This document shows positions 1-64,000 of a stretch of 64,000 bases of DNA, piece after piece; positions within the stretch are counted from its first letter, which is position 1; every line of letters starts with the position of its first letter. A program made the translations under genes and the position numbers. This stretch comes from a bacterium. Its GTDB lineage: Bacteria; Actinomycetota; Acidimicrobiia; Spongiisociales; UBA5794. Where the stretch lies: positions 36,379-100,378 of the forward strand of contig JAAETI010000377.1 of the NCBI GenBank assembly GCA_024228555.1. Direction: 5' to 3'. Below the pieces are notes generated by a model that saw only the letters and a program-made list of their open reading frames with translations, was not told the origin of the DNA and searched no databases.

Positions 1-737
1 TGAATCAGCGGCCTTGTTCTCGGATGAGCCGGGAGGATCACCGGGTAGATCTGGGCGACCCCGGCCAGGCCCTCGAGTATCGATCGGAGTACATCGCGAT
101 CGTCGGTGTTCTCGGCGCGGTGGATCGTTGCGAAGAAGAACTCCCCTGAACTGACCCCGTGGTCGGCCAGTGTCTTGGGGACGTCAACGCCTTGCATCGT
201 CCACCGCAGGGAGTCCCGCATCAAGTCGCCGACGATGGCGACACCCTCGGTGATGCCCTCGTTGCGGAGGTTCTCCGCCGCTGCTTCACCAGGGCAATAC
301 AGCAGGTCGGCGAGGTGATCGGTCACAACCCGGTTTAGCTCCTCGGGCATTCCTCGATTCCATGACCGCAGACCAGCCTCGACGTGGGCAACCGGTATGC
401 CGAGCTTCGCTGCAGAGAGCGCGGCAGCCACGGTGGAGTTGGTGTCACCGTGCGTGATCACAACGTCCGGTTGCTCGCCCAGGTAGACGGTGTCCAGCTC
501 TGCGAGCATCGCCCCGGTCTGCACGCCGTGGGAGCCGGAGCCCACTCCGAGGTGGAACTTCGGTTCGGGGAGCTCGAGCTGCGAGAAGAACAACTCGGAC
601 ATCTCATAGTCGTAGTGCTGGCCGGTATGGATGAGGTCTCCCGTGATGCCAGGACGAGCTGAGATCTCCCGAGCGAGCGGAGCCGTCTGCACGAACTCCG
701 GTCGTGCTCCCACGACCGTCAATGTCTTCAGCGACAT
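1..737 (-). CDS. UDP-N-acetylglucosamine 2-epimerase (non-hydrolysing, WecB/WbpI-like). N-terminal ~245 aa are present; the C-terminus runs off the window edge.
   Basis: Reverse-strand translation from ATG at 737 gives MSLKTLTVVGARPEFVQTAPLAREI...HTGQHYDYEMSELFF...GDTNSTVAAALSAAKLGIPVAHVEAGLRS, the characteristic epimerase_2 N-terminal motifs. Not in the ORF track because it has no stop inside the window. Confidence 0.8.
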   Translation of the reverse strand, partial: MSLKTLTVVGARPEFVQTAPLAREISARPGITGDLIHTGQHYDYEMSELFFSQLELPEPKFHLGVGSGSHGVQTGAMLAELDTVYLGEQPDVVITHGDTNSTVAAALSAAKLGIPVAHVEAGLRSWNRGMPEELNRVVTDHLADLLYCPGEAAAENLRNEGITEGVAIVGDLMRDSLRWTMQGVDVPKTLADHGVSSGEFFFATIHRAENTDDRDVLRSILEGLAGVAQIYPVILPAHPRTRPLI

Positions 738-1723
738 ATGGAGTGTGGAGGGTGCGGTGGGCGCGACTCCGGGCCGAGCAACTCCTCCGCCATCTCGAGA
801 ACTCCAACACCGTCGGAAAGCGGCACAACAGGGGCATCGCTGTCACCGAGTATGAAGTCGCGGAACGCCTCCAGCTCGGACACCAGCGGTTCTCGCTTCT
901 GGAACGCATAGGTCGTGCGATTGCCCTCGGTTACGCCCCGGAGTCTGCTGATGTCGTCCCATTCGGTCGGCACATCGCCGTTCTCGTGAAAGGTCAGGTC
1001 TGCCGAAAGGAGGTCTGCGACAAACGCACCCCTGGTTCCGGTGACGGTGACGCGGCGCTCTTTCACCGGACTCACCCAGTTGACGCTCATTGTGGCAACC
1101 ACACCGGATTCCAGCACGCCAACCACCTCGACGAGGTCCTCGTGCGGTCCATCGACCACCGACTGCGAGATCGAGTGCATTGTCTCGAAGGGTCCACATA
1201 GCCAGCGGATCAGGTCGATGTCGTGTGTCGCGAGATCGAAGACCACACCGACGTCGCTGATGCGAACCGGGAATGGTCCGACCCGCCTCGTTGATATCGA
1301 ATAGACCTTGCCCAGATCGCCGTTCTGCAATCTGCGCCGCATCTCCATCAGGGCGGGGTTAAACCGCTCGACGTGTCCGACTACGGCTATGAGCTGGGCG
1401 TTCTCGAAGGCCTTCGCAAGTTTGCGGGCGGCGAGCACGCTGTCGGCTACCGGCTTTTCGATGAGGGTGTGCACCCCGGCGTCAGCCAGCTCCAGCCCCA
1501 CGGCTTCGTGACGATTGGACGGGACGGCAACCGAAGCAGCATCGATCCCGAGTGCGACGAGCTCTTCAACTGTGTCGACCACTGGAATTCCTACCGCAGC
1601 CCGGCGGGGGTCGCCCGCAGGATCGGCTACTGCCACCAGTTCCACGCTGTCCATCTGACGCCAGATACGGGCATGATGGCGTCCCATCGCTCCCACTCCG
1701 ACTACCCCGACTCGCAATGTCAT
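728..1723 (-). CDS. Gfo/Idh/MocA-family NAD-dependent oxidoreductase (WbpB-like UDP-sugar 3-dehydrogenase candidate)
   Basis: Rossmann N-terminus VGVVGVGAMGRHHARIW and the EKP motif; 10-bp overlap with the epimerase start; position inside the sugar-nucleotide operon. Confidence 0.75.
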   Translation of the reverse strand: MTLRVGVVGVGAMGRHHARIWRQMDSVELVAVADPAGDPRRAAVGIPVVDTVEELVALGIDAASVAVPSNRHEAVGLELADAGVHTLIEKPVADSVLAARKLAKAFENAQLIAVVGHVERFNPALMEMRRRLQNGDLGKVYSISTRRVGPFPVRISDVGVVFDLATHDIDLIRWLCGPFETMHSISQSVVDGPHEDLVEVVGVLESGVVATMSVNWVSPVKERRVTVTGTRGAFVADLLSADLTFHENGDVPTEWDDISRLRGVTEGNRTTYAFQKREPLVSELEAFRDFILGDSDAPVVPLSDGVGVLEMAEELLGPESRPPHPPHSICR

Positions 1724-2796
1724 TTCTTTGCCCCCGTTGTGATCGTGTCGATGACGATATCGATTTCCTCTTGCTGTAGATCTGGTCTGATCGGGATGGA
1801 CAGCACGGTCGCTGCCGCCCGATCGGTCTCCTCCAGTTCGCGTCCGGTCGCATACCGCGCAAATGCCTTCTGGCGATGTGTCGGTATCGGGTAGTAGATG
1901 CCGTAGCCCACGCCGACGTCCTCGCAGGTTGCCACGATCGCGTCACGCTGCTCGGAGCGAATCGTGTACTGGTGATAGACGTGATCGGCGTTCTCAACCA
2001 CCGGTGGTGTGTCGACGATGCCGGCAAGGTGTAGGTCGTAGATCTTGGCGATAGCTCGTCGCTGCTCGTTCCAGCCGGCAATCTTGGTTAGCTGGACTCT
2101 GCCGATGGCGGCGCTGATGTCCGTCATGCGTGCGTTGGTGCCGATCAAGTCGTGGTGGTAGCGCCGTAGCATTCCGTGGTTGCGTTGCAACCGGATCGCT
2201 TCGATCAGGTCCGGATTCGTGCTGGTAACCATGCCGCCTTCGCCGGTGGTCATGTTCTTGGTCGGGTAGAAGCTGTAGGTGCTGAAGTCGGACAGGGCAC
2301 CGACGGGGAGACCATCTCGGACTGCCCCATGCGCCTGTGCTGCATCTTCGATGAGGAACAGATCGTGGGAGTGCGCCAGGTCGGCGAGGACGGCCATCGG
2401 TGCCATCTGGCCATAGAGATGAACAGCAATGATGCCCTTGGTCTTGGGGCCAATCAGCTTGGCCGCCTCGTTGGGATTGATGTTGAAGGATGGTGCGTCG
2501 ATGTCGGCGAAGACGGGAACCCCACCGGCAAGAGCAACCGCATTGGCTGTGGCCGCAAACGTAAAACTGGGCACGATGACCTCGTCCCCATGGGCGACGC
2601 CTGCGGCGCGGAGCGCAACTACGAGTGCCATTGTTCCGTTGGCGACGGCCGCTGCATGACCTACGTTGAACGTTGCGGCGAACTCCTTCTCGAAGGCCGC
2701 GACCTCGGAACCTTGGGCCAACATTCCCGAGCGCATGACGCGGGTTACCGCATCGATCTCTTGATCGTCGATGATCGGTGAGGCGAGGTGGATCAT
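1720..2796 (-). CDS. DegT/DnrJ/EryC1/StrS-family PLP aminotransferase (WbpE-like)
   Basis: Internal start MIHLASPIIDDQEIDAVTRVMRSGMLAQG. The ORF-track extension to 3075 is Arg/Cys-rich nonsense and overlaps the upstream gene. 4-bp ATGA overlap with the acetyltransferase stop. Confidence 0.85.
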   Translation of the reverse strand: MIHLASPIIDDQEIDAVTRVMRSGMLAQGSEVAAFEKEFAATFNVGHAAAVANGTMALVVALRAAGVAHGDEVIVPSFTFAATANAVALAGGVPVFADIDAPSFNINPNEAAKLIGPKTKGIIAVHLYGQMAPMAVLADLAHSHDLFLIEDAAQAHGAVRDGLPVGALSDFSTYSFYPTKNMTTGEGGMVTSTNPDLIEAIRLQRNHGMLRRYHHDLIGTNARMTDISAAIGRVQLTKIAGWNEQRRAIAKIYDLHLAGIVDTPPVVENADHVYHQYTIRSEQRDAIVATCEDVGVGYGIYYPIPTHRQKAFARYATGRELEETDRAAATVLSIPIRPDLQQEEIDIVIDTITTGAKK

Positions 2797-3374
2797 GAGG
2801 GCACCTCGACGAGGCCGCTGTCCCTCTTGGAGTACCGGGTGCCATCGCGGCCTATCCAGAGGTCGCCGCTGTTCACAAGACGCTGGCCGGTCTTGTCGAC
2901 CCAGCCGAGAGAGGTGGCCGGAACGCCTGCCACGAGTTCGTGGTCGAGCACATCCCTTGTGACCACAGCACCGGCGGCAACCATTGCCCACCGACCGATG
3001 GCGACTCCGGCAACGATGATGGCGCCGGCACCGATGCTTGCCCCCGACCGGACGGTGACCCCTGCAGCAGTCCAATCCGAGGCCGACTTGGCACTCAGAT
3101 CGGGATTGACCGCACGGGGCGTCCTGTCGTTGGTGAGTATTGCCCCTGGGCCGATAAACACACCGTCTTCGATGGTTGCCGGCGTGAAGACCTGGGCGGC
3201 GTTCTGGATCTTGCAGTTGTTGCCGATGGTGACACCACTATCGATGAAGGCAGCGCCGCCGATCACGCAATTGTCGCCAATAGTCGCTCCGCGCCGAACG
3301 TGGGCGCGGTGCCATACGTACGTCGATTGCCCAATCTGGGCCCCCGATTCAACAAGAGCGTTGTCGGCGATCAA
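2793..3374 (-). CDS. Hexapeptide-repeat (LbH) N-acetyltransferase (WbpD-like)
   Basis: Repeated [LIV]GxxxxI hexapeptides (IGDNCVIGGAAFIDSGVTIGNNCKI...) and a DHELVAGVPA C-terminal region. Confidence 0.8.
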   Translation of the reverse strand: MIADNALVESGAQIGQSTYVWHRAHVRRGATIGDNCVIGGAAFIDSGVTIGNNCKIQNAAQVFTPATIEDGVFIGPGAILTNDRTPRAVNPDLSAKSASDWTAAGVTVRSGASIGAGAIIVAGVAIGRWAMVAAGAVVTRDVLDHELVAGVPATSLGWVDKTGQRLVNSGDLWIGRDGTRYSKRDSGLVEVPS

Positions 3375-3421
3375 AGCGGTCTCTCCATGTGGGTTGACAT
3401 CGGCTTAAACCTGCTGTCTCC

Positions 3422-4945
3422 TTAGCTGCGTCGTGTGCCGCGATAGATCGTTATCCCCGCAAATTCGGCAGCAGGTACGAGTCCGTCACGGTCCTGCAGG
3501 AACTCAAAGAACGTGTCGCCGGGGTCGCCGTGGAACTCTCGGGTGTGGATGAACAGGTACTCCTCTCCTGCTGCAACCGTGACATCGAGGACACGCCGCT
3601 GCTCCGCAAAGGTTGAGTCGGTGGGCTCAATCGTCGGTATCGGGACGATGCGATTCTCGAGCAGATCGTGGTAGGCAAAGCGACCGTCATCCACGTCGGG
3701 CGGAAGGACTGTCGCGACTTCCGGATTGATGTAGTACTCGACCGGCCGCGCCATGTACCAGACCAATGCAACGGTAGGAGTGTCGGGGTTGCTGGAGATG
3801 TATTCGGCAGCGGCTTTGGCGTCCTCGACGCGGTACTCGTCCATGGTGGCCCGGGTGACTATGGCGATCGAAGCGAGCAGCACGAGGGACCCCGCGGCAA
3901 CGTAGCGGGCCGTGCCCTTGGCGTTGAAGTAGCCGATCGCCAACCACATTCCGAGCGGGAGCACGAGCCAAGACAGGTATCTAGCCCGGAAGGCGACTCC
4001 GATTACGGCCGAGAAAACCGAGAGGAGCGTAATCGGCACGAGCAACGGGACGGCGAGCCGGAAGCGCCATTGCTCGCTCATGGCTTTCCAGCCGTGGTAG
4101 CCCAGGTAGCCGGCGGCGAGTCCGATGATGACTATCCAGGGAAGTGCGCCGCGAACAGCCTCGCCGGTCGGCATGGTGTGGAGTGCACTGGCTGAGGGGC
4201 CGAGCGTAAGGCCGGTAAACAGCGAAAGGCCGGCATATCCGATCGCGGGGAGATCCGCGGTTCTCGAGTAATCGTTGGTGACATCCAGCCAGAAATCCTC
4301 GATAGCGACGAAGGCGAGAGGAATGAGAGCAACCGCCATCCACGCATGGGTGACAATCCAGCGTCGCCACGTCGACCTGCGGGCAATGTTCCACAGCAGC
4401 ACGATTTCAGCACTGACGAGGGCTAGGGCGAACATGTAGTGGCTGTACAGGCCAAGGGTGGCAACGATGCCAAAGAAGACCCAGGAGCCAGCCGAGCCGT
4501 CGTCGAGCGCTTCTGAGGTTGCGAGCAGCAGCAGACTGGCGAGCAGGATGAACAACCCATAAGCGCGCCCTTCCTGTGAGAGCAACACCAGCATTGGGCT
4601 GATCGCTACGGCAAACGCGGTTGCGATCCCGACCGAACGGCTGATCTGCTTTCCCATGCGCCACGCCACCCAGATGGTGACGATGCCAAGAGTTGCCGAC
4701 ATGAGGCGGCCCGCCATGTCGCCGACTCCACCGACGAGAAGTCCTCGGAAGATGATGTGGAACAGAGGTGGGAACCCATCGCCGATGCCGACGATATCCC
4801 CGACCGGGAGGTTGACGATGCTCAGTTCCCAGAGTTCGTCCATCGAGTAGCTCTGCGATCCGAGGGTGACAAGGCGGAGGAGCGCACCAAGCCCAATGAT
4901 CAGCACCACGTTGATCGTGGTTCTGGATCGGATTTCGGTAGTCAT
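3422..4945 (-). CDS. GT-C superfamily polytopic membrane glycosyltransferase (PMT_2 / ArnT / GT39-83-like)
   Basis: About 12 predicted TM segments. The first loop carries YSMDELWEL (DExW-like GT-C motif) and there is a C-terminal soluble domain. Start moved to MTTEIRS (ATG at 4945) because the upstream ORF-track extension is low-complexity. Confidence 0.55.
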   Translation of the reverse strand: MTTEIRSRTTINVVLIIGLGALLRLVTLGSQSYSMDELWELSIVNLPVGDIVGIGDGFPPLFHIIFRGLLVGGVGDMAGRLMSATLGIVTIWVAWRMGKQISRSVGIATAFAVAISPMLVLLSQEGRAYGLFILLASLLLLATSEALDDGSAGSWVFFGIVATLGLYSHYMFALALVSAEIVLLWNIARRSTWRRWIVTHAWMAVALIPLAFVAIEDFWLDVTNDYSRTADLPAIGYAGLSLFTGLTLGPSASALHTMPTGEAVRGALPWIVIIGLAAGYLGYHGWKAMSEQWRFRLAVPLLVPITLLSVFSAVIGVAFRARYLSWLVLPLGMWLAIGYFNAKGTARYVAAGSLVLLASIAIVTRATMDEYRVEDAKAAAEYISSNPDTPTVALVWYMARPVEYYINPEVATVLPPDVDDGRFAYHDLLENRIVPIPTIEPTDSTFAEQRRVLDVTVAAGEEYLFIHTREFHGDPGDTFFEFLQDRDGLVPAAEFAGITIYRGTRRS

Positions 4946-5178
4946 CGTCCGCCCCTGCTGCAACCTCGCCCGAAGGTCCAGTTGCTCATCTGCCGATCGT
5001 CTGTCGGCCCGACAATACGCTACATCGCATTCCGTGGCGCTGCAGCCACAATCAGTGTGCGACACTGCTACTGGCCAATCATGGGGCGGTCCCGCCCCGC
5101 TGTGGCCTACTGCTGCGAAACGCTGGATGAGTTGGTTGGCGAAAGCGTGGCCTGCGCAGATCGGTACGATGGCAGCGG

Positions 5179-5598
5179 TTGCGACGAGGAGTCGAAGTGA
5201 CAGAGCCGGCGGCGGTGGTGGCAGCAATCTTGCTTGGTGCCATCGCGTTGTTTCAGTTGGCGGTAGCGGCGGGAGCTCCGTGGGGGGATATGGCGTGGGG
5301 CGGACGGCACGATCGACGACTTCCTATACGACTGCGAGTGGGCAGTGCGGTGGCTGCGGCGGTGTTGGTGATGGCTGCCACAGTCGTGCTGGCCCAAGGT
5401 GGCGTCATCAGTTGGACGCCCGTTCCCGAGGGTGCGTTGCGAACGGTCACCTGGGTACTGGCCGGGTTCATGGTAATAAATACCATCGGCAATCTTGCCT
5501 CGGCAAGCCGCATGGAGAGGCGCGTGTTTGGTCCGGCGACCGCCGTCCTTGCCGTGCTGATTGCGGTTGTTGCGATCTCCGGAGAAGGTCCGGTGTAG
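5179..5598 (+). CDS. Small hypothetical membrane protein (3-4 TM)
   Basis: Hydrophobic segments ILLGAIALFQLAVAAGAP, AAAVLVMAATVVLA, VTWVLAGFMVINTIG and LAVLIAVVAI; divergent from the GT-C gene. Confidence 0.35.
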   Translation: MRRGVEVTEPAAVVAAILLGAIALFQLAVAAGAPWGDMAWGGRHDRRLPIRLRVGSAVAAAVLVMAATVVLAQGGVISWTPVPEGALRTVTWVLAGFMVINTIGNLASASRMERRVFGPATAVLAVLIAVVAISGEGPV

Positions 5599-5716
5599 CG
5601 CAGGATCGCGCATACCGGTCGCGGTTGCCCCGCCGGTGTCATCCCGTAGAGCGCCGACACGGTTTCGTACTCGTCGAAGAACCGGACGGCCCGCAATCGT
5701 TCACCTGCCCGGTCGT

Positions 5717-6574
5717 CTATTGGCCTTTGAAATCGGGCGGCCGCTTCTCGATGAACGACTTGATTGCTTCACCAAGATCGTCTGAGTAGAGGAATGCTGC
5801 GTTCCACAGTGCAACGGTGTCCAGGTCCTCGTGGACTTTGCGTTTGCGCGATGCGTTGAGTACAGCCTTGCTCCCTTGAACGGCAAGCGGCGAGTTGGCC
5901 GCGATCTGGTTGGCCATATCCAGAGCGGCGGTTTGCACCGTGGTGGCGTCGGCGTAGACCCCGGTTACGTATCCCATCTCGAGCGCCTCGGCAGCGTCCC
6001 AGTCACGGCCGGTGTAGACAAGTTCAGCGACGCGACCCGGATCGATGATGTAGGGCAGACGTTGCAGCGTCCCCACATCCGCAACCATGGCGATCTTGGT
6101 CTCCCTGACCGAAAAGGTGGCATCGGTGGCTGCCAGCCTGATGTCGCATGCGGTTGTTAGGTCGACTCCTGCGCCGATGCAGTGCCCGTGTATGGCGGCG
6201 ATTACCGGTTTGGTGTTGTCTGCGATCGAGGTGAAGGTGCGTTGCATCAGCTTGATCTGGTGATAGGTGTTGAGCCGTTTGCCGACCTCGGACGGTGAAG
6301 CTGTGCCGCCGATCGCGGCGATATCACCGGACATGACGGCAGGGCCGAATGCCATCAGATCGAGACCGACGGTGAACGATGCTCCTTTGGCCGCAATCAC
6401 GATGGCGCGCACATCGGGGTCACTCCCAAGTGCGTCCATGATGGCCGGAAGATCGGTCCAGAACTCAGGCGCCATGGCGTTGCGTTTCTGGGGACGATCG
6501 AGCCAGACAATGGCGACATGATCGCGGTTCTCGACCGAGATGACTTCGGACAGGGGATAGTTGCGCTCGCTCAT
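5717..6574 (-). CDS. Enoyl-CoA hydratase/isomerase (crotonase) family protein
   Basis: Crotonase fold signatures IAAIHGHCIGAGVDL and TFSVRETKIAMVADVGTLQRL. Confidence 0.8.
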   Translation of the reverse strand: MSERNYPLSEVISVENRDHVAIVWLDRPQKRNAMAPEFWTDLPAIMDALGSDPDVRAIVIAAKGASFTVGLDLMAFGPAVMSGDIAAIGGTASPSEVGKRLNTYHQIKLMQRTFTSIADNTKPVIAAIHGHCIGAGVDLTTACDIRLAATDATFSVRETKIAMVADVGTLQRLPYIIDPGRVAELVYTGRDWDAAEALEMGYVTGVYADATTVQTAALDMANQIAANSPLAVQGSKAVLNASRKRKVHEDLDTVALWNAAFLYSDDLGEAIKSFIEKRPPDFKGQ

Positions 6575-6578
6575 GCGG

Positions 6579-7151
6579 TCAGCGTAGAGCTTCTGCGGTG
6601 CGCACCGCTTCAGGGGTGTCCAAGCTCATCCACGAACGGCCGTCCTCACCCCAACTTGCCCACGTGGGTTCAGTGACGTAGTTGGTGTCGACATCGTCGA
6701 GGATTCTGCGCAGTTTCATCCGGCCCGCCGCGATAGCCCGTTCGACGGCCGCGTGGGTTTCTCTGCGATAGAGGGCACAAGTGACCTGGGGATGGCCGGA
6801 ATCGATCGGGACCACAGCATCTCCGGCCTGGCTCAGGATTCCGATGATCGTTGTCGATCGGATTTGAGGCTGATCGACGGCGACGAGGAGCACATCGTTA
6901 TCGGGGCGGTGGCGGAATGCGGTCAGCAATCCCACGGCCGGTCCCCCTCCAATGTCTGCGATATCGGCAATCGCGGGGAAACCACCGGGTGCGTGAGCCC
7001 GTCCCACCACCAGTAGGTCGAGACCGGCGGCAGCCAGCGCCGCGGTCACGTGCTCGATCATGGGTTTGCCACCAAACTCGACCAGGGCTTTGTCAGCACC
7101 CATCCGAGTTGCGCGTCCGCCGGCGAGGATCACTCCAGTAGTACTTCTCAC
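6579..7151 (-). CDS. mobA: Molybdenum cofactor guanylyltransferase MobA-like
   Basis: GVILAGGRATRMGADKAL nucleotide-binding motif. GTG start at 7151 chosen so it does not overlap the divergent lipoprotein gene; a 7253 start is the alternative. Confidence 0.6.
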   Translation of the reverse strand: MRSTTGVILAGGRATRMGADKALVEFGGKPMIEHVTAALAAAGLDLLVVGRAHAPGGFPAIADIADIGGGPAVGLLTAFRHRPDNDVLLVAVDQPQIRSTTIIGILSQAGDAVVPIDSGHPQVTCALYRRETHAAVERAIAAGRMKLRRILDDVDTNYVTEPTWASWGEDGRSWMSLDTPEAVRTAEALR

Positions 7152-7253
7152 GTGCCCTAGGGTATCGGTGTCGCCGTCGGCCGGGCGCTGAGTGATCAAG
7201 ATTGCTGTGATCTCTGTCGATAATGGCGGTACATCCACTTGGGGAGTCGACAC

Positions 7254-8061
7254 CGTGAAACGCTATATCCCACTCTTCCTGTTGCTGACACTCGTCCTGT
7301 CGGCATGCACCATCAGGTTCGACATTGGAGTTGAGGTCAACGAGGACGAGTCAGGTACGTTCTCGCTGTTCGTAGGACTCGATGAAGAGCTTCGCCAATT
7401 GGCCGAGCAAAGTGGTGGCGATGACCTAGATATCACCGAGGGCATCGAAGATGTTCCTGAGGGTTGGGATGTCGAGGAAGTGACCGAGGATGGATTCGAG
7501 GGCGTGCGAGTTACCGCCGACTTCGCATCGTTCGAAGAGCTCGATCGTCGCATTGGCGAACTCGAGGAAACCACTAGCGCAGGCGTGAGCACGGAATTCC
7601 TCACCGACTTTGGTCTTACCCGCGAAGGTGACGAGTTTCGTTTCACCGTCAACGTCACCGGGCTCGGCGATGAGCTAGCCGGCACCCTCGGGGAGCAAGG
7701 TGGCGAGGATCTACTGTCTGGTCTTGATACGTCAAGCCTCATCGAAGATCTGTTCCAGATTCGTTTTCGGCTGACATTGCCGGGCGAGATTGGAGCGAAT
7801 AACGCAGACCTGGTTGAAGGCAACACACTCACCTGGAACGTCGGCCTGTCTGACGACGGAGGCGCCTATGAGGCGGTTTCCACCGTCGGCGGCGGGAACT
7901 CGGCGTTGCTTCTCGGTGCCGCCGCCGTAGCGGCAATCGTCGCAATCGGCGTTGGTGCTACTGCGGTCAAGCGCCGCAAGGTGAATGCGGCCACTGCTAC
8001 GGTGGAAGGTGCGCCGATCTCAACGGACGCCCCGCCGGTGGATCCGCTCATCGACGGGTAG
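7254..8061 (+). CDS. Acidic lipoprotein with a C-proximal TM segment and basic patch
   Basis: GGGGAG SD 8 nt before GTG at 7254. Signal peptide with lipobox (LTLVLSAC), a D/E-rich body, then GGGNSALLLGAAAVAAIVAIGVGATAVKRRK. Confidence 0.5.
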
Positions 8062-8106
8062 ACAAGGGGATAATTCGGGGAAGGGCACACCAGCTGCACC
8101 CTTTCT

Positions 8107-8427
8107 CTAACTGTCGGTCGTGGCGCCGAGTTGCTCGTGCATCACGGCGCGGAGTAGATCCACCGCCTGCACGATCTTTGGCGAGGTCAGCGAGTAGTAG
8201 GCCCACTGCCCATCGCGGCGAGAGGTGACTAAGCCCTTGCCGCGGAGCACGGCGAGGTGTTGCGATACGTTTGCCTGGGGTATCTCGAGAGCATCGACCA
8301 GATCGGTCACGGTGACTTCACCATCCCGAAGTGCGTCAATGATCATCAGCCGCTTCGGATCGGCCAGACCCTTGCAGACGTGTGCATGGAGGCGAATCAT
8401 CTCGCTCTTGACAGAACTCATGACCAC
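8107..8427 (-). CDS. ArsR/SmtB-family transcriptional regulator
   Basis: Winged-HTH region LADPKRLMIIDALRDGEVTVTDLVDALEIPQANVSQHLAVLRGKGLV. Confidence 0.8.
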   Translation of the reverse strand: MVMSSVKSEMIRLHAHVCKGLADPKRLMIIDALRDGEVTVTDLVDALEIPQANVSQHLAVLRGKGLVTSRRDGQWAYYSLTSPKIVQAVDLLRAVMHEQLGATTDS

Positions 8428-8610
8428 ATATTCCCGTGAGACGTCAGGCAGCGCAAATTGCGCTCTTCTGTAGGCACGTGCTCAGCAATTGGGCCACAGA
8501 AGCCTCGCCCTTCACGGTTGGTGGCTGGGTCGAATGGGCCTCATCGTCAAGGTCTGCCTAAGCTCGGCATATCGGTCGGCTGGGCTCGACCGTTCAGAAG
8601 GAGGAGAGGG

Positions 8611-9378
8611 ATGAAGAGATTCAATTACTTGTTTGCCGCGTTGGTCGCTTTCGCCTTGATTGCCACAGCATGTGGCGGCGACGATGACACCAGCGAACTG
8701 GGGCTCGTCAGTGCCGACACTTTGACGGTTTGTTCGGAGATTCCGTATGAGCCTTTCGAGTTTGAGGCCGATGGTGAATACACCGGGTTTGATATCGATG
8801 TCATCAACGCCATCGCTGATGAGCTTGGTCTCGAGCCGAACGTTGTCAGCACCGGTTTCACGGCGATTACCAGCGGTAGCGCTATGGCTGCGAACCAGTG
8901 CGATATTGCGGCATCGGCGATCACGATCACCGCGGACCGGGAAGAGGCCATCGACTTCGCCGACCCGTATTTCGATGCCGATCAGTCATTGCTGGTCAAG
9001 ACCGACTCGGGCTATGCATCGCTGGACGACCTTGTCGGGAAGAACCTTGGAGTCCAATCCGGCACAACGGGCGAGGAATACGCAACTGCGAACAACCCAG
9101 GCGCCGAGATTGTGTCCTATGAGAACGGTGGAGACCTCTTCCTCGCTCTTGAAGCCGGCGCCATCGACGGCATCCTGCAGGACCTGCCGGTGAACGGTTA
9201 CCGCACTATTGCGGACTCGAGTGTCGCCGTTGTTGCCACCTATCCAACGGGTGAGCAGTACGGTTTTGCCGTGGCTGAAGAAGGCAAAGAGGCGTTGCTC
9301 GAAGCAGTCAACGATGCCCTCGCGACGCTGCGTGACAATGGTAAGTACGACGAGATCCACGAGAAGTGGTTCGGCTAA
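8611..9378 (+). CDS. Polar amino-acid ABC transporter substrate-binding lipoprotein
   Basis: GAAGGAGGAG SD before ATG at 8611. Lipobox LIATACGG. PBP type-2 family-3 motifs (GFDIDV..., LQDLPVNGY). Confidence 0.8.
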   Translation: MKRFNYLFAALVAFALIATACGGDDDTSELGLVSADTLTVCSEIPYEPFEFEADGEYTGFDIDVINAIADELGLEPNVVSTGFTAITSGSAMAANQCDIAASAITITADREEAIDFADPYFDADQSLLVKTDSGYASLDDLVGKNLGVQSGTTGEEYATANNPGAEIVSYENGGDLFLALEAGAIDGILQDLPVNGYRTIADSSVAVVATYPTGEQYGFAVAEEGKEALLEAVNDALATLRDNGKYDEIHEKWFG

Positions 9379-9456
9379 GCCACAATTGCGAACGAGCAAA
9401 GCATTGTCTGAGGGAGACCCACTAGGGTCTCCCTCAGCTGCGATTGGTGGATTGAT

Positions 9457-10245
9457 ATGAAGAGAACCACACGTCAGAAACTGATCCGTTATGCGATGTA
9501 CGGGGTGCTGGTCCTGGTGGTCGCAGCATTCAGTTTCGTTGCGGACTGGGACAAGATCGCAACTTCGTTCTTTAATGTCGAAATCGCAAGGGACATGTTC
9601 CCCGAAGTCCTGACCACCGCGGCCCGCAACACAATCGTCTACACCTTCCTGGCGTTCGTGCTCGGCCTGATACTTGCCCTGATCTTGGCGCTGATGAAGC
9701 TGTCGTCGATCAGGCTCTATCGGTGGCTGGCGATCGCCTACATCGAACTGTTCCGCGGGCTCCCGGCTCTGGTGACAATCATCTTCGTCGCCTTTGCGTT
9801 GCCGATCGCCTTCGATGGGTTCAATGTTCCCGGAGGGATTCTCGGACAGGGAAGCCTTGGGCTTGGGATCGTTGCCGGTGCCTATATGGCGGAGACCATC
9901 CGAGCGGGGATTCTGGCTGTTCCCAAGGGACAGATGGAGGCGGCAAGATCTCTCGGCATGAGTTGGGGTACCGCGATGACATACATCATCCTTCCCCAAG
10001 CGTTTCGAATCATTATTCCGCCGCTTACCAACGAACTCGTGCTCCTGATCAAGGACACGTCGCTGTTCTTCGTGCTGGGCACGACGGTTGCCTCGAAGGA
10101 GTTGACCAAGTTCGGGCGAGACTTGATGACCGCAAAGTTCAATGGAACGCCGCTCACAGTCGTTGCACTTGTGTACCTGGCGATAACCCTGCCGCTCACA
10201 TATCTTGTGTCGCGGCTCGAGAAGAAGACGGCAGCCGCACGATGA
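9457..10245 (+). CDS. Amino-acid ABC transporter permease (HisM/GlnP type)
   Basis: EAA-loop region [33 protein letters not shown]. Confidence 0.85.
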
Positions 10246-11000
10246 CGATGCAACCAGATCCCACAGCCCCTCCCATCCAGCTTCTCGACCTGCATAAGAG
10301 CTTTGGCGAACTCGAGGTCTTGCGCGGTATCGACTTCAAGGTGGAGGTCGGCGAGGTCGTATGCCTAATTGGTCCTTCGGGATCGGGTAAATCAACCCTG
10401 CTGCGGTGCGTCAACAAACTCGAAGAGCCGACCGCGGGTCGCATCCTCATCGAAGGAATCGACATAACCGACCCAGAGACCGATGTTGATGCGGTCCGCA
10501 CCCGTATTGGAATGGTGTTCCAACAGTTCAACCTGTTCCCGCACCTCAGTGTGTTGCGGAACCTGCGAATTGCGCAGCGAAAGGTGCTGGGCCGGGACAC
10601 CGAAGAGGCGACCCGCATTGCTTCTGAGATGCTCACTCGAGTGGGACTCATCGACAAGATGGACGAGCACCCGGCGCGCCTGTCGGGTGGTCAACAACAG
10701 CGTGTTGCCATCGCCCGCGCCCTCTGCATGAACCCCGACATGATGCTGTTCGATGAGCCAACCAGCGCCCTCGATCCCGAATTGATCGGCGAAGTCCTCG
10801 ACGTGATGCGGGAACTTGCCGACGATGGCATGACGATGGTCGTAGTGACTCACGAGATGGCTTTTGCCCAGCAAGTTGCGGACCGAGTCATCTTCATGGA
10901 CGGCGGCGTAATTGTCGAGGATGGCCCACCCAGCCAAGTCCTCGTCAACCCCATCCACGAGCGCACGAAGAAGTTCCTGAGAGCCATCGAGGTCGAGTAG
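10242..11000 (+). CDS. Amino-acid ABC transporter ATP-binding protein
   Basis: Walker [10 protein letters not shown], signature [15 protein letters not shown], Walker [16 protein letters not shown] overlap with the permease stop. The ORF-track start at 9723 is rejected. Confidence 0.9.
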
Positions 11001-11013
11001 GCGAACTCTTCAT

Positions 11014-11165
11014 CAGTCCCCCCTTTGGGGGAAGGTACCGCAGCGGCGGAGCCGCTGGGGTAGGGGGAGCTGGCATGGTTGTGGGTTGCGTTCTCACCCC
11101 CCTCGTTCGGCCTTCAGCCGACCGATCCCCCCATCAAGGGGGGATTGCTTCGTCGTCAGTCCCCC
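11014..11165. terminator. Cluster of four GC-rich stem-loops between convergent genes, likely bidirectional terminators
   Basis: CCCCCC-TTT-GGGGG (11018-11031); CAGCGGC-GGA-GCCGCTG (11041-11057); ATCCCCCC-ATCAA-GGGGGGAT (11125-11145); CCCC-TCC-GGGG (~11160). The 10-mer TCAGTCCCCC occurs twice. Confidence 0.4.
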
Positions 11166-11172
11166 TCCGGGG

Positions 11173-12126
11173 CTACCCCAACGTTCCCTCCATATCAGCG
11201 ATGTCGGCAACCGATACGTTGCCGCCGCACAGAAGTAGTACGACGTGGTCGTCGGGGCCAAAGCGATCGGCGACTGATTCGGCGGCGGTGAGGGTGCAAG
11301 ATGCGGCGAGCTCTGGCACGACTTTGGTGCGTTCCATGAGTGTTCGCAGCGACCGATAGGCGGCTTGATCCGATACGACGATCGGTGGCTGCTCCAATTC
11401 TGTGGCGAGGTCGATTGCGGTCTGGGCGGCATAGGGAGATCCAAGGGTCTTGGCGCGTGACGTCGGGGTCATGTGGATTTGCTCACCGGTGAGCAGCGAT
11501 TTGGAGAGCACGTCGGCTCCCTCGGTCTCCACTGCCCACATGCGAGCCTCCGGACGCAGTCCTTTGATCGCTGTGACGACCCCAGAGATGAGGCCACCCC
11601 CACCCACGCTCACAAACACGTCGGTCACATCGGGGACGTTTTCGACGATTTCGAGTCCGACGGTCCCGTTGCCGGCCATCATGTCGGGGTGGTCGAACGG
11701 ATGCATCAAGGTGCGTCCTCTTTCGGCCATCTTCTCTGCGGCGGCAAACAGCGTGTCGATGGTTGGCTCGTACTCGATGACCGCTCCGTAGCCCCTGGTG
11801 GCTACCACGTAGTTTGCAGGAGTTGTCTGTGGCATCAGCACCAAGGTGTCGACTCCCAAGGTCTGTCCCGCATAGGCCATGCCTTGCGCAAAGTTCCCGC
11901 CGCTCACCCCGACGACGCCGGCTGCCCTCTGCTGATCGGTCAGCGACAGCATTGCATTGAAGGCACCCCGTGGTTTGAACGATCCAGTCTTCTGGAACAG
12001 CTCATACTTCAAGTAGATGTTGGTCCCCAGCATCCGGCTCAGCGTTTCGCTGCGCTCCAGCGGGGTCCGGCGCACGTACCGGGTGATCCGGATCCGCGCC
12101 TCGTTGATGTCGGTCAGGTTGAGCAT
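11173..12126 (-). CDS. PLP-dependent threonine/serine dehydratase (threonine ammonia-lyase family)
   Basis: PLP lysine motif GSFKPRGA and a Gly-rich loop GVSGGNFAQG. Start moved to MLNLTDINEA (ATG at 12126). Confidence 0.75.
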   Translation of the reverse strand: MLNLTDINEARIRITRYVRRTPLERSETLSRMLGTNIYLKYELFQKTGSFKPRGAFNAMLSLTDQQRAAGVVGVSGGNFAQGMAYAGQTLGVDTLVLMPQTTPANYVVATRGYGAVIEYEPTIDTLFAAAEKMAERGRTLMHPFDHPDMMAGNGTVGLEIVENVPDVTDVFVSVGGGGLISGVVTAIKGLRPEARMWAVETEGADVLSKSLLTGEQIHMTPTSRAKTLGSPYAAQTAIDLATELEQPPIVVSDQAAYRSLRTLMERTKVVPELAASCTLTAAESVADRFGPDDHVVLLLCGGNVSVADIADMEGTLG

Positions 12127-12229
12127 GACTGCCTTGATGGGGCTGCTGATGTTACGCCGTTTCCGAGGCGGACATGGGGGTAGAGGAGGACGGCCGTTTC
12201 TTGTCACACCCATGAGATATGTTGGTCCT

Positions 12230-12367
12230 ATGAAGAAGTCACCAGCCAAAATCATCAGCATCGAAGAACTGCTCGACGTGGCGGGATTCGACTACACCAC
12301 AGTCGAACGCTGCCCACACCCGGCATGCGAGATCTGTACGGAAGGTGTCTTGGCGGTTGCTGCCTAG
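12230..12367 (+). CDS. Small hypothetical Cys-containing protein (45 aa; C-x4-C-x2-C)
   Basis: MKKSPAKIISIEELLDVAGFDYTTVERCPHPACEICTEGVLAVAA. No good SD; lies between the dehydratase and the DsbA-like remnant. Confidence 0.2.
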   Translation: MKKSPAKIISIEELLDVAGFDYTTVERCPHPACEICTEGVLAVAA

Positions 12368-12445
12368 ACAGTTCGAGTACTCACATGGAACCTTCGGCTC
12401 CGTGATGGTGCTGCCTCGGAAGACAGCCCTGCCCAGGGACCAGTG

Positions 12446-13089
12446 ATGCCCCAAACCAGAAGTCATCTGCGTCGGCGACCCAATGTGCTCATGGTGTTGG
12501 GGTATTGCGCAGGCCATACATCGGATCGCTGATCGTGACGATGTTGAACTCAGGGTGATCGTTGGCGGACTCCGACCGGGACCGAACGCACAACCTCTTG
12601 ACGATCAGCTGAGACAGCAATTGGCCCGTCACTGGGACAAAGTCGCAAGCGTTTCGGGCCAGCCGTTCGACAAGGCAGCTCTGGAGCGCCCCGCTTGGGT
12701 GTATGACACAGAGCTCACCGCCAACGCGGTGACCACGATGCGCCGCCTGTCACCCTTCGATACGGTGACCCGCTTCACTCACTTGCAGACGTCGTTCTAT
12801 GCGGACACTGTCGACATCACCGATCAATACACAGGCTTGATTGCAGGATATGACGTCGATCCCGGACGGTTCATGGCCGAGCTGGAATCCGACGAGGCCA
12901 AGACTTTCGCTTGGTAGGAGTTCGCTGAGGCCCGCGAACTCGGGGTTGCCGGCCCCCACGGTCCTGCTCCGGATCGATGACAAGGTCCCTGTTCTGGCCA
13001 GCACTTGCTCGATTGAGGGGATCTGCCGACCGGCAACAGAATCCTCAAGCCTCCCCATTCACTTTCCGATTCGATTCAGGTGCAAGTAA
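12446..13089 (+). pseudogene. DsbA/FrnE-like thiol-disulfide oxidoreductase, disrupted (two homopolymer frameshifts and an in-frame TAG)
   Basis: ATG at 12446 followed by CCCC. With CCC it would read MPKPEVICVGDPMCSWCWG, a canonical DsbA N-terminus with CxxC. In-frame TAG at 12915. The conserved C-terminus (EFAEARELGVAG | PTVLLRIDDKVPVLAS) is split across frames at the C-run near 12950. Confidence 0.55.
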
Positions 13090-13124
13090 CGTACTGGTAA
13101 TCGCTGACAGGAGGGTGCGTTAAC

Positions 13125-14528
13125 GTGGCTCGGAGACGTTCACGGCGGCGCAAGAGTTCATATTCAGAGAGCGACGAGCAGACTTCGTCTGACATTGCGG
13201 CAGACGAGCTGTCACCGCGAGCCCGCAGGCTCGTCGAGAGCGGTGTGATTGACCTCGAAACCATTTCCGGCTCCGGCCCCGACGGCAGCGTCACCAGCGG
13301 TGACATCTTGCACGCTGCTCGCGTGATGGAGATGGAGCAATCTGTTCCCAGAATTGAGCGCACCAGCCAAGCCGTCTCTGGGCACGGGGAATCTGATGAC
13401 CCGGCAGCGGACGATGATCTCGAAGCTGCTGCACCCGCAGAGTCAGGAAGCCTTGTCGATGTCCCGGAACTAGTCACTCCAAGTGCCGATTCTGGAACAT
13501 CTACGACTGCACAGGTCGGTGGCGAGCCGATCACGGTGGCCCTCGATCCATGGGACGACTACAACGGATCGTCAGAGGGTCTCTCGGAGGGTGCTCTTCC
13601 CGGTGCCGAGCAATCCTGGGGCGAGGCCGAGGCCAACATCGCCGCGATCGCCGACGAAGCGGCCGCCAACGATGGTGAATCTGATGACGCGGATGCAGAT
13701 GAATCCGCAGAGGAGACAGCCTATGTTGATGCAGATCGGCCGGAGCAGCCTGCGGCGGTCACCTCCGATGAGGCAGTTGATGGCGAGCCCGTGGAAATTG
13801 TGGCTGAGCCACCCGTGGAGCCCGAACCAGCCGCAGTAGACGGGACTCCATTGATCGACTCTGTCCCCGAGGCCGGCGAGGGTGGCGCGGACGAGGCATC
13901 AGATAGGTCAATTGCCGATCTCGTTGCTGCCGCCAATGAGGCCATCGCAACGACATCCACACCCGAAATACCGTCACCCGAGGTATCCATCCCCGAGGGC
14001 GGTACAACACGACACGAAAGCGACGTCGCATCCCCAGTGGTTGCCGAATCGCAGGGAGAGGTAATGATGGACTTCGGTACTCTCGAACTGGTTGATCCGG
14101 ACAGTGTATGGGCTGAGGGTGTCGAGGACTTTGCTCCTTGGTTCCTGGCACATTCAGAGCAATTGGGTGACGTTCTCGGTTTCGATGCCGGGCTTTCTGA
14201 CGCCCGCCAATTCACGACGAAGAGCGCAACCGGTGTGCTGGGTCGCGACGACGGCGGCGAAGACGTGGTCGTCGTTTCCTCAAAGAACGCTACTGCCGAC
14301 GACTCCGATCTGGGTCGGGCACTGGGTATGGCAGCTTCCTCAGGAGCCGGCTCAGTCGCCTTGGTTTCTGCCGCCCTCAATGAGGATCAGTTGAAGGCTC
14401 TTGCCTGGCTGAACAACCAGACCAGGAGCGGGGTCAAGTGGTACGGTATCGAGATGCAGGTCGTCAGGATTGCAGACTCACCGGCAGCAATGATGTTCAA
14501 GCTGGTGGCGTCGCCACCGCAGGACTGA
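13125..14528 (+). CDS. Hypothetical acidic protein: N-terminal E3-binding (peripheral-subunit-binding)-like domain, a long D/E/A-rich linker, and a C-terminal degenerate PD-(D/E)xK / NucS(DUF91)-like domain
   Basis: LSPRARRLVESGVIDLETISGSGPDGSVTSGDILHAA resembles PSBD. C-terminal GVLGRDDGGEDVVVVSSK...LGRALGMAAS...VKWYGIEMQVV resembles NucS-like endonuclease fold motifs, with E replaced by S in the ExK position. Confidence 0.45.
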   Translation: MARRRSRRRKSSYSESDEQTSSDIAADELSPRARRLVESGVIDLETISGSGPDGSVTSGDILHAARVMEMEQSVPRIERTSQAVSGHGESDDPAADDDLEAAAPAESGSLVDVPELVTPSADSGTSTTAQVGGEPITVALDPWDDYNGSSEGLSEGALPGAEQSWGEAEANIAAIADEAAANDGESDDADADESAEETAYVDADRPEQPAAVTSDEAVDGEPVEIVAEPPVEPEPAAVDGTPLIDSVPEAGEGGADEASDRSIADLVAAANEAIATTSTPEIPSPEVSIPEGGTTRHESDVASPVVAESQGEVMMDFGTLELVDPDSVWAEGVEDFAPWFLAHSEQLGDVLGFDAGLSDARQFTTKSATGVLGRDDGGEDVVVVSSKNATADDSDLGRALGMAASSGAGSVALVSAALNEDQLKALAWLNNQTRSGVKWYGIEMQVVRIADSPAAMMFKLVASPPQD

Positions 14529-14556
14529 CCTCCGCAGGCTCCGAGACGGCCGACCG

Positions 14557-15240
14557 TTAGACGATCTTGCGGTCCTCATCATCGGCAGACTTGGATCGGA
14601 GATCTGACATCTGAGACAGCACGCTGGTCGCACCTTCGCCGATGCGAGGTAGCTTGCGTCCACCCCGCTTGGCGTAGATGCTGGCGCCGACGTCGGAGTC
14701 GGCGGACACACGCTGCGCGTCTTCGCGGAGTTGCTTGGCTTCAGCTTCAGCCTCAGCACGAAGGCGTTCGGCTTCGCTCATGGCTTTTTGTGTCTCAGAT
14801 TGGGCAATCTCGTGTGACTCGGCCTTTTCGCCTTCGGCCATTCCCAGGAGCCGCATCGCTTCCTCTCGGATTTGGCGGGCCTCATTGTCAGCCTGTGCGA
14901 TGATCTGAGCCGCATCCGCCTGGGCGTTGGCAATCAGACCGGGAGCATCGGTTGTGATGATCTCTGGCGGTGGGGCGGGTGCAAGGGCTGGAGGAGCTGC
15001 GACCGCGGATTCTGCCGCCAGCTGCTCGGCCTCGAGCAGCTTTGCCCAGCGTGCCGCCATCTCTTCTTCACGAGAGGCGATGCGCTTGACCCGTGCCCTG
15101 GCATCCTCGAGCTCATGCACGGCCTCCGCACGGACTTTCTTGGCAAGTTCACGCGCCGATTTCAGCTGCGAAGCAGCTTCAACCCTCATCGCGTGAGCGG
15201 ATTTCTGGATTTCGGTGTCGCTCTCGGCTTCGACGTTCAT
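14557..15240 (-). CDS. Coiled-coil protein, Ala/Glu/Arg/Gln-rich (ATP-synthase-b-like / DivIVA-like heptads)
   Basis: Long heptad stretches (AEAEAEAKQLREDAQ, QIIAQADNEARQIREEAMRLL); no enzymatic motifs. Confidence 0.45.
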   Translation of the reverse strand: MNVEAESDTEIQKSAHAMRVEAASQLKSARELAKKVRAEAVHELEDARARVKRIASREEEMAARWAKLLEAEQLAAESAVAAPPALAPAPPPEIITTDAPGLIANAQADAAQIIAQADNEARQIREEAMRLLGMAEGEKAESHEIAQSETQKAMSEAERLRAEAEAEAKQLREDAQRVSADSDVGASIYAKRGGRKLPRIGEGATSVLSQMSDLRSKSADDEDRKIV

Positions 15241-15345
15241 CCCGTGGCTTTCGATTGTGCGCGAGTTCGGTGTTACCCGAGTGCCTTCTATATGGCTATC
15301 GGCAGCATCGCGGCGCGCTTAACGACCAGGCTTGTTACCGCTGGA

Positions 15346-15367
15346 TTAACTAGTGCTAACTAGTCAC
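15346..15367. promoter_or_regulatory. Candidate operator: two palindromic ACTAGT hexamers 4 bp apart, upstream of the coiled-coil gene
   Basis: TTAACTAGTGCTAACTAGTCAC sits in an AT-richer 135-bp gap between the rhomboid stop and the coiled-coil gene start. Confidence 0.35.
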
Positions 15368-15375
15368 GGGCCCGT

Positions 15376-16215
15376 CTAGAGGACGGCGAGAAGCGTCATT
15401 AGGAGCACGAGCATGGCAAAACCGGATATTGCGCGCATCTGGCGAGCGTTACTGCGTCCGGCGGCCGTCCGCTCCCACAAGAAGGCGACGACTGCACCGG
15501 TGACTAAACCACCGAGATGTGCCCGCCAGTCGATGTTCGGCATAAACAGGGGTAGCGCCATGTTGATGAGCAGAATCCCACCAAGCTGGTTGAACATCGC
15601 GCTGCCCGCAGCCGATCCACGTTGCCGATAAGCCGCATACATCCAGGCGCCGAATAGGCCGAACAAGGCGCCGGATGCACCGATGCTGAAGGTATTGGCT
15701 GGGCCAAACAAATACGTTGCCAGACTTCCTCCGGCGGCGCTTGCCAGGTAGATCCCCGAGAACGCCACCGAACCCACCTGGCGTTCGAGCCGCGGCCCAA
15801 AGATGTATAGGAAATACATGTTGAACAACAGGTGCATGAAGCCGCCGTGGAGGAACGCCGCGGTCAGTCCTCGCCACCACTCGCCATCCTCGATAGCCGA
15901 ACTGAGCGCCCCGTAGTTGACGATCAAGTCATGCTCGAGCTCGCTCGAACTCAACCCAATCAGGAAGATCACCACGTTGATCGCGATCAACGAGAATACA
16001 ACGGGGCTGGTCTGGAACGATGGCCCGGAGACGATAGAGCGCGCACTTACGACCCTCTGGCCACCCGCAGCGCGGATGCATTCAGGGCACTTCTGGCCTA
16101 CCGGCGCATCATGAGAACACTCCGGGCAGATCGGACGGCCGCACTCGCTGCAGGCAAGATACGTGACGCGGTCGGAGTGTCGATAACAGACAGGTGTTGT
16201 TGTGGGCTCGCTCAT
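15376..16215 (-). CDS. Rhomboid-family intramembrane serine protease with an N-terminal zinc-ribbon
   Basis: CYRHSDRVTYLACSECGRPICPECSH (4-Cys ribbon); rhomboid motifs GASGALFGLFGA (Ser in GxSG) and the conserved His in HLGGLVTG. Confidence 0.8.
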   Translation of the reverse strand: MSEPTTTPVCYRHSDRVTYLACSECGRPICPECSHDAPVGQKCPECIRAAGGQRVVSARSIVSGPSFQTSPVVFSLIAINVVIFLIGLSSSELEHDLIVNYGALSSAIEDGEWWRGLTAAFLHGGFMHLLFNMYFLYIFGPRLERQVGSVAFSGIYLASAAGGSLATYLFGPANTFSIGASGALFGLFGAWMYAAYRQRGSAAGSAMFNQLGGILLINMALPLFMPNIDWRAHLGGLVTGAVVAFLWERTAAGRSNARQMRAISGFAMLVLLMTLLAVL

Positions 16216-16316
16216 GAGGGATATAACCTACTTCATAGGGTCGTCTAGTCCCGAAGCGAGATGACCCACCTGCAGTCGATATCGCCGAGCATTCGACACT
16301 AGAAGTGGAGATCAGA

Positions 16317-16778
16317 ATGAGTGATGACGCTCACGAGCCGCAGACTCACCGTCAACTCGCGGTCAGTCTCTTCAATCGAACCTGGGAGCTACTCGACAAG
16401 GAGGTGCGCACCGAAGCGGAGCAGGCCGAGATGCTCACGGCGGCGTTTGCCTCTCGCTATCACTGGCTGCAGATCGGTGAGCCAAGGAACTTCTCCGTCA
16501 GTGACTGGCAAGTATCCCGGGTCGCCGCAGTTCTTGGATACCCCGAACTGGCCGTTGAGTACGGCAAGAGGTCGTTGCATGTTGCCTCCCTTGCTGGACT
16601 CGCTCCGTTCTATGTTGGGTACGCCCACGAGGCGCTTGCCCGTGCGGCGCGGCTTGCGGGGAATCGGGACGATGTGAAGAACCACCTCGAGGCCGCCACC
16701 GACATGCTCGGTCTGGTTGAGGATGCCGGCGAGCGGGAGCTGCTAGCGGGCGACCTCTCCGAGATAGGTGGCTCGTGA
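16317..16778 (+). CDS. Hypothetical protein, translationally coupled to the trHb gene
   Basis: GGAG SD 6 nt before ATG at 16317. Its stop TGA overlaps the GTG start of the globin (GTGA). Confidence 0.5.
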   Translation: MSDDAHEPQTHRQLAVSLFNRTWELLDKEVRTEAEQAEMLTAAFASRYHWLQIGEPRNFSVSDWQVSRVAAVLGYPELAVEYGKRSLHVASLAGLAPFYVGYAHEALARAARLAGNRDDVKNHLEAATDMLGLVEDAGERELLAGDLSEIGGS

Positions 16779-17203
16779 CGATGTTTCCCAACCGTGCGTC
16801 CGAGAACGCACACCCATGGGGTGACCAGGTCACCCCCTACGAGGAACTCGGCGGTGAACCCGTTCTCCATGAATTGGTCGAGCGCTTCTATGACCTCATG
16901 GACGAGACCTCCCCTGGGCTGCGCGCCATGCATCCTGCCGACGACAGCAACTCGCGGCGCAACCTCTTCGAGTTCCTCAGCGGTTGGATAGGCGGTCCCA
17001 ACCTCTACATGGAGCGCAAGGGCCATCCGATGCTCCGGATGCGGCACGCCCCCTTCGCCATCGGTAGCGAGGAAGCTGTCGAGTGGATGCGGTGTATGCG
17101 TGGTGCTCTCGACGATGTTGGCGTCGCCCAACCGCTTCGGGGCTACCTCGAAACCCGTCTCGACCAGACCGCCCATCATGTGCGCAACACCGACCTCGGT
17201 TAG
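16775..17203 (+). CDS. glbO: Group II truncated hemoglobin (trHbO/GlbO-like)
   Basis: FYDLMDETSPGLRAMHP...GGPNLYMERKGHPMLRMRHAPFAIGSEEAVEWMRCM closely matches the trHbO signature, including RGHPxLRMRHxPF. Confidence 0.75.
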   Translation: MTMFPNRASENAHPWGDQVTPYEELGGEPVLHELVERFYDLMDETSPGLRAMHPADDSNSRRNLFEFLSGWIGGPNLYMERKGHPMLRMRHAPFAIGSEEAVEWMRCMRGALDDVGVAQPLRGYLETRLDQTAHHVRNTDLG

Positions 17204-17229
17204 CCCCCGGCGTTTGCGATACTTGCCTG

Positions 17230-19152
17230 ATGGTTGCTCGGCTTCATCTTCTCCTGTTCATATCGTTGCTGCTTGTCGGTTCTCTTGCCGCTCCCGCGGT
17301 CGCCGAGCTGGGACCGGGAGGTTCGTTCGTTGACGATGACGGGAACGTGCACGAGGGGTTCATCGAAGCAATCGCCGCCGAGGGCATAACCAGGGGCTGC
17401 AATCCGCCCGTCAACGACAAGTACTGTCCGGCCGCGGCAGTGACCCGTGGCGAGATGGCTGCCTTCTTGGTTAGAGCCCTTGCCCTGCCCGTCACTCGTA
17501 CGGACTACTTCAACGATGACAGTTCTTCGGTGTTCCAAGCTGATATCAATGCCCTTGCCGAGGCCGGGATCACCCGCGGCTGCAACCCGCCGAGCAATGA
17601 CCGGTTCTGTCCTGCCGACGCAGTGTCCCGAGGTCAGATGGCCGCCTTTCTGGTCCGGGCGTTCGCCTACACCGATCCGGGTCAAGGGGATTGGTTCACC
17701 GATGACGACGGTTCGGTGTTCGAGGCCGATATCGACAGGCTGCGGCAGGCAGGGGTGACCAACGGCTGCAACCCGCCTGCCAATACGCTCTACTGCCCAA
17801 ACGCCGATGTGCGCCGCGATGAGATGGCCTCATTCCTCGGACGAGTACTCGGGCTGTCGCCCGTATTCCCGCCGGCAGTCGGTGAGTCTTGTGTACGTCC
17901 CGGGACGGGACAAGTGCCGGCTCGGCAGATCACGGTCACTCCCGGCCAGTCCCCGACTCTCGGCGAGGCCTTCGCCGATGCTCGGGCCGGTGACCATATC
18001 CTGCTCGAGTCCGGTACTCACCTCCAGACCGGCAATCTTGTCATCAATCGCTCCGGTACTGCGGCTAGTTGGATTCAGATCAAGGCTGCGCCCGGGGCCG
18101 ATCCGATCATCGACCTCAACAGCTCCGGGGAGTTTCGGGTCAGCGGTTCGTATGTCTCACTGCAGGATGTCGACATCCGCAACGGTGGTGGCAACAACCT
18201 CCACATCGCCCCCGATACGACTGACGTCCACCACATTCATGTCGCCGACACGGTCATCCACGACCTCGCCTGGGGACCGGGTGCCGCGATCAAGATCAAT
18301 CGGAACAACCCGGCAGGAGCTGCCGTCGGCACGATCTGTCTGGAGAACAACGATGTCAGCGAGGCTCTCTCCAATGCGACTATCGACGGAGTTGGCGTCG
18401 ACGGTGCTGTGGTCATTGGCAACGACATTCACGACAACGCCGTTGGGAGTCATGGGATCTTCTTCAAGGGTGGTTCCGCCGACATCCTGATCGAAGGCAA
18501 CGTGATCAGAGGTATCCGCGGCAACGCCGCTCTACAGCTTGGCGGAAGCACGGGGGCGTCGTTTTGGAATCCGCTCTACCCGGCGTGGGAAGGTGTCGAC
18601 CAGGTCGCCAGGAACAACGTCATTGCTGACTTTGACGACTCCGCCGTAGAGATCCGGGGTGTCGATGGCGCGGTGGTCTACAACAACACGATTGTCACTC
18701 AGAGCAACTTCGCCATCTTTCGGCTCCAGGTTGGCGACAACGCATCCGGTGGTTCGAGCGGCAACGGTGATGTCCATATCAGCAGCAATCTGGTGATCGG
18801 CACTGGCGGTGATCCGCAGTATGCCCGCAACGATGGAGGTAGCGCTGCGGTGGTGTTTGGACCGCAGCTCTGGGCGGGGACCTTTCACAACTCGGGTGCG
18901 GCGACTCCGGGCATCCCCACGTTCCCCCAGGCGGGTGATGTTGTGGTTGGCGCAGGCGCTCTCGGTACCGTTGTGACCAACCCGACGGTGACGGGTCTCA
19001 CCGGTATTGCCGATGCGGTCGTGCGCTACACACCCATCGCAGGCGGACCGGCGCAGGGAGCGGCGGAGGTGCTTGAAGGGGTGGTCGCCGACATGCTTGG
19101 TGCAACCCGGTCAATCTCGGCACCGACGATGGGTGCAATCGAAGACGCTTGA
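17230..19152 (+). CDS. Secreted cell-surface protein: three SLH-like repeats followed by a right-handed parallel beta-helix (pectate-lyase-fold) domain
   Basis: Signal peptide MVARLHLLLFISLLLVGSLAAPAVA. Three ~55-aa repeats F.DD...V....I..L...GIT.GCNPP.ND..CP...V.RG.MAAFLVRA. Beta-helix repeats follow (NNDVS..., GNDIHDN, GNVIRG, NNVIAD, NNTIV). Start set at ATG 17230. Confidence 0.6.
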   Translation: MVARLHLLLFISLLLVGSLAAPAVAELGPGGSFVDDDGNVHEGFIEAIAAEGITRGCNPPVNDKYCPAAAVTRGEMAAFLVRALALPVTRTDYFNDDSSSVFQADINALAEAGITRGCNPPSNDRFCPADAVSRGQMAAFLVRAFAYTDPGQGDWFTDDDGSVFEADIDRLRQAGVTNGCNPPANTLYCPNADVRRDEMASFLGRVLGLSPVFPPAVGESCVRPGTGQVPARQITVTPGQSPTLGEAFADARAGDHILLESGTHLQTGNLVINRSGTAASWIQIKAAPGADPIIDLNSSGEFRVSGSYVSLQDVDIRNGGGNNLHIAPDTTDVHHIHVADTVIHDLAWGPGAAIKINRNNPAGAAVGTICLENNDVSEALSNATIDGVGVDGAVVIGNDIHDNAVGSHGIFFKGGSADILIEGNVIRGIRGNAALQLGGSTGASFWNPLYPAWEGVDQVARNNVIADFDDSAVEIRGVDGAVVYNNTIVTQSNFAIFRLQVGDNASGGSSGNGDVHISSNLVIGTGGDPQYARNDGGSAAVVFGPQLWAGTFHNSGAATPGIPTFPQAGDVVVGAGALGTVVTNPTVTGLTGIADAVVRYTPIAGGPAQGAAEVLEGVVADMLGATRSISAPTMGAIEDA

Positions 19153-19171
19153 GGCTGCCCATAATGTGTCC

Positions 19172-19990
19172 ATGACCGGACCCCCAATCACACGCCGCCG
19201 ATTTCTCGCAGCTTTTTTTGCGGCGATCGGAGCCGGCGTTGCCGGTGCCACGGTGTGGCTGACGCGGTCCGATGGTGGGACGGCGATGGGCACGACAACA
19301 ACAATCCCACCTCCTGCGACCACGGTGCCGTCGGCGACCACGTCAACCGCGGCCCCAACCACCACGACCTCACCTGCTGTCACGACCACATCACCTGCCG
19401 TGCAACTCATCGACATCGTGTGTCGCGACTCCTGGGGTGCCGTCCCCGCCAGCGGCGATTACACCCCGCACACCATCGATCAGATCACCGTCCATCACAC
19501 CGCGGTGGTGCTCGGCGCAAACTCGGATGCTCCGGGACGGGCCCGCCAGCACCAGCAGTACCACCAGAGCCTCGACTGGCCCGATCTTGCCTACCACTAC
19601 CTCATCGATGCCAACGGACACGTCTACGAGGGGAGACCGGTTGCCTACGTCGGCGACACGGCAACCGACTACGACCCGACCGGTCACTTTCTAGTGTGTT
19701 GCGAGGGCAATTTCAACGAGCAGGAAGTCACCGCGGCGCAGTACGCCAGCTTGGTGAAGCTCGTGGCGTGGGGAGCCATCGAGTTTGAGGTGGACCCTGC
19801 CGTCATTGGGGCGCACCGGGATCTCGCAACGACCACCTGTCCGGGAGACAATCTGTATCCGTTGGTTGCCGAAGGGATTCTGGCCGGCGACGTTGCTGTG
19901 TCGATCACAAATCACGAATTGGGCCTGAACGTGGTGTGCGGGTCGGCGGGGAACGAGTTGATTGCAGCCATCGAAGACGGTTCTGCGTAG
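19172..19990 (+). CDS. Tat-secreted N-acetylmuramoyl-L-alanine amidase (PGRP / Amidase_2 domain)
   Basis: Twin-arginine motif TRRRFLAAFF, a Thr/Pro-rich linker, and Amidase_2 motifs (ITVHHTA, AYHYLIDANGHVYEGR, TTCPGDNLY). Confidence 0.7.
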   Translation: MTGPPITRRRFLAAFFAAIGAGVAGATVWLTRSDGGTAMGTTTTIPPPATTVPSATTSTAAPTTTTSPAVTTTSPAVQLIDIVCRDSWGAVPASGDYTPHTIDQITVHHTAVVLGANSDAPGRARQHQQYHQSLDWPDLAYHYLIDANGHVYEGRPVAYVGDTATDYDPTGHFLVCCEGNFNEQEVTAAQYASLVKLVAWGAIEFEVDPAVIGAHRDLATTTCPGDNLYPLVAEGILAGDVAVSITNHELGLNVVCGSAGNELIAAIEDGSA

Positions 19991-20114
19991 CTTCCTGCTG
20001 GTCTTGGGAACCAAACATCGCTGCCGGGCGTCATAGGTGAGAGGAGGCGGTTGATCGCGCCTCGCTGCCTGGCCAGAAGCCAGGTACGCTTGGAGGACAC
20101 ATACCGGAGGTGAA

Positions 20115-21269
20115 GTGGTGAAGCGGGTTTATGTGATGCTGGGGGTTTTGGGGCTCGTCCTAGGAGCTTGTGGGGGCACGAGTACAGACACGACGGTTGC
20201 GGCGACCGCACAGGACAGCCAAGACACCGCGGTCACGACGTCCACAGCAGCCGGCGATAGCAGCGGAGTTGACCTCGGCGAGGATGGCGAGCTCACCCTC
20301 GAGGACTTTATCCCGGGTTTCAACACTGACTTCGAAGAGATCGATTGGCGTGCTCAGGAGTTGGAGATTCAGCAAGCGGTCTCCGTTTGCATGGCAGCCG
20401 AAGGCTTCGAATATGTTCCATTTGTCCCCTCAGATGTCGGTGGCGGGTTCATCGAGGAGGAGTGGGACGAAGAGACGTACGTCAAGGAGTACGGGTTCGG
20501 TGTCGCCAGCTGGATAACCGACGAGAGAAACTTCGGCATCAGCGAAGAAGGTGACGACTTCGAAGACCCCTACGCCAATGATCCAAACCAGGCGATCGTC
20601 GAAGCGATGGACGAGTCTGAGCGTGAGGAATACTTCCGGGTCCTTCACGGCAGCGAGCCGGACATCATCGAGGAGACGCCCTGGGAAGAGATCGAAGCAA
20701 TGACCCAGGAGGAGCAAGAGGCATTCTGGGATGAGGCGTACGCCGATTGGGAACCAGACGGTTGTTTCAACGAGGCCTACGACGTCGCGTACAGCCAGGA
20801 ATCAGCCGAGGCCTTCTATGAGGAATTCAGCGACGATCTAGATGCTATCTACGAGCAAGTTGAGTCCGACCTGCGCATCATGGCGGCTCAGGCCGAGTGG
20901 TCGAGCTGCATGGCCGACAAGGGCCACACCTATGCCACCCAGGAAGAGATGTATGAGTACTTCTGGGGGGACGAGTTCGACGAGAGCGAGTTCTCCAAGC
21001 AGGTGAACGAGTTGATCACCTGGCCCGAGTACGACCCAACAGTCGAACTCACCGAGGAAGAGGAGAACGACCCTTCCCTGTGGATGCCGCAGTACGACAT
21101 CGAGCTACTGCAGCCGTACATCGACGAGGAGATCGCCGTAGCTACCGCTAACTATGAGTGCTCCGAGGACTCGTTCGAACTGTGGGAAGAGGTCTACAAC
21201 GATTTGCAGCAGGACTTCCTCGACGAGAACATGGATCGATTGCTCGCTTTCCTCGAGGCTAACTCATAG
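20115..21269 (+). CDS. Highly acidic, Trp/Tyr/Phe-rich lipoprotein (hypothetical)
   Basis: Signal and lipobox LVLGACGG. Body is >30% D+E with recurring aromatic-acidic patterns (FWDEAYADWEP, YEYFWGDEFDESEF, FELWEEVYNDL). Confidence 0.5.
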   Translation: MVKRVYVMLGVLGLVLGACGGTSTDTTVAATAQDSQDTAVTTSTAAGDSSGVDLGEDGELTLEDFIPGFNTDFEEIDWRAQELEIQQAVSVCMAAEGFEYVPFVPSDVGGGFIEEEWDEETYVKEYGFGVASWITDERNFGISEEGDDFEDPYANDPNQAIVEAMDESEREEYFRVLHGSEPDIIEETPWEEIEAMTQEEQEAFWDEAYADWEPDGCFNEAYDVAYSQESAEAFYEEFSDDLDAIYEQVESDLRIMAAQAEWSSCMADKGHTYATQEEMYEYFWGDEFDESEFSKQVNELITWPEYDPTVELTEEEENDPSLWMPQYDIELLQPYIDEEIAVATANYECSEDSFELWEEVYNDLQQDFLDENMDRLLAFLEANS

Positions 21270-21304
21270 GAACGAGAGCTGATCTTTAGTACAGAGGTGA
21301 GATC

Positions 21305-22864
21305 TTGAGCCGTCGGATACTTCTCGTCGTCACCCTGATTGCCGTCGTCGTGGCCGCAGCCGTGGGTTGGGTCGCAGGTACCCGAATCAAGTCCCCCGAG
21401 CAGGTTGCCGCCGAAGCCGAACCCCCCGAACCGTCGCTGATCTCGGTACCTGTGGTGAGCATGGTCATCGCCAACGACGTCGTAACCAGGGGTACGGTCC
21501 GGTTCGACGAGCCGGAAGCTGTATTCACCCCGACGCTTGCGGTCCCAGAGCTGTCCCCTGTTGTGACATGGGTACCTTCCGTTGGAGAGGAACTCGAGGA
21601 AGGTTCCGTTCTCTTCGAGCTGGCCGGCCGGCCCACCTTCGCCCTGCGCGGTGAGCTTCCGCTGTTCCGTACGGTGACCCCAGGGGACAAAGGCGAGGAC
21701 ATCGCACAGCTACAGACTGCGCTTACCCGTCTCGGCTTCGATCCCGGCATAGTCGACGGCGTCTACGGGCCCGATACCGAGGGTGCGGTTCGTGCGTTCT
21801 ATCAGTCAAACGGTTATCAGCCGATCGGCACCGACCCCGCATTGCTCGACCAGGTCGAAGCCGCAGAGGCGACGGTCGACGGTGCTCGCGACATCTACAA
21901 CGAGGCCAACACGCAACGTGCCGCGGCCGAAAAGGCGCAGCGTGCAGTGACTGCGGCGGCGGCAGACCTGGCAAAAGCAGAAGACGAGCTCGAGTTGGCG
22001 CAGACGAGGCTGGCCGAGGCGGAAGCGGGTACGCACCCCGACACCGGTTCGGCTCCGACCGAGGCTGAGATGACGCAGCTGCAGAGTGCAGTCATCGCAG
22101 GAGAGGATTGGGTTTCGGGGAGCGAGGCGATGTTGCAGACCGCCCTTGGTGCAGCCGATGCCGCGGGTCCTCCTCGTGACATCAGTGGTGAGCGCAGAGC
22201 ACTCGACGCAGCGTTGGCAGATCTGGCCGAGGCAAGATCCCTGGTTGGGTCCCCGGTACCAGACGGTGAGTTCCTGTTCTTCAAGGTCTTCCCGATCAGG
22301 ATCGATGCCGTCTTGTCGCAGCGTGGCGACCTTGCAAGCGGCGAGCTGATGCAGGTGTCGGGCTCCCGGCTTGCCATCGACTCATCCGTTGGTATCGAGG
22401 AGGCGGACTTCATTGAGGAGGGCGACACCGTTCTCATCGAGCTGACTCGGCTGGGTATCGAGCTCAATGGGACGGTTTCAGTGAAGGCTGGTCGGCCGGG
22501 AACCAATGGTGTTGACATCGACGAGGTCTATCTGGAGATACTGCCCGACGAGGTCCGTGCCGATCTCAACAACACCAACGTCAAGCTCACGATCCCCGTA
22601 GCTACTCGAGCGACAGAAGGCGATGTGCTTGCAGTCCCGGCCGCGGCGCTGTCGGCGACCGGATCCGGCGACACCATCGTCACCGTCGAGATGGCAGATG
22701 GGACGATCCGCGTCGTGACAGTGCTCCCAGGTCTATCCGCACCGGGTGGCATGGTTGAGGTGACCGCGATCGACGGTGACCTCGCCGAGGGCGATCGAGT
22801 TGTGATTGGGCTGCAGCAGGGAACAAGGTCCGAGAGCGCGGCCGACGAGTCGGAAGAAGAATGA
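21305..22864 (+). CDS. Membrane-fusion (HlyD/MacA-like periplasmic adaptor) protein with an inserted peptidoglycan-binding (PG_binding_1) domain
   Basis: N-terminal TM, then GDKGEDIAQLQTALTRLGFDPGIVDGVYGPDTEGAVRAFYQSNG (PGBD), a coiled-coil region, and a beta-barrel C-terminus. 4-bp overlap with the downstream ABC ATPase. Confidence 0.65.
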   Translation: MSRRILLVVTLIAVVVAAAVGWVAGTRIKSPEQVAAEAEPPEPSLISVPVVSMVIANDVVTRGTVRFDEPEAVFTPTLAVPELSPVVTWVPSVGEELEEGSVLFELAGRPTFALRGELPLFRTVTPGDKGEDIAQLQTALTRLGFDPGIVDGVYGPDTEGAVRAFYQSNGYQPIGTDPALLDQVEAAEATVDGARDIYNEANTQRAAAEKAQRAVTAAAADLAKAEDELELAQTRLAEAEAGTHPDTGSAPTEAEMTQLQSAVIAGEDWVSGSEAMLQTALGAADAAGPPRDISGERRALDAALADLAEARSLVGSPVPDGEFLFFKVFPIRIDAVLSQRGDLASGELMQVSGSRLAIDSSVGIEEADFIEEGDTVLIELTRLGIELNGTVSVKAGRPGTNGVDIDEVYLEILPDEVRADLNNTNVKLTIPVATRATEGDVLAVPAAALSATGSGDTIVTVEMADGTIRVVTVLPGLSAPGGMVEVTAIDGDLAEGDRVVIGLQQGTRSESAADESEEE

Positions 22865-23541
22865 GCGCGGTTGTCGAGCTTGCCGGGGTGGGCCGCACTT
22901 TCGCAGGCTCCCCGCCTGTGGAGGCCGTCAGGGATGCCGACCTTGTTGTTGAAGAGGGTGGCTACGTGGCCATCGTCGGTCCCTCCGGTTCGGGTAAGTC
23001 CACGCTGCTTCACATCCTTGGATGTCTCGATACGCCAACGTCTGGGTCATATCGCCTGCGCGGCATCGATGTCGGGGGGCTCAGTGACGGTGATAGGACG
23101 TCGCTGCGTGGTGCAGAGGTGGGCTTTGTCTTCCAAGCGTTTCATCTGCTGCCTTACCGGTCGGTGATCGAGAATGTGATGACAGGCCTCGTGTACAACC
23201 GGACCCCGCGCCGGGTGCGCCGGGAGCGGTCGCGCCAGGCTCTCGAGCGTGTTGGTCTTAGTCATCGCCTCGATTTCACACCACGGCAGCTGTCGGGCGG
23301 CGAGCGGCAGCGTGTTGCTGTGGCCCGGGCCATTGCTGCGCAACCAAGCTTGCTGCTCTGCGACGAACCGACTGGGAATCTCGACACCAGGACAACGTCG
23401 GCAATTCTGGATCTCTTCGATGAACTACGCACAGACGGTCTCACTCTGATGGTGATTACCCATGAGGAACGGGTGAGTCAGCGAGCCGAGAGGCGAATCG
23501 AGATGATCGATGGCTTTCTCGGCGAGGCGGAGTCTTCATGA
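22861..23541 (+). CDS. ABC transporter ATP-binding protein (MacB/LolD/FtsE type)
   Basis: Walker [10 protein letters not shown], signature LSGGERQRVAVARA, Walker B LLLCDEPTGNLD. Confidence 0.9.
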   Translation: MSAVVELAGVGRTFAGSPPVEAVRDADLVVEEGGYVAIVGPSGSGKSTLLHILGCLDTPTSGSYRLRGIDVGGLSDGDRTSLRGAEVGFVFQAFHLLPYRSVIENVMTGLVYNRTPRRVRRERSRQALERVGLSHRLDFTPRQLSGGERQRVAVARAIAAQPSLLLCDEPTGNLDTRTTSAILDLFDELRTDGLTLMVITHEERVSQRAERRIEMIDGFLGEAESS

Positions 23542-24791
23542 GTGCCGTGCAACCTCTCGAGCACAGGATCGTGAAGTCACGCTTTGCACTGAGCGACCTC
23601 GTAGCCGAGGCCTTCTCCGGCATGCTCGCCAGACCAGGTCGCACGATGCTCACCATCCTGGGAACGGTTCTTGGCGTGGTTGCCGTGGTAGCCACATTGG
23701 GCATTGCCAAGACCTCAGGTAATCAGATTGTCAGCCGCACCGATGAGCTGTCTGCGACCTCGGTTTCCGTTTCCAACCGCAGCGAAGGAGGGTTTCGCTC
23801 GCCGAGCAACAATGTCTCGTCGATTCCCTGGGACGCCGAGGATCGGCTGACCAGACTCAACGGCGTTGTGGCTGCCGGAACCATGACGCGGGTCGACACG
23901 TCCGGGTCGCTCGTCAGCTCCGTTCCCATCAACGATCCGTTGGGACAGAGCGAATTCGCCATCGATGTTGTCGCAACCTCGCCGGGTCTCTTCGAAGCAG
24001 TTCTCAGCGAGCTGTCTACCGGGCGCTATTTTGACGAAGGGCACAGCATCCGCAACGAGCCGGTTGCGGTGATCGGTTCTGGTGCTGCCACACGACTCAA
24101 CGTGACGCGGGTCGACCAGCAACCTGCCATCTTTGTGGGGGACACGACTCTTGTTGTTATCGGCATCCTTGACGACGTGGCCCGCGAGCCCTCACTTATC
24201 AATAGCGTCATCATCCCCAACGGCACCGCCAACGCTCTGTTCGGGACGGGGGCCCCGGCAGAGGTCCATATTCTCACCGAGCTGGGAGCAGCGCAGCTCA
24301 TCGGCGACCAAGCGGCCGTCGCTCTGTCTCCGAACGAGCCAGAGACACTTCGAGTGTCCGTTCCTCCAGAACCTCGCATTCTGAAGTCTGGACTTCAGGA
24401 CGACGTGAATTCTCAGTTCCTCATTCTCGGTGGGATTTCGTTGCTGGTAGGTGCGATCGGTATCGCCAACGTGACGCTGGTCTCGGTGCTGGAGAGAGTC
24501 GGTGAGATCGGGCTGCGGAGGGCAACAGGGGCGCGGCGGCGTCACATCGCGGCCCAGTTTCTTGCGGAGTCGGCGGCGATGGGATTGGTTGGCGGGATCA
24601 TCGGAGCAAGTCTCGGGGTGCTGGTGATCGTTGCGGTCTCTGCACAACGGCAATGGACTCCGGTTCTTGACCTATATGTGCCACTTCTTGCAGTGCCGGG
24701 CGGCGCCGTGATCGGACTGATCGCGGGGCTCTATCCTTCATGGCGGGCCAGCTCGTTGGAGCCGGTCGATGCACTGCGCGGGGGGACCTAA
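23538..24791 (+). CDS. FtsX-like ABC transporter permease (MacB-type, with large periplasmic domain)
   Basis: N-terminal TM, a ~250-aa extracytoplasmic domain, and a C-terminal 3-TM FtsX region (LILGGISLLVGAIGIANV...). Confidence 0.8.
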   Translation: MSAVQPLEHRIVKSRFALSDLVAEAFSGMLARPGRTMLTILGTVLGVVAVVATLGIAKTSGNQIVSRTDELSATSVSVSNRSEGGFRSPSNNVSSIPWDAEDRLTRLNGVVAAGTMTRVDTSGSLVSSVPINDPLGQSEFAIDVVATSPGLFEAVLSELSTGRYFDEGHSIRNEPVAVIGSGAATRLNVTRVDQQPAIFVGDTTLVVIGILDDVAREPSLINSVIIPNGTANALFGTGAPAEVHILTELGAAQLIGDQAAVALSPNEPETLRVSVPPEPRILKSGLQDDVNSQFLILGGISLLVGAIGIANVTLVSVLERVGEIGLRRATGARRRHIAAQFLAESAAMGLVGGIIGASLGVLVIVAVSAQRQWTPVLDLYVPLLAVPGGAVIGLIAGLYPSWRASSLEPVDALRGGT

Positions 24792-24926
24792 ATCAAATGC
24801 TGTTGTCAGCCGATAAAGTAGTTGTGCCAACTGTCGGAGACAGCATCAACCAAGGGGCATCAAGTGGATTCCTACGATGAGTTCGGCTCGGTGAGACCGG
24901 TCTCCGGTCAGGGTGAGAAGTCCTAC

Positions 24927-26555
24927 ATGGACCCGATCCAGGCAACAGCCGGCGGTCCCCGCAAGGCGCTCGTCGGTGGCCTAGTCCTGGCAGTTCTGAT
25001 TGTTGCTGCGGTAGCGGCGACAGTTGTGTGGAGAGGTCGCACCGGTGACCCATTCGCCTCCGCCCGCTCTGTCCCTGCAGAGATAGATTTCGTGATGACA
25101 TTCGATGCGCTGGCACTCAGCGATAGTGAGCGCCTGCAGGCATTCGTGGATGCCTTCGCAGTTCCTATGCTTGATGCGGAGCTAATCGATAGCTACCCCG
25201 GCGATCTGGTCGCTGCCATCGATGAGACGATGGCCGAGGAGACCGGATTCACGCTCACCGACGACATCGTCCCCTGGATTGGACGATCGGTCTCAATTGC
25301 AGGGAAGGTGCCTGAGCTCGACTTCGAATACGGCTCCGGCGTTGAGATCTCCTTCATTCTGAGTGCCGACGTACGCGACCGTGCTGCCGCCGAAGCCTTC
25401 GTCGACAAGGTCGTTCGCAGGCTTGGCGACGAGCAGGTCACCGTTACCGCATCCGAGATCGCAGGCCAGCCTGGCTATCTGTTCACCCAGCCTGACGCTG
25501 AGCCGGAGATTGCACTGGTGTTGCTGGACGATGCGTTGCTCGTCGGGACCGATGACAGCGTCGCCGGTGCTATTGCCGCCAGAGACGCGGGTCTTTCGAT
25601 CGCCGAGGATGCCGGATTCGTCGAGGTGATGTCGCGGCTCCCCGAAGAACGCATGGTGGCGTATTACGTGGCGCCGAGTGCGATGAACGCGTTGCTCGAC
25701 CTCAGCGCCGCCGTGAGCGCCGCTGGCTTTGCAGGCGAAATTCCGGAGCTGCCAGAAACTCCAGAGGCCACCCCAATGGCCGCCGCGGTAAGTCTCGTGG
25801 ATGAGGGCGTGCTGTTCAGCTATGTGTCGCTTGGGACAATCGATGTCGGCGATGTCCTGGCTCCCGACAATGCGGTGCTGGGGAGCCTGCCTGACAGCAC
25901 GCTTGGGTTCCTGTCGATAGCGGGCTCGTTTGGCTCAGAGGGAATGTCACTCGATGAGCAGATGATGTCCGACCTGGGCTACCCGCTCGGCATGCTTTCC
26001 CAGGAGACCGGCATCGATATGGTCGCGGTTCTCGAGTCGCTGTCTGGCGGTCTGACAATCGCAGTCAACGAAACGAGAAGCAGCTCGATTGCCGCGGCAA
26101 CAGACGTGCCTGTCGGTGTACTGGCTGCGGTCGACCTCAACGATTCGGAGCCCATTAGCGGACTCCTGGACATGCTGGAGGAGATGGCCGGCCAACAGGG
26201 TGTCGAACTCAGCGACGATGCTGGCGTGACCACCATTTCCGTAGATGGGGATGAGTACGCCGCCTACTCGCTGGCCGATGACCTCCTGGTGATCGGAAGC
26301 GGATCAGACCTCGTACGGGACGTTGCTTCCAACGAGTCTGGGGGATTGCTCAGCTCGCAGCTCTATGTCGAGCTCGACGCGGGTGTTGCCGGTGACGGGT
26401 TAGTGATGTTTGTGGACATCGATGGGATCGTTTCCCTCGTGCCGTTGACTTCCGATGAGGCTGCGGTGATTGCACCAATCCGCGGTATGGGTGTCGGCGG
26501 CGAGGTCGACGGCGACGCCGTGACCATGGAAGTCCTGCTGCTAGTCGACTACTAG
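24927..26555 (+). CDS. Membrane-anchored hypothetical protein (DUF3352-like, from memory; low certainty)
   Basis: Single N-terminal TM (LVGGLVLAVLIVAAVAATVVW) and a large acidic extracytoplasmic domain. ATG at 24927 has a GGTGAG SD-like sequence; 24822 is the alternative start. Confidence 0.45.
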   Translation: MDPIQATAGGPRKALVGGLVLAVLIVAAVAATVVWRGRTGDPFASARSVPAEIDFVMTFDALALSDSERLQAFVDAFAVPMLDAELIDSYPGDLVAAIDETMAEETGFTLTDDIVPWIGRSVSIAGKVPELDFEYGSGVEISFILSADVRDRAAAEAFVDKVVRRLGDEQVTVTASEIAGQPGYLFTQPDAEPEIALVLLDDALLVGTDDSVAGAIAARDAGLSIAEDAGFVEVMSRLPEERMVAYYVAPSAMNALLDLSAAVSAAGFAGEIPELPETPEATPMAAAVSLVDEGVLFSYVSLGTIDVGDVLAPDNAVLGSLPDSTLGFLSIAGSFGSEGMSLDEQMMSDLGYPLGMLSQETGIDMVAVLESLSGGLTIAVNETRSSSIAAATDVPVGVLAAVDLNDSEPISGLLDMLEEMAGQQGVELSDDAGVTTISVDGDEYAAYSLADDLLVIGSGSDLVRDVASNESGGLLSSQLYVELDAGVAGDGLVMFVDIDGIVSLVPLTSDEAAVIAPIRGMGVGGEVDGDAVTMEVLLLVDY

Positions 26556-26569
26556 CTACTAGCCGTCAC

Positions 26570-27868
26570 CTAGTGAGACAGTGCGGAGAGACGCTCGAAC
26601 ACGATTCCGCTGTGACGAAGGAAGTGTTCTGCGCTGAAGCAGCGGGACAGTACCTTCGGTGCGAGTTTCACCTCGGGGTCGGCGCTGAGCAGGTCGTGGA
26701 GGGCCAGTCCCTCATCCCATGCCTGCATTGCGTTGCGTTGGACAATCCGATAGGCCTGGTCGCGGGTTAGGCCTTGCTCTTCGATAAGAGCGAGGAGAAC
26801 AGCCTGAGAGAACACGAGACCGCGGGTTGACGCCAGGTTCTCGAGCATACGATCCGTGTCGACGACGAGGTTGGCAACGAGCCTGGTCATCCGCACCAGG
26901 GCGAAGTCGAGGATGAGGCAGGCATCGGGAAGGGCCACACGTTCCGCTGAGGAATGGGAGATGTCACGCTCATGCCAGAGCGCGACGTTCTCGAAGCCCG
27001 TGCCCGCATAACCTCGCAGTAGCCGGGCCAGACCTGTGATGTTCTCGGATGCAATCGGGTTGCGCTTGTGGGGCATAGCCGAGGAACCCTTCTGGCCTTT
27101 GCCGAAGGACTCGCGAGCCTCCCCAACCTCGGAACGTTGCAGATGGCGGATCTCCGTTGCGAAACGCTCCAGCGATGCGCCGATCAGCGCCAGCATTGCC
27201 AGGAACTCCGCATGGCGATCACGATGCGTGATCTGCGAAGACGCCGGTTCGATACCGATGCCCATTCGTCCGCAGACATATGCTTCGATCGAAGGAGGGG
27301 TGTGGGCGTAGGTGCCTACCGCACCGGAGATCTTGCCGACCGCAACTGTGTCGCGGGCCGCCGCCAGCCTGGTGCGATCCCTGTCGATTTCGAATGCCCA
27401 TGTGGCGAGCTTCAATCCGAATGTCGTCGGTTCGGCCCAGATGCCGTGGGTGCGCCCGATCATGACGGTGTTGCGGTGTTCGACGGCCTTCTGCGCAACA
27501 ACATCGAAGAACTCGTCGAGCCGTTCCTGGAGCAGCTCCGCCGCTTGTTTGAGGATCAGTCCTTGGGCCGTGTCGAGCATGTCGGACGAGGTGAGTCCGT
27601 AGTGCACCCACTCGCCACCGGTGGTCACCGACTCGGCCAGCACGTCGACGAAGGCTGCAACGTCGTGGCTGGTGATCTCCTCACGGGTCTTCCAGACCTC
27701 GGGGTCTATTTCGGGAGCAGCCCTGACCGCAATGGCGGCTGCCTCCGGGGCGATGCCCTCCTCGACCCACGCTTCGACGACAAGCGTCTCGAGTTCCTTC
27801 CAGACTTCGAGCTTGTGCTGCTCGCTCCAGATCTTCGCCATCTCCGGGAGCGTGTAACGCGGGATCAT
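26570..27868 (-). CDS. purB: Adenylosuccinate lyase
   Basis: MIPRYTLPEMAKIWSE... N-terminus and fumarate-lyase signature GSSAMPHKRNP. Confidence 0.9.
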   Translation of the reverse strand: MIPRYTLPEMAKIWSEQHKLEVWKELETLVVEAWVEEGIAPEAAAIAVRAAPEIDPEVWKTREEITSHDVAAFVDVLAESVTTGGEWVHYGLTSSDMLDTAQGLILKQAAELLQERLDEFFDVVAQKAVEHRNTVMIGRTHGIWAEPTTFGLKLATWAFEIDRDRTRLAAARDTVAVGKISGAVGTYAHTPPSIEAYVCGRMGIGIEPASSQITHRDRHAEFLAMLALIGASLERFATEIRHLQRSEVGEARESFGKGQKGSSAMPHKRNPIASENITGLARLLRGYAGTGFENVALWHERDISHSSAERVALPDACLILDFALVRMTRLVANLVVDTDRMLENLASTRGLVFSQAVLLALIEEQGLTRDQAYRIVQRNAMQAWDEGLALHDLLSADPEVKLAPKVLSRCFSAEHFLRHSGIVFERLSALSH

Positions 27869-29124
27869 GACTGAGCAACATCGCGACGGAAGTGGATTCC
27901 GCCGAAGTGGATATGTGAGGCGGCTTCGTAGGCGAGAGCTCTGGCCTCGGGCACGGTCTGACCTGTGGCGACAATGTTGAGAACCCGGCCCCCAGCAGTG
28001 ATCAAGCCGTCAGGTGTCCGTTTCGTGTTGGCATGGAACACCTGCACGTTGGGAATGGAATTGACCTCGTTGACGCCGCTGATTGCCCTGCCTACCTCCG
28101 GGTTGTCGGGATAGCCCGCGGCCGTCAGCACAACATCGACAGCCGCCCGGTCGTACCACTGCAGTGGACCGTCGGGCATGTATCCCTCTGCCGCTGATAC
28201 CAAGAGCTCGAGCAGATCCTCGTTCAGCCGGGAAAGCAACACCTGGGTTTCCGGATCACCGAGTCGACAGTTGAACTCGAGGACCTTGGGGCCTTCGTCG
28301 GTCAGCACCAGACCGGCGTATAGGAACCCTCGGTATTCAATGCCGTCTTCGGCGAGGGTTGCCAGCACCGGGTCGATCACCTGTGTGATGGTGCGATCGA
28401 CCAAGTCGTCGGGGAGATCCGTAACGGGGGAGTAGCACCCCATGCCGCCGGTGTTTGGTCCACGGCCGCCATCGAGATGCCGCTTGTAGTCGCGAGCCGG
28501 CTCGAGGGCTACGGCACGGGTTCCGTCGCAGATGGCAAATACCGAGACTTCTTGCCCGGCGAGGTGGTCTTCGATCACAACGGTGGAGCCAGCTTCGCCA
28601 AACTCGCCGCTGATGCAGAGTCGGGCCCAACCCTGTGCGGCAATGAGGTCCTCGGTAACAAGCACACCCTTGCCGTAAGCCAGTCCGTCGGCCTTCACAA
28701 CATATGGCGGCTTCACGGTTTCCAGATAATCGATGGCTTCATCGACATCGGTGAACGCTCGTGAGTTAGCCGTAGGTACCCCGGCGCGTCGCATGATTTC
28801 CTTGGCAAAGGCCTTCGAGGATTCAAGGCGTGCACCGGTCTTGGTCGGCCCATAGGCGCGAACGCCTGCCTCAGTAAGCGCATCGACGACGCCTGCCGCC
28901 AGTGGTGCCTCCGGTCCGATGACAACGAGGTCAATGGCGTTGGCCAGCGCAAGGTCGACGATTGCTTCCGTGTCCTTGATATCGATACCTGGGATGCATG
29001 CGCCCAGCTGGGCGAACCCGGGGTTGCCTGGGACTGCGATGAGGTCGGTGATGGTGTGGCTTTGCGCGAGCTTCCAGCCAAGGGCGTGTTCCCGGCCACC
29101 CCCGCCGACGAGTAGGACCCTCAT
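27865..29124 (-). CDS. purD: Phosphoribosylamine--glycine ligase
   Basis: MRVLLVGGGGREHALGWKL; ATP-grasp motifs; 4-bp overlaps with both neighbours. Confidence 0.9.
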   Translation of the reverse strand: MRVLLVGGGGREHALGWKLAQSHTITDLIAVPGNPGFAQLGACIPGIDIKDTEAIVDLALANAIDLVVIGPEAPLAAGVVDALTEAGVRAYGPTKTGARLESSKAFAKEIMRRAGVPTANSRAFTDVDEAIDYLETVKPPYVVKADGLAYGKGVLVTEDLIAAQGWARLCISGEFGEAGSTVVIEDHLAGQEVSVFAICDGTRAVALEPARDYKRHLDGGRGPNTGGMGCYSPVTDLPDDLVDRTITQVIDPVLATLAEDGIEYRGFLYAGLVLTDEGPKVLEFNCRLGDPETQVLLSRLNEDLLELLVSAAEGYMPDGPLQWYDRAAVDVVLTAAGYPDNPEVGRAISGVNEVNSIPNVQVFHANTKRTPDGLITAGGRVLNIVATGQTVPEARALAYEAASHIHFGGIHFRRDVAQS

Positions 29125-30398
29125 GTGGTCCGCATCACAGTCGCATCGCGAGCCGGTCCCACTCCGATCATCGATATTGGAATGCCGATTGTGTCCTCCA
29201 CGTACTCAATGTAGTGCTGCGCTTCCTTGGGCAGGTCTGAGAACTTGCGAACGTTCGAGATGTCGGTGTTCCACCCGGGGAGTTCTTCGTAGACGGGGCG
29301 GCAGTTGTAGAGAACCCGTTGTTGGCGCGGGAACTCTGTGTACCGGTCGCCGAGAGAGTCGTAGCCAACCGCAACCCTCAGGTTCTCGAAGTGGGAGAGG
29401 ATGTCGAGCTTGGTCATCGCGAGTTCGGTGAGACCGTTGACCCGCACTGCATATCTGAGAGCCACGAGGTCCAGCCAGCCGCAACGGCGTCGCCGCCCAG
29501 TGACAGTCCCGAACTCTCCACCGATATCAACCATCTTGGCGCCAATGTCATCAAAGAGCTCCGTGGGGAAGGGACCGGTACCGACCCTGGTGATGTAGGC
29601 CTTGGCGACGCCGACGATCCGATCGATCGTGGTGGGTCCGACCCCGCTTCCGGTCGTCGCCCCACCCGCGGTTGGGTTGGAGGAAGTCACAAACGGATAC
29701 GTCCCGTGATCGATATCCAGAAGCGTGCCCTGGGCGCCTTCGAAGATGATGTTCTTGCCTGCCTGTTGGGCTTCCCACAGCAGTAGCGAGGTGTCGGTCA
29801 CGTAGTCCCCGATACTGTCGGCATAACCGAGGTATTCGTCGGCAATTGGCTCAATGTCCATGGGCAAGGAGTTGTAGACCTTGGTGAGGATCTTGTTCTT
29901 GTCCTTGAGAGCGACCTCGAGCTTCTGACGGAAGATCTTCGGATCGAACAGGTCTTGAACCCGAATCCCGTGTCTAGAGAACTTGTCCATGTAGGCGGGA
30001 CCGATGCCACGCTTGGTGGTTCCGATCTGCTGCTGGCCCAAGAACCGCTCCATTACCGCATCCAGTTTGCGGTGATAGGGCATGATCAGGTGGGCGTTGG
30101 CGGAGATCTTGAGGCGCGTCGGGTCGATGTTGCGATCCGCCAGCTCGGCCATCTCCGTAACGAGGACCGAGGGATCGATCACGCATCCGTTTCCGATGAC
30201 AGGGGTCACTTGCGGGTACAGCACACCGCTTGGGATCAGGGTCAGAGCGAAGCGTTCGGTGCCAACGATGATGGTGTGACCAGCGTTGTTGCCACCCTGG
30301 TAGCGCACTACGACGTCGGCCGACTCGGAGAGGTGATCGGTCACCTTCCCCTTGCCCTCGTCGCCCCATTGGGCCCCAATTAGAACGGTTGTAGGCAC
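29121..30398 (-). CDS. purA: Adenylosuccinate synthetase
   Basis: GGAGGG SD 5 nt before GTG at 30398. N-terminus VPTTVLIGAQWGDEGKGK is canonical. The ORF-track extension to 30671 is rejected. Confidence 0.9.
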   Translation of the reverse strand: MPTTVLIGAQWGDEGKGKVTDHLSESADVVVRYQGGNNAGHTIIVGTERFALTLIPSGVLYPQVTPVIGNGCVIDPSVLVTEMAELADRNIDPTRLKISANAHLIMPYHRKLDAVMERFLGQQQIGTTKRGIGPAYMDKFSRHGIRVQDLFDPKIFRQKLEVALKDKNKILTKVYNSLPMDIEPIADEYLGYADSIGDYVTDTSLLLWEAQQAGKNIIFEGAQGTLLDIDHGTYPFVTSSNPTAGGATTGSGVGPTTIDRIVGVAKAYITRVGTGPFPTELFDDIGAKMVDIGGEFGTVTGRRRRCGWLDLVALRYAVRVNGLTELAMTKLDILSHFENLRVAVGYDSLGDRYTEFPRQQRVLYNCRPVYEELPGWNTDISNVRKFSDLPKEAQHYIEYVEDTIGIPISMIGVGPARDATVMRTT

Positions 30399-30531
30399 AG
30401 GATCCCTCCAAAAGCTGTGGTGACCGGTCGGGCGGATTGTACCGGGACTCCTGCCAAAGAATGCGGTGGCTTCTACTCGCCGCGGGTCATCGACAAAATG
30501 ACGGCGGCGGTAGGCGATACAATCGAAAACG

Positions 30532-31137
30532 ATGCCGAAGATCAATGCCGCGACGATCAACGAACACAAAGAGCAAACACGGACCGCGTTGCTTGATGCC
30601 GGGGCCGCGGCTTTTGTTCGATCCGGGCTGGCGGAAACATCGATCGGAACGCTTGCCGATGATGCCGGCATCGCAAGGACGACGGTTTATGAGTACTTCC
30701 CGAACAAGGAAGCGGTGCTAGCTGCCCTAATCGAGGAGCGGGTACCTCCGGTTGTAGAACGCGCGATCAGCGACCTGCCCGAGGTCGGGCCCGCAGAGCG
30801 TCTTTCCGAGATCCTGCGCCGCGGATTCCAGCTCGTTGCTGAGTTCCCCGTCGAAGCGATGCTGATGTTTCGGGTGAGTCGTGAGCTACCGAAGCCTGAA
30901 CGTGACCAATCTTGGTCTGTTTTTGACGTAATCCGTGAGGAAATGATGAGCCTTTGTGCCGCAGGCATCGCCAGGGGCGTATTTGCGGCCATGGATCCGA
31001 CCACCTTGGGAACCATCGTTGCTGATCACTTCGTTGGAGGTATTGACGAACTAGCGGCTAGAACCGATGAGGATGCAGAAGACATCATCGAGACGAGAAT
31101 CAGCTTTCTGTACCACGGGCTCGGCCCAGCGGACTAG
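30532..31137 (+). CDS. TetR/AcrR-family transcriptional regulator
   Basis: HTH region TSIGTLADDAGIARTTVYEYFPNKEAVL. Confidence 0.8.
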   Translation: MPKINAATINEHKEQTRTALLDAGAAAFVRSGLAETSIGTLADDAGIARTTVYEYFPNKEAVLAALIEERVPPVVERAISDLPEVGPAERLSEILRRGFQLVAEFPVEAMLMFRVSRELPKPERDQSWSVFDVIREEMMSLCAAGIARGVFAAMDPTTLGTIVADHFVGGIDELAARTDEDAEDIIETRISFLYHGLGPAD

Positions 31138-31214
31138 CCATTGGTAGGCTGCATCCGTTAACCTCGCACGCCGAGTATGTTTCTAGCGCTCATAATCCCG
31201 GGAGCGGATCACTC

Positions 31215-31739
31215 TTGAAGGAACAAAGCCCAGTACGCAGAGCAACCCGTCAGCCGACGGGTGCGCTTACCGTCCTTGCCGAATCAAAAGAGCCAGCCAT
31301 TAGGACTGAGGCTCTTCATTTCACGTCCACCGAACCGATGGAGTTCTGGGATGTTACGGATCTAACCCGTGAAGTCGTTGGGCGGTCCGGGGTGCGGCAT
31401 GGTCAGGTGACCGTATACAGCCCGCATACGACAACGACTGTCGTGGTCAACGAGTCCGAGACTGGTTTCCTCAACGACTTTCGTCGCCTAATGGGAAATC
31501 TGGTGCCCGAGGATGCCTACTACGAGCACGATGATCACTCGGTCCGGACTGAGAACCTGCAAGAGGACGAGTTCATCAACGGCCATGCCCATTGTCGGCA
31601 GATGATGGTTGGGCAACCTTCGGTGACGGTTCCTGTCGTTGACGGAGAGGTGTTGCTTGGTCAGTGGCAGCGGATCCTCTTTGGTGAACTCGATCAGGCT
31701 CGCGACCGCCGCGTCTTCTTCCACGCCCAGGGCATCTAG
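31215..31739 (+). CDS. YjbQ/UPF0047-family protein (secondary thiamine-phosphate synthase-like)
   Basis: GHAHCRQMMVGQPSVTVPVVDGEVLLGQWQRILFGELD matches the YjbQ C-terminal signature. The N-terminal start is uncertain and may be shorter. Confidence 0.6.
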   Translation: MKEQSPVRRATRQPTGALTVLAESKEPAIRTEALHFTSTEPMEFWDVTDLTREVVGRSGVRHGQVTVYSPHTTTTVVVNESETGFLNDFRRLMGNLVPEDAYYEHDDHSVRTENLQEDEFINGHAHCRQMMVGQPSVTVPVVDGEVLLGQWQRILFGELDQARDRRVFFHAQGI

Positions 31740-31895
31740 CTCGCAAACTCCTGTGGACAGCCGTCCGAGATTCGTCTTCTCATGGGTTTTATTGTCAGGA
31801 ACTGGTGGCGCGCTTTGGATCGCCCGGCTACATTCGCAGCACGCACTCACCCGAGTGCGCTTCGCAAACACGAAACTAGAGGGAGGGAAATCCTC

Positions 31896-33023
31896 ATGAT
31901 CAAACGATTGATGCTGCTCCTTGCAGTGCTCGCGCTTGTGGCTGCGGCGTGTGGCGGTACTTCAGATACCGAAGAGACCACGACGACGGCGGCCACGGAC
32001 GACGGAACAACCGAAACTACAGCGGGATCCACAGACGATGGTGGTGGCGACGCCGGACAAGGATCTGAGGGTGGCACCCTCGCAACTGTCCAAGCTCGCG
32101 GCAAGCTCATCTGTGGCGTCAGCGGCTCTGCCGTTGCATTCTCGGAGACACAGTCTGATGGCAGCGCCACCGGCTTTGATGCCGACTACTGCCGGGCAGT
32201 AGCGGCAGCCGTTCTTGGCGATGCCAATGCAGTCGAGTTCAGGGCCTTGACGGCCGCAGAACGCTTCGAAGCGCTCAAGAACAACGAAATCGACGTGCTG
32301 ATTCGTAACACCACATGGACCCAAAGCCGTGACACGGACATCGGTATGGACTTCGCTCCGACCACGTTCTACGACGGCCAGCAGGTCATGGGACGGCGTG
32401 ACAAGGGCTTCACCGAGGACTCAACGTTGGCTGATGTCGATGGCGCCATCTTGTGCACCAACGCAGGAACCACAACCGAGAAGAACATCACCGAGGGTGC
32501 AGCACTCTCTGGTGCAACCATCACTCTGGAAACGGTAGAGACCTTCCCAGAGGCAATGGAGAAGTTCATCGCAGGTACGTGTGACCTGACGACAACCGAC
32601 GGTTCCGGCCTGGTTGGTAACAAGGCGACACAGGACACGAACGACGAGTGGGTCATCTTCCCACGTGCACCGATCTCCAAAGAGCCGTTGGGTCCGGTTT
32701 ACCGGCAGAACGACTCCCAGTGGGGCGACATCATCAACTGGACCGTCTATGCAACCATCATCGCTGATGAGAATGACGTGACCTCAGCTAACGCTAGCCA
32801 GGACGATGAGCGTCCAGAGATCAGCCGTCTGTTCGGCGGAGAGGGCGAACTGCAGACCAAGATGGGTCTCGAGGCAGATGCTTTCTTCCAGGTAATCACC
32901 CAGGTTGGCAACTACGACGAGATCTTCTCCCGCAACTTGAACCCCGTTGGGTTGTTCCGTGAAGGAACGTTCAACGCACCGTTCAACGAGGGTGGCATGA
33001 TCTTCGCACCGCCGGCTCGCTAG
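31896..33023 (+). CDS. General L-amino-acid ABC transporter substrate-binding lipoprotein (AapJ-like)
   Basis: GAGGGAGGG SD before ATG at 31896. Lipobox LVAAACGG and a Thr/Gly/Asp-rich linker. PBP family-3 fold. Confidence 0.8.
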   Translation: MIKRLMLLLAVLALVAAACGGTSDTEETTTTAATDDGTTETTAGSTDDGGGDAGQGSEGGTLATVQARGKLICGVSGSAVAFSETQSDGSATGFDADYCRAVAAAVLGDANAVEFRALTAAERFEALKNNEIDVLIRNTTWTQSRDTDIGMDFAPTTFYDGQQVMGRRDKGFTEDSTLADVDGAILCTNAGTTTEKNITEGAALSGATITLETVETFPEAMEKFIAGTCDLTTTDGSGLVGNKATQDTNDEWVIFPRAPISKEPLGPVYRQNDSQWGDIINWTVYATIIADENDVTSANASQDDERPEISRLFGGEGELQTKMGLEADAFFQVITQVGNYDEIFSRNLNPVGLFREGTFNAPFNEGGMIFAPPAR

Positions 33024-33046
33024 AGAATCAAGCTCAGTAGCTTGAG

Positions 33047-33076
33047 AAGGGGCGCCTCCGGGCGCCCCTTCTTTTT
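33047..33076 (+). terminator. Rho-independent terminator after the binding-protein gene
   Basis: AAGGGGCGCC-TCCG-GGCGCCCCTT is a perfect 10-bp stem, followed by CTTTTT. Confidence 0.75.
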
Positions 33077-33157
33077 GTGCTCGAAGAGCCCAGCTGGAGG
33101 GGGCCGAGATCACTTCCAGTGGCGCGGCGACCTTCGCCGTGGCTAGGGTCCTTTGCG

Positions 33158-34744
33158 ATGGAGAGGGAGAACAAGGCCCCTGACGCTGCGGGCGATTCGG
33201 CTGTTTCGACTCGTGTGCACGCCAGGCCGCCTATCTGGCGCAACATATCGGTAATCAAGTGGGTAGCTCAGCTTGCCGCGCTTGTTGCGGTATTGGCCCT
33301 GTTCTGGCTTCTCGGCAGCGAAGCAGCGAAGAACTTCTCCGCGAGCGGTATCTCGTTTGGATGGGACTGGTTGTCAGACCCGTTCGGGGTGAACATCCGC
33401 GAAGGAATTGACGTCAACCCTGACAGCGGTGCCCGTGCTCTCGTGGTTGGTGCCGTCAACACGTTGCGAGTCGCAATATCTGGGATCTTCGCCGCAACCA
33501 TCCTCGGCACCGTCGTCGGCGTCGCCCGGCTCTCGCGCAACTGGATTGTGAACAGGCTCGCCACCGTCTACATCGAGATCATCCGCAACATCCCGCTTCT
33601 CGTCCAGATTTTCTTCTGGTCCGCCTTGACCATCGGGTTGTCGGATCTGGTGGAAGATGACGTAGGAACACATCTGTTCAAGGCCTCCAACAAGGGCTTC
33701 GGTCTCGCCTGGCTGTTCCCCTCGACCGGGTTCTGGCCGTGGCTGCTCATCGTCATCGTTGGCTTGGTCGCTGCCAAGTTCGTCGCCGCTTGGCGGACCC
33801 GGCTCATGGAGGAGACAGGGAAGGAGGCCTACTCGCTGACGTACGCGTTCGGTACGGTCGCCTTGTTTGGCCTCGTTGGCTGGTTCATCCACCCGATTCT
33901 TGGGTTCCTGTCTGGTGTGTGGGACGCCATCGGCGACTTCATCGGAGGGCTTCCATCATCCACGGTTTCGGTTGTTATCGCCGCCGCCGGACTCTTGGGA
34001 GCTGCCTGGTGGATACGCCAGTTCTTCGAAAGCAGAAGGACGCCCGCCGGCTTTGGCAAGATGACCGACGACGACATCTTCCGAATCGTATTCGCCGGTC
34101 TCGTTGGGTTGGGCGTAGCACTTGTCGGCTTTGCGCTGGGCGGAGCCTCGATAGAGACACCGGGGGGCGATGTGCTCACGGTCGCCGAACTCATCCGCAA
34201 TGGCTTCTCGAATGGGTTCCACTGGTTTGCGGACAAGTTCACCGGCGATTCCGGAGGACCTATATCGTTCTCGCAAGCCAATGTTGAGGTTCGTGGCGCT
34301 GGGTTCACCCAGTTTGGCACGGATGGAATCATCATCACTCCACCCTTCTTCGCCGTGTGGGTCGGGGTCACGCTGTATACCGCCGCCTTTATCGCTGAGA
34401 TCGTCCGCGGCGGCATTCTTGCGGTTTCCAAGGGTCAGACTGAAGCAGCCCAGGCAGTCGGGCTCAAACGATCGCAGTATTTGCGGCTCATCATCCTGCC
34501 GCAGGCGTTCCGCATCATCCTCCCTCCAATGGGGAATCAGTACCTGAACCTCGCCAAGAACACATCACTGGGTCTTGCCGTGGCTTTTGCCGACATCGTG
34601 GCGGTCGGGTTTACAGCTATCAACCAAACCGGCCAGTCATTGCCGGTGGTGCTCGTCTGGATGGCGTTCTTCGTGACGATGAGCCTGATCATTTCCGGCA
34701 TCGTCAACTACTACAACCGCAAACTGAAGCTCGTGGAGCGATGA
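33158..34744 (+). CDS. Amino-acid ABC transporter permease (AapQ-like, enlarged)
   Basis: C-terminal conserved permease core with EAA loop ([29 protein letters not shown]) and an extended multi-TM N-terminal half. Confidence 0.8.
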   Translation: MERENKAPDAAGDSAVSTRVHARPPIWRNISVIKWVAQLAALVAVLALFWLLGSEAAKNFSASGISFGWDWLSDPFGVNIREGIDVNPDSGARALVVGAVNTLRVAISGIFAATILGTVVGVARLSRNWIVNRLATVYIEIIRNIPLLVQIFFWSALTIGLSDLVEDDVGTHLFKASNKGFGLAWLFPSTGFWPWLLIVIVGLVAAKFVAAWRTRLMEETGKEAYSLTYAFGTVALFGLVGWFIHPILGFLSGVWDAIGDFIGGLPSSTVSVVIAAAGLLGAAWWIRQFFESRRTPAGFGKMTDDDIFRIVFAGLVGLGVALVGFALGGASIETPGGDVLTVAELIRNGFSNGFHWFADKFTGDSGGPISFSQANVEVRGAGFTQFGTDGIIITPPFFAVWVGVTLYTAAFIAEIVRGGILAVSKGQTEAAQAVGLKRSQYLRLIILPQAFRIILPPMGNQYLNLAKNTSLGLAVAFADIVAVGFTAINQTGQSLPVVLVWMAFFVTMSLIISGIVNYYNRKLKLVER

Positions 34745-34745
34745 G

Positions 34746-36632
34746 ATGACATCGAATATCGTCACCGACAATGTGAGCGAGCTGGCCCCCGAGCCACCGC
34801 CGCACGGTCCCGTTGTCTGGGCCAGGACGAACCTGTTCTACTCCGCGTTCAGCACCATCCTGACGGTCGTGTTCGGAGCCATCGGTCTACTGGCCGCCAA
34901 AGGGTTGCTCGCCTTCATGTTCGACCCAGAGCGCCGATGGGATGCCGTAACCAAGAACATGCGGCTGCTGATGACTCAGGCCTATCCGGCCGGAGAGAAC
35001 CTCACGCTGACCGATGCTATGGGCGAGCCAATCAACCAGTTCCATCGGATCTGGATAACCGTCGGCATCGTTGCTTTCCTGCTAGCAGTGACCTTTGCTG
35101 TGTTCCGAATTGGCGGCAAGATCGCTCCGCGCTCATTGGGTCGAATCCTCGAAGGGATAGGGGCGGCTGCAATCGGGGTGGCAATCCTCGGGCCATTCGA
35201 CACGACAGCTCGCATCATCTGGCTGGTCTTCGGAGGTGTGGTTGCCGCGGTGGGCTACTACCTGGCCAACCAGCTTGGAGAACGCGGCAAGGAGGAGTTC
35301 ATACCGGCGGTCTCGCTCATCGCTGTTGGACTCGGTCTCATCGTTGCCCTGGCTTGGATGCTGCAATTGCCTTTCCCTGTCAAGGTCGATGCCGATACCG
35401 CAACCGACCTAACGCCTACCGCCCCCGGCCAGTTCATTGAGTATCAGGACATTGCGACGAGCACCTTGGTGCCTTGGACCCTGATATTCATCGGGATCAT
35501 TCTCTTCTACCTGCTGGGCATGGCAATCCGGGATCGTGGGCCCCATGAGGGTGGCGTCATCCGCAACGTCCTGGTAGGGATGTGGATCGCCGCCTTCCCG
35601 TTCCTCGTGCTGGTTGTTCTGCGCGATCCGGCGATCAACTACGACAAGGTTTGGCCGTGGTACATCGGGTTGGCTCTGGCGTTCATTGTTGTCGGAGGCT
35701 TCCTGCTCAACTATCTGGCCAGCAAGGCCGCCGGTGAGGCTGGGCGCGCCATCGCCGCGCTGCTGGTGGTAGTGGCCATCGGTAGCTTCTTTGTGTCAAC
35801 TGAGTACATCGTGAGATTCCTGCTCATGTCGCTAGCGCTGTTTGCGTTGGCTGCTCCGACGTTCGGTGGAGAGGGGTCGTCGCGCACGAGATTCCTCTTG
35901 GCGTGGGCTTCATTTGTCGTGATCTTGGTGTACACCATCACCTTGACGACCACCGAGTCGACGGTTGAGGTACCGGGCAACTTCTTCATCGGAGGCCTCT
36001 TCCTAACGTTCATCATCGCCATCACCGCTGTCGTCGCCTCGTTCCCGATCGGCGTGGTTTTGGCCCTGGCGAGAACTTCGACCATGCCGATCTTCCGGCT
36101 CATGGCGACGGCATACATCGAATTGGTGCGAGGCGTGCCGCTGATCACCTGGCTGTTGGTTGCTTTCCTGATGTTGCCCGTAGCCCTCCCCGAAGGTGTC
36201 GAGCTTGGTGGCGTCGTGCGGGCCATCATCATGATTGCGTTCTTCTCGGCGGCCTATTTGGCTGAGAACGTCCGTGGTGGTCTCCAGGCCATTGCCAAGG
36301 GGCAGTACGAGGCCGCACAAGCACTTGGCCTGTCAACGGTGCAGATGACAGTATTCATCACGCTGCCGCAGGCACTCCGTGCTGTCATCCCGGCTTTGGT
36401 CGGTCAGATCATCGCTCTCTTCAAGGACACCTCGCTGGTGACCATCGTGGGTCTGTTCGACATTCTCCATATCGCCCGTCAGGTGATCCCTGCGCAGACG
36501 CAGCCACTCAATTTCCTTGGATCAATCAAAGAGACGCTGATCTTCACGGCCGTCGTCTACTGGATATTCACTTTCACTTTCTCCCGGATCAGCCTGAGGC
36601 TCGAGAAGAGACTCGGCGTGGGTGAGCGCTAA
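34746..36632 (+). CDS. Amino-acid ABC transporter permease (AapM-like, enlarged)
   Basis: EAA loop [30 protein letters not shown]. About 400 aa of extra N-terminal TM helices. Confidence 0.8.
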
Positions 36633-36646
36633 CCGATGGAGGCCTC

Positions 36647-37393
36647 ATGAAAACCGAAAACGCCAAGGACATCATCGTTTGTGATGGCGTCAAGAAGTGG
36701 TTTGGGGATTTCCAAGCCCTCAAAGGTGTGACCACCACCGTCAAGGAACAGGAAGTCGTCGTCATCATCGGTCCTTCCGGGTCCGGCAAGTCCACGCTGA
36801 TCCGCTGTATCAACCGGCTCGAGGCCCATCAAGAGGGCTCGATCATTGTCGACGGTATCGAGCTCACCAACGACCTCCGCAACATCGAGAAGATCCGCTC
36901 CGAGGTGGGCATGGTCTTCCAGCAGTTCAACCTGTTCCCACATCTGACCGTCCTCGACAACATCACGCTCGCTCCTCTGTGGGTTCGCAAGAATCCCCGT
37001 GCCGACGCCGAGCAGGTCGGCATGGAGCTGCTGGAGCGGGTGGGAATCCCCGAGCAAGCCAAGAAGTACCCAGGGCAACTCTCCGGTGGTCAGCAGCAGC
37101 GTGTTGCTATCGCACGGGCTCTTGCGATGAAGCCAAAGGTGATGCTCTTCGACGAGCCGACTTCGGCCCTCGACCCCGAGATGATCAAAGAAGTGCTCGA
37201 CGTAATGAAGGAATTGGCCCTGTCGGGCATGACAATGATCGTCGTCACCCACGAGATGGGCTTCGCCCGCGAGGTCGCCGACCGCGTCCTGTTCTTCGAC
37301 TACGGCACCATCGTCGAAGACGGTACCCCCGAGCACTTCTTCACCAACCCCCAGCACGACCGCACCAAGCTATTCCTGAGTCAGATCCTCTGA
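36647..37393 (+). CDS. Amino-acid ABC transporter ATP-binding protein (AapP-like)
   Basis: Walker [10 protein letters not shown], signature [15 protein letters not shown], Walker [12 protein letters not shown]. Confidence 0.9.
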
Positions 37394-37396
37394 CTT

Positions 37397-37428
37397 TCGG
37401 GCGAATCAGGATTCGCCCGAGTTTCTTC
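37397..37428 (+). terminator. Rho-independent terminator after the AapP-like gene
   Basis: TCGGGCGAATC-AGG-ATTCGCCCGA is followed by GTTTCTTC, 4 nt after the stop. Confidence 0.65.
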
Positions 37429-37516
37429 GCCGTGGCCCTTCGGGCACGGCTCCGTAATCGAGCGGCTTTCGCCGCGCTCTTTCTGGGACGCTCAGGCGAA
37501 GCCTTCCCGTCCCAAG

Positions 37517-37605
37517 TTGAGGGGGCCGGCACAAAGGCCGCCCCCTCAAACTCCTCCACAAATGGAAGAGCGGTCTTCTCTTGCAGCTCTCCCCTTGTGG
37601 GAGAG
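37517..37605. terminator. Two further GC-rich hairpins in the convergent intergenic region
   Basis: TTGAGGGGG(CCGGC-ACAAAG-GCCG)CCCCCTCAA at 37517-37549. GCTCTCCCC-TTGT-GGGAGAGC at 37585-37605. Neither has a U-tract. Confidence 0.4.
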
Positions 37606-37672
37606 CAGGGCTAGGCCACGCCGAAGACGTGGACTAGACCGAGAGGGGGAGAACGTGAGCGGACGCCCCGGG

Positions 37673-38146
37673 CTATCTACCGATCGCGGCGATGGTGGCG
37701 TTTGTCAGGCTTACGTAGGCCGTCGTCGGGAGCACCACCTGCGCGCCGGTGGTGCCTGCGGAGACGGCGATTTCTTCGAAGAGCTCGGCGATTTCGTCTA
37801 GGTAGACGGGGAATGGCTTCTTGGCGCCGATGGCGGTGACTGCGCCGCGTTGGTAGCCGGTGAGTGGAAGGACCTCTTTGAGTGAGGCGAGGCGGATCTT
37901 GCGTTCGCCGTGGGCGGATGCGAGTGCTTTGAGGTCGAGTTCGGTGTTGGCGGGGATTACGGCGAAGCAGGGGCCGTTGCGTTCGCCGACGGCAACCAGA
38001 GTCTTGAAGACCTGGTCCGCGGGCATGCCGACCAGTTCGGCAACCCGTTCCGCAGTGAACTCGTCCATCGACAATGAGTACTCACGCACCTCAAAACCAA
38101 TACCAGCCTGCTCGATGATGCGAAGCGCGTTTGTCTTGGCTGCCAC
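37673..38146 (-). CDS. ybaK: Cys-tRNA(Pro)/Cys-tRNA(Cys) deacylase YbaK
   Basis: GGAGAGAGAG SD 4 nt before GTG at 38146. N-terminus VAAKTNALRIIEQAGIGFEVREY is typical. The ORF-track start at 38194 lies inside a palindrome. Confidence 0.7.
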   Translation of the reverse strand: MAAKTNALRIIEQAGIGFEVREYSLSMDEFTAERVAELVGMPADQVFKTLVAVGERNGPCFAVIPANTELDLKALASAHGERKIRLASLKEVLPLTGYQRGAVTAIGAKKPFPVYLDEIAELFEEIAVSAGTTGAQVVLPTTAYVSLTNATIAAIGR

Positions 38147-38159
38147 GCCGCTCTCTCTC

Positions 38160-38210
38160 CGTTCTTGCGTACGCAGATGCCGCATGTGCGGCATCTGCCA
38201 CGCAAGAACG
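38160..38210. repeat. ~50-bp near-perfect palindrome
   Basis: CGTTCTTGCGTAC-GCAGATGCCGCA-TG-TGCGGCATCTGC-CACGCAAGAACG. Inner arms are 12/12 bp perfect and outer arms 11/11. It lies between the M20 amidohydrolase stop and the ybaK start. Confidence 0.7.
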
Positions 38211-38230
38211 ATAGAGGGTCCGAGTCGCGT

Positions 38231-39472
38231 CTACTTGTCGATGGTGCGGAGCTCGTTCCAGCGATTGTCGGTGACGACATCGATGACTGTGTGTGCCATT
38301 GCCAGGGCACCGTCGCGGATCGCCGTATCACCAGGCGGCAGGATCGTCGCCGCAGCGAACTCCTTCTGATGGTTGACCCACGGATCACAGTCGATGCCGA
38401 TCATGGGATGGATCGAAGGCACCTCGTGGCTGACATTGCCCATGTCGGTCGAGCCCGCCGCCCCCGGGTCACGGTCGGCGCCACGACCCATCGGTCGACC
38501 CAGGGTGCTCGAGTTCGCAAGGTAGAGATCAACGAGCAGCGGATCAGAGATGAGATCGGTGTACGTGTGGCCGAGCTTCTTCAGCTCGTAGGTGCACCCA
38601 GTCGCAGTTGCGGCTGCGGCAAAGCAAGCCACAACCTTGTCGTACAACTCGGTCAGCCGTTCCTTTGTGCCGGCACGTACGTACCAGGACATCGAGGTGA
38701 AGGCTGGGATGACGTTGGGGGCCCCACCGCCGTAGGTGATCACGCCATGGACCTTATCGGTCGGGTACATCGCCTGACGGAGAGTGGAAACGTTGACGTA
38801 GGCTTGCACCGCGGCATCAAGAGCGTTGACGGCTAGTTGTGGCGCAAACGCCGCATGCGATTCCTTGCCGTGGAATTCGACATCGATATGAGCCACACCG
38901 AGGAACGCCGGGTCAACGACGTCGGTTGGGGAGGGATGGATCATCATTGAGAGAGCGGCGCCTTCGAACGCTCCATTGTTGATCAGATCGACCTTGCCGC
39001 CATACGCCTCCTCGGCGGGGGTGCCCTGGACGCGGACGCGGAAACCCATGTCCTTGGCAGCATCGGCAAGTGCGACACCGGCGCCGAGCGCAGCGGTGGC
39101 AATGATGTTGTGACCGCAGGCGTGGCCGACCTCGGGCAGCGCATCGTATTCAGCGCAAATGACGACTTCGGGTCCTTCGTTGCCTACTCTTGCGGAAAAC
39201 GCGGTCTCCAGCCCGAACGACGGATACTCGACCTCGAAGCCTTGCGCACGCAAGAACTCGACCAGTCGTGCCGATGTGTTGCGCTCCTCGAAGGCAATCT
39301 CGGGGTTGTGATACATCCAGTGTGAAATCTCTTGGAGTTCGGATTCCACCTCAGCAAATCGTTCCGCTGCGGACTGCTTGCGATCCACTTCAACCTCCGG
39401 TTGCTCGAATATGGATCCAGAGTAATCGCCCGTAACATATGCGAATCTACGTATGCGCATCGGACTATTCAC
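38231..39472 (-). CDS. M20-family amidohydrolase (M20D: aminoacylase / hippurate hydrolase / AbgB-like)
   Basis: Metal-binding motifs GHACGHN, EEAYGGK and HGKESHAA. The start may be a downstream Met (e.g. 39460), given the divergent neighbour at 39484. Confidence 0.75.
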   Translation of the reverse strand: MNSPMRIRRFAYVTGDYSGSIFEQPEVEVDRKQSAAERFAEVESELQEISHWMYHNPEIAFEERNTSARLVEFLRAQGFEVEYPSFGLETAFSARVGNEGPEVVICAEYDALPEVGHACGHNIIATAALGAGVALADAAKDMGFRVRVQGTPAEEAYGGKVDLINNGAFEGAALSMMIHPSPTDVVDPAFLGVAHIDVEFHGKESHAAFAPQLAVNALDAAVQAYVNVSTLRQAMYPTDKVHGVITYGGGAPNVIPAFTSMSWYVRAGTKERLTELYDKVVACFAAAATATGCTYELKKLGHTYTDLISDPLLVDLYLANSSTLGRPMGRGADRDPGAAGSTDMGNVSHEVPSIHPMIGIDCDPWVNHQKEFAAATILPPGDTAIRDGALAMAHTVIDVVTDNRWNELRTIDK

Positions 39473-39483
39473 AGGAGCATGAA

Positions 39484-39846
39484 GTGGGCAAGTACAAGGA
39501 CATCCTCAAGTCTCTCAACGCTGGAACGGCCGGGGTGCGAGCACAGATCCCAGCTGTCTATGAGGGTTTCGGCGCCATGTACAAAGCGGCGTATGCAGAT
39601 GGTGCCCTGTCGGCAAGGACCAAGGAACTGATGGCCGTTGGCATTGCTGTCCACGAGGGCTGCGATGGCTGTATCGCCTCGCATGTACGCAGTGCAGTAC
39701 GCAAAGGGGCGACCGCAGAGGAAATGGCGGAGACCATCGGTGTCGCCATCCAAATGGGTGGCGGACCATCGTCGATATATGCGTCACACGCCTGGGATGC
39801 GTACGAGGAGTTCGCAGAGGCAGCAGCCGCCAGAACCGCCAGCTAG
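39484..39846 (+). CDS. Carboxymuconolactone decarboxylase-family (AhpD-like) protein
   Basis: AGGAG SD 6 nt before GTG at 39484. AhpD-like CxxC motif HEGCDGCIASH. Confidence 0.7.
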   Translation: MGKYKDILKSLNAGTAGVRAQIPAVYEGFGAMYKAAYADGALSARTKELMAVGIAVHEGCDGCIASHVRSAVRKGATAEEMAETIGVAIQMGGGPSSIYASHAWDAYEEFAEAAAARTAS

Positions 39847-39891
39847 CTGTGCCGTCCAGCTAGAGGGGTCCCCTCGGTAGGCTGTGGCATC

Positions 39892-40800
39892 GTGATCGCC
39901 TCTATCTCCTATCCACCCATCCCGATCTTCGAGTTGGGGACCCTCAATCTTTCCCTGCATGGACTCTTCGCAGGACTGGGCTTTGTCGCGGGGGCCTTTT
40001 TGATGTTGCGTGAGGTGGGCAGACGCGGTTTTGACACAGACAAAGTGATGTCGGTGCTCACCTGGGCGTTGGTTGCCTCGATGCTCGGGGCCCGGCTGTT
40101 CACAGTCCCCGCTCACATGTTCGAGGACGGGTACGGGCTCTCCGATGCGATCAATATCGCAGGCGACTACTCGATCCTTGGCGGTTACGCAGGTGGGATA
40201 CTCGGGGGGCTGTTCCGCATGCGGATGCTGAAGTTGCCGGCATTGGCACTCTTGGACACCGCGGCACCCGGTCTGGCGCTTGGTGCTGTCATCGGACGTA
40301 TCGGTGACCTTGCCATCGTCGAACATCTGGGTAGCGAGACAACATTCTTCCTCGGATACACCCTCAAGCCCGGCTACGACATCTCACCACAGCACGACGT
40401 CCTGGAACGGCTTTGCGATCTGGAAGGAGTGTGTGGCACCTATCACCACACCGGTCTATACGACATGATCGGAGCGGCGGTCCTTCTCGGGTTTCTGTTC
40501 TATCTGCGCAAGAACTGGGCCGGTCCGCACTACGGCCAGATGTTCTCGATCTGGGTCATCTGGTATGGATTCCAACGCTTCCTCATCGATTTTGCTCGCC
40601 TGGAGGCAGCGCGCAACGGAACTGTGGCCGATTCTGTGATGGGTCCTTTCACCGGAAGTCAGTGGGGAGCTTTGGCCGCCGGGATCTTCGGTATTGTCTT
40701 GTTCTCCTGGTTCCGGAATACAAGCGATGTCGTGAGTGCTGAACGTGACATCGAATACGGCGCCAAACCGACAGAGCAAGCCGAAGAGGTCTCACAATGA
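39892..40800 (+). CDS. lgt: Prolipoprotein diacylglyceryl transferase paralog 1 (divergent)
   Basis: Lgt fold with 7 TM. The signature is only partial (GRIGDLAIVEHLG), and there is an extended C-terminus. Confidence 0.7.
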   Translation: MIASISYPPIPIFELGTLNLSLHGLFAGLGFVAGAFLMLREVGRRGFDTDKVMSVLTWALVASMLGARLFTVPAHMFEDGYGLSDAINIAGDYSILGGYAGGILGGLFRMRMLKLPALALLDTAAPGLALGAVIGRIGDLAIVEHLGSETTFFLGYTLKPGYDISPQHDVLERLCDLEGVCGTYHHTGLYDMIGAAVLLGFLFYLRKNWAGPHYGQMFSIWVIWYGFQRFLIDFARLEAARNGTVADSVMGPFTGSQWGALAAGIFGIVLFSWFRNTSDVVSAERDIEYGAKPTEQAEEVSQ

Positions 40801-41639
40801 TGATGATGATGACGGTGTGGGCATCGATCCCTTCCCCTCCCAGCAACACAATTGATTTGGGCCCCTTGACGATCCATTTCTACGGGATCCTCATTGGTCT
40901 CGGTGTTGTGGTTGCCGCCATCGTGACCCAACGTCGCTACGAACGCTTTGGTGGCGACCCCACCATTCTCGACAGCGTAATTCTGTGGACTGTCGTCATT
41001 GGTTTTGCCGGCGCCCGCCTTGCCTACGTTTCGACGCATACCGCTCGGTACGTTGACCGCTGGTACGCCGTCTTCTTCATCTGGGAAGGCGGGCTTGCCC
41101 TCTACGGTGGGCTGACCGCTGGCGCTCTTGCCGCCATCTACACACTCCGCAAGCGAAACGGCAGCTTCCCGATGTTCACCGATGCGGTTGCGGTCGGGTT
41201 GCCGCTGGCGCAGGCGATTGGTCGCTTTGGCAACTACTTCAACCAGGAGCTGTTCGGGACGCCGTCTACGTTGCCGTGGGCAGTCGAGATTGACCCGAGT
41301 AATCGTCCCGCCGAGTACGCCAACTTCGAGACCTTCCATCCGACCTTCCTCTATGAGGCCATGTGGAACGTCTTCATAACTGTCCCCGTGATTCTCTATC
41401 TCGAGAAGAAGGGGAAGCTGGTGCGAGGGGCATCGTTCCCTGTCTACATGATCGTCTATGGAACCGTGCGGTTCCTCACCGAGTTGTTGCGAACCGACAC
41501 GACCTTCCGGCTTCTGGGGATTTCTCGCAACGGTTACGTGTCGCTGGGCGCCATCATCGGGGGAGCGGTGTTGCTCTTCATCATCCAGAAGCGAGGCATC
41601 CCCCGCGACGTCGACGAGGACGTCGAAGTCCCGGCATAA
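40797..41639 (+). CDS. lgt: Prolipoprotein diacylglyceryl transferase paralog 2 (canonical)
   Basis: Canonical Lgt signature AIGRFGNYFNQELFG. Begins with (ATG)5 and overlaps the stop of paralog 1. Confidence 0.8.
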   Translation: MMMMMTVWASIPSPPSNTIDLGPLTIHFYGILIGLGVVVAAIVTQRRYERFGGDPTILDSVILWTVVIGFAGARLAYVSTHTARYVDRWYAVFFIWEGGLALYGGLTAGALAAIYTLRKRNGSFPMFTDAVAVGLPLAQAIGRFGNYFNQELFGTPSTLPWAVEIDPSNRPAEYANFETFHPTFLYEAMWNVFITVPVILYLEKKGKLVRGASFPVYMIVYGTVRFLTELLRTDTTFRLLGISRNGYVSLGAIIGGAVLLFIIQKRGIPRDVDEDVEVPA

Positions 41640-41750
41640 CGGCGATCAGCGCGCTCGGTATTGCTACATATGCCTGTAATCCACTTGGGCTTTTGCGATG
41701 ATGCGATGGTCGTGGGTGATCTGGGTGGGTGGTTCGCGACCGGAGACCGG

Positions 41751-42698
41751 CTAGATCTGTTCGCCGGTTGGTGGTTCCCGGCCTGTGTCGATGACCCATC
41801 CCTCGTAGCCATATTGGTCGGAGAGATGTTCTCGGAAGTCTTCCAGTTTTTGCGTGTCCGTCCAGTCAACCCAGAGCCACACCGCGTTCCAAGCAGCCGT
41901 CACCCGGTTGTTTAGCAAGCCCCATTCTTCCTTGAGAAAGTCCCAGTCGCTGTATACGGCATCGTGGATTTCGTAGAGCTCTGCGAGGGAGTACTCCACT
42001 TGCACTAATCGGTATTCGTCGGAACTGAGATCGAATCCGATACTCGCCAAGGCTGTCTCATGTTTTGCCAGATCTCCTGCGAAGCCCCAGACCATGGCAC
42101 ACTCTTCTCCCCATTGGCCGGCAAAGTCAGGCTGCACCTCAACGTAGTGATAGGCATCCCACCAAGACGGATCCTTCGAGTGGTATGGGCAAGGATTCTC
42201 AGGAGCAACCCATGGCTCGAACTCGGTCGCGGGGTATGGCTGCATCCATACGATTCCACCCGCGAGCACGGCAAGTCCGAGCACCGGTATCGACACTTTG
42301 CTTCGAGGAAACGCGATAACAACAAGCCCCGACGCAAGCAACACAAGCCCCCATGCTGCCCTGCCGATCTGGATCGATGCGATTCCCCCTACAAGGGAGG
42401 CAAGTCCGAGGGCACGGATTGACACTCTGCTCAGTGGATACCTGATGGCTACGAGTCCCAGTGCAACGAACAGGAGCCCCAATGTGGTCTCCTCGACGAT
42501 CCCGTCGTCGTTGGCGGTCATTGCGTTGCTTAGGTACTTGCCGACGCCGGTGAGTAATCCCAATCCAACCAACAGGACGCCGAAGCCACGCCGAGTGGCG
42601 CGTGTGAGCCCCTCCCGCCTCGATGGCTCCAGGGTCTCGGGGCAAGTGGTATCCGCCGATCGTGCCTCGGGCACTCCTCTCGCCACGTTGTCACTCAC
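41751..42698 (-). CDS. Hypothetical membrane protein with internally duplicated TM hairpins and a C-terminal W/Y/E-rich soluble domain
   Basis: Repeats VSIRALGLASLVGGIASIQIG and VSIPVLGLAVLAGGIVWMQ. No recognised family. Confidence 0.4.
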   Translation of the reverse strand: MSDNVARGVPEARSADTTCPETLEPSRREGLTRATRRGFGVLLVGLGLLTGVGKYLSNAMTANDDGIVEETTLGLLFVALGLVAIRYPLSRVSIRALGLASLVGGIASIQIGRAAWGLVLLASGLVVIAFPRSKVSIPVLGLAVLAGGIVWMQPYPATEFEPWVAPENPCPYHSKDPSWWDAYHYVEVQPDFAGQWGEECAMVWGFAGDLAKHETALASIGFDLSSDEYRLVQVEYSLAELYEIHDAVYSDWDFLKEEWGLLNNRVTAAWNAVWLWVDWTDTQKLEDFREHLSDQYGYEGWVIDTGREPPTGEQI

Positions 42699-43133
42699 TC
42701 TGCACCGCCAGATGATGGTATCGCTAACGAATCGGCAGAGGCCTGGTCTGGCTCTAGTCTGGCCGGCCTACAGTTGTCTCATATAGTTGTCGGCGCCGTC
42801 CCACCAAGTGACGGAGGGCCCAACAGTCGCAAGCCCGCCGATCAGCAAATCGGGTGCCATAACGATCATTTAGCCGAAGGCACTAGAACGGCACGGATGA
42901 GTGCGGGGTCTCGGATAGGCAGAGTCGTGCTCTCAGCAGATACAGCGACGGTCCTCGACGGGGGCGAAGACGTCGTGATACGTTTGCGATGTGGCGAGAC
43001 ATCGACGTGATCATTCGAGGCGACGTCTCACGAGGCGAGAGCGCCGCCTTTTGCGAGAGGAGCGACGCCTTCGTGTGCTGAGAGCGGCGTCGCGAGCTCC
43101 GCGGATTGGCCCCTGATTCCACACCGGATCGAC

Positions 43134-43158
43134 GATTCTGTCGCAATAACGAGCAGGT
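43134..43158 (+). repeat. Copy 1 of a dispersed direct repeat (core TCTGTCGCA-N2-AACGAGC)
   Basis: ATTCTGTCGCAATAACGAGCAGG. Compare copies at 44429 and 45246. Confidence 0.55.
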
Positions 43159-43199
43159 CCCTGAACCGAGCAGAGCGGCAGATCGGCGTGCCGATCCGG

Positions 43200-43445
43200 T
43201 CAGCGTGGTGTCGGCCCGGTAAGGAGTTTCACCTCACCATTCCTGCCGTCAACTATGACACTGACGTTTCCCCCGCGATGATTGGCGTAGGTCCACACTG
43301 CCCAGTCTCCATAGTGCCGGTAGACCTTGGTCGGTTCCTGCCAAGGGACTCCGCGGGCATCGCAGGTTGCCCGAGCGATGTCGAGCGCTTGGTCTCGACC
43401 GATCTCCCAACCTCGCTGGAAGAGCCAACGGCTCAACCGACTCAT
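43200..43445 (-). CDS. Small hypothetical protein, PepSY-like (weak)
   Basis: MSRLSRWLFQRGWEIGRDQALDIARATCDARGV...VIVDGRNGEV. Start placed at the internal Met; the upstream ORF-track extension is low-complexity. Confidence 0.3.
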   Translation of the reverse strand: MSRLSRWLFQRGWEIGRDQALDIARATCDARGVPWQEPTKVYRHYGDWAVWTYANHRGGNVSVIVDGRNGEVKLLTGPTPR

Positions 43446-43519
43446 CCAGCCACTGTAGACCGGAGGCCGGACCAGATCCGGTTGCCGACAGCGCACGGCA
43501 GCCGTGGCATGATGTGCCG

Positions 43520-44338
43520 ATGAACGATCTGACCTACGGGGCGATCCACGCGGCCCTCGTCGATGCCGTTCCTGAGTTCCGGCCGGAGCTTGAAGAGCAC
43601 CTGAGCGATCATGATGGCGAGGTCCTACCGCATCTACTCTTCGGCGATTTGACGCGGTTTGTGCTTGCTGCACGGGACAGAGGCGATCACGCCCTCGTTG
43701 AACGCTGCTTGGCGTTTCTGGAATCAGTCGTCAGATCACCCAGGCATAGGCTTTTGAACCTGGTGGCGGTGTCCTTCGTCGAGAATGTTGGACCCTGGCA
43801 ACCAGGTATGGCCTCGTTCATCGAGGGCTGGCCCGAAGAACTCAAACGCATCGCGACACAACAGGGGTGGGGTAGCTCACTCGACGGATACGTGCCGAGT
43901 CCGCCCGATATTGACGTATACATTCGCCTTGAAGGCCGAGACCGGGCCGTGATCGAGTCCTTCCTGGATACTTACATCACAAGCTGGAGAAGCGATGAAA
44001 CGTGGCACGACGCCGAGCCGGTTACTGATGCCTTTGCGCGGGCGTATGCCGATGCCACCTGCTCGTTCGCCCGCTACGGGGAACCAACCTCGCCTGACAT
44101 CAGCGGAGTCATCATCGCATTCGGGAGAGACGGATCGACCGTCCTTGGATTGTCCATCCATGGCGAATTCAACCCCTTCGCAGAGGAGCGAGCCATGGGT
44201 CTACTCGACGACCTCATGAACAGCTACGGCGGTTCTGAAGGGGCAGTGGTGTGGGAGCAGCCACCTCCGCTCGATCGCGACGAGTGGGTCGGGCTCGACA
44301 GACTGGGAGCCATCGTGCTGGAGCACCGCCGAACCTGA
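43520..44338 (+). CDS. Hypothetical two-domain protein (no recognised family)
   Basis: Starts at MNDLTYGAIHAALVDAVPEF. Coding-like composition. Flanked by repeat copies 1 and 2. Confidence 0.45.
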   Translation: MNDLTYGAIHAALVDAVPEFRPELEEHLSDHDGEVLPHLLFGDLTRFVLAARDRGDHALVERCLAFLESVVRSPRHRLLNLVAVSFVENVGPWQPGMASFIEGWPEELKRIATQQGWGSSLDGYVPSPPDIDVYIRLEGRDRAVIESFLDTYITSWRSDETWHDAEPVTDAFARAYADATCSFARYGEPTSPDISGVIIAFGRDGSTVLGLSIHGEFNPFAEERAMGLLDDLMNSYGGSEGAVVWEQPPPLDRDEWVGLDRLGAIVLEHRRT

Positions 44339-44428
44339 CGACCTGGTCTTGACGAGCACCGCTTTCTGCACAGCAACACTCAGTCCGCCGCCATGATGCT
44401 GCCCAGCAGATAACCACGCAGACCACCA

Positions 44429-44480
44429 ATTCTGTCGCAGGAACGAGCGATTCGTAGAGTGCTCAGTAGCGGCACGTCCG
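44429..44480 (+). repeat. Copy 2 of the dispersed direct repeat (~50 bp shared with copy 3)
   Basis: AATTCTGTCGCAGGAACGAGCGATTCGTAGAGTGCTCAGTAGCGGCACGTCC. Confidence 0.6.
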
Positions 44481-44512
44481 CGGGCGGGATGTCCAGTATT
44501 CGTCATGTCGTT

Positions 44513-44587
44513 GCTTGATCAAGCTAGGGGCGGGCTGGAATTCGAACCCCTTCCCCCTGATCTGTCGATCGGGTATGCTGACATACC
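44513..44587 (+). promoter_or_regulatory. vapB promoter/operator region with two perfect palindromes
   Basis: GCTTGATCAAGC (44513-44524) and GGTATG-CTGA-CATACC (44572-44587). The second abuts the vapB ATG at 44588. Confidence 0.5.
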
Positions 44588-44809
44588 ATGAAGCGGACTA
44601 CAGTGAAACTCCCCGACGAACTCGATGCCAAGCTACGTCACGAGGCTGAGCGGCGTGGGACAACGGTCTCTAGCCTGACCCGTGAAGCCATCGAGCACCA
44701 CCTCGGCAGCCAACAGCGTCACCTCCAAGCAGCCGGCGCAGGTCGCAGTGGACGCGAGGATATCTCCGAGCGCATTGAGGAGATCCTGGCATCCGAGGTG
44801 GCGAGATAG
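44588..44809 (+). CDS. vapB: Ribbon-helix-helix (CopG/VapB-type) antitoxin
   Basis: MKRTTVKLPDELDAKLRHEAERRGTTVSSLTREAIEHHL is the RHH signature. Confidence 0.7.
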   Translation: MKRTTVKLPDELDAKLRHEAERRGTTVSSLTREAIEHHLGSQQRHLQAAGAGRSGREDISERIEEILASEVAR

Positions 44810-45219
44810 CCACGCTGGTCGACGCTGGACCACTGTATGCCTACGTCGACGCCGACGATCGCCACCACGGCGAGTCGCTTGACCTGCTGCTCACCCACCC
44901 AGGCCCGCTGATCATCCCAACCCTCGTCATTACCGAGGTCGTCTATCTCGTTGGAAGTCGACTCGGTGCAGATGCCGAGGTCCGTTTCCTCGGGGATCTC
45001 GCTGCCGGACAGTTTGCTATCGAGCCGGTGATGGCCGGGGACTGGGTCCGTATCGCGGAGTTGGTGAGCCGGTACCGGGACCTCCCCCTCGGGTCCGTTG
45101 ACGCGTCAGTAGTTGCTGCAGCGGAGCGTCTCGTCATCACTGAGATCGCAACACTCGACCGCAGGCACTTCTCGATCGTGCGTCCCGCCCATACCCACAG
45201 CTTCGAGCTATTGCCCTGA
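44806..45219 (+). CDS. vapC: PIN-domain toxin (VapC-like) with no canonical start codon in frame
   Basis: IATLVDAGPLYAYVDADD...LIIPTLVITEVVYL...DASVVAAAERLVITEIATLDRRHFS carries the PIN acidic residues. The frame opens at 44779 but the first ATG/GTG/TTG is at 45028, so it may use ATA (44806) or CTG (44815), or it is a pseudogene. Confidence 0.5.
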   Translation: MATLVDAGPLYAYVDADDRHHGESLDLLLTHPGPLIIPTLVITEVVYLVGSRLGADAEVRFLGDLAAGQFAIEPVMAGDWVRIAELVSRYRDLPLGSVDASVVAAAERLVITEIATLDRRHFSIVRPAHTHSFELLP

Positions 45220-45245
45220 AGTAACGTCTAGCCCACAGATCGGCA

Positions 45246-45297
45246 AATCTGTCGCAGCAACGAGCGCTTCCGAGAGTGCCCGGAAACGGCACGTAGC
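45246..45297 (+). repeat. Copy 3 of the dispersed direct repeat
   Basis: AAATCTGTCGCAGCAACGAGCGCTTCCGAGAGTGCCCGGAAACGGCACGTAGCG. Confidence 0.6.
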
Positions 45298-45353
45298 GGT
45301 GCTGCGACTACTGGCAGCGGCGAAGGTCTACCACGTAGGGGTTCCATGTCGAT

Positions 45354-45374
45354 GTATTACGTATTACGATATTG
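45354..45374 (+). promoter_or_regulatory. Tandem heptamer repeat (GTATTAC x2, then GATATTG) at the brnT start
   Basis: GTATTACGTATTACGATATTG immediately precedes and overlaps the TTG start. Confidence 0.3.
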
Positions 45375-45641
45375 AGATGTGGAAATCTATTGGACAGCAC
45401 ACAACCACGGCATCGACGCACCGCCATTCTCCATGCGATCAGCAACGCCATTACCATCATCGACCTTGAGCCCGAAGCCGACCCGCCCAGAGTGCTCGCC
45501 ATTGGAGCGGACCACGCCGGGAACCTCCTTGAGATCATCCGGCTTGAACTCGCCGACAGGGCTGAGCTGGTGATCCACGCGATGCCGCTGCGTCCCTCCT
45601 TCTACGACCTGCTCCCGTTCCCCGGTGAGGAGTCACTATGA
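45372..45641 (+). CDS. brnT: BrnT-like (DUF497) ribonuclease toxin; N-terminus ambiguous
   Basis: C-terminal RVLAIGADHAGNLLEIIRLELADRAELVIHAMPLRPSFYDLL matches the DUF497 core. An N-terminal-like IYW...HGID segment appears in a different frame (GTG at 45379). Confidence 0.5.
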   Translation: MRCGNLLDSTQPRHRRTAILHAISNAITIIDLEPEADPPRVLAIGADHAGNLLEIIRLELADRAELVIHAMPLRPSFYDLLPFPGEESL

Positions 45642-45919
45642 CCGACAAGAACCTCCACCGTACCCAAAGTGGCCGCACCCTCAGCGAGGGTGAACTTGAT
45701 CGACTTGCCGTCGAGGTAGAGGAAGCCGAATACGACATCGATGCTCTCAAGACCCGGCGTCGCGGGCGTCCCCCGATGGGATCGGGACCGGCAGACGTCG
45801 TGCCGGTTCGGATCGATCCTGAGCTGAAAGCAGCGATCGAAGCACGAGCTGAAACGGACCACACCACCACCAGCGAAGTCATCCGTGAGGCAATCCGCCG
45901 CTTCCTGCATGTCGCTTGA
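45638..45919 (+). CDS. brnA: BrnA-like RHH antitoxin
   Basis: RRGRPPMGSGPADVVPVRIDPELKAAIEARAETDHTTTSEVIREAIRRFL. ATGA overlap with brnT. Confidence 0.6.
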   Translation: MTDKNLHRTQSGRTLSEGELDRLAVEVEEAEYDIDALKTRRRGRPPMGSGPADVVPVRIDPELKAAIEARAETDHTTTSEVIREAIRRFLHVA

Positions 45920-46252
45920 GCTCAACCAGCCCGATCGCCAATTTCGTGGTCGAGCGGCCACAGGATCGTGAGCCCAGGAAACAGCAGGGCCAACGAATCG
46001 TTGCTGGCCTCCGGGTCGATGAATGTCCCCGCGTGAGGATGACTCAGCGGAACGCCAGCTCCTCCCAGATCCCCGGGACAAGAGCGAGGAGCAAGACGAT
46101 CTATTGCTCCTCGCGGATCAGCACACCGAGATCGGCGATTCGGAAAACGCGCTAGTTCCGGAGCCGTGCTGGGCTCGGGTCAAGAGGGGTTGGGAGACTT
46201 AGCAGTCATCTCACTTTCGCCTCATCCAAATTCCCGGCCGTGGCGGTGCTCG

Positions 46253-47851
46253 CTAGTTGCCCAACCGTGCGTAGGTGGCCGTCATGGCGCCATCAGTGAT
46301 GGTGCGGGTGTCGTCGGTGTTGACGTTGAGGGTGACGATACGACCGTCCGGCTGAGGGCACAGCAGTCGCCCATCATGGAACTCGGTGTGACCACAGGGC
46401 TCGCCGATCTGATGACCGTCGTCGGGTATTGCAACCTCCCGCTCGTAGCTATCGATGGTCTCCCCGCTCAAGGGGTCAAGCAGCTCGGTGGCGATGTATT
46501 GGAAGTAGGGGTCGGAACCGGCATCGGGCTGCAAGAGACGGAACGTATCGATGCGGATGAGGTCCTGGCCGTCCAGATGGACCATTGCATCAGGAACGAC
46601 CATACGAGTCCAGAGCTCAGCGCCGTCGAGGTCGCGGGCCTCTATCGAGTCCGATGCTGTGCGGAGTGTCACATACGCGGCACCCAGTCGTCCCGAGGAC
46701 GCTTGTGGGCCGACGACCACCCGGTCGCCGCTGTCGAGATCCAGCGTGGCTGATCCGTCGGGCCCGCTGACAAGTGCCAGACTCCGGTCATCCACGATTC
46801 CGACGTCCAAGATGTCTTCCCCATTTTGCAGCGGAACCTCGGTGCCATCCACCAAGACCCGGTCTGGCTGATTGGTGGTCTGAGTGATGAACCTGCCGTC
46901 GACGTAGAAGGCCCGAGCAGTCGGTTCTGTGGAAATGACTTGAGAGGTGCCGTTGGCATCGTGGAGCACCACCCCATCGGGTCCGGCGCTAACTATCCAG
47001 GGCGCACTGGGTGGCCGCACTTTGAGCGTGAAGCAAAATGGGTCCGGTTCCCAGAACGGAGAACACAGGGCGTAGTCGCCATCTGAGATGATGTCGGGGA
47101 TCAGGACTGTGTCCGGGCCGGGCCCGGTGACGACAACTGCCGGATCCACGGTGGCCTCATGCCAGGGCTGCCACGATGCTGGGGAAGTGTCCGTTTGGGC
47201 GGTGAGCAGGTGCGAAGCGAACCGTCCCAGGCCGTCCGGCCATCCAACGATGAGGTACTGATTGGTGCGCTGCCGCCCCTCGGGTACCTCAAACGACAAC
47301 AGCTGCCCGGCTGCTGCGAGTGGCAACTCGCCGAGATCCTCTGGTGATTGCGGTCTGGTGAACACGAGCTCGGTATTGTCGCCGCCAAGCACGAGATCGG
47401 GAGACTCGGATTCGATCCGGTAGAGCCTGAGGAACGCCTCGTCGAACAGGATGGATGTCTCTGACAATGTCCCACAGCCGATGGCGGTTACCACCGGTTC
47501 ACCGACGTTGAACGCACCCTCACCCGTCTCGAGTTCGGCGTAGGCGCGGTTGCAGTTCATTGGGTAGTCGATGCGCCCCGGAGTGATCACCATCACAAAC
47601 CCGCCGGTCGTGGCATCGGCGAACTGGTTGCCATCGAGCGTCCCGGACACGAGCCGCCAATTGCCGTTGATACCTGACGTATCGGCGACGGTACTGGTCA
47701 CGCCGGTGTTTGGCGGCGATGAGGTCTCGGGAGGCGCCACCACTCCGGCCGGCTCGTCGGTTGAACCACGCAAAGCGAGCAGAACTCCGCCAACGAGTAC
47801 GAGTACCGCGGCAAAGGTGACGGCTCCGATGAGGGCAGGGCGACGGCTCAT
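46253..47851 (-). CDS. Membrane-anchored protein with a META/HslJ-like (DUF306) domain and a large beta-rich C-terminal domain
   Basis: N-terminal TM. NGNWRLVSGTLDG...MNCNRAYAELETGEG...TAIGCGTL resembles the META domain pattern (GCN..y......T.maC). Confidence 0.45.
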   Translation of the reverse strand: MSRRPALIGAVTFAAVLVLVGGVLLALRGSTDEPAGVVAPPETSSPPNTGVTSTVADTSGINGNWRLVSGTLDGNQFADATTGGFVMVITPGRIDYPMNCNRAYAELETGEGAFNVGEPVVTAIGCGTLSETSILFDEAFLRLYRIESESPDLVLGGDNTELVFTRPQSPEDLGELPLAAAGQLLSFEVPEGRQRTNQYLIVGWPDGLGRFASHLLTAQTDTSPASWQPWHEATVDPAVVVTGPGPDTVLIPDIISDGDYALCSPFWEPDPFCFTLKVRPPSAPWIVSAGPDGVVLHDANGTSQVISTEPTARAFYVDGRFITQTTNQPDRVLVDGTEVPLQNGEDILDVGIVDDRSLALVSGPDGSATLDLDSGDRVVVGPQASSGRLGAAYVTLRTASDSIEARDLDGAELWTRMVVPDAMVHLDGQDLIRIDTFRLLQPDAGSDPYFQYIATELLDPLSGETIDSYEREVAIPDDGHQIGEPCGHTEFHDGRLLCPQPDGRIVTLNVNTDDTRTITDGAMTATYARLGN

Positions 47852-48356
47852 GCGACGCTCGGAGGTCGGCTACCGCTACGGAATGCAGGCCAAAGCATGA
47901 CCATGAGTATGTCTCTTCCCGCCGTCAATGCGAATCCGTTTTCACTCACATACCGATCAGACGTTTCAGGTGTCGGCTTTGGTTCCGGCTGTCAGGTGCT
48001 TCTGGCTACAGACTGCCTGCTACGGATCGGATGGTGTGATTGCATCAGCCTCGGTCAGCAACTCTGCAAGTACGACGAGGATGATGGCATCGAGATAGCG
48101 AAACCCGATGCTGGCAGAACCCATCTTGACCTTGCCGAGCCGGTCGGCGTATTGCTGCCCCAGGTAGGCGCCGGTTTGGCATCGCCTGTGTGATCAACTC
48201 GTCGACGGTCTGCATGACGGCCCGGTCAGTCTCGTCGAGTGGATCGATGTGGTCGCTGGGGTCGGTGTCGACAATTTCGATGTGCTCGGCCCTACTTCGA
48301 ACGCAAGAGAGGCGACGCCGGTGGCACCGCCTCTCTAGGTTCGATTGTCTGGATGC

Positions 48357-49280
48357 CTACTGGGTCGGGCTCTCGCCGTCCTTGTTGAACATCTCGCCGA
48401 TCGCTCCAATGGATCCGAGGATTCCGCTCATCTCCATCGGGAGGAAGATCTTCGTGGCGTTGCCGTTGGCGACACCTTGGAGAGCGTCCAAGTACTTGAT
48501 GGCGATGAGGTCGTCCGTCGGATCTCCGTTGTGGATAGCGTGGAAGACCCGCTCGATAGCCTGTCCTTCACCTTCGGCGACGGTCAGCTTCTGGAACTTC
48601 TCAGCTTCGGCGACCTGCTTGATAGCTTCGGCCTGACCTTCAGCTTCGAGGATCCGAGATGCCTTGACACCTTCTGCCTGAAGAATCTTGGAGCGCTTGT
48701 CACCCTCGGCCTCAGTAACGATGGCACGACGGTCACGTTCCGCCTTCATCTGGCGGTGCATGGCCTGGGTTACGTCTGCCGGCGGATCGATCCTCTGGAT
48801 CTCAACACGCACGACCTTGGTACCCCAAACGTCTGTCGCTTCGTCAAGGATCTCACGCAGCTGGGCGTTGATCCTCTCACGAGAGGTGAGTGCATCGTCC
48901 AAGTCGAGGTCACCGACTACGTTACGCAGGTTGGTCTGTGCCAACTTGGTAGCAGCCAGGACAAAGTTCTGGACGTTGTAGACCAGCTTGACCGGGTCGG
49001 TGGCTTGGTAATAGACGACGGCATCGACGGTTACGACGACGTTGTCCTTGGTGATGACCTCTTGCGGGGGAACGTCTACGACGATCTCACGCATGTCGAC
49101 ACGGCGAATTCTCTCGATGAACGGAACAATGAGCTGGAGACCTGGGTCGAGCGTCTCCTTGTACTTGCCGAACCGCTCAACAAGCCCTTGTTCGTGCTGT
49201 CGCACGATCTTGAGCCCGAGCACGACGTAGGCGACGATCAGCGCAATAAAGGCGATGACTATGAAGCCAGCTTGCTGCAT
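48357..49280 (-). CDS. SPFH/band-7 (stomatin/QmcA-like) protein
   Basis: N-terminal TM. SPFH core (KIVRQHEQGLVERFGKY...KDNVVVTVDAVVYYQ), then a coiled-coil tail. Confidence 0.85.
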   Translation of the reverse strand: MQQAGFIVIAFIALIVAYVVLGLKIVRQHEQGLVERFGKYKETLDPGLQLIVPFIERIRRVDMREIVVDVPPQEVITKDNVVVTVDAVVYYQATDPVKLVYNVQNFVLAATKLAQTNLRNVVGDLDLDDALTSRERINAQLREILDEATDVWGTKVVRVEIQRIDPPADVTQAMHRQMKAERDRRAIVTEAEGDKRSKILQAEGVKASRILEAEGQAEAIKQVAEAEKFQKLTVAEGEGQAIERVFHAIHNGDPTDDLIAIKYLDALQGVANGNATKIFLPMEMSGILGSIGAIGEMFNKDGESPTQ

Positions 49281-49306
49281 GTTTTACCCTTTCCCTTGTT
49301 TCGTAA

Positions 49307-50104
49307 TTAGATCTCTGTCGGTTCTACAACCATGCGGGCACCGCGTACATCGACGACGGTGATCTTCGTGCCGACCTCGATTACCTGGTCATAGTCGGCC
49401 ATGGCTCTCCACTGCTCTGTCTCGACCCGAACCCGTCCCGTTCCGCCGGTGCGGTCGATCTTCTCGGTGACAATGCCTTTTGCATCCACGTACCTCTTGG
49501 CACCGACCGGGTGCAGGACTTCCTTGTCTTTCTTGGCGAAGCGTTTGATCCCAATGAGGGCCAGGATGCTGAAGACCGCAAAGGAGACTAGTTGGACGAT
49601 CGGGTGTGCCCCGACCAGAGCCAACAGTGCTGTGAGGACAGCCGCTGCAGCGAACGGAAGCAGGAAGAACCCTGCTGTCAACATTTCTCCGATGCCCAGC
49701 ACGACGGCTGCGCCTACCCATAGCCACAGCCAAAACTCTGTACTTTCCACTGCTTCCTCCTTTGTCATAAAACCTATTGCGACTGTCGCCAGACCTACCG
49801 CGAAGAGCCCTGCCGCTATGAGCCGGCTCTTGGTTTGACTCTGGCGACGTTGGATCCGCTGCCAGGACTCTACGGCTTCCGGTGAACGGAACTCTGACGC
49901 CCAGGTCTCGGCGAATGAAGCGAGATCAGTACCAACGACGGCCTGGGGATCTTTCCCCGCGGCAACTGCTTCATAAAGATGCGATTCGAGCTCGAGCTTC
50001 ATTGCGGTTGAGACGGACCGCGGCACCTTGGTTTCTAGCCAATAGCGCTCACAATCGGACGTTATCTGATTGATGCTCAGGCGGTCAGTCACTCGAGTCT
50101 CCAT
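49307..50104 (-). CDS. Fusion protein: PadR-associated N-terminal domain (DUF1700/HAAS-like) plus NfeD-like membrane/OB-fold domain
   Basis: The N-terminus (SINQITSDCERYWLETKVPRS...LESHLYEAVAAGKDPQ) is typical of genes downstream of padR. Middle has multiple TM. C-terminal OB-fold GRVRVETEQWRAMADYDQVIEVGTKITVVDVRGARMVVEP is NfeD-like. Confidence 0.55.
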   Translation of the reverse strand: METRVTDRLSINQITSDCERYWLETKVPRSVSTAMKLELESHLYEAVAAGKDPQAVVGTDLASFAETWASEFRSPEAVESWQRIQRRQSQTKSRLIAAGLFAVGLATVAIGFMTKEEAVESTEFWLWLWVGAAVVLGIGEMLTAGFFLLPFAAAAVLTALLALVGAHPIVQLVSFAVFSILALIGIKRFAKKDKEVLHPVGAKRYVDAKGIVTEKIDRTGGTGRVRVETEQWRAMADYDQVIEVGTKITVVDVRGARMVVEPTEI

Positions 50105-50417
50105 TCAACACCTCTTCTACGCCGACCGACAATCGCCTCCATTCGGCTTGCCAGTCAGATAATTGATTTCGGCCTTTCTCAGCGATCCGGTAGTACTTCC
50201 TTGGGGGACCGCCGGTCGACTCGACAAAATATCCCTCGATGAACTCCTGCTTCTGCAATCGGCTGAGCAGTGGATAGATGCTCCCCTCGCTTACGAGCTC
50301 GAGGCCGTTGCTTTGCAGCTTGTCGACCATCTCATACCCGTAGCTCGGTTCTTGATCTATCAATGCCAGCAGGCACATATCGAGAACACCTTTGAGTAGC
50401 TGGGAGCTGTGCCCCAC
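50085..50417 (-). CDS. PadR-family transcriptional regulator
   Basis: LKGVLDMCLLALIDQEPSYGYEMVDKL...GSIYPLLSRLQKQEFIEGYF is canonical PadR. Confidence 0.8.
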   Translation of the reverse strand: MGHSSQLLKGVLDMCLLALIDQEPSYGYEMVDKLQSNGLELVSEGSIYPLLSRLQKQEFIEGYFVESTGGPPRKYYRIAEKGRNQLSDWQAEWRRLSVGVEEVLNGDSSD

Positions 50418-50580
50418 TCGCGTCCTCCGAGTTTGTCTTACTATCTTGCTCTACCCGTTACCTTGCGGTCCAGAGTACCTTGTGTAACACACTACCATGG
50501 AAAGCAGGGTAGGTCAATGGGGTTTGTGAAACCTTTATCGTTGTGGAGGGTCAAAATGGAGCAAGACTCGAGAAACGAGA

Positions 50581-51216
50581 ATGGCAGTGGCTGAATCATC
50601 CAAGAGGGCCGGCTCAATAGTCATCGCGGCCGTATTGATCGCAGGTCTCTTCTTCCTGGGCGCCAACCTTGCCGGTTGGTCACCGCTGAAGGGTCTTGGG
50701 GGAGAGCCGTATACGCAGGTTGGGCCCACTGTTGTCGACAGCGTTAGAGACGTCGCCAAGCTGACCACGGTTGAGATGGTGGAATACACCACGGTCGAGA
50801 AGGGCAATGACTTTGGCTGGCTGAACTGGGCACGTGGCGACCGGATCTTCTTGTTTGCCGTCGCCCGGATTGGTGCGGGCGTCGACATGCAGCGGGTGTC
50901 CACGTCGAACTTCGAAGTCGATGAGGACACCGGACGCGTAACGGTTCAGCTACCTCTCCCCGAGATCATCTTTGTAGAAGTCGACAACGACGGCACCCAG
51001 GTATACGACCGCGACACCGGGCTGTTCACCAAGGGAGACTCCCAACTGGAATCTGATGCGAGACAGGTCGCAGAAGAGGTGCTGGTCAACGCGGCCCTCG
51101 ACCACGGCATCATGGACAAAGCGCAGAGCAACGCCGAAGAGACCATCTCTAGTTTCCTCAAGGGCGTCGGCTACACCGAGGTCGTGTTCATCGACCCGGA
51201 CCCGGTTGACGGTTAG
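50581..51216 (+). CDS. Membrane-anchored hypothetical protein (DUF4230-like, low certainty)
   Basis: N-terminal TM (IVIAAVLIAGLFFLGANLAGW); no catalytic motifs. Confidence 0.4.
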   Translation: MAVAESSKRAGSIVIAAVLIAGLFFLGANLAGWSPLKGLGGEPYTQVGPTVVDSVRDVAKLTTVEMVEYTTVEKGNDFGWLNWARGDRIFLFAVARIGAGVDMQRVSTSNFEVDEDTGRVTVQLPLPEIIFVEVDNDGTQVYDRDTGLFTKGDSQLESDARQVAEEVLVNAALDHGIMDKAQSNAEETISSFLKGVGYTEVVFIDPDPVDG

Positions 51217-51218
51217 AC

Positions 51219-51403
51219 GGGAACCTCGAAGACTCGGTTCCTTGGGAGAATGGGAACCTCGAAGACTCGGTTCCTTGGGAGAATCCGTTGGATTCTCCAT
51301 CTCGAACAGCAGCTTGTGTGTCTGGCTTCCCGCTAGAGGGGAACCTCGAGGACTCGGTTCCTTGGGAGAATCCGTTGGATTCTCCACCTCGAACAGCAGC
51401 TTG
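51219..51403. repeat. Composite tandem palindromic repeat array (minisatellite): 33-bp unit A x3 and 32-bp unit B x2
   Basis: Unit A = GGGAACCTCGAAGACTCGGTTCCTTGGGAGAAT at 51219, 51252 and 51339 (one A>G variant); it contains the GGAACC/GGTTCC inverted repeat. Unit B = CCGTTGGATTCTCCA(T/C)CTCGAACAGCAGCTTG at 51285 and 51372. The A|B junction forms a GGAGAATCC-GTT-GGATTCTCC hairpin. Confidence 0.85.
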
Positions 51404-51419
51404 CTCTACCTAACAGTCA

Positions 51420-51980
51420 CTAGACCAAGGCGGCGAACGCTTGCCTGATCATGTCGGGCAGCGACTCGTCAGGGTCGGCATCGTGCCAGTGCTCGATTGC
51501 GGCGTCGAGTGTGGCCATGCAGACACCGGCGAGAGTGTCGTCGACGATGCTTGGTGTCTTGCGTCCGGCAACGAGAGCAAATCCGGCAGCCAACGCGTCG
51601 CGGTCCTTGAGATCCTGTTCAATCGCTGCGGCATGAACAGGCGGGTTGGCATAGATGAAGCCGACTCGGCGTCGTAGCGCCCTGCTTGTTTCCTCGTCGG
51701 AAAAGGCCTCCATCAATGAATCGCGAAACGCAATGAGCGGTGGCTGCTTGCCGATGCGTTCCGCTAGCTCGTCCGTGATGTTCCGGTCTGCCCCGTCCCA
51801 GATGACCAGATTCTCCTTGGTGCCAAAATAGCGATAGATGGTGGAGGCCGAAACACCTCCGGCTGCAGCGACATCATCAATGGTGACGGTGTCGAAAGCC
51901 GCAGCCTCAAAGAGATCGAGAGCGGTTGACTGTAGTTCTCGCATCGTCCGGGCTCTGTTGCGTTGTCGTAGGGAACCCAT
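51420..51980 (-). CDS. TetR-family transcriptional regulator
   Basis: HTH region VTIDDVAAAGGVSASTIYRYFGTKENL. Divergent from the membrane protein at 52052. Confidence 0.75.
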   Translation of the reverse strand: MGSLRQRNRARTMRELQSTALDLFEAAAFDTVTIDDVAAAGGVSASTIYRYFGTKENLVIWDGADRNITDELAERIGKQPPLIAFRDSLMEAFSDEETSRALRRRVGFIYANPPVHAAAIEQDLKDRDALAAGFALVAGRKTPSIVDDTLAGVCMATLDAAIEHWHDADPDESLPDMIRQAFAALV

Positions 51981-52051
51981 CCGCTAATGATAGCAGCTCA
52001 CAAAATGACAGTGACTTGCAGATGGGTAGTGAGTTGCCGTATCATGTGCCA

Positions 52052-53152
52052 ATGACGGTAAGAACGCAACCCAAGACGCAGGGTCGGATTCTCGGGCTCG
52101 ATATCGCCAGGGCCTTTGCCATTGTTGGGATGGTGATCGTCAACTTCAACGTGGTGATGAGCGGCGATGTGGTCGCTCCCCCTTGGCTGGATTTCGTGGT
52201 CACGGCGCTCGAGGGGCGTGCAGCGGCGACATTTGTCGTGCTTGCCGGTATCGGGGCAAGCCTTGGCTCGCGGCGGGCTCGTGAAGGTGACGACCCGGCC
52301 GCAAAGGCATCCGCACGGACCGTCCTCGCCAAGCGTGCTTTGTTCCTCTTTGTCGCAGGCTGGCTCTTTTTCCCGATCTGGCCTGCCGACATCCTGCACT
52401 TCTACGGGCTATATCTGGCGATCGGCTCGCTGCTTCTCTTTGCCCCCGATCGCACTCTGCTACGGGCCGGGCTGCTGGCGACCGCTGTCTCGTTTGCGTT
52501 CATCGTGGGGTTCGATTTCTTCGCAAACTGGAACATTGGTGACCTCTCGTACCGGGGCATCGCAACGCCGGTCGGGTTCCTCCGCAATCTCTTCATCGAC
52601 GGGATCCATCCCGTCCTACCGTGGATCGTCTTCTACCTGTTTGGTATGTGGCTGGGCCGTACCGACCTGCGTGATCCGCGATGGCGCCGCCGGATCGTCT
52701 TGTGGTCCGCTGTTGCGCTGGTAGCTGTCGAGACCGCAGCACTGCAGATCTTGGGGCCAAAGGGCTCAGTGCCCGCCGGTGTCACCGACGACAGCTGGCG
52801 ATGGCTGTTCTCCGTCGAGATGTTGCCGCCGATGCCCGCCTATCTCGTGGCCGGGATCGCAACCGCATGTCTGTGGATAGTCGGTTCGATGTGGCTGGGT
52901 GAGCGCTTATCTCGTCGCAGTCTCGAGCCGCTCGTAGCAACGGGTCAGCTGGCGCTCACTCTCTATGTCGCCCACGTCGTCGTCGGTCTCGGCGTGCTCG
53001 AGGCACTGGGCCGGATCGAAGGCCAGACCTTGCCGTTCATCGTCGTCGCGAGCCTTGTCTTCAGCGTGGCCGCCGGAGCCGCATCCTGGTGGTGGCGACG
53101 CCATCATGACCGCGGTCCGCTTGAGGGCCTGATGAGACGGATTGCCGGCTAG
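52052..53152 (+). CDS. Multi-pass membrane protein (DUF418/DUF1624, acyltransferase-3/YeiB-like)
   Basis: [22 protein letters not shown]-terminal motif typical of DUF1624/HGSNAT-like proteins; about 9 TM. Start set at ATG 52052. Confidence 0.55.
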
Positions 53153-55725
53153 CCAGCCTCGAACCCGAGTGATTCGCCGTCGACAACCACCGTGATGGTG
53201 TCGCCGTCGGTGAAGCGGCCCTCGAGCAATTGCAGCGCCAGCTTGTCGGCGATCTCTTTCTGCATGAGCCGCTTGAGGGGACGGGCGCCAAAACTAGGGT
53301 CGTAGCCATGCTCTGAGAGCCAGGCCGCAGCTTCGGGAGACAACTCGAGCTCGATGCGTCGGCCCGCCAGTCGCTGGCCGAGCACCTCAAACTGGATGTC
53401 GACGATCTGGCGCAGGTCATCCTTCGAGAGACGGGAGAACACGACGATGTCATCGACACGATTGAGGAACTCCGGCCGGAAATGAGTGCGCACCTCCTCC
53501 AGGACCCGTGTCTCGACGGTCTCGTCGGGAAGATCGGGATCGATGAACTCCGACCCCAGGTTCGACGTCATGATCAGCACCGTATTCGTGAAGTCGACAG
53601 TCCGACCCTGGCCGTCGGTGAGCCGACCATCGTCCATGAGCTGCAAGAGGGTGTTGAACACGTCGGGGTGTGCCTTCTCGACTTCATCAAGGAGAACGAC
53701 CGCATAAGGGCGGCGCCGCACTGCTTCGGTGAGTTGACCACCTTCGTCGTACCCAACATATCCCGGAGGGGCGCCGATGAGGCGGCTCACCGAGTGCTTC
53801 TCCATGTACTCCGACATGTCGATGCGGACCATGGCGCGCTCGTCGTCAAAAAGGAAGTCGGCAAGGGCTCGCGCCAGCTCGGTTTTCCCAACTCCGGTCG
53901 GGCCCAAGAAGATGAACGATCCTATTGGACGGTTCGGATCCGAAAGACCGGCTCGACCGCGTCGTATTGCATTGGCTACAACGGTGACCGCCTCGTCCTG
54001 CCCGACGACCCTTTGGTGTAGATGCTCCTCGAGACGAATTAGCTTCTCAACTTCACCCTCCATCAGACGGGTAACGGGAACACCGGTCCATCGGCTGACG
54101 ACCTGGGCTACGTCTTCCTCGTCTACCTCTTCTTTGAGCATCCGCAGATTTGACTGCAGCTTCATCAGCTCGTCTTGGCGCCCTTCCAGCTGTTGCTGCA
54201 GTTCCGGCAGTTTGCCGTAGCGAAGCTCGGCAGCTGCCTGCAGATCGCCGGAACGTTCAGTGCGCTCGGCTTGGGCGCGAGCTTCCTCGATGTCCTGTTT
54301 GGCGGTCTGGATGGCGTCGATGTGGTCCTTTTCGAGTTGCCAGTGCGCGGTGAGGCGGTCGAGTTCCTCGCCAAGACCAGCGAGTTCCTCATCGATCCCG
54401 GCCAAGCGAACTTGCGATGCATCGTCGTCTTCCTTGCTCAATGCATTGCGCTCGACCTCGAGCTGACGTCGTCTTCGCTCGAGCTCGTCGATCTCTTCCG
54501 GCATCGAGTCGATCTCGATGCGGAGTCGTGATGCCGACTCGTCGATGAGGTCGATGGCCTTGTCGGGAAGATGGCGAGCGGTGATGTAGCGATCGGACAG
54601 TACTGCGGCGGCGACAATCGCCGAGTCGGTGATACGCACCCCATGATGAACTTCGTAGCGCTCCTTGAGGCCGCGCAAGATGCCGATGGTGTCTTCGGCG
54701 GTGGGTGGCTCAACCACGACTGGGGCGAAGCGGCGCTCCAGGGCGGGGTCCTTCTCCACGTACTTGCGGTACTCGTCGAGAGTGGTTGCACCGATCAGGT
54801 GTAGTTCGCCTCTTGCCAACATTGGCTTGAGCATGTTGGAAGCATCCATCGAACCCTCAGCCGCACCTGCACCAACAATCGTGTGCATCTCGTCGATGAA
54901 GGTGATGACACGGCCTTCAGCGGCTTTGATCTCGTCGAGGGTTGCCTTGAGGCGTTCCTCAAACTCGCCCCGATATTTGGCGCCTGCCACCATCGCCCCC
55001 AGGTCGAGCGCGATGATCCGCTTGTCCTTGAGTCCCTCGGGGACGTCGCCGTCGACGATGCGTTGTGCAAGGCCTTCAGCGATCGCGGTCTTGCCGACAC
55101 CGGGTTCGCCAATGAGTACCGGGTTGTTCTTGGTGCGGCGGTTTAGCACTTGGATAACCCGGCGGATCTCCTCATCACGACCGATTACGGGATCGAGTTT
55201 CCCTTCGGCTGCGAGTTTCACGAGGTCACGCCCAAACTTCTCGAGTGGATCGAGGGTGTCCTCGGGGTTCTGGCTGGTGACGGTCTGTGCGCCGCGCACC
55301 GTTTCCAGCGCAGCCATGATGGCGTCTCGGGTGAGACCGGCGTTGCGCATTGCGTCGCCCGCGGGGTCGGCGGCGGTGGCGAGAGCCAGCAGGAGATGTT
55401 CGATCGAAACGAACTGGTCACCCATGCCGGTCTTGATCGACTCTGCAGTGTTGAGAATTGTCAGGGCGGCGGGGGAGAAGGCGATTTCGCCGGCATCACC
55501 GTATACCTGGGGGATGGCGCTCAGTCCGCTATCGACGGGACTGCGCAGCGATGCTGGGTTGATGTCCATATGTCCCAAGAGCGGATACAGGATCGTGTCG
55601 GTTTGACCAAGGAGAGCATCCAGCAGATGGAAGGGTTGGACGGTCTGGTGGTTGCGGGTTTCGGCGCTTTGCCGGGCGCCTAGAACCGCCTGTTGTGACT
55701 TTTGGGTGAGTGCGTTGATATCCAT
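53149..55725 (-). CDS. clpB: ATP-dependent chaperone ClpB
   Basis: Two AAA+ modules ([21 protein letters not shown]) and the middle coiled-coil domain; 858 aa. Confidence 0.95.
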
Positions 55726-55799
55726 GGAAGAATGGTTCCCCTGGGTATGTTGTTATCTACACGGAGATACTATCACATCCATACAAGAAATCTAAGTCT

Positions 55800-56273
55800 A
55801 TGACTATCAAGTTCGGCGAGAGCTTCTACAAACGAGGCGGATGGTGGGTTGTCGCCCAATTCGCTCTGTTTGGCCTGATATTGCTTGCTCTGCGGTGGAA
55901 CGAGGACCCTGCAGTCTGGCTGCAGGTGTTGGGTTGGGTTGCCGTTGCGGTCGCCGTGGTGCTCGGTGGCAGCGCGGCCTGGTTGATTCGTCGCAAGATC
56001 ACCGCGATGCCGGCTCCCGTTGATGATGCGGTCCTGTTTGAGATCGGGCCCTTTGCGATAGTGCGTCACCCGATCTATGCCGCCGTAATCACCGGCTTTG
56101 TCGGACTCTCGATCAAGGGTGGCAACCTTGCCGCGCTGGCCTTGTCGCTGCTATTGATCCCCTTCTTCTATGCCAAGACCGTGCATGAGGAGAAGTTGCT
56201 TGCAGCCCGATTCGCCCAGTACGACCAATATCGGGAACGAGTGCCTTCCCGCATTCTGCCCTGGGTCCTGTAG
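55800..56273 (+). CDS. Isoprenylcysteine carboxyl methyltransferase (ICMT/PEMT)-family membrane methyltransferase
   Basis: 4 TM and the C-terminal motif AIVRHPIYAAVITGFVGL...EEKLL. Confidence 0.7.
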   Translation: MTIKFGESFYKRGGWWVVAQFALFGLILLALRWNEDPAVWLQVLGWVAVAVAVVLGGSAAWLIRRKITAMPAPVDDAVLFEIGPFAIVRHPIYAAVITGFVGLSIKGGNLAALALSLLLIPFFYAKTVHEEKLLAARFAQYDQYRERVPSRILPWVL

Positions 56274-56368
56274 ATCTGAGGTATTCTCTCACCTGTCGGA
56301 ACCTTCCAGGTGGGTTCTGGGTCATAGCCCCGAGTACATTTCCGAATGTTCAAAACAAGGAGTGGGAA

Positions 56369-56755
56369 TTGAAGAAGATCTTCAGGGAATTCAAGGACTT
56401 TGCGTTCGGCGGCGACATCATCCAACTGGCTGTTGCCTTTGTCATGGCGGCCGCCTTTGGCGCCCTCGTTGCGGCTCTGGTCGATGCGATCATCATGCCC
56501 ATCGTCGGCATCATCTTTGGCAAACCGACGTTCGATAGCCTTACGTTCTCGATCAACAACTCGATCGTGTTCTACGGTTCGTTCATCACCGCAGTGGTCA
56601 AGTTTCTCGCTGTGGCCCTCGGCGTATTCTTCTTCATCGTCAAGCCCTACAAGGCCTATCAGGCTTCGCAGGCTGCTGCGGAAGAAGAAGCACCAGCCGA
56701 GCCGTCAGACGACATCAAGCTGCTGACAGAGATCCGCGACGCTCTCAACAGGTAA
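56369..56755 (+). CDS. mscL: Large-conductance mechanosensitive channel MscL
   Basis: AAGGAG SD 5 nt before TTG at 56369. KEFKDFAFGGDIIQLAVAFVMAAAFGALV is the MscL N-terminus. Confidence 0.85.
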   Translation: MKKIFREFKDFAFGGDIIQLAVAFVMAAAFGALVAALVDAIIMPIVGIIFGKPTFDSLTFSINNSIVFYGSFITAVVKFLAVALGVFFFIVKPYKAYQASQAAAEEEAPAEPSDDIKLLTEIRDALNR

Positions 56756-56866
56756 CCGACGAGCAACCACGAAGCGGGACCCGGCAACTGCCGGGTCCCG
56801 CTTTTCTTGGAATGAATCAACCCGGTGTAGTCGTTGAAGCACCGTAGGTCGGACAGGGAGCAGAAG

Positions 56867-57151
56867 ATGGCCAGAGCAACATGGAACGGCGTCGTTATCG
56901 CCGAGAGTGACAACACAGTCGTCGTCGAAGGGAACCACTACTTCCCAAAGGACAGCCTCGTGCAAGAGCACTTTGCGGAGAGCTCATCACAAACACGTTG
57001 CCCGTGGAAGGGTCTGGCCAGCTACTACGACGTTGTCGTTGACGGGCAGACCAACAGTGGTGCCGCCTGGTACTACCCAGATCCGAAGCCGGCCGCCGCC
57101 GATATCAAAAACCACGTCGCGTTCTGGCGGGGCGTCTCGGTCGAGGGCTAG
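56867..57151 (+). CDS. DUF427-domain protein
   Basis: AGGGAG SD before ATG at 56867. WNGVVIAESDNTVVVEGNHYFPKDS...CPWKGLASYYDV is the DUF427 signature. Confidence 0.6.
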   Translation: MARATWNGVVIAESDNTVVVEGNHYFPKDSLVQEHFAESSSQTRCPWKGLASYYDVVVDGQTNSGAAWYYPDPKPAAADIKNHVAFWRGVSVEG

Positions 57152-57153
57152 AG

Positions 57154-58116
57154 CTAGGTACGCAGCCCTGCGGTTGCGTTGACCAACTCACGGTGCAACT
57201 GGCGAACCTCGAATTGCGACCAGTCCTCGGATTCGGCACGCAGGAACGACGTCAGATCGGGACGGTTGTCGAACACCCCGGTGGGGATGGCAAAGCGCTC
57301 TTCGCCCTTGTCGATGAAGACAAAGCTCCCACCGCCAAGTGCCAGCAGCCACATCAGGTCGTCGATGCCGTACTCGCGGCGCATCACGGCCTCGGGAACT
57401 CCATGGTGCAAGATGGATGCGTCGCCATCGCGGCCGGGGACGGCTCGCTCCCGGTTCTTGCGGCGACTGTCCTCGGGCTCTACCCACACGTAGAGGATCG
57501 AGGCCTTCTCAAGGATCTCGTCGCTGAGCAGAGACAGAGCGTGCTGGTAGCCGTAGGGGGCCGGCAGTGGGAGCTCTGATCCTTCCGGTCCACCTCTGGC
57601 GAACTCAATGACGACGGTTTTTCCGTCGAGGTCCTCAGGAATAGCGGCGAGCTTGTCATTGAAGACTTCCTGGGCCTCATGCTCGAGTGCGCTCAGTAGT
57701 CGCTTCTTCGTCATGGGGCGGAGATCGGCGATAGCTGGGGCGAGACCGGCCAAAGCACGAGCTCGATCGATCCGGTCGAACAGCCACTCTGCTGCAGTGC
57801 CCGTGACCAGCTCACTAGGTGGGTCAGTCAGCTCGGCGTAGTCGAAGTTGACCAGATGGATGAGTGTGGACCAGTCGCCAGAGTCGAGAAACGGCTCCTC
57901 GCTCGCGTTGAAGAAGACCGGGTTATCTCCCGCCTCTTGGACCTCCTCGGCGATCCGTCGCATCATGTGGACATATGGGTAGTCATCAAGCTGGACCGTT
58001 GGCCCGATGTGCAGGTCGTGAAGCGCCGCAGCAGGATCGAGTTTCTCCATATAGCGGCGAAGCTCTGACTTCCCGGATGCGGGGAGCGCCAGTAGCAGCA
58101 GGGTTTTGATGGCCAT
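57154..58116 (-). CDS. P-loop kinase-like hypothetical protein (variant Walker A)
   Basis: MAIKTLLLLALPASGKSE has a Walker-A-like ASGKS with Ala replacing the first Gly. The ORF-track start at 58251 is rejected because it is Arg-rich low-complexity. Confidence 0.4.
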   Translation of the reverse strand: MAIKTLLLLALPASGKSELRRYMEKLDPAAALHDLHIGPTVQLDDYPYVHMMRRIAEEVQEAGDNPVFFNASEEPFLDSGDWSTLIHLVNFDYAELTDPPSELVTGTAAEWLFDRIDRARALAGLAPAIADLRPMTKKRLLSALEHEAQEVFNDKLAAIPEDLDGKTVVIEFARGGPEGSELPLPAPYGYQHALSLLSDEILEKASILYVWVEPEDSRRKNRERAVPGRDGDASILHHGVPEAVMRREYGIDDLMWLLALGGGSFVFIDKGEERFAIPTGVFDNRPDLTSFLRAESEDWSQFEVRQLHRELVNATAGLRT

Positions 58117-58268
58117 GGCATGACAATAACCAACCCGCCGCTCGCCTTCGCCACCACCGCGCTTTCGATGGTTGCGACGTCGCGGGCGGACTCGGTCTAT
58201 GAACCATTTCTGGATACTCTCCCGGCAACTGCCTTGGCCAGTGCGGGCCAATCAGGAGTGATGAGACT

Positions 58269-58949
58269 ATGGAAGGGATCGCATCGGGTAACGTCCTGGT
58301 CATGCTCCCTCTACGAATTGTCGAAACCGACAGACCTGAATTTGATGAACCGGTTGTGGAACTGTGGCGTGACGACGAGTTCGTCGGCATGGTGTTCTGG
58401 GACGGCGAAGAGTCCATCGTGCAGATCTATCCCGGTGGCGCCGGTGATGTCCACGACATCGAGATCGGCGATCTGCTTCGGGTTCTTGACCTGGCGGCTC
58501 GGATCGTTACCCCGTTGGATCAGCAGCCCGACGATGACGGCGGCGAGTATCTGCAGGCCTTCAACGAAGGTGTTCCCGATGGCGAGTGGGACGAGGAGGA
58601 CCCAGCAACGAGTGCGCTGACCGCGGAGTTCGACTCCAGCGTGGTGTTCCGGGCGGAGGACGGCGAAGGGTTCTTCAATCGTGACACGGCTCTTGAAATT
58701 GTCGAGAGATGCGAACAGCTTGGTCTGGCAGTTATCGAAGTCGACGGGTTCGATCTCGAGGGTGCGGTTCTGATCCCGCGTGCCGAGCTGGGGCTTGTCA
58801 TCTCTGCCCCCGGCGACATCGGATGGGGAGTGCGAGCCGCTGCAGCCAATGCGCAGGTCCGCTCAGCTCTCGAAGCGTGGCCGTCACGGCCGAGCCTCGT
58901 TGCCGCCCTGTTGATTCAGCAATCAGATGGTGAATCCTTCGTCGCCTGA
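58269..58949 (+). CDS. Hypothetical acidic protein
   Basis: Coding-like composition; no motifs recognised. Confidence 0.35.
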   Translation: MEGIASGNVLVMLPLRIVETDRPEFDEPVVELWRDDEFVGMVFWDGEESIVQIYPGGAGDVHDIEIGDLLRVLDLAARIVTPLDQQPDDDGGEYLQAFNEGVPDGEWDEEDPATSALTAEFDSSVVFRAEDGEGFFNRDTALEIVERCEQLGLAVIEVDGFDLEGAVLIPRAELGLVISAPGDIGWGVRAAAANAQVRSALEAWPSRPSLVAALLIQQSDGESFVA

Positions 58950-58965
58950 TCGGGGAGTGTGGGGC

Positions 58966-59361
58966 CTAGGGGGTACCCATGAAGGCGAGTCCGACACCTG
59001 CGCCCATGTACAGAAGCCCGGCCAGCATCGGCAGATTGGAAACCGCTGTCTCCACACGTGACGACTCCCAGTCGTAGCCGTTGCGGAGGACGTGGGCGAA
59101 CGAGAAGATGATGGGTCCGATCACCAACATGAATAGGCCGAATCCGATGAGGAAATTCCCGCTCATTGTCGTCGGGCTGACCGGGGAGCATTCACTACCG
59201 CGGGTGATCTGACCGCTCATGCCGACAGTCGGCCTTGCATTGATGCGATTGCAGAGATCGAGCCAATGCGGCTCAAAGAGCAATCCAGCGACAGCTGCCG
59301 CACCGAGTCCTGTGACGAACAGCAGGGGCCGTCGGATCAGCGGACGTCGTAGCAGAGCCAT
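58966..59361 (-). CDS. Hypothetical small membrane protein
   Basis: 3-4 TM segments; no motifs. Confidence 0.35.
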   Translation of the reverse strand: MALLRRPLIRRPLLFVTGLGAAAVAGLLFEPHWLDLCNRINARPTVGMSGQITRGSECSPVSPTTMSGNFLIGFGLFMLVIGPIIFSFAHVLRNGYDWESSRVETAVSNLPMLAGLLYMGAGVGLAFMGTP

Positions 59362-59406
59362 AGTTCAATAGTACGGGATGCCCTCAATACCGGGAAGGGG
59401 CTGCAG

Positions 59407-59811
59407 CTATGCCTGTCCGAATGGGCCCTTGCGGACTATGTCGGGCAGATTGCGGCGTCGATTCACATTCACCTTGAACACCGGGGTGCCGCGTTGAGGA
59501 TCGGCGCCGGTGCGTGACTGCGCTTCGCCGAGAAGTCGGCGCAGGCGGTCGACCTGGGTACGGAGCCGGGTGTTTTCCGCCTGCAGCATCAGGATGCGAC
59601 GCACGCCTTCCAGGTTGACCCCTTCGGCGGTCAACTCCTGGATGAGGCCAAGACGCTCGAGGTCCTCGTCGGAGTAGCGGCGGGTTCCACCCGGAGTGCG
59701 GAACGGCGCGATGAGTCCCTTCCGTTCATAGATACGAAGCGTCTGGGGATGGACTCCTGCGAGTTCCGCTGCAACGGAGATTATGTAGACGGCGGTGTTT
59801 CTCTTTGTCAT
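59407..59811 (-). CDS. hspR: MerR-family heat-shock repressor HspR
   Basis: MTKRNTAVYIISVAAELAGVHPQTLRIYERKGLIAP; final gene of the dnaK operon; start at ATG 59811, 2 bp after the dnaJ stop. Confidence 0.8.
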   Translation of the reverse strand: MTKRNTAVYIISVAAELAGVHPQTLRIYERKGLIAPFRTPGGTRRYSDEDLERLGLIQELTAEGVNLEGVRRILMLQAENTRLRTQVDRLRRLLGEAQSRTGADPQRGTPVFKVNVNRRRNLPDIVRKGPFGQA

Positions 59812-59812
59812 G

Positions 59813-60730
59813 TCACACCCCCAGGTGCGATCGCGGATCGTCATGAGGGTTCTCCAAGCGGAACTGCTGGAGCAGTTCCTTGCCCTCGTCCGTCAGTTCT
59901 TCGGGAACGGTAATCGACACGGTGACCAGAAGGTCGCCACGATTTCCTTTGGCATCTTCCACCCCGTGGTTGCGAACCCGGAATGTCTTGCTTGTCTGGG
60001 TACCGGCCGGGATCCGTAGCCGAACCTTCCCTTCCAGTGTCGGCACGTCGATCTCGGCGCCGAGGGCAGCCTCGATGAATGTGATCGGCACCTCGAGGGT
60101 GAGGTTCTTGCCGGTGCGGCCAAACACAGGATGATCCGCCACGCGCACGGTTACATACAGATCTCCTGCATTTCCCCCACCGCGTCCTGGAGCGCCGCGT
60201 CCCCTAACCCGAATTCGGGCACCATCGGAGACACCCTTGGGAATCTTGACCTTCACGGTTTGGCCGTTGACGTTGAGCTGGCGAGTAGTGCCGGAGACCG
60301 CGTCGTGGAAGCTGAGATTCATTTCTGCTGTCAGGTCATCGCCACCGCGGGGACGAGAGCCTGCCTGGCGCCCAAGCAAGTCACCGAGTCCGCCTATCAG
60401 GTCGAATGGCGATCCGCCCCCACGTGCGCCACCCATGAGATCTTCGACTCGCACATACTGCTGGGCACCACCCGGTCCTCCGACGAAATAGCCCATCTCG
60501 CGGGCGTGGTCGTACTCCTTTCTGGTCTCCGCATCACCAAGGACCTCGTAGGCCTCGTTGGCCTCCTTGAAGCGTGTCTCGGCGTTGGCCTCCCCGGCGT
60601 TCTTGTCGGGATGGAACTCCTGCGCAAGCTTGCGATAGGCCTGTTTGATGTCCTTGGCGGACGCGTCGGAACCCACGCCGAGAACGGCGTAGTAGTCCGA
60701 TTCAAGCCATTCTTTTCGCATAGTGTTCAA
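59813..60730 (-). CDS. dnaJ: J-domain co-chaperone (DnaJ/CbpA-like) lacking the Cys-rich zinc-finger domain
   Basis: J-domain (DYYAVLGV...HPDKN) and a G/F-rich region, but there are no CxxCxGxG repeats and the protein is only 305 aa. Confidence 0.85.
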
Positions 60731-61343
60731 GCATGCCCCACTGCGACCAGTGCCGCTCTGACTACGCGGCCACGCAATGTGTAGCCGCGTCGCATTTCTG
60801 TAACCATAAGTTCGCCTTCTCCGTCGCCCGTCGGGCCGGCAACCGCCTCGTGAACGGCGGGATCGAAGGCAACTCCGGCCGCCGCAATCGGCTCGAAACC
60901 GTCGACGGCCAGCGCCTCCATCATGAGACGATGAGTGTCGCGCATTCCGGAGAGAAGCTTCTCCTCTCCCTCCGATTGCGGCTGGAAGGCCAGGGCGGCG
61001 TCGAAGCTGTCGAGTGTCGGCAGCAACCGTTCGATGAGGCGTTGTGACGCCCGATCGACGATGTCGTCACGTTCGCGTATCGAGCGCTTGCGAAAGTTGT
61101 CGAACTCCGCAGCCACTCGCTGCACCGTCTCGAGATAGCCGTTGGCCTCGGCCTTGGCCTGGCCGAGCGCCGTCAACAGAATCGGCACCGCTTCCGCCGG
61201 GTCCTCCGGCAGCTCCACCACGGTGGCGGTCGGGAGATCAACTGGCTCTGGTGCGGCCTCTTCGATGTGTTCCTCGTCGACGACGAGCTCCGGGACAACA
61301 GTGTCCTCGGAGTTCTCGTCGTCTTGGATCATCTGCTCGTCCA

Positions 61344-61344
<1 letters not shown>
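60727..61344 (-). CDS. grpE: Nucleotide exchange factor GrpE
   Basis: [20 protein letters not shown] and a C-terminal beta domain. Confidence 0.9.
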
Positions 61345-63170
<1,826 letters not shown>

Positions 63171-63392
63171 TTTGTCTCTCCTCTGTCTGTTTTACCCGCG
63201 GTGCGGGGTTTCAGCGTGTTCTTGAAATCATGTTGAGTATACACCGAATGTATAACTTGAGTCTAATGTTGTCATATTCCCGGTTTGTGGTGAGAAGGCA
63301 TACTCTGGGTGGCGGTTATAGCCTCCCAAGGCTATTTTTGGAGGCCAGGCTGCATCCATCGGCCTGTAGCCTTGATTCGGTAGGAGTGAGAC
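63171..63392 (-). promoter_or_regulatory. dnaK operon leader/promoter with a candidate HspR-operator-like element
   Basis: AT-richer segment TTGAGTATACACCGAATGTATAACTTGAGT (63225-63255) contains the GTATACA/TGTATAA near-palindrome and a direct repeat of TTGAGT. GGAGAG SD before the dnaK ATG. Confidence 0.35.
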
Positions 63393-64000
63393 TTGGCGCG
63401 GGAAGAGAATGCCTATGGCGGGGCGGTTCCCAGAACAGTGTTCTGGCTGCTCGCTATATGGGTCCTGGTGGTGTTGGCCGCTCTCGTGTGGGGGATCGAA
63501 CACGCTGAGACCACCCTCCGCACCGATGCAAGGGACAGCCTCAACGAGGATGGGCACAACGTCGCGGTCGACTTCTCAGGACGTGATGCGCGGTTGATTG
63601 GATCTGTAGCGTCGGAAGAACATGCGACCGAGATCGCCGAATCGATCGATGCTCTACCAGGGGTCAGGAGAGTTGAGATCGATCTCGATGTCATCGAACC
63701 GCCACCGCCGGTGGTGCAACCTCCCGAAGTCACGTTCCGCATCGTCGGCGATGCAGTCTCGATCCGCGGGGCCGTGCCGACTGCCGATGTCGAGGCAACG
63801 CTCGTCGAAGCCGCCGAGAAGCAGTATGGCGCCGATCGCGTCATCAACGCCCTCGTGGTCTCTGAGGGTGTTCCTGAGGCGGCATGGCTGGGCCGCATTC
63901 GCGATGTCTTCCCCCAGATCGGCAAACTCCGGTCCGGCGGTTTCACTGCGACCGATGATGGTTTCACCATTTCGGGCGATGTGATCTCCGAGGCCGTCCG
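63393..64000 (+). CDS. Membrane-anchored BON/OmpA-like domain protein (5' part; continues beyond window)
   Basis: AGGAG SD 6 nt before TTG at 63393. TM (VFWLLAIWVLVVLAALVW), then BON-like repeats (VDFSGRDARLIGSVASEEHATEIAESIDALPGVRRVEIDL). Not in the ORF track because there is no stop in the window. Confidence 0.5.
   Translation, partial: MAREENAYGGAVPRTVFWLLAIWVLVVLAALVWGIEHAETTLRTDARDSLNEDGHNVAVDFSGRDARLIGSVASEEHATEIAESIDALPGVRRVEIDLDVIEPPPPVVQPPEVTFRIVGDAVSIRGAVPTADVEATLVEAAEKQYGADRVINALVVSEGVPEAAWLGRIRDVFPQIGKLRSGGFTATDDGFTISGDVISEAV

Follow-up and report, generated by a model that had tools for sequence, protein, structure and literature searches.

Positions 12446-13029 of the window (the whole 64-kb stretch of DNA analysed, from the MAG with locus tag GY926) very probably hold a real, fairly young unitary pseudogene of a DsbA-like gene, one that would no longer give a product. 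Alignment of its DNA and conceptual protein to intact syntenic orthologues shows that this remnant derives from a gene of 223 codons, from which it is separated by six lesions, and all six are common to the window and the same locus of a second MAG.

Reading frames of the remnant

The remnant comprises the following features:

12446..13029, forward strand: whole putative pseudogene, from the original ATG to the former stop position, delimited by DNA alignment to the intact loci L002 and L003 and by protein alignment
12446..12452, forward strand: original start ATG plus CCCC, the site of lesion 1, from frame translation
12483..12917, forward strand: leftover 144-aa ORF, from the Met just before CSWC to the TAG, from the ORF listing
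12486..12497, forward strand: codons of the CSWC (CxxC) active site, unbroken, with C14, S15, W16 and C17 invariant in 25 aligned sequences

In the window sequence, a TGA at 12444-12446 overlaps the ATG at 12446-12448, CCCC follows at 12449-12452, and a TAG at 12915-12917 comes directly after ...KTFAW; an earlier reading of this DNA, made from its letters and ORF translations (hereafter the sequence-only reading), had reported all three, and the sequence and its translations bear it out. The frame opened by ATG 12446 closes after 28 codons. The same reading had proposed that CCC in place of CCCC would restore a DsbA-type N-terminus, and three-frame translation agrees, since taking one C out gives MPKPEVICVGDPMCSWCWG. 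When the codons of the homologous frame were checked, no ATG, GTG or TTG occurred from TGA 12444 up to ATG 12483; the ORF listing likewise has ATG 12483 as the first usable in-frame start, at the CxxC motif as had been claimed, where it is the Met of DPMCSWC and gives a 144-aa product opening MCSWCWG. Past GGC 12950-12952, the homologous reading resumes one frame over (…PTVLLRIDDKV…). Stitched across its frames, the translation has 78% amino-acid identity to the intact 223-aa orthologue P0002 over aligned residues, which points to homology far beyond chance.

Six lesions relative to intact orthologues

Lesions were called at the nucleotide level, in a four-way DNA alignment of the window, its counterpart in the second MAG (L001) and the intact L002 and L003:

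Lesion 1, 12449-12452, forward strand: +1 nt within the first two codons (window ATG-CCCC-AAA, L001 ATG-TCCC-AAA, intact ATG-CAC-AAG)
Lesion 2, junction 12825/12826, forward strand: 6-bp in-frame deletion, with loss of the two residues that precede a conserved Y-P and that 24 of 24 aligned homologues have
Lesion 3, 12915-12917, forward strand: in-frame TAG, which is CAT (His) in L002 and L003 DNA; Gln (P0003), Glu or other residues are known here from protein sequences only
Lesion 4, junction 12952/12953, forward strand: 2-bp deletion (intact GGG-TTT-CCC-ACC, encoding G-F-P-T; window GG--CCCCC, L001 GG--CACCC)
Lesion 5, junction 13000/13001, forward strand: net 81-bp (27-codon) deletion, which takes out ...RGYASLEHFDNVLAHWVEGRQPDSASIG... 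and with it the conserved R-G-Y motif as well as the last helix
Lesion 6, 13027-13029, forward strand: loss of the stop codon (TGA in L002 and L003) to CGA

Across these indels the remnant has lost 89 bp and gained 1. Lesion 4 deletes a near-invariant Phe and moves the frame within the cis-Pro loop, and through lesions 4 and 5 the cis-Pro loop (G-F-P-T) and the C-terminal beta-beta-alpha are not in one frame with the CxxC motif. The sequence-only reading had counted three lesions; lesions 1, 3 and 4 are indeed real, but the 6-bp deletion, the 81-bp deletion and the stop loss had escaped it. It had also traced the second frameshift to a C run near 12950, and a frame change does occur there, at 12952/12953, but its cause is the 2-bp deletion relative to GGG-TTT-CCC and not the length of the run.

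Shared lesions and intact neighbours

The second MAG, GCA_024223445.1 (GY788), provides the same-locus region L001, which differs from the window at 55 of 15,318 coding bases, with most genes 99.1-100% identical at the nucleotide level and dS mostly 0.004-0.02; the two are separate assemblies of one species. Both MAGs probably went through a common sequencing and assembly pipeline, and they apparently belong to the same submission batch (GY788, GY926). These data bear directly on the rival explanation that the organism has an unbroken gene, which homopolymer miscalls or strain-mixing errors in the consensus of a draft MAG make look broken. The window does come from a MAG, and two of the lesions sit in C runs there. 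However, at both of these sites the bases of L001 differ (TCCC and CACCC), so that the runs are interrupted, and yet the frameshifts are identical; because the frame is still shifted where the run bases differ, the frameshifts are inherited indels and not run-length miscalls. The second of them is, moreover, a -2 change relative to GGGTTTCCC. Four further lesions, namely the TAG, the 6-bp deletion, the 81-bp deletion and the stop loss, are not of the homopolymer type, a point that had been made earlier for the TAG and that holds for it as for the other three. Finally, conserved residues have been substituted in the remnant as well.

As a control, the proteins of 21 genes that flank the locus in L002 were compared with the window by tblastn. 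Nineteen had a detectable counterpart, and each of these aligned in one piece and one frame, without a break, at 73-96% amino-acid identity; the DsbA-like gene alone broke, its alignment ending at residue 171, across a stop codon. Because these 19 neighbours are uninterrupted and long ORFs fill the window at high coding density, the assembly is not generally error-ridden. Taken with six lesions recurring in a second MAG, these results leave an artefact with next to no probability: the homopolymer-length errors of a draft assembly that the sequence-only reading had offered as one option are contradicted, and the genuine decay towards which it leaned is borne out.

Evolutionarily, the comparison with sister genomes places the broken state on one branch. 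The locus in L001 is broken identically, whereas L002 (JGI metagenome 3300059814) and L003 (Logan SRR21610157) carry intact P0002 at the same site and in the gene order of the window, that is, a PALP enzyme (PLP-dependent, opposite strand), a 45-aa Cys-rich ORF, the DsbA-like gene and an E3_binding protein gene. The same four-gene order, with the DsbA-like gene again intact, occurs in L004, an Acidimicrobiaceae MAG whose 61% amino-acid identity is the best among the 80 loci with a DsbA-like gene listed in a scan of genome contigs. Intactness is thus the ancestral condition, and the window copy is orthologous to these genes, whose nearest named relatives in protein and genome-contig searches are all Acidimicrobiia. 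A scan of metagenome contigs for further alleles or intermediates did not recover the invariant downstream 23-mer TTCACTTTCCGATTCGATTCAGG.

In several respects the remnant resembles ordinary unitary bacterial pseudogenes, formed from dispensable genes by frameshift, nonsense mutation and deletion: like them it combines several independent disabling mutations, deletion bias and a syntenic orthologue still intact in relatives, and it may share with them a neutral pace of substitution. Genome-wide reductive decay of the Mycobacterium leprae kind was rejected for the window, given its high coding density and uninterrupted neighbouring genes; of the 20 local genes compared, the DsbA-like one alone is broken, which, as far as the window shows, does not fit such decay.

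Ancestral protein and its relatives

A large protein search returned 2422 homologues, the intact ones uniformly 223-225 aa in length. The intact orthologue P0002 is recognized by Pfam models for DSBA (PF01323, 30.0 bits against a gathering cut-off of 25.6) and Thioredoxin_5 (PF13743, 30.1 against 27), whereas the repaired remnant reaches 16.7 bits (E=0.0067) and 16.2 bits, respectively, both under the gathering cut-offs. The DsbA-type protein that the sequence-only reading had expected after repair thus falls short of the DsbA profile in the remnant itself and passes it in the orthologue, and we put the shortfall down to decay, 27 codons being deleted and conserved residues lost; the remnant would be a member of the DsbA family by descent, not as a working protein. 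No NCBIfam model matched P0002, the repaired remnant or the 45-aa ORF.

In the protein alignment, the family is marked by CSWC at residues 14-17, a conserved G-F-P-T loop and, at the very C-terminus, two Cys residues that are nearly invariant, spaced as Cx5C in P0002 and as Cx5C or Cx6C across the alignment. Thirteen residues precede the CxxC motif, forming strand beta1 (MHKPEVIYVGDPMC), and the ancestral 223-aa protein, without room for a signal peptide, was presumably cytoplasmic. Functionally, the ancestral product is predicted to have been a DsbA-like thiol-disulfide oxidoreductase with CSWC, a helical insert, a G-F-P-T cis-Pro loop and a C-terminal Cx5C pair.

The matches of P0002 in the PDB are led by 2IN3 (E=7.5e-33, residues 1-205), followed by DsbM (5HFG/5HFI, 1.5e-16), 3KZQ (VP2116, 6e-12) and FrnE (0.0071). 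The best solved relative, 2IN3, is a structural-genomics 'Hypothetical protein' of 216 aa that shares with the orthologue the DPMCSWCWG, GGLRPG, HHW, GQPF, YDTE and GFP motifs, and which we take to represent the CDD 'DsbA_FrnE_like' group cd03025; it is intact and from another organism, its function is not given by its depositors, and the window copy differs from it in being broken in six places. DsbM, described by its depositors as 'cytosolic disulfide reductase DsbM', is cytoplasmic, as the orthologue presumably is, and resembles it in its DsbA-like fold family and G-F-P-T loop, and its CxxC lies at the same position but reads C-G-W-C; its match spans residues 7-189, and it is a more distant relative. 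FrnE of Deinococcus radiodurans (DR_0659), a DsbA-family oxidoreductase of the cytoplasm, carries one CxxC in its N-terminal part and a further Cys pair, CxxxxC, at its extreme C-terminus (PMC8945050), and this C-terminal pair has been proposed to regenerate the active site (PMC8945050). Intact orthologues and FrnE (PDB 5CNW/5CP1, subfamily cd03024) both end in a Cys pair, but the similarity between them is marginal (19 bits), and the CP(W/F)C active site and CxxxxC tail of FrnE (PMC8945050) stand against CSWC and Cx5C or Cx6C in the orthologues. The 'DsbA/FrnE-like' name of the sequence-only reading is thus sound as to the DsbA family, where the orthologue passes Pfam, but less so as to FrnE, which matches at only E=0.007 while 2IN3, DsbM and VP2116 are closer. 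These comparisons assign the gene to a FrnE-like/DsbM-like cytoplasmic DsbA group, outside the FrnE subfamily proper, and 'DsbA/FrnE-like' is acceptable as a loose label.

The leftover 144-aa reading frame

The 144-aa ORF is deposited in GenBank as MCP4965781.1 (GY926_11140, "hypothetical protein"), and the only other member of its 90%-identity cluster is MCP4304841.1 (GY788_08215, GCA_024223445.1), likewise a "hypothetical protein". Its presence in both MAGs, its annotation as a protein, the CSWC unchanged at its residues 2-5 and a low dN/dS against L002 might all be taken as signs of a useful product, whether a truncated 144-aa CxxC protein (MCSWCWG...FAW) or a full-length one made through +1 and -2 frameshifting plus read-through of the TAG. 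Against the former, the ORF has neither beta1 nor anything from the cis-Pro loop on, and would thus form no thioredoxin/DsbA fold (judged against 2IN3 residues 1-205); the lack of a start codon between the TGA and ATG 12483 also speaks against it, as do the two differences between the MAGs inside the ORF, both non-synonymous, and the fact that its 90%-identity cluster has two members only. Against the latter, recoding would require three separate events, after which the 27 deleted codons and the stop would still be missing. The low dN/dS, for its part, is accounted for by recent inactivation on a long branch. A useful product is accordingly a very improbable reading of this ORF. Programmed recoding, pyrrolysine or read-through at the TAG was rejected as a candidate in its own right, as the five other lesions, including the 81-bp deletion, are not recodable.

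The pseudogene, as we read it, would yield no functional product: translation from the original ATG would halt after its 28 codons, and a protein made from the 144-aa ORF would have no strand beta1 and no cis-Pro loop, and would be short of the whole C-terminal half of the thioredoxin fold.

Signals of relaxed constraint and probable timing of the loss

Among 69 alignment columns conserved in at least 90% of 24 homologues, seven are changed or lost in the window copy (Y8C, P22Q, F109R, the Phe of GFPT, the R and G of RGY, and one Leu), compared to 0-1 in six intact homologues. The dN to L002, at 0.140, is the highest of 15 local genes (0.017-0.137 in the others). The dN/dS of the remnant to L002 is 0.097, within the range of its live neighbours, at a dS of about 1 that is saturated, and substitution statistics alone would not single out a pseudogene. 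In relative-rate comparisons, amino-acid changes unique to the window exceeded those of its sister in nine of ten cases, the strongest being 18 versus 5 (chi2 7.35), an excess that is significant with one outgroup only and absent with P0005. Between the two MAGs, the remnant shows 7 differences in 583 bp where 2.1 would be expected from its coding neighbours (Poisson P=0.006, from a small count), and its rate of 0.012, which rests on these 7 differences, is close to the dS of the neighbours (mostly 0.004-0.02).

Since dN/dS is still 0.097 at a dS of about 1, the long branch leading to the window was mostly spent under selection; since both MAGs have every lesion and their neutral divergence is only about 1%, inactivation would precede the split between them. 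The loss would thus be older than the divergence of the two MAG populations yet young compared with the split of their lineage from that of L002; with numbers this small, the timing is approximate. In the scenario we favor, the common ancestor of the GY926 and GY788 MAGs would have lost the function of the gene, leaving the six lesions that both now carry; the gene body would now drift neutrally, while the 95 bp downstream would be kept since the next gene needs them, and the remnant DNA is probably still present because it is young.

How complete this loss is depends on whether an intact allele persists in part of the population or a second copy lies elsewhere, either of which would modify the pseudogene reading and not replace it. 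We consider this rather unlikely, though by no means negligible. The comparison was confined to 64 kb of the genome, a metagenomic consensus hides minor alleles, and closely related lineages have kept the gene; however, tblastn found no second copy within the 64-kb window, none of the best 120 of the 2422 homologues other than the remnant cluster was attributed to the GY788 or GY926 MAGs, and two populations about 0.4% apart share all lesions.

Implications

As an ordinary pseudogene of a known family, this remnant is of small importance beyond annotation hygiene. For the latter, the 'hypothetical protein' records MCP4965781.1 and MCP4304841.1 very likely represent a fragment of a dead DsbA-like gene and are not annotated as a pseudogene. 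More generally, frameshifts in homopolymer runs of MAGs need not be sequencing errors, and a second assembly together with a syntenic orthologue can decide the artefact question without reads. Biologically, it seems that an uncultured lineage, most likely of the class Acidimicrobiia, recently lost one thiol-disulfide oxidoreductase, presumably cytoplasmic, whose gene is retained by close relatives of that lineage; lost here and kept there, the enzyme would therefore be dispensable or redundant in this lineage.

Flanking elements

Three features adjoin the remnant:

12230..12367, forward strand: intact 45-aa ORF, MKKSPAKIISIEELLDVAGFDYTTVERCPHPACEICTEGVLAVAA, with a conserved RCPxxACExC motif, directly upstream of the DsbA-like gene
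13030..13124, forward strand: intergenic stretch of 95 bp between the former stop and GTG 13125 of the next gene
13125-14528, forward strand: E3_binding gene of 467 aa, starting at GTG 13125 and conserved in L001-L004

The 45-aa ORF remains intact despite the dead DsbA-like gene. It has 100% identity to the window in L001, 73% in L002 and L003 and 49% in L004, with a dN/dS of 0.156, and belongs to no Pfam or NCBIfam family. In every locus that has it, the 45-aa ORF immediately precedes the DsbA-like gene, as a syntenic partner in the three closest lineages, and it is absent from the other 79 of the 80 listed loci with a DsbA-like gene. The small protein may be a clade-specific redox partner or substrate. 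It is conceivable, although a long shot, that the two genes form an undescribed redox module of one Acidimicrobiia clade, in which, in this lineage, the small protein either no longer depends on its oxidoreductase or has gained a minimal partner through co-option of the 144-aa remnant; positive support for such a module consists of the conserved adjacency in three lineages only.

Downstream, the 95-bp stretch at 13030-13124 is 90.6% identical to L002, compared to 74.6% for the pseudogene body and about 75-82% for the surrounding coding DNA, and is partly conserved in L004 (TTCCGATTC...GGAGG). It presumably holds the promoter and ribosome-binding region of the E3_binding gene, still under constraint. 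A consensus scan of 12100-13300 found no sigma-70 promoter or terminator consensus, the stretch shows no excess folding energy (z=0.30) and hence no evidence of a structured RNA, and the whole window has no Rfam match; the conserved stretch probably serves the E3_binding gene as a non-canonical promoter or as its 5' leader. The 467-aa protein encoded by that gene has a single domain, E3_binding (peripheral subunit-binding), spanning residues 30-62, and then a long acidic region rich in Ala, Glu, Asp and Pro, with no lipoyl or catalytic acyltransferase domain detected by Pfam or NCBIfam.

Further upstream, the window carries an amino-acid ABC-transporter operon at 8432-11000 (5934-8518 in L001), encoding SBP_bac_3, a permease and an ATPase. 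Its three products are 54%, 74% and 82% identical at the amino-acid level between window and L001, with a dS of 1.5 for the ATPase, while both flanks are >99% identical; to the more distant L002, the window is closer than to L001, at 91%, 96% and 89%. The whole ABC cassette was apparently swapped by recombination in one of the two populations.

Follow-up and report, generated by a model that had tools for sequence, protein, structure and literature searches.

A conserved PSBD protein of uncultured Acidimicrobiia with a degenerate NucS-like domain as a candidate modular tether

A 64,000-nucleotide stretch of DNA from the Acidimicrobiia (the window) carries a gene whose product joins a peripheral-subunit-binding domain (PSBD) to a degenerate NucS-like domain of the PD-(D/E)xK superfamily. 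The protein is cytoplasmic, stably kept, and vertically inherited, without signal peptide or membrane segment. Nuclease activity is very unlikely because all residues of the predicted catalytic motifs are replaced. We tentatively favor a role as a non-enzymatic modular tether or adaptor.

The G+C content of the window is ca. 60%, and its gene content is that of an ordinary chromosome (amino-acid ABC transporter, PLP enzyme, rhomboid, truncated globin, purA/purD/purB, clpB, and dnaK). The encoded protein is a 100% match to P0001, a hypothetical protein (GY926_11145) of a marine metagenome-assembled genome (MAG) labeled 'bacterium'; the source databases label the family 'hypothetical' or 'E3 binding domain-containing protein'. 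The translation includes, letter for letter, every string cited in the first-pass annotation. The protein has a net charge of -69 and a pI of ca. 4, and 20% of its residues are Asp or Glu. A promoter and terminator scan of the gene region returned nothing beyond expectation. The features of the gene, with the module boundaries used throughout, are as follows.

13110..13114 (+), Shine-Dalgarno sequence GGAGG, 10 nt 5' of the GTG start, read directly from the sequence.
13125..14528 (+), whole CDS, 467 aa plus stop, with a GTG start; the only long ORF there.
13125..13163 (+), basic N-terminal peptide MARRRSRRRKSSY, residues 1-13; net charge +7; R3-R5 at least 90% conserved in the 25-sequence alignment.
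13206..13358 (+), PSBD, residues 28-78 (Pfam match 30-62), with a conserved C-terminal helix extension ...HAARVMEMEQSVxRIE.
13359..13505 (+), acidic linker 1, residues 79-127, variable in length and sequence; pLDDT < 50; dN 0.41-0.94.
13506..13670 (+), central module, residues 128-182 (ca. 55 aa), PWDxYNG..GLSE..LPGAEQSWGEAEANIAAIAEEAAA, with a predicted long helix at 155-182.
13671..14057 (+), acidic linker 2, residues 183-311, variable; 27% Asp plus Glu, net charge -32.
14058..14525 (+), C-terminal NucS-like PD-(D/E)xK domain, degenerate, residues 312-467, homologous to the DUF4268/PDC-S11 N-terminal domain.
14205..14285 (+), former active-site positions: Arg361 (was Glu), Gly370 (was Asp), and Ser385-Ser386-Lys387 (was Glu-Asn-Gln/Lys).

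Homologs of the protein formed 70 clusters with lengths from 339 to 560 aa and constant modules. This range arises because the linkers grow and shrink. In the alignment of 25 of these clusters (A1), four conserved modules are separated by two hypervariable acidic spacers rich in Ala, Pro, Glu, and Asp. The first-pass annotation had described a single acidic linker of ca. 250 aa; its acidic and disordered character stood, but there are two linkers, and they flank the conserved central module. The longer consensus of this module in A1 is PWDxYNGSSEGLSE.ALPGAEQSWGEAEANIAAIAEEAAA, and nine of its positions are invariant in the 25 sequences (G152, G160, A161, S164, W165, G166, E167, A168, and A170). 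The N-terminal peptide is not a signal peptide because no hydrophobic stretch follows it, and at each locus its motif is present in this gene only. No tandem repeats of note were found in the linkers. Homology searches started from the central motif or from residues 1-80 retrieved no protein, members of the family included, and carry no weight on whether these modules occur in other architectures.

Structure prediction and substitution rates follow the same division. In the AF2 model built from the family alignment, the PSBD (pLDDT ca. 90) and the C-terminal domain (85-94) are confidently folded, and the linkers stay below 50; the helix at 155-182 is predicted with moderate confidence (pLDDT 53-74). 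Among the modules, dN was 0.06-0.25 (C-terminal domain, most comparisons), 0.06-0.34 (central motif), and 0.19-0.52 (N-terminus together with PSBD); in the linkers it was 0.41-1.02. Because dS was saturated (> 1), dN was used for ranking only, with no dN/dS. The mean column identity of the C-terminal domain among family members is 81%. Strong purifying selection acts on the modules and not on the linkers.

A PSBD had been suggested at residues ca. 28-65, and profile and structure both bear this out. Pfam PF02817 (E3_binding) matched residues 30-62 with an E-value of 2.5e-8 (34.4 bits against a gathering score of 23.7), and the same domain is annotated in most of the 70 clusters. Weak matches to the solved PSBDs 1w4i, 1bal, and 1zwv were obtained with phmmer. 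The model shows the two-helix fold (helices 31-39 and 58-73, pLDDT ca. 90), and the sequence between the helices reads GSGPDGS, where a loop of the form G-[ST]-G-x-x-G is expected. No Biotin_lipoyl match was found at E <= 10, with just 27 residues preceding the PSBD, and the protein gave no Pfam match to the 2-oxoacid_dh (CAT-like) core domain. The PSBD therefore stands outside an E2, and the protein cannot be an acyltransferase. To our knowledge, PSBDs are known almost solely within E2 and E3BP chains, acetoin-type hydrolase fusions being another case.

In E2p of E. coli, H327, P330, R333, R337, and R354 are reported to contact E1 and E3 (PMC10849603). We mapped these contacts onto the 57 family members with a recognizable motif. 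The equivalent of P330 is retained, that of R333 is Arg in 51, Lys in five, and Gln in one, and that of R334 is Arg in all 57. The equivalent of R337 is Glu in 55 and Asp in two, a conserved charge reversal, and that of H327 is Glu or Asp. At R354, 48 of the 57 members have Arg or Lys, and the window protein has Ser. The PSBD keeps its fold and, judging from these residues, some but not all of its basic docking face. Since R337 is replaced by Glu, H327 by Glu or Asp, and R354 by Ser in the window protein, the canonical docking surface appears to be retained only in part, and a partner other than E3 or E1 may be bound. The reversal at R337 and the Ser at R354 in particular argue in earnest for a partner or a mode of binding unlike the textbook case.

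For the C-terminal domain, there is no model in Pfam or NCBIfam. Three PADLOC PDC-S11 models matched residues 315-464, with an E-value of 8e-27 for PDLC04911 over profile positions 3-154 of 318 (the three models have ca. 315 positions); positions 155-318 stayed unmatched. When a profile of the domain was searched against 1.84 billion representatives, 2,476 proteins matched at E <= 1e-3 and 1,200 at E <= 1e-10. About eight of the matches belong to this family; the others are mostly proteins of 300-340 aa that carry the domain at the N-terminus and Pfam DUF4268 in the C-terminal half. DUF4268 (PF14088) is present in the relatives P0074, P0080, P0091, and P0102 and not in the window protein. Pairwise identity between the domain and the DUF4268-type relatives is 30-40% (E ca. 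1e-27), and the scaffold motifs W..E..FxPWL, WLN, and FGxE..VxRIxDS.PA are shared. In contrast to these relatives, the window protein has the domain at its C-terminus behind a PSBD. In the phage collection the domain had a single match, a weak one (E = 3e-5, 30% coverage) to BK065154.1, 565-705 (H1), where an Archaeoglobus pleomorphic provirus encodes a DUF4268 protein; archaeal mobile elements thus also carry active-type relatives.

The predicted structure contains the alpha-beta-beta-beta-alpha-beta core of the PD-(D/E)xK superfamily, and its nearest structural neighbors are NucS (closest), AspBHI, and FokI. A NucS-like fold, as first suggested, thus agrees with the structural neighbors, but the homology is to DUF4268/PDC-S11 domains, and the window protein has no match to Pfam NucS_N or NucS_C. 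Foldseek against the PDB placed NucS/EndoMS at a probability of 0.97-0.98, but the E-values were weak, and neither the PDB nor BFVD gave a match at E <= 0.001. The family profile matched solved structures only at chance level (PRPP synthetase, E 0.03-0.17), and a broader profile that included active relatives matched no PDB chain. Among the C-terminal domains, Pfam gave nothing beyond sub-threshold matches to NucS_C (E 0.0011) and YhcG_C (0.032), each in single active relatives. The link to NucS therefore rests on structure plus motif logic. The likeness to NucS/EndoMS (PDB 2vld and 5gke) is limited to the C-terminal domain and is structural only; identity is 17-19%, and unlike NucS/EndoMS, the window protein has neither the NucS N-terminal domain nor the catalytic D-E-K.

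The catalytic columns were compared in a MAFFT alignment with 36 active-type relatives, with counts taken over 66-67 family members. Four conserved elements mark the active-type relatives: the Glu of '..sEhpVG', the Asp of 'fsLDL', the ExQ variant of ExK that reads 'vIENQ', and 'tDHxHLGQllTYA'. In the family, the Glu of sEhpVG is Arg in 63 of 66 members, the catalytic Asp is Gly in 67 of 67, and the Glu of ExQ is Ser in 64 of 66 and Ala in the remaining two. The Asn of vIENQ gives way to Ser or Thr, the Gln of HLGQ to Arg or His, and the Tyr of HLGQxxTY to Met (66/66). The Q/K position of ExQ is unconstrained (Q28, K27, R5, E4, H1, A1). In the AF2 model, the second core strand contains Gly370, and the third has Ser385-Lys387 at its end; D and (D/E)xK canonically occupy these sites. 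A replacement of the ExK Glu by Ser had been noted at the outset and is found at Ser385; the loss is wider, as every motif residue is replaced. The accompanying prediction of a catalytically dead domain is strengthened by the three near-invariant exchanges (E to R, D to G, and E to S). The replacements are invariant, and no other part of the protein evolves as slowly as the C-terminal domain, which points to a new selected function and not to decay. The N-terminal domain of RPB5 of RNA polymerase is a non-catalytic PD-(D/E)xK domain that serves as a structural module; it has no detectable sequence relation to the present domain and another partner context.

The gene was found in 11 of 185,579 species-representative genomes, all of them MAGs, which answered the question of phyletic distribution with a single clade. 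Their labels are Acidimicrobiia, Acidimicrobiaceae, and 'uncultured bacterium', with one Gemmatimonadales. The locus with the latter label (L014, CAXMRC010000087.1, 'uncultured Gemmatimonadales') shares its gene order with the Acidimicrobiia loci, with 64-81% identity to the genes of the window, and is therefore probably mis-binned. The gene is confined to a single, vertically evolving clade within the uncultured Acidimicrobiia. It is single-copy and chromosomal, and the surrounding segment is collinear in all 16 loci. The shared order is ABC transporter, PLP enzyme and/or DsbA-like gene, PSBD gene, coiled-coil gene, rhomboid gene, 157-aa protein gene, globin gene, SLH/beta-helix gene, and amidase gene. 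The mobile or defence-island setting and the patchy distribution expected of DUF4268/PDC-S11 genes were not found; the gene sits in a housekeeping segment instead.

We considered the neighborhood as a functional clue and rejected it. The coiled-coil and rhomboid genes downstream, whose conservation was to be checked, are indeed conserved, but so is everything else over ca. 10 kb, and no specific clue results. Both genes lie on the opposite strand, convergent to the PSBD gene, and in two loci (L003 and L004) a tRNA synthetase gene and a beta-lactamase gene sit between the PSBD gene and this pair. The coiled-coil gene (14557-15240, -) encodes a 227-aa protein with no Pfam family and weak NCBIfam similarity to Scy-type coiled coils. 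The rhomboid protease gene (15376-16215, -) encodes a Cys-rich N-terminal segment resembling a zinc ribbon or B-box. The two genes are adjacent in nearly all related loci despite inserted genes nearby; on the short contig of locus L005, the coiled-coil gene is visible and the rhomboid gene is not. The gene for the 157-aa protein (16305-16778, +), which has no family match, overlaps the Bac_globin gene (16775-17203, +) by 4 nt. The conservation of this pair of 157-aa protein and truncated hemoglobin across related loci suggests a two-gene operon. Two further long ORFs, 20115-21269 (+, 384 aa) and 46253-47851 (-, 532 aa), had no Pfam match at E <= 1e-5.

Upstream of the PSBD gene, a DsbA-like gene (Thioredoxin_5-type, CSWCWG; 12453-13089, +) is disrupted in the window. 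It contains an in-frame TAG at 12915-12917, where the L006 ortholog has Glu, and the frame is lost after 'GVAG' (ca. 12953), with a C-terminal remnant in another frame extending to 13089. Either the gene is a pseudogene or the MAG was misassembled at this point. The DsbA-like region occurs upstream of the PSBD gene in about seven other loci, and the copy checked (L006) is one uninterrupted ORF.

The first-pass annotation had offered a nucleic-acid mimic or an adaptor as possible functions. Only the latter is retained, as the tether that we tentatively prefer. Its PSBD would serve to dock a dimer, most probably a component of the 2-oxoacid dehydrogenase machinery of the E3 or E1 type. The dead NucS-like domain, with its remodeled and invariant former active site, may be the hub that oligomerizes or binds a second partner, and additional contacts would come from the basic N-terminus and from the central helix. 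By analogy, this layout would copy the chain logic of E2 and E3BP (docking domain, flexible arm, and core domain). Like these chains, the protein has a PSBD and long, flexible, charged Ala/Pro-rich linkers followed by a folded C-terminal 'core', and its core, like that of E3BP (protein X), is predicted to be catalytically inactive. Unlike them, it lacks a lipoyl domain, its C-terminal domain has the PD-(D/E)xK fold and not the CAT-like acyltransferase fold, and it has an Arg-rich N-terminus, the extra conserved central motif, and Glu in place of one of the Arg residues that contact E1 and E3.

How far the tether can be specified is a separate matter. That the PSBD would dock E3 or E1 in particular appears rather doubtful, given its altered contact residues. 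An accessory, E3BP-like subunit of a 2-oxoacid dehydrogenase, in which the inactivated defence-type nuclease would replace the acyltransferase core, the PSBD would dock E3 or E1, and the central helix would bind a further component, is an unlikely form of the same proposal. No E1, E2, or E3 gene was found in the 64-kb window or the fetched flanks. In actinobacteria, E2p is reduced to trimers, and the hybrid PDH-ODH complex, whose higher-order architecture is unresolved, forms polar foci (PMC8740704, PMC10581250). An accessory tether would not be out of place there, which is context and not evidence. As to origin, an E2-derived PSBD-linker fragment was probably fused to an actinobacterial DUF4268-type nuclease, after which DUF4268 and the activity were lost.

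The dead domain could instead belong to a DNA-associated factor, recognizing a lesion, a mismatch, or a modified base with help from the Arg-rich N-terminus while the PSBD recruits a protein. We hold this to be a minor possibility. The structural neighbors NucS, AspBHI, and FokI are DNA-binding nucleases, the N-terminal peptide carries a net charge of +7, and the DUF4268-containing nucleases MdgA and MdgB, which possibly belong with the DUF4268/PDC-S11 nuclease-domain relatives, act on modified phage DNA (PMC12366544). The acidity of the C-terminal domain (net charge -12) is no argument against DNA binding because the active relatives are equally acidic (-13). However, the Q..Y motif (HLGQxxTY) of the active relatives is also lost (R..M), DUF4268, proposed in the literature as the part that recognizes the substrate, is absent, and the highly negative charge of the whole protein disfavors DNA binding.

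PD-(D/E)xK nucleases often act as dimers. The dead domain might thus heterodimerize with an active DUF4268-type paralog and modulate it, which we consider improbable. The nearest outgroups, P0073 (520 aa) and P0074 (648 aa), are tandem duplications of a nuclease-like domain plus DUF4268, each with an intact E/D/ExQ motif in copy 1 and a degenerate copy 2 ('IVSQ' for 'IENQ' in P0074). This layout suggests pseudo-heterodimeric DUF4268 nucleases, and with degenerate copies standing beside active ones, a structural or partner role of non-catalytic copies has precedent. Both the dimeric habit of these nucleases and the pairing of an active with a degenerate copy in one chain speak for such a regulator. 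Nevertheless, no active DUF4268 paralog was found in the window or in any fetched flank, the PSBD and the central motif would be left without explanation, and the context is one of housekeeping genes without a defence island.

A DNA mimic, in which the poly-acidic region would imitate nucleic acid and inhibit DNA-binding enzymes as an anti-defence factor, is highly improbable. Its extreme acidity and its ancestry in the PADLOC defence-candidate family PDC-S11 would suit such a role. However, the surface of a mimic is expected to be conserved, and the acidic linkers are the least conserved parts in both sequence and length. Relatives of the family were absent from 50,697 phage records, IMG/VR contigs, and BFVD structures, and the single-copy gene is inherited vertically in a collinear chromosomal context, so that the earlier idea of an anti-defence factor is disfavored. 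A divergent functional E2 or an active PDC-S11 nuclease, to which weak NCBIfam E2 equivalog matches (10-25 bits against cut-offs of ca. 379-450) and the strong PADLOC match might point, scarcely merits consideration and is refuted, since the E2 models match with nothing but their own linker/PSBD region, no lipoyl or 2-oxoacid_dh domain is present, every residue of the nuclease motifs is substituted, and DUF4268 is missing.

Each of the two domains belongs to a known superfamily (PSBD and the NucS-like, DUF4268-associated PD-(D/E)xK domains). Pfam, NCBIfam, PADLOC, PHROGs, and the searchable literature contain no description of the combination, which the first reading could match to no described protein, of the central motif, or of the fixed inactivation. 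The distribution of the family is narrow, in uncultured sediment Acidimicrobiia, which limits its reach. The family offers a clean example of a defence-type PD-(D/E)xK nuclease domain turned into a strongly conserved, predicted non-catalytic module of a housekeeping gene. A free-standing PSBD on flexible arms with a dead core would show that the design of docking domain and swinging arm has been reused beyond the classical complexes. If the PSBD docks E3 or E1, the protein would bear on the architecture of actinobacterial PDH/ODH assemblies. If it is indeed an E3BP-like subunit, it would represent a third way, besides E2 cores and E3BP, to organize such complexes in a phylum with E2p cores no larger than trimers.

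Follow-up and report, generated by a model that had tools for sequence, protein, structure and literature searches.

MacAB-like transport systems of Gram-positive bacteria, such as YknWXYZ, AS-48EFGH and Spr0693-0695, protect against peptides, and it is still an open question what the adaptor contributes to these pumps, which operate without an outer membrane (PMC5985334). YknWXYZ of Bacillus, which provides protection against the SDP peptide, consists of a separate ATPase, a MacB-type permease with four transmembrane (TM) segments, a membrane-anchored membrane-fusion protein (MFP), YknX, which binds peptidoglycan, and a fourth co-transcribed accessory membrane protein, YknW (PMC5985334). Spr0693-0694-0695 of Streptococcus pneumoniae, a system of the LL-37/bacitracin response, has a three-component adaptor/ATPase/permease layout, and the channel formed by its adaptor is believed to extend across the inner-wall zone (PMC5985334).

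Here we describe a gene cassette from a 64,000-nt stretch of an Acidimicrobiia genome (the window) that represents a natural variant of such pumps, in which an adaptor with an explicit peptidoglycan-binding domain is always paired with a dedicated lipoprotein. The best reading of our data is that YknWXYZ and Spr0693-0695 are the closest relatives of the encoded machine. With the former it shares the separate ATPase, the type of permease, the membrane-anchored MFP, the lack of any outer membrane, a fourth accessory protein and an adaptor fold that matches Gram-positive MFPs (Foldseek), and with the latter the layout of its three transport components. However, YknW is a polytopic membrane protein, whereas the fourth component here is a lipoprotein (the sequence comparison being limited to negative Pfam and PDB searches), and YknX has no dedicated PG_binding_1 domain. 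The pneumococcal system has neither a lipoprotein partner nor a PG_binding_1 insertion. Although the MacAB-like pump type itself is already known, the lipoprotein family is without a database entry or a known fold and the cassette is undescribed: no published description was found in literature searches, in agreement with the original prediction, which had been unable to match this combination of genes to any described system.

Organization of the locus

The five co-directional open reading frames proposed earlier are all present, on the forward strand. They encode a lipoprotein of 384 aa (positions 20115-21269), an MFP or periplasmic adaptor (21305-22864), an ABC ATPase (22861-23541), a permease of 417 aa (23538-24791) and a DUF3352 protein (24822-26555). 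The gap between the lipoprotein and MFP genes is 35 nt, while the MFP and ATPase genes, like the ATPase and permease genes, overlap by 4 nt at the stop codon of one and the start codon of the next. The ATPase forms a subunit of its own and is translationally coupled. The fifth gene, whose likely start is either GTG 24864 or ATG 24927 (giving 563 or 542 aa), encodes a protein with one TM segment and a DUF3352 domain (PF11832; 60.7 bits against a threshold of 26.8). Upstream of the lipoprotein gene, on the same strand, lie genes for an SLH-repeat protein containing a right-handed beta-helix that resembles Pel9A (17230-19152) and for an enzyme of the N-acetylmuramoyl-L-alanine amidase family (Amidase_2; 19172-19990), which carries a Tat signal with the twin-arginine motif TRRRFLA. 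Scans of the region for promoters, terminators and Rfam families returned nothing above background, and no clue to a substrate was found within the 64-kb window.

The ATPase and the permease

The ATPase contains the Pfam domain ABC_tran, and its best NCBIfam matches are LolD (210.5 bits), MacB (203.7 bits) and FtsE (190 bits), well above other ABC classes; since it falls below every equivalog cut-off, this assignment denotes membership of the MacB/LolD/FtsE clade only. The permease matches both MacB_PCD (60.9 bits against 27) and FtsX (64.8 against 25.5). Its four hydrophobic segments (residues 33-61, 290-321, 345-371 and 376-401) correspond to the MacB topology: TM1 is followed by an extracytoplasmic MacB_PCD domain (36-235 by Pfam), and TM2-4 form the FtsX domain (296-409). 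Together with the PG_binding_1 domain of the MFP, this layout bears out the earlier proposal of a type VII (MacB-type) ABC system with a peptidoglycan-binding adaptor.

Comparison with MacAB-TolC of E. coli reveals the same permease domains, MacB_PCD and FtsX, but in MacB the ATPase and permease form one fused protein, and neither protein of the cassette approaches the cut-off of the MacB equivalog NF007826 (966 bits), the ATPase scoring 203.7 and the permease 86 bits. Moreover, a TolC-type partner is not expected in a monoderm. BceAB-type transporters differ in having a ten-TM permease, whose large domain lies between TM7 and TM8, and in lacking an adaptor.

The adaptor and its peptidoglycan-binding insert

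From its N terminus, the adaptor comprises a TM segment (residues 3-27), a first beta (lipoyl) segment, the inserted PG_binding_1 domain, a long alpha-hairpin and, at the C terminus, the lipoyl, barrel and membrane-proximal domains. PG_binding_1 (PF01471; residues 130-172, positions 21692-21820) reaches the Pfam gathering score (42.7 bits against 23; E 6.6e-11), a profile search additionally matched the peptidoglycan-binding domains of SleB and gp144, and the insert was modelled by AF2 as two helices (131-142 and 156-168). The AF2 model of the adaptor has a pLDDT of 85.8, but a pTM of only 0.51. In Foldseek searches it matched AcrA, MacA, ZneB and Spr0693 at E-values of 1e-15 to 1e-10, and the probability was 1.00 for these proteins and for EmrA; the top fold matches include MacA structures 5nik_D, 9qgy_G and 4dk0, the pneumococcal adaptor structure 5xu0 is matched at 4e-10, and ZneB was also recovered by profile search (E 1.9e-5). 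On the modelled structure, the product of gene 2 is a true membrane-fusion protein with the full MFP fold. Its hairpin helices (178-240 and 253-312 in the model) are unusually long, at about 60 residues each, a further difference from Spr0693-0695.

In the model, the coil between the two hairpin helices holds a conserved motif (GTHPDTGSAPT in the window; residues 242-252, positions 22028-22060), which differs from that at the hairpin tip of MacA. An alignment of 73 adaptors revealed the form G[TV]HPD[TSG]GxxP[TS] to be conserved in about 50 Acidimicrobiia adaptors, and GTHPDTGxPPT to be specific to the lineage of the window. The PG_binding_1 domain, which had been regarded as rare for MacA-type adaptors, is so only when compared with Gram-negative MacA; it is also present in related actinobacterial adaptors and constitutes the norm for that MFP family. 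A search for more distant adaptors, with an alignment as query, returned only the same close set.

The lipoprotein family

The lipoprotein possesses a signal peptide with the lipobox L-G-A-C (Cys19), followed by a disordered tether of about 40 residues and an all-alpha domain of two related halves, each with a CMxxxGFxY motif and a second conserved cysteine (C92/C217 and C265/C349). Two disulfides, C92-C217 and C265-C349, are predicted. Alignment of the N-terminal half with the C-terminal half by hhalign (probability 75%, E 2.6e-5) indicates an internal duplication, which substantiates the internal repeats noticed previously. The family is confidently predicted, on the basis of structural models, to be all-alpha, internally duplicated and provided with four conserved cysteines.

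It is also large, comprising about 4,100 clusters at E<=1e-10, i.e. thousands of 50%-identity clusters. The residues invariant throughout the family are Cys, Gly, Pro, Tyr, Asn and Glu, among which no catalytic-type set is present. No match was found in Pfam, NCBIfam, PDB sequences or PDB folds; comparison of the predicted structure with known folds recognized no lipid-binding fold, and neither a coiled-coil/LytM nor any other hydrolase-activator signature was detected. Taking into account its size, its absence from Pfam and NCBIfam, and a confidently predicted fold that has no solved relative, this group of proteins merits definition as a family.

Conservation of the cassette and its gene neighbourhoods

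The synteny of the locus was compared across 83 related loci (numbered with the prefix L). All-against-all clustering of the neighbouring genes identified only four conserved genes, those of the cassette, present in 83, 75, 73 and 69 loci, with no further conserved neighbour among the 83; all four occur together in 66 loci. Distant MAGs, from Acidimicrobiia outward, retain the order lipoprotein-MFP-ATPase-permease, as do cultured Cellulomonas, Microbacterium, Leucobacter, Actinomyces, Phytoactinopolyspora and Pengzhenrongella, a Nakamurella MAG and five Streptomyces plasmid loci. The upstream "hypothetical protein" of the Streptomyces loci proved to be a member of the lipoprotein family in all four cases tested (hhalign probabilities of 99.1%, 98.5% and 96%; tblastn in H3). 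These comparisons of gene order identify the conserved unit as a four-gene operon, lipoprotein-adaptor-ATPase-permease, that is widespread in actinobacteria. It is present in the tractable genera Streptomyces, Cellulomonas and Microbacterium as well as in human-associated Actinomyces, and the role of the adaptor, its wall anchoring and the fourth subunit are therefore directly testable.

In 71 of the 83 loci the MFP gene is immediately preceded by the lipoprotein gene, and the linkage survives in the permuted order MFP-ATPase-permease-lipoprotein, seen also in L013. This argues for the functional tie between lipoprotein and transporter that had been suggested, although contact between them is something that we infer from gene linkage only. 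Lipoprotein genes without a nearby transporter are few (L011, L021, L058 and L072); that of L011 has genes for a PKD-domain protein and a cyclase as neighbours, which offer no functional clue.

The original prediction had treated five genes as a unit. Across the 83 loci this holds for the lipoprotein, MFP, ATPase and permease genes, but not for the DUF3352 gene, which adjoins the cassette only in L002, L006, L007 and L008 and is missing beside it in the close relatives L004, L005 and L009. The five-gene unit was rejected, because DUF3352 and the amidase are syntenic with the cassette only in close relatives. Both are lineage-specific neighbours lying outside the conserved cassette.

The same distribution bears on the idea that the locus encodes a mechanotransducer which, like FtsEX with EnvC, controls the neighbouring Tat-amidase and uses the lipoprotein as a cofactor. 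The type VII ABC architecture, the peptidoglycan-binding domain and the position of the Amidase_2 gene, no more than about 125 bp upstream in the window and in close relatives, are all compatible with such a function, and FtsEX systems (with EnvC, PcsB or RipC) belong to the same superfamily and likewise transmit force to an extracytoplasmic partner. However, the amidase gene adjoins the cassette in only 5 of the 83 loci (L002, L005, L006, L009 and L039), all from the window's own clade, whereas in L011 and L021 it stands side by side with the DUF3352 gene and the transporter is absent. FtsEX has a different type of extracytoplasmic domain and no MFP, while the permease of the cassette carries MacB_PCD and obtains 22.3 bits with the FtsX_actino model, far below the cut-off of 250; nor does the lipoprotein resemble a hydrolase activator. 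With synteny restricted to close relatives, the comparison of loci does not back a link to the amidase of the FtsEX-EnvC kind. Regulation of the neighbouring amidase, as originally proposed, is not supported by these results; it was rejected as the main model on the FtsX scores and the lack of amidase synteny, and we consider it very improbable.

Tandem lipoprotein paralogues accompany a single transporter in 13 loci, with two to three copies by count and up to four by eye. Such an arrangement looks cargo-like and, given a lipoprotein gene that is invariably present, raises the question of whether the lipoprotein is pulled out of the membrane by the MacB-type transporter and released through the adaptor to the wall or the medium. 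LolCDE is a lipoprotein-extracting member of the MacB superfamily (PMC5985334) with a separate LolD-like ATPase, and LolD is the best NCBIfam match of our ATPase. Nevertheless, the cassette falls far short of the Lol family models (LolD, 210.5 bits against 307.75; LolC, 34 against 473; lolCE, 30.5 against 362), Lol systems have no MFP, and no LolA- or LolB-like gene is conserved nearby in the 83 loci. In addition, LolCDE serves the general lipoproteome, whereas the cassette is associated with a single dedicated family, and a folded mature lipoprotein of about 38 kDa with predicted disulfides greatly exceeds the known MacAB cargos (up to about 10 kDa; PMC5985334). Extraction of this kind is decidedly unlikely.

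Proposed function

We regard it as marginally probable that the cassette encodes a wall-anchored, outer-membrane-independent MacAB-like (type VII ABC) extrusion machine of Gram-positive type, with a new, obligate lipoprotein subunit. In such a machine, the MacB stalk and core domains, driven by ATP, would move (mechanotransmission) and thereby push a substrate into a hexameric tube of adaptors; the substrate would come from the membrane's outer face or from the inner-wall zone, and the tube would be pinned to the sacculus by the peptidoglycan-binding domains of the adaptors. We propose that, with the tube pinned in this way, the substrate would be released beyond the wall and would be unable to rejoin the membrane. 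The lipoprotein, kept near the pump by its tether, would be a fourth, non-enzymatic subunit that most likely captures the substrate, presents it or organizes the adaptor, as YknW does for YknXYZ.

The genomic setting of the cassette differs between lineages. In four of the five Streptomyces loci it is accompanied by a divergent SigE-family ECF sigma factor gene or by genes for a histidine kinase and a response regulator. To judge from gene arrangement, these divergent regulators point to an envelope-stress-inducible system that may protect against a wall- or membrane-acting compound. In the window genome the cassette occupies a housekeeping chromosomal region, and no regulator is adjacent to it there or in most Acidimicrobiia loci, so that a role in inducible defence is, for these bacteria, an extrapolation from Streptomyces.

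This housekeeping context without regulators would suit a biogenesis exporter for an endogenous constituent of the envelope, such as a glycolipid, a polymer of the wall or a component that the S-layer requires. The aromatic-rich lipoprotein would then carry this constituent or hand it on, in the manner of DevBCA glycolipid export or LprG-Rv1410c. The latter is encoded by a mycobacterial, and thus actinobacterial, operon in which a dedicated lipoprotein and an exporter act on envelope components; Rv1410c is an MFS protein and LprG has a lipid-binding, beta-rich fold. An SLH-domain gene is situated immediately upstream of the cassette, with a tiny gap, in 21 loci, an SLH/beta-helix gene is found upstream in the window's own lineage, and in one relative the cassette adjoins the wall-growth cluster fhaAB-pstP-rodA-pbpA-pknB; furthermore, the strong conservation of the hairpin-tip motif suggests a fixed distal partner. 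On the other hand, the SLH association is limited to about one third of the loci and is absent in Actinomycetes, and the upstream SLH protein of other clades has no relation to the lipoprotein. The latter, in contrast to LprG, is predicted to be all-alpha with no fold match, lipid-binding or other, and the plasmid-borne Streptomyces copies beside stress-type regulators fit accessory defence better than core biogenesis. An export function in envelope biogenesis is possible, but unlikely.

It is also conceivable, though unlikely, that in Actinomycetota the lipoprotein family defines an output module of a new type for type VII ABC machines. The lipoprotein, instead of being a passive helper, would then be the element worked mechanically by the core domain of MacB and by the adaptor pinned to the wall, like EnvC by FtsEX or cargo by LolCDE, and ATP hydrolysis would be coupled to an event in the wall/S-layer zone, the hairpin-tip motif docking to a wall-side partner.

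Returning to the proposed extrusion machine, the composition of the lipoprotein deserves comment. The protein of the window is extraordinarily acidic, as originally noted (D+E 27.1%, K+R 2.9%, W+Y+F 13.0%, pI about 4.05), and this is typical of the Acidimicrobiia/Actinomycetes subfamily sampled, with a median D+E content of 25%. The description does not apply to the one Streptomyces member measured, whose D+E content of 12% and pI of 5.15 are not unusual; acidity thus gives no basis for a family-wide role in binding cations or peptides. The candidate role of a "sponge" for cations or cationic peptides is further weakened by the acidity of other ectodomains of the same organism, the pI being 4.15 for the MFP and 4.05 for the DUF3352 protein.

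A conserved four-gene cassette

At 20115-26555 (+), ORF calling together with Pfam and NCBIfam searches recovered the five co-directional genes of the original prediction, with the domain types ascribed to them. Gene 1 (20115-21269, +) encodes a 384-aa lipoprotein that begins with a signal peptide and an L-G-A-C lipobox (Cys19). After a gap of 35 nt comes gene 2 (21305-22864, +), whose 519-aa product spans the membrane once near its N terminus and is matched by Pfam PG_binding_1 at residues 130-172. The ABC ATPase of gene 3 (22861-23541, +) finds its top NCBIfam matches in LolD, MacB and FtsE, scoring below the equivalog cut-off of each. In the gene 4 permease (23538-24791, +) Pfam recognises MacB_PCD and FtsX, and its four hydrophobic segments are laid out as in MacB, in agreement with the type VII ABC system proposed earlier. 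Both junctions of the ATPase gene, with the MFP (membrane-fusion protein, or adaptor) gene and with the permease gene, are 4-nt overlaps. Gene 5 (24822-26555, +) encodes a single-TM DUF3352 protein, whose real start is probably GTG 24864 or ATG 24927.

A lipoprotein-profile scan of one genome per species yielded 327 stretches with relatives, from which 80 loci were taken for comparison; with 3 loci from metagenome contigs this gave 83, and synteny was scored by matching the six-frame ORFs of each to the window proteins. The lipoprotein gene lies immediately 5' of the adaptor gene in 71 loci, and all four cassette genes are present in 66, the remainder being mostly truncated contigs. Tandem duplication of the lipoprotein gene was observed in 13 of the 71 loci, two to four diverged copies preceding one adaptor/transporter set (e.g. 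L003 8813-11167; also L015, L018, L022, L029, L033, L040, L043, L044, L053, L060, L073 and L078). One locus (L086 6001-10095) has the permuted order short adaptor (374 aa)-ATPase-permease-lipoprotein, its lipoprotein matching the family by hhalign (prob 100%, E 4e-67); the linkage of the lipoprotein to the transporter, as originally proposed, therefore outlasts rearrangement. The L086 cassette adjoins a wall-growth cluster (fhaA/fhaB-PP2C phosphatase-RodA/FtsW-PBP-PASTA kinase).

In all-against-all clustering of the 83 loci, no genes but those of the cassette recurred generally as neighbours (in 83, 75, 73 and 69 loci). DUF3352 adjoins the cassette only in L002, L006, L007 and L008, and is absent from this position in the close relatives L004, L005 and L009; adjacency of the amidase is similarly patchy (L002, L005, L006, L009 and L039 only). 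The conserved module therefore comprises four genes, and not the five first envisaged.

The amidase, an Amidase_2 protein with the twin-arginine signal TRRRFLA, is encoded upstream of the cassette (19172-19990, +). It had been suggested that the transporter controls this enzyme in the manner of FtsEX; this model lacks comparative support, given the restricted adjacency, and the permease fails the NCBIfam FtsX family test. In two related loci (L011 5283-7598; L021 1-2437) the amidase and DUF3352 genes abut without a transporter, 2 kb from a solitary lipoprotein gene, whereas in the window lineage the cassette is placed between them (19172-19990 and 24822-26555). The cassette therefore looks inserted between these two genes, or excised elsewhere, and they may form a pair of their own. 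Synteny in the 83 loci and the family models thus uphold the type VII system and the lipoprotein linkage of the earlier reading, but not its five-gene unit or amidase link.

After the cassette genes, the next neighbour cluster is an SLH-domain protein encoded directly upstream of the lipoprotein gene in 21 loci (e.g. L003 7417-8799, L046 8460-9977, L088 3544-4839). The SLH-repeat protein of the window lineage (17230-19152, +), encoded two genes before the lipoprotein, is of another type and carries a Pel9A-like beta-helix.

The window matched the MAG assembly GCA_024223445.1, and in the genome scan its closest relatives were Acidimicrobiia MAGs. The hosts include cultured Cellulomonas, Pengzhenrongella, Phytoactinopolyspora, Microbacterium, Leucobacter and Actinomyces, as well as MAGs of Acidimicrobiia and one Nakamurella. 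The closest genome-collection relative of the cassette (77% lipoprotein identity) is in a MAG whose bin is labelled Gemmatimonadales (contigs L004 and L039), and L022 is labelled Acidobacteriota. Since all other relatives belong to the Actinomycetota, these are probably mis-binned contigs.

The lipoprotein family

Gene 1 had been singled out for its extraordinary acidity, which holds for this protein (Asp+Glu 27.1%, Lys+Arg 2.9%, Trp+Tyr+Phe 13.0%, pI about 4.05) and, with a median Asp+Glu of 25%, for the scan set, but not for the one Streptomyces member measured, which is mildly acidic (D+E 12%, pI 5.15); extreme acidity is thus a subfamily trait. Pfam and NCBIfam searches with gene 1 gave no match, and no Pfam match was common to its relatives (42 family members and 8 distant ones examined). 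A word-indexed search gave 127 clusters, and when 1.84 billion representatives were searched exhaustively with a profile, 8025 proteins scored at E<=1e-3; of these, 4117 reached E<=1e-10 and 1297 reached E<=1e-30. These lipoproteins constitute a large, so far unrecognised family.

Their alignment contains the invariant lipobox Cys, four more invariant Cys (92, 217, 265, 349) and the motifs CMxxEGFEY, YGFG and DPN. The N half can be aligned to the C half (hhalign prob 75%, E 2.6e-5), matching C92 to C265 and C217 to C349, which indicates that the protein arose by an ancient internal duplication and that each half probably holds one disulfide. The confident AlphaFold2 model (pLDDT 84, pTM 0.73) is all-alpha, with residues 1-48 disordered, consistent with a flexible tether beyond the lipid anchor. 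The conserved residues (Cys, Gly, Pro, Tyr, Asn, Glu) do not resemble a catalytic set, and we therefore infer a binding or structural subunit.

The peptidoglycan-binding adaptor

As Pfam detects only the PG-binding domain of gene 2, its adaptor identity was checked by other means. A profile of 30 homologues matched the CzcB-like adaptor ZneB in the PDB (E 1.9e-5), as well as the PG-binding domains of SleB and phage endolysins. In the AlphaFold2 model (pLDDT 85.8) an N-terminal TM helix and a beta segment precede two short helices (PG_binding_1), a hairpin of helices 178-240 and 253-312 (~60 residues each) and three beta-rich domains. Foldseek matched this model to AcrA, MacA (5nik, 9qgy, 4dk0), MexA, ZneB, EmrA and pneumococcal Spr0693 (PDB; E 1e-15 to 1e-10, probability 1.00). 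The profile and the predicted structure therefore identify gene 2 as a membrane-fusion protein, with the PG-binding domain inserted at the lipoyl domain/hairpin junction.

The hairpin-tip loop GTHPDTGSAPT (residues 242-252, window 22028-22060) is kept as G[TV]HPD[TSG]GxxP[TS] in ~50 Acidimicrobiia adaptors; in the adaptor alignment this motif is not conserved in Actinomycetes. Since the hairpin tip of Gram-negative adaptors docks onto TolC, the conserved tip suggests, by analogy, a fixed distal partner in Acidimicrobiia.

Using tblastn against plasmids, the lipoprotein and adaptor were also located on Streptomyces linear plasmids, where RefSeq labels the cassette hypothetical protein, peptidoglycan-binding protein, ABC transporter ATP-binding protein and ABC transporter permease. 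By hhalign (prob 99.1%, 98.5%, 96%), the proteins labelled hypothetical are members of the lipoprotein family. The PG-binding domain of the adaptor, which the original prediction called rare for MacA-type adaptors, is therefore normal, and not rare, in this actinobacterial family.

Possible function

Three MacAB-like systems of Gram-positive bacteria, YknXYZ with its accessory protein YknW, AS-48EFGH and Spr0693-0695, defend against peptides from the outer face of the membrane; channels spanning the inner-wall zone have been proposed for their adaptors, and YknX binds peptidoglycan (PMC5985334). The cassette has the same domain set. On this precedent, the best explanation is a machine in which the ATPase would power mechanotransmission in the MacB-type permease, the adaptor tube would be held to the sacculus via its PG_binding_1 domains, and substrate would be driven off the membrane surface and out through the wall. 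The tethered lipoprotein would serve as a fourth subunit, obligate and non-enzymatic, and would either present the substrate or organise the adaptor. A Lol-like model, in which the lipoprotein is itself the cargo, is less likely, given the presence of an adaptor and the size of the folded lipoprotein, which far exceeds that of known MacAB cargos.

Four of the five Streptomyces loci (L084, L085, L089, L091) carry divergent regulators beside the cassette, either SigE-family ECF sigma factors, singly or in pairs and accompanied by a putative anti-sigma gene, or a HAMP histidine kinase and response regulator. These stress-type regulators point towards a protective role. The machine may instead serve biogenesis, as the housekeeping gene context and the SLH association in Acidimicrobiia would allow. 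In L084 a DUF3152 gene also lies just upstream.

The ABC core and adaptor are of known kinds; the novelty lies in PG_binding_1 being inserted systematically and in a dedicated lipoprotein without known fold. In the literature searched we found no paper describing the cassette or its lipoprotein family, in line with the original prediction, which could not match the combination to a described system.

Other features of the window

The rest of the window is ordinary chromosome (purA, purB, purD, clpB, dnaK, an amino-acid ABC importer). A 532-aa ORF at 46253-47851 (-) is without Pfam match at E<=1e-5. The amino-acid-type importer (31782-36632) comprises a 413-aa SBP_bac_3 protein and two permeases of unusual length (555 and 628 aa), in which BPD_transp_1 is confined to the C-terminal third and N-terminal extensions of ~400 residues lack a family match. 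The adenylosuccinate synthetase ORF (29121-30671, -) encodes 516 aa, against 412 aa called in the related locus L002; its N-terminal extension of ~85 residues is probably an artefact of mechanical start-codon choice.

Follow-up and report, generated by a model that had tools for sequence, protein, structure and literature searches.

Integrons are the textbook route by which bacteria stockpile and reshuffle single-gene cassettes. The pdif (Xer) modules of Acinetobacter plasmids are small, often toxin-antitoxin (TA) units bounded by recombination sites, namely 28-bp 11-6-11 dyads of alternating orientation, with the host recombinase encoded elsewhere. Integron arrays and CALINs consist of co-oriented one- or two-gene cassettes, rich in TA and orphan genes, each followed by a repeat; this repeat, the attC site, has R''/R' and L''/L' boxes, extrahelical bases and a palindromic single-strand fold, and its crossover lies at the 3' end of the site. 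For reasons that are not known, Actinobacteria are essentially without integrons in surveys (PMC9024848, PMC4889954), and complete integrons were absent from Actinobacteria in the IntegronFinder 2.0 survey (PMC9024848). Units of kilobases to tens of kilobases are bounded by direct att repeats in CIME-type cis-mobilizable elements and in the tycheposon islands of Prochlorococcus, whose att cores are short (~40 nt) and usually lie within a tRNA gene or a protein gene; tycheposons are documented to integrate in tandem and to leave degenerate remnants (bioRxiv 10.1101/2020.12.28.424599). Repeats of the REP/BIME, MITE and MIRU types are short, non-coding and intergenic, occur genome-wide in either orientation and often have a palindromic sequence; target-site duplications are a feature of MITEs.

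In the current work, we describe a locus of an uncultured marine member of the Acidimicrobiia, contained in a 64-kb stretch of DNA (referred to as the window, meaning the whole stretch that was analyzed), in which small genes are separated by direct copies of a non-coding, lineage-specific element. As in integron arrays and CALINs, the cassettes are co-oriented and hold one or two genes, mostly TA or orphan genes, with a repeat after each. The two kinds of array also have in common a sedentary chromosomal location, chimeric sites, the lack of a neighboring integrase and a likeness among the repeats of one lineage. Unlike attC, however, the element has neither the two pairs of boxes nor the extrahelical bases nor the single-strand fold, and its apparent crossover is located mid-site. 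As in CIMEs and tycheposons, direct repeats bound the units, internal sites are hybrid, half-sites may stand at two edges, one chromosomal hotspot is occupied and mobilization would occur in trans, but the array units measure only 0.2–1.7 kb and the element is a dedicated non-coding sequence of 100–200 nt with no tRNA. The likeness to pdif modules lies in the small, often TA-bearing, site-bounded units and in a recombinase that would be encoded elsewhere, whereas the 19-copy consensus of the element shows no 28-bp dyad or AT-rich spacer and its copies are all in direct orientation. Compared to REP/BIME, MITE and MIRU-type repeats, with which it shares its short, intergenic, non-coding nature and the terminal inverted repeats of some long copies, the element is clustered, strictly co-oriented and non-palindromic, and its copies lack the duplications seen with MITEs.

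We propose, with roughly even confidence, that the cassette array is integron-like and that the repeats are its recombination sites, which would be att-like, used as double-strand DNA and served by a putative trans-acting recombinase. Such an array would be akin in function to an integron or CALIN array, while the architecture of its sites would be closer to attP/attL/attR-type double-strand sites and also to the tandem accretion of integrase-less islands.

Element copies in the window

A sequence-only reading of this DNA had pointed to a thrice-repeated core, TCTGTCGCA-NN-AACGAGC, and exact matches are indeed found at 43137, 44431 and 45248 on the + strand. These are the only exact occurrences of the 18-nt core in the 64-kb window; when up to three mismatches were allowed, five matches were observed against a shuffle mean of 0.78, and none of 100 dinucleotide shuffles reached five. 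The count of three was right for exact copies, but a fourth copy with a diverged core (TCGGGTGCCATAACGATC), also present in repeat family D1, had been overlooked and was recovered by nhmmer at 42837–42935 (copy 0; + strand; E 7e-19 and 1e-18). The repeat length of ~20–50 bp given in that reading was too short, as the profile matches to the three exact copies span 43125–43249 (copy 1; E 1.5e-15), 44417–44524 (copy 2; E 9e-23) and 45235–45345 (copy 3, the last detectable one; E 4e-21), all on the + strand; the ~50 bp that it saw in common between copies 2 and 3 corresponds to 59 nt at 80% identity (repeat family D2). The profile search of the window thus places four co-oriented copies within 2.5 kb, spaced 288, 1292 and 818 nt apart, and in the remaining 60 kb no further copy scores, hence no dispersed copies are present there. 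The placement of the repeats relative to genes also holds, in that copies 2 and 3 each lie just 3' of a cassette, starting 79 nt after the stop of a 272-aa gene and 16 nt after the vapC stop, respectively; no cargo gene separates copies 0 and 1. The islet does not differ from its flanks in GC content, which fits an old, resident array.

The element unit is ~100 nt long, reaching ~200 nt in relatives, and consists of a conserved left module of ~57 nt, which ends in ATCGGCAC, and a variable right module of about 50–140 nt. Both TCTGTCGCAGGAACGAGC and ATCGGCAC are blocks of the element, and the left-module consensus reads GATCnnCAAwTCTGTCGCAggAACGAGC...GAGTGyCCG-loop-CGGCAC, with an invariant AAC in the conserved core. 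Left modules of the copies are 60–78% identical and right modules are unrelated; copies this long and this divergent do not fit a simple target-site duplication, which had been considered for them. RecA-dependent homologous recombination requires about 25 nt or more of identity, so the stretches of exact identity between window copies (~10 nt at most) are too short for it. The element is found in intergenic DNA in every case. An inverted repeat of 8–10 bp, CAGATCAC...GTGATCTG, terminates some long copies only, with no target-site duplications flanking these copies, and CGGCAC-N6-GTGC(G/C)G is likewise confined to some copies; repeats of ATCTG, of the "arm type", are only modestly enriched. Several simpler identities were considered and set aside: reverse-strand ORFs over the repeat change frame from copy to copy, an ECF-sigma promoter reading of GGAAC lacks a conserved -10 at the right spacing, and a tRNA- or tmRNA-derived att site finds no tRNA gene in the window or the array contigs.

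Cargo genes and array edges

The array is flanked on the left by a conserved lgt gene (paralogue 2; 40797–41639, + strand; PF01790 LGT in the annotation of a sister MAG), with its stop codon at 41637–41639, and on the right by a gene for a 532-aa secreted META-domain-like protein (46253–47851, - strand), whose homologues carry PF03724. Between them, one cassette gene encodes a 272-aa protein (43520–44338, + strand), tentatively seen as an immunity factor in the sequence-only reading and composed of an N-terminal, all-helical DUF7674 domain (PF24722, E 4e-14) and a C-terminal alpha/beta domain. Only four full-length homologues were found, other matches being restricted to the N-terminal domain, and the AF2 model (mean pLDDT 78) yielded no PDB fold match with E <0.1; elements are absent from the context of a DUF7674 homologue (L142). 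The next cassette is a vapBC-like module (44588–45219, + strand), and its earlier assignment is confirmed by an RHH antitoxin (44588–44809; PF01402, E 1.5e-8) followed, with a 4-nt overlap, by a PIN toxin (44806–45219; PF01850, E 1.7e-13). A further two-gene toxin/antitoxin-like module (45372–45919, + strand) had been called brnTA. The gene order and the partner (45638–45919), which has a C-terminal RHH domain (PF01402, E 9e-7), agree with that call, but the putative brnT ORF (45372–45641; start uncertain) matches neither BrnT (PF04365) nor any other Pfam or NCBIfam model, and its match in the PDB (9sdc_C, E 1.5e-8) is named only "Toxin". Two ORFs are antisense to the elements, and both are called as genes in the sister MAG: one for a 315-aa membrane protein (41751–42698, - strand), with no match in Pfam or NCBIfam, and one of 81 aa without family (43200–43445, - strand). 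The cargo thus comprises TA modules and small, family-less proteins, as is typical of cassettes.

Directly after the lgt stop, at 41640–41730 (+ strand), lies a stretch with right-module blocks and no left module. It begins with a D-like CGGCGA plus GCGCGCTCGG at 41640–41658, contains the distal right-module blocks ATATGCCTG, GCGATGATGCG and GGTCGTGGGTGATCTG, and matches GGTGGTGAGTGATCTG with two mismatches at 41708–41723; when a profile was built from the right halves of non-window copies only, the best match in the window was 41642–41730 (E 0.018). On this modest support, 41640–41730 is probably a boundary half-element holding a right half alone, and the gene for the 315-aa membrane protein would, if this remnant is real, lie inside the array. 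At the right end of the array, no terminal site was detectable by profile search or shuffle test. At 45931–45947 (+ strand), the sequence CCGATCGCCAATTTCGT marginally resembles the first element block (E 0.045 in a 343-nt search, absent from window-wide profile searches) and may be what is left of a left half at the array's end. Two degenerate terminal copies suggested by eye were discarded, one at 45930–45995, for which the profile match is only marginal and 17 nt long, and one at 46128–46250, which 292 of 1000 shuffles equal. In the sister MAG, both contigs stop within 130 nt downstream of copy 3.

Arrays in related genomes

The sequence-only reading would have been refuted by a repeat confined to this locus and by sister genomes of identical content; neither is the case. 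The element family is present in at least nine other contigs of related uncultured Acidimicrobiia, almost always as co-oriented arrays with copies 0.2–2 kb apart and one or two genes, mostly orphan or TA genes, between them, so that the idea of repeat-delimited, co-oriented gene cassettes is supported both in the window and beyond it. Copy numbers are 5–6 in L135, 3 in L121 and 2–3 in L083; L126, L123, L127 and L005 have two copies each, the second being weak (E 4e-5 to 0.065), and L134 has one profile match and a second copy seen by eye only. A scan of a genome collection with a 16-nt core returned 117 loci, nearly all by chance, the real ones being only L005, L083 and L053. Within any one contig, all copies share the same orientation, while the genes between them are mixed; the genes upstream of elements are co-oriented with them in ~11 cases and antisense in 6, such that element orientation follows neighboring elements rather than genes. 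No relevant match was obtained in IMG/VR scans or by plasmid BLAST, elements are absent from the contexts of distant paralogues (L140, L141), and the same cassette has so far not been found in two different arrays among the array contigs.

Mosaic copies are evident in two comparisons. Between L127 and L121_1278, the left modules match at every position (100%) and the right modules at 37%; between L135_7926 and L135_7018, identity is 55% for the left modules and 99% for the right modules. Both pairs change partner at ATCGGCAC. Gene conversion could in principle also generate such mosaics.

Gene content beside an orthologous gene varies among relatives. The META gene of the right flank has orthologues in L133 (72% identity) and L134 (60%), which are accompanied by one or two elements, including one next to the stop codon, and by no TA cassettes, and in L135 a homologue of the META gene is itself a cassette. 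Related contigs are mostly short, and array ends are therefore seldom visible. In L053, a left half alone (E 3e-6) lies immediately beside a conserved promoter, that of a chromosomal gene which is itself conserved; in four other genomes this promoter has no element upstream. On this thin evidence, two array edges, the left edge in the window and that of L053, appear to carry half-units. The gene beside the L053 half-site has a Resolvase domain and was considered as a recombinase, but it lacks the catalytic serine and the DNA-binding (HTH) domain, and it belongs to a conserved syntenic family.

A proposed cassette mechanism

Under the proposed reading, the repeats would be the sites at which the gene cassettes of a chromosomal array are joined, each mobile cassette consisting of a right module, one or two genes and a left module. 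In the circular form of such a cassette, the left and right modules would join to give one complete site, and conservative site-specific recombination, with a crossover at or adjoining ATCGGCAC, would insert, lose and reshuffle cassettes. Repeated insertion at one spot, which in the window is the interval from lgt to the META-domain gene, would produce a co-oriented array whose internal sites are chimeric and whose outer edges are left with half a site. The recombinase is envisaged as encoded elsewhere in the genome and acting in trans. The earlier remark that the window holds no integrase or transposase is borne out by Pfam, as these domains are absent from the ~50 of its ORFs that were scanned; a Phage_integrase or other recombinase domain is absent from those ORFs and the array contigs, and no IntI-type tyrosine recombinase was found adjoining the array.

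Alternative explanations

That the element is a passive junction repeat is unlikely, although it is the likeliest of the rival readings. A selfish or neutral, REP/MITE-like sequence would then have accumulated in a tolerant, flexible region, with differences between arrays arising by ordinary indels, duplication and gene conversion and no dedicated recombinase at work. The failure to find a recombinase, the terminal inverted repeat of some long copies and the divergence of the copies, as expected of old repeats, all suit this explanation. Independent insertions, however, would not be expected to yield strict co-orientation within arrays regardless of gene orientation, and the lack of target-site duplications around the copies with terminal inverted repeats, the lack of dispersed copies elsewhere in the window (60 kb) and the change of mosaics at the same internal point also argue against it.

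Distinctly improbable is a cis-regulatory or small-RNA function, in which the left module would be the operator of a shared regulator, as the sequence-only reading had suggested, or part of a UTR or sRNA by which its accessory neighbors are controlled or stabilized. Conservation at the level of sequence, as in protein-binding sites, and the invariably intergenic location are compatible with such a function, as is a small consensus hairpin (GTGyCCG-loop-CGGCAC) that is paired in 78% of cells compared to 20–43% in slid controls. Yet helices built by hand (GAGTG/CACTC and the small hairpin) are without covariation, as the observed pairing was reached in 112 and 33 of 500 shuffles, respectively; compensatory changes that seemed apparent by eye are not borne out by the counts, RNAalifold on 19 copies returned 0 pairs and no consensus structure, and Rfam gave no match at gathering or E-value thresholds. 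What is conserved is thus sequence, not structure. Moreover, no promoter or terminator signals were found at the element copies, their orientation is independent of that of the genes, one regulator would have to serve unrelated cargo genes, and the mosaics and apparent half-sites would be left unexplained.

The chance is smaller still that successive islands or prophages integrated at one att site and that their integrase modules decayed, leaving cargo between att repeats. Direct repeats around each unit, possible half-sites at the edges and the documented tycheposon remnants speak for this scenario, but the units are only 0.2–1.7 kb long, none of ~10 arrays contains integrase fragments, and many units per array keep a long (≥100 nt), well-conserved site, which points to a maintained system rather than to decay products.

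For attC sites, we required an R'' box (RYYYAAC) and a pairing R' box (GTTRRRY) 57–141 nt apart, and scanned for AAC...GTT pairs complementary at ≥6/7 positions; no such pair was found in the four window copies. The sequence-only reading had seen no clear R/L box architecture, which agrees with this result, but its comparison of the repeats to attC is not supported: conserved inverted AAC/GTT boxes are missing, the conserved CAGGAAC is paired in only 2 of 18 family copies at inconsistent distances, and the fold is no better than that of shuffled sequences (DNA fold z-scores of -0.6, +0.8 and -0.1 on the top strand and -0.8, +0.9 and -2.1 on the bottom strand, and of -2.6 to +2.0 for whole elements). 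A canonical integron remnant with true attC sites and an IntI encoded elsewhere, to which the co-oriented, short, TA-rich cassettes, the lack of an adjacent integrase and the invariant AAC might have led, is therefore very improbable given the missing boxes and consensus structure, the mid-site position of the apparent crossover and the absence of complete integrons from Actinobacteria in the IntegronFinder 2.0 survey (PMC9024848).

Implications

The array reading, in which att-like sites are served in trans, is a hint that a phylum almost without integrons may have a cassette-shuffling system not previously described. A broader form of this proposal, which we put forward only tentatively, is that Acidimicrobiia have an integron analogue of their own, with long (100–200 bp), double-strand, sequence-defined sites, a central crossover and a putative non-IntI recombinase acting in trans, which would have arisen separately from integrons and would occupy their niche. 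If the repeat proves to be passive, it would still be a useful marker for accessory islets, albeit of modest interest. If the recombination system is confirmed, the element would provide a signature by which hotspots of the flexible genome could be searched for in a lineage that is abundant but uncultured, could lead to a new recombinase/site pair of possible use as a genetic tool, and would explain the fragmentation of metagenome assemblies at such loci. The organization of TA-rich cassette arrays by non-attC repeats in marine Acidimicrobiia suggests that the stockpiling and reshuffling of gene cassettes has been solved a second time, independently.

Extent and anatomy of the repeat element

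The sequence-only reading had described a motif repeated three times among the genes of an accessory islet, and the motif is real: the 18-nt pattern TCTGTCGCA-NN-AACGAGC has exact + strand matches at 43137, 44431 and 45248, and with up to three mismatches it occurs five times in the window against 0.78 expected, a count reached in none of 100 dinucleotide shuffles. The three copies stand, but a fourth had been missed and the length of the repeat, put at ~20–50 bp, underestimated. The repeat finder linked a more diverged copy at 42840 to the others and gave copies 2 and 3 59 nt in common at 80% identity. A profile made from the window copies and their relatives delimited four + strand elements with E-values of about 1e-15 to 1e-22, namely copy 0 (42837–42935), copy 1 (43125–43249), copy 2 (44417–44524) and copy 3 (45235–45345), and no further copy scored in the 64-kb window.

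An alignment of 19 copies divides the element into two modules. The left module is well conserved, with the consensus (C)CnGATCAACAAwTCTGTCGCAGGAACGAGCAnTTCGCnGAGTGyCCG-nnAn-CGGCAC, whereas the right module, far more variable, contains a GC-rich block, CGAACACTCACCGTG, and a variable part; many copies also have ATCTGCCGG. On three other contigs (L135, L127 and L083), the conserved region runs on to GCGATAACGC and GGTGGTGAGTGATCTG, for ~200 nt in total, and both ends of these copies make an 8–10 bp inverted repeat. Across the family, left modules average 67% pairwise identity and right modules 40%; the window copies range over 60–78% and 26–36%, respectively.

Genes of the islet and its flanks

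The array appears to start immediately 3′ of the stop codon of the second of two lgt (prolipoprotein diacylglyceryl transferase) paralogues that lie in tandem (39892–40800 and 40797–41639, overlapping by 4 nt). Between copies 1 and 2 lies the gene for a 272-aa protein (43520–44338, +) with DUF7674 in its N-terminal half; it has few full-length relatives (four proteins), most matches covering the N-terminal domain only. Its AlphaFold model (mean pLDDT 78) comprises a seven-helix domain and an alpha/beta domain and matches no solved structure at E < 0.1. A 60% homologue occupies an element-free islet in a 3.69-Mb contig (L142, 8551–10762), with a SEC-C motif protein and the N-terminal fragment (66 aa) of an integrase next to it; thus, the DUF7674 gene moves between contexts. 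In the window, the DUF7674 cassette also holds an 81-aa antisense ORF (43200–43445, −), which is annotated as a gene in the sister MAG. This ORF matches no family, and its 3′ end runs into the right part of copy 1.

The proposed vapBC module was borne out by RHH (44588–44809, +) and PIN (44806–45219, +) domain matches in a vapBC-like pair. A perfect 6-bp inverted repeat, GGTATG-CTGA-CATACC (44572–44587), ends one base 5′ of the vapB ATG (44588) and is likely the autoregulatory operator of the RHH antitoxin. In the proposed brnTA pair, the partner ORF (45638–45919, +) has a C-terminal RHH domain; the ‘brnT’ ORF (45372–45641, +) matched neither BrnT nor other family models, only PDB chain 9sdc_C (E 1.5e-8), which is deposited simply as ‘Toxin’. 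The islet has the GC content of its flanks, and the remaining window is core chromosome (purA/B/D, ABC transporters, the two lgt genes, SPFH/NfeD, clpB and dnaK-grpE-dnaJ). In agreement with the sequence-only reading, a Pfam scan of ~50 window ORFs showed no integrase or transposase, nor any other recombinase.

The element in other contigs

A genome-collection scan with a 16-nt core returned mostly chance matches, from which match extension and the profile singled out true relatives in three contigs (L005, L083 and L053); a stricter pattern gave eight true metagenome loci, and three more contigs (L133, L134 and L135) were reached via orthologues of the right-flank protein. All named hosts are Acidimicrobiia or ‘bacterium’ MAGs, and no copy was found in IMG/VR or in plasmids. 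Most contigs hold more than one copy, uniformly oriented within each: five to six in 6 kb in L135, three in L121, two to three in L083, and two each in L126, L123, L127 and L005, where the second is weak (E 4e-5 to 0.065). Elements are spaced ~0.19 to 2 kb apart with one or two genes in between. Hardly any of these genes could be placed in a family; those that could are a ParE toxin, whose Phd-like partner was recognised by eye alone, a methyltransferase and a META-domain protein. By a count from ORF tables, the gene upstream of the element is co-oriented in ~11 cases and antisense in ~6; elements are therefore oriented relative to one another and not to genes.

Cassette content varies among relatives. 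The 532-aa META-domain-like secreted protein of the right flank (46253–47851, −) has an orthologue in L133 (72% identity) with one element, whose relative orientation matches that in the window, 21 nt from its stop codon, no TA cassettes and a different far-side neighbour. In L134, the orthologue (60% identity) is accompanied by one clear element and a degenerate second one visible by eye only, and in L135, from another MAG, a 44% homologue (5290–6924) is itself a cassette between two elements. The sister MAG (GCA_024223445.1; 99.5–99.8% identity) does not differ from the window in its cassettes, and its two contigs both stop no more than 130 nt past copy 3. These contigs overlap by 126 nt (window 45349–45474) just 3′ of copy 3 yet are unjoined, consistent with a branch of the assembly graph at the repeat.

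Mosaic elements and possible half-sites

Several elements are mosaic. The copy L121_1278 matches that of L127 without a difference from 13 nt before the element up to and including ...GATCGGCAC, after which the two are unrelated (left 100%, right 37% identity). Both contigs come from one metagenome (sample Ga0316201), and their 68 identical nt (upstream flank and left module), followed by complete divergence, point to alternative downstream cassettes in one population or genome. Conversely, two L135 copies (L135_7926 and L135_7018) show 55% identity left of ATCGGCAC and 99% for ~75 nt to its right, and L126 and L127 have 15 nt in common after CGGCAC and differ before it.

Apparent half-elements are seen at array edges. 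At the left edge of the window array, the best window-wide match (41642–41730, E 0.018) of a profile that drew on right halves alone, all from copies outside the window, starts right after the lgt stop, in array orientation and without a left module; if this half-element is real, the 315-aa antisense membrane-protein gene is also a cassette. In L053, a lone left half adjoins the promoter/leader, itself conserved, of a conserved chromosomal gene, with the switch just before the CGGCAC position; this promoter recurs in four other genomes, in none of them preceded by an element. At the right edge of the array in the window, a marginal match of 17 nt lies at 45931, and a resemblance seen by eye at 46128–46250 is not better than chance.

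Nature of the element and its proposed mobility

The most economical reading, which is our best explanation and to which we give about an even chance, is a cassette array kept by conservative site-specific recombination. Each cassette would begin with a right module and end with a left module; on excision the two would be joined into a full site, and insertion into an existing site would leave chimeric sites inside the array and half-sites at its outer ends. We infer this site-specific mechanism, together with a circular intermediate and a recombinase acting in trans. Random insertion of a selfish repeat, or RecA recombination, would hardly explain that elements are co-oriented whatever the gene orientation, that the switch point lies mid-site, that apparent half-sites stand at array edges, or that exact shared identity (at most ~10 nt among the window copies) is too short for homologous recombination; these same features fit the cassette-array reading.

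The cassette part of the sequence-only interpretation is supported, and its attC part is not. The element departs from attC sites on each structural feature examined. The window copies have no R-box pairs (no AAC...GTT inverted boxes), and as ssDNA they fold no better than shuffles (z-scores −2.1 to +0.9; −2.6 to +2.0 for whole elements); RNAalifold on 19 copies predicted zero pairs, and the conserved CAGGAAC is paired in only 2 of 18 family copies, at inconsistent positions. Two helices proposed by eye have complementary arms in the consensus sequence, yet their covariation does not exceed that of shuffles. Rfam returned nothing at gathering or permissive thresholds, and no promoter-like or terminator-like sites coincide with the copies. 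A coding role is dismissed because ORFs cross the repeat in different frames in different copies.

The sole recombinase-like neighbour of any element is a 189-aa resolvase-fold protein in L053 (3436–4005, −). It was rejected as the array recombinase, being a member of a conserved family in synteny with MoxR-DUF58-TgpA that has T, A or G at the catalytic Ser10 position and no HTH domain. This ~190-aa family is conserved in Acidimicrobiia (also L136 5758–6339 and L138 1292–1867), with >230 matches, and has a conserved leader, TTGACCACGGCGGGTGGCGATGCGAGACT; from its sequences it looks like a pseudo-recombinase.

Relation to known systems

In organisation, the array is like CALINs; among Actinobacteria, IntegronFinder surveys recorded no complete integron, one In0 and a few CALINs (PMC9024848; PMC4889954). 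With its putative central crossover and long flanking arms, the element resembles attP/attL/attR sites more than attC. In pdif modules, TA modules lie between recombination sites, a theme in common with the array, although the 28-bp dyads of pdif are unlike the element. CIMEs arise by tandem accretion of att-flanked elements, with a hybrid and half-site logic. The array has hybrid sites, and apparently half-sites, in common with these and with tycheposon islands, in which att-flanked units likewise accrete in tandem (bioRxiv 10.1101/2020.12.28.424599). In both, however, the units are far larger and the att cores short, usually within tRNA or protein genes; no tRNA genes were found in the window or in the array contigs. 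No published account of such arrays in Acidimicrobiia turned up in our literature search. We rate the window array as a site-delimited cassette array, a kind already known, with a real chance that it represents an independent, undescribed cassette system.
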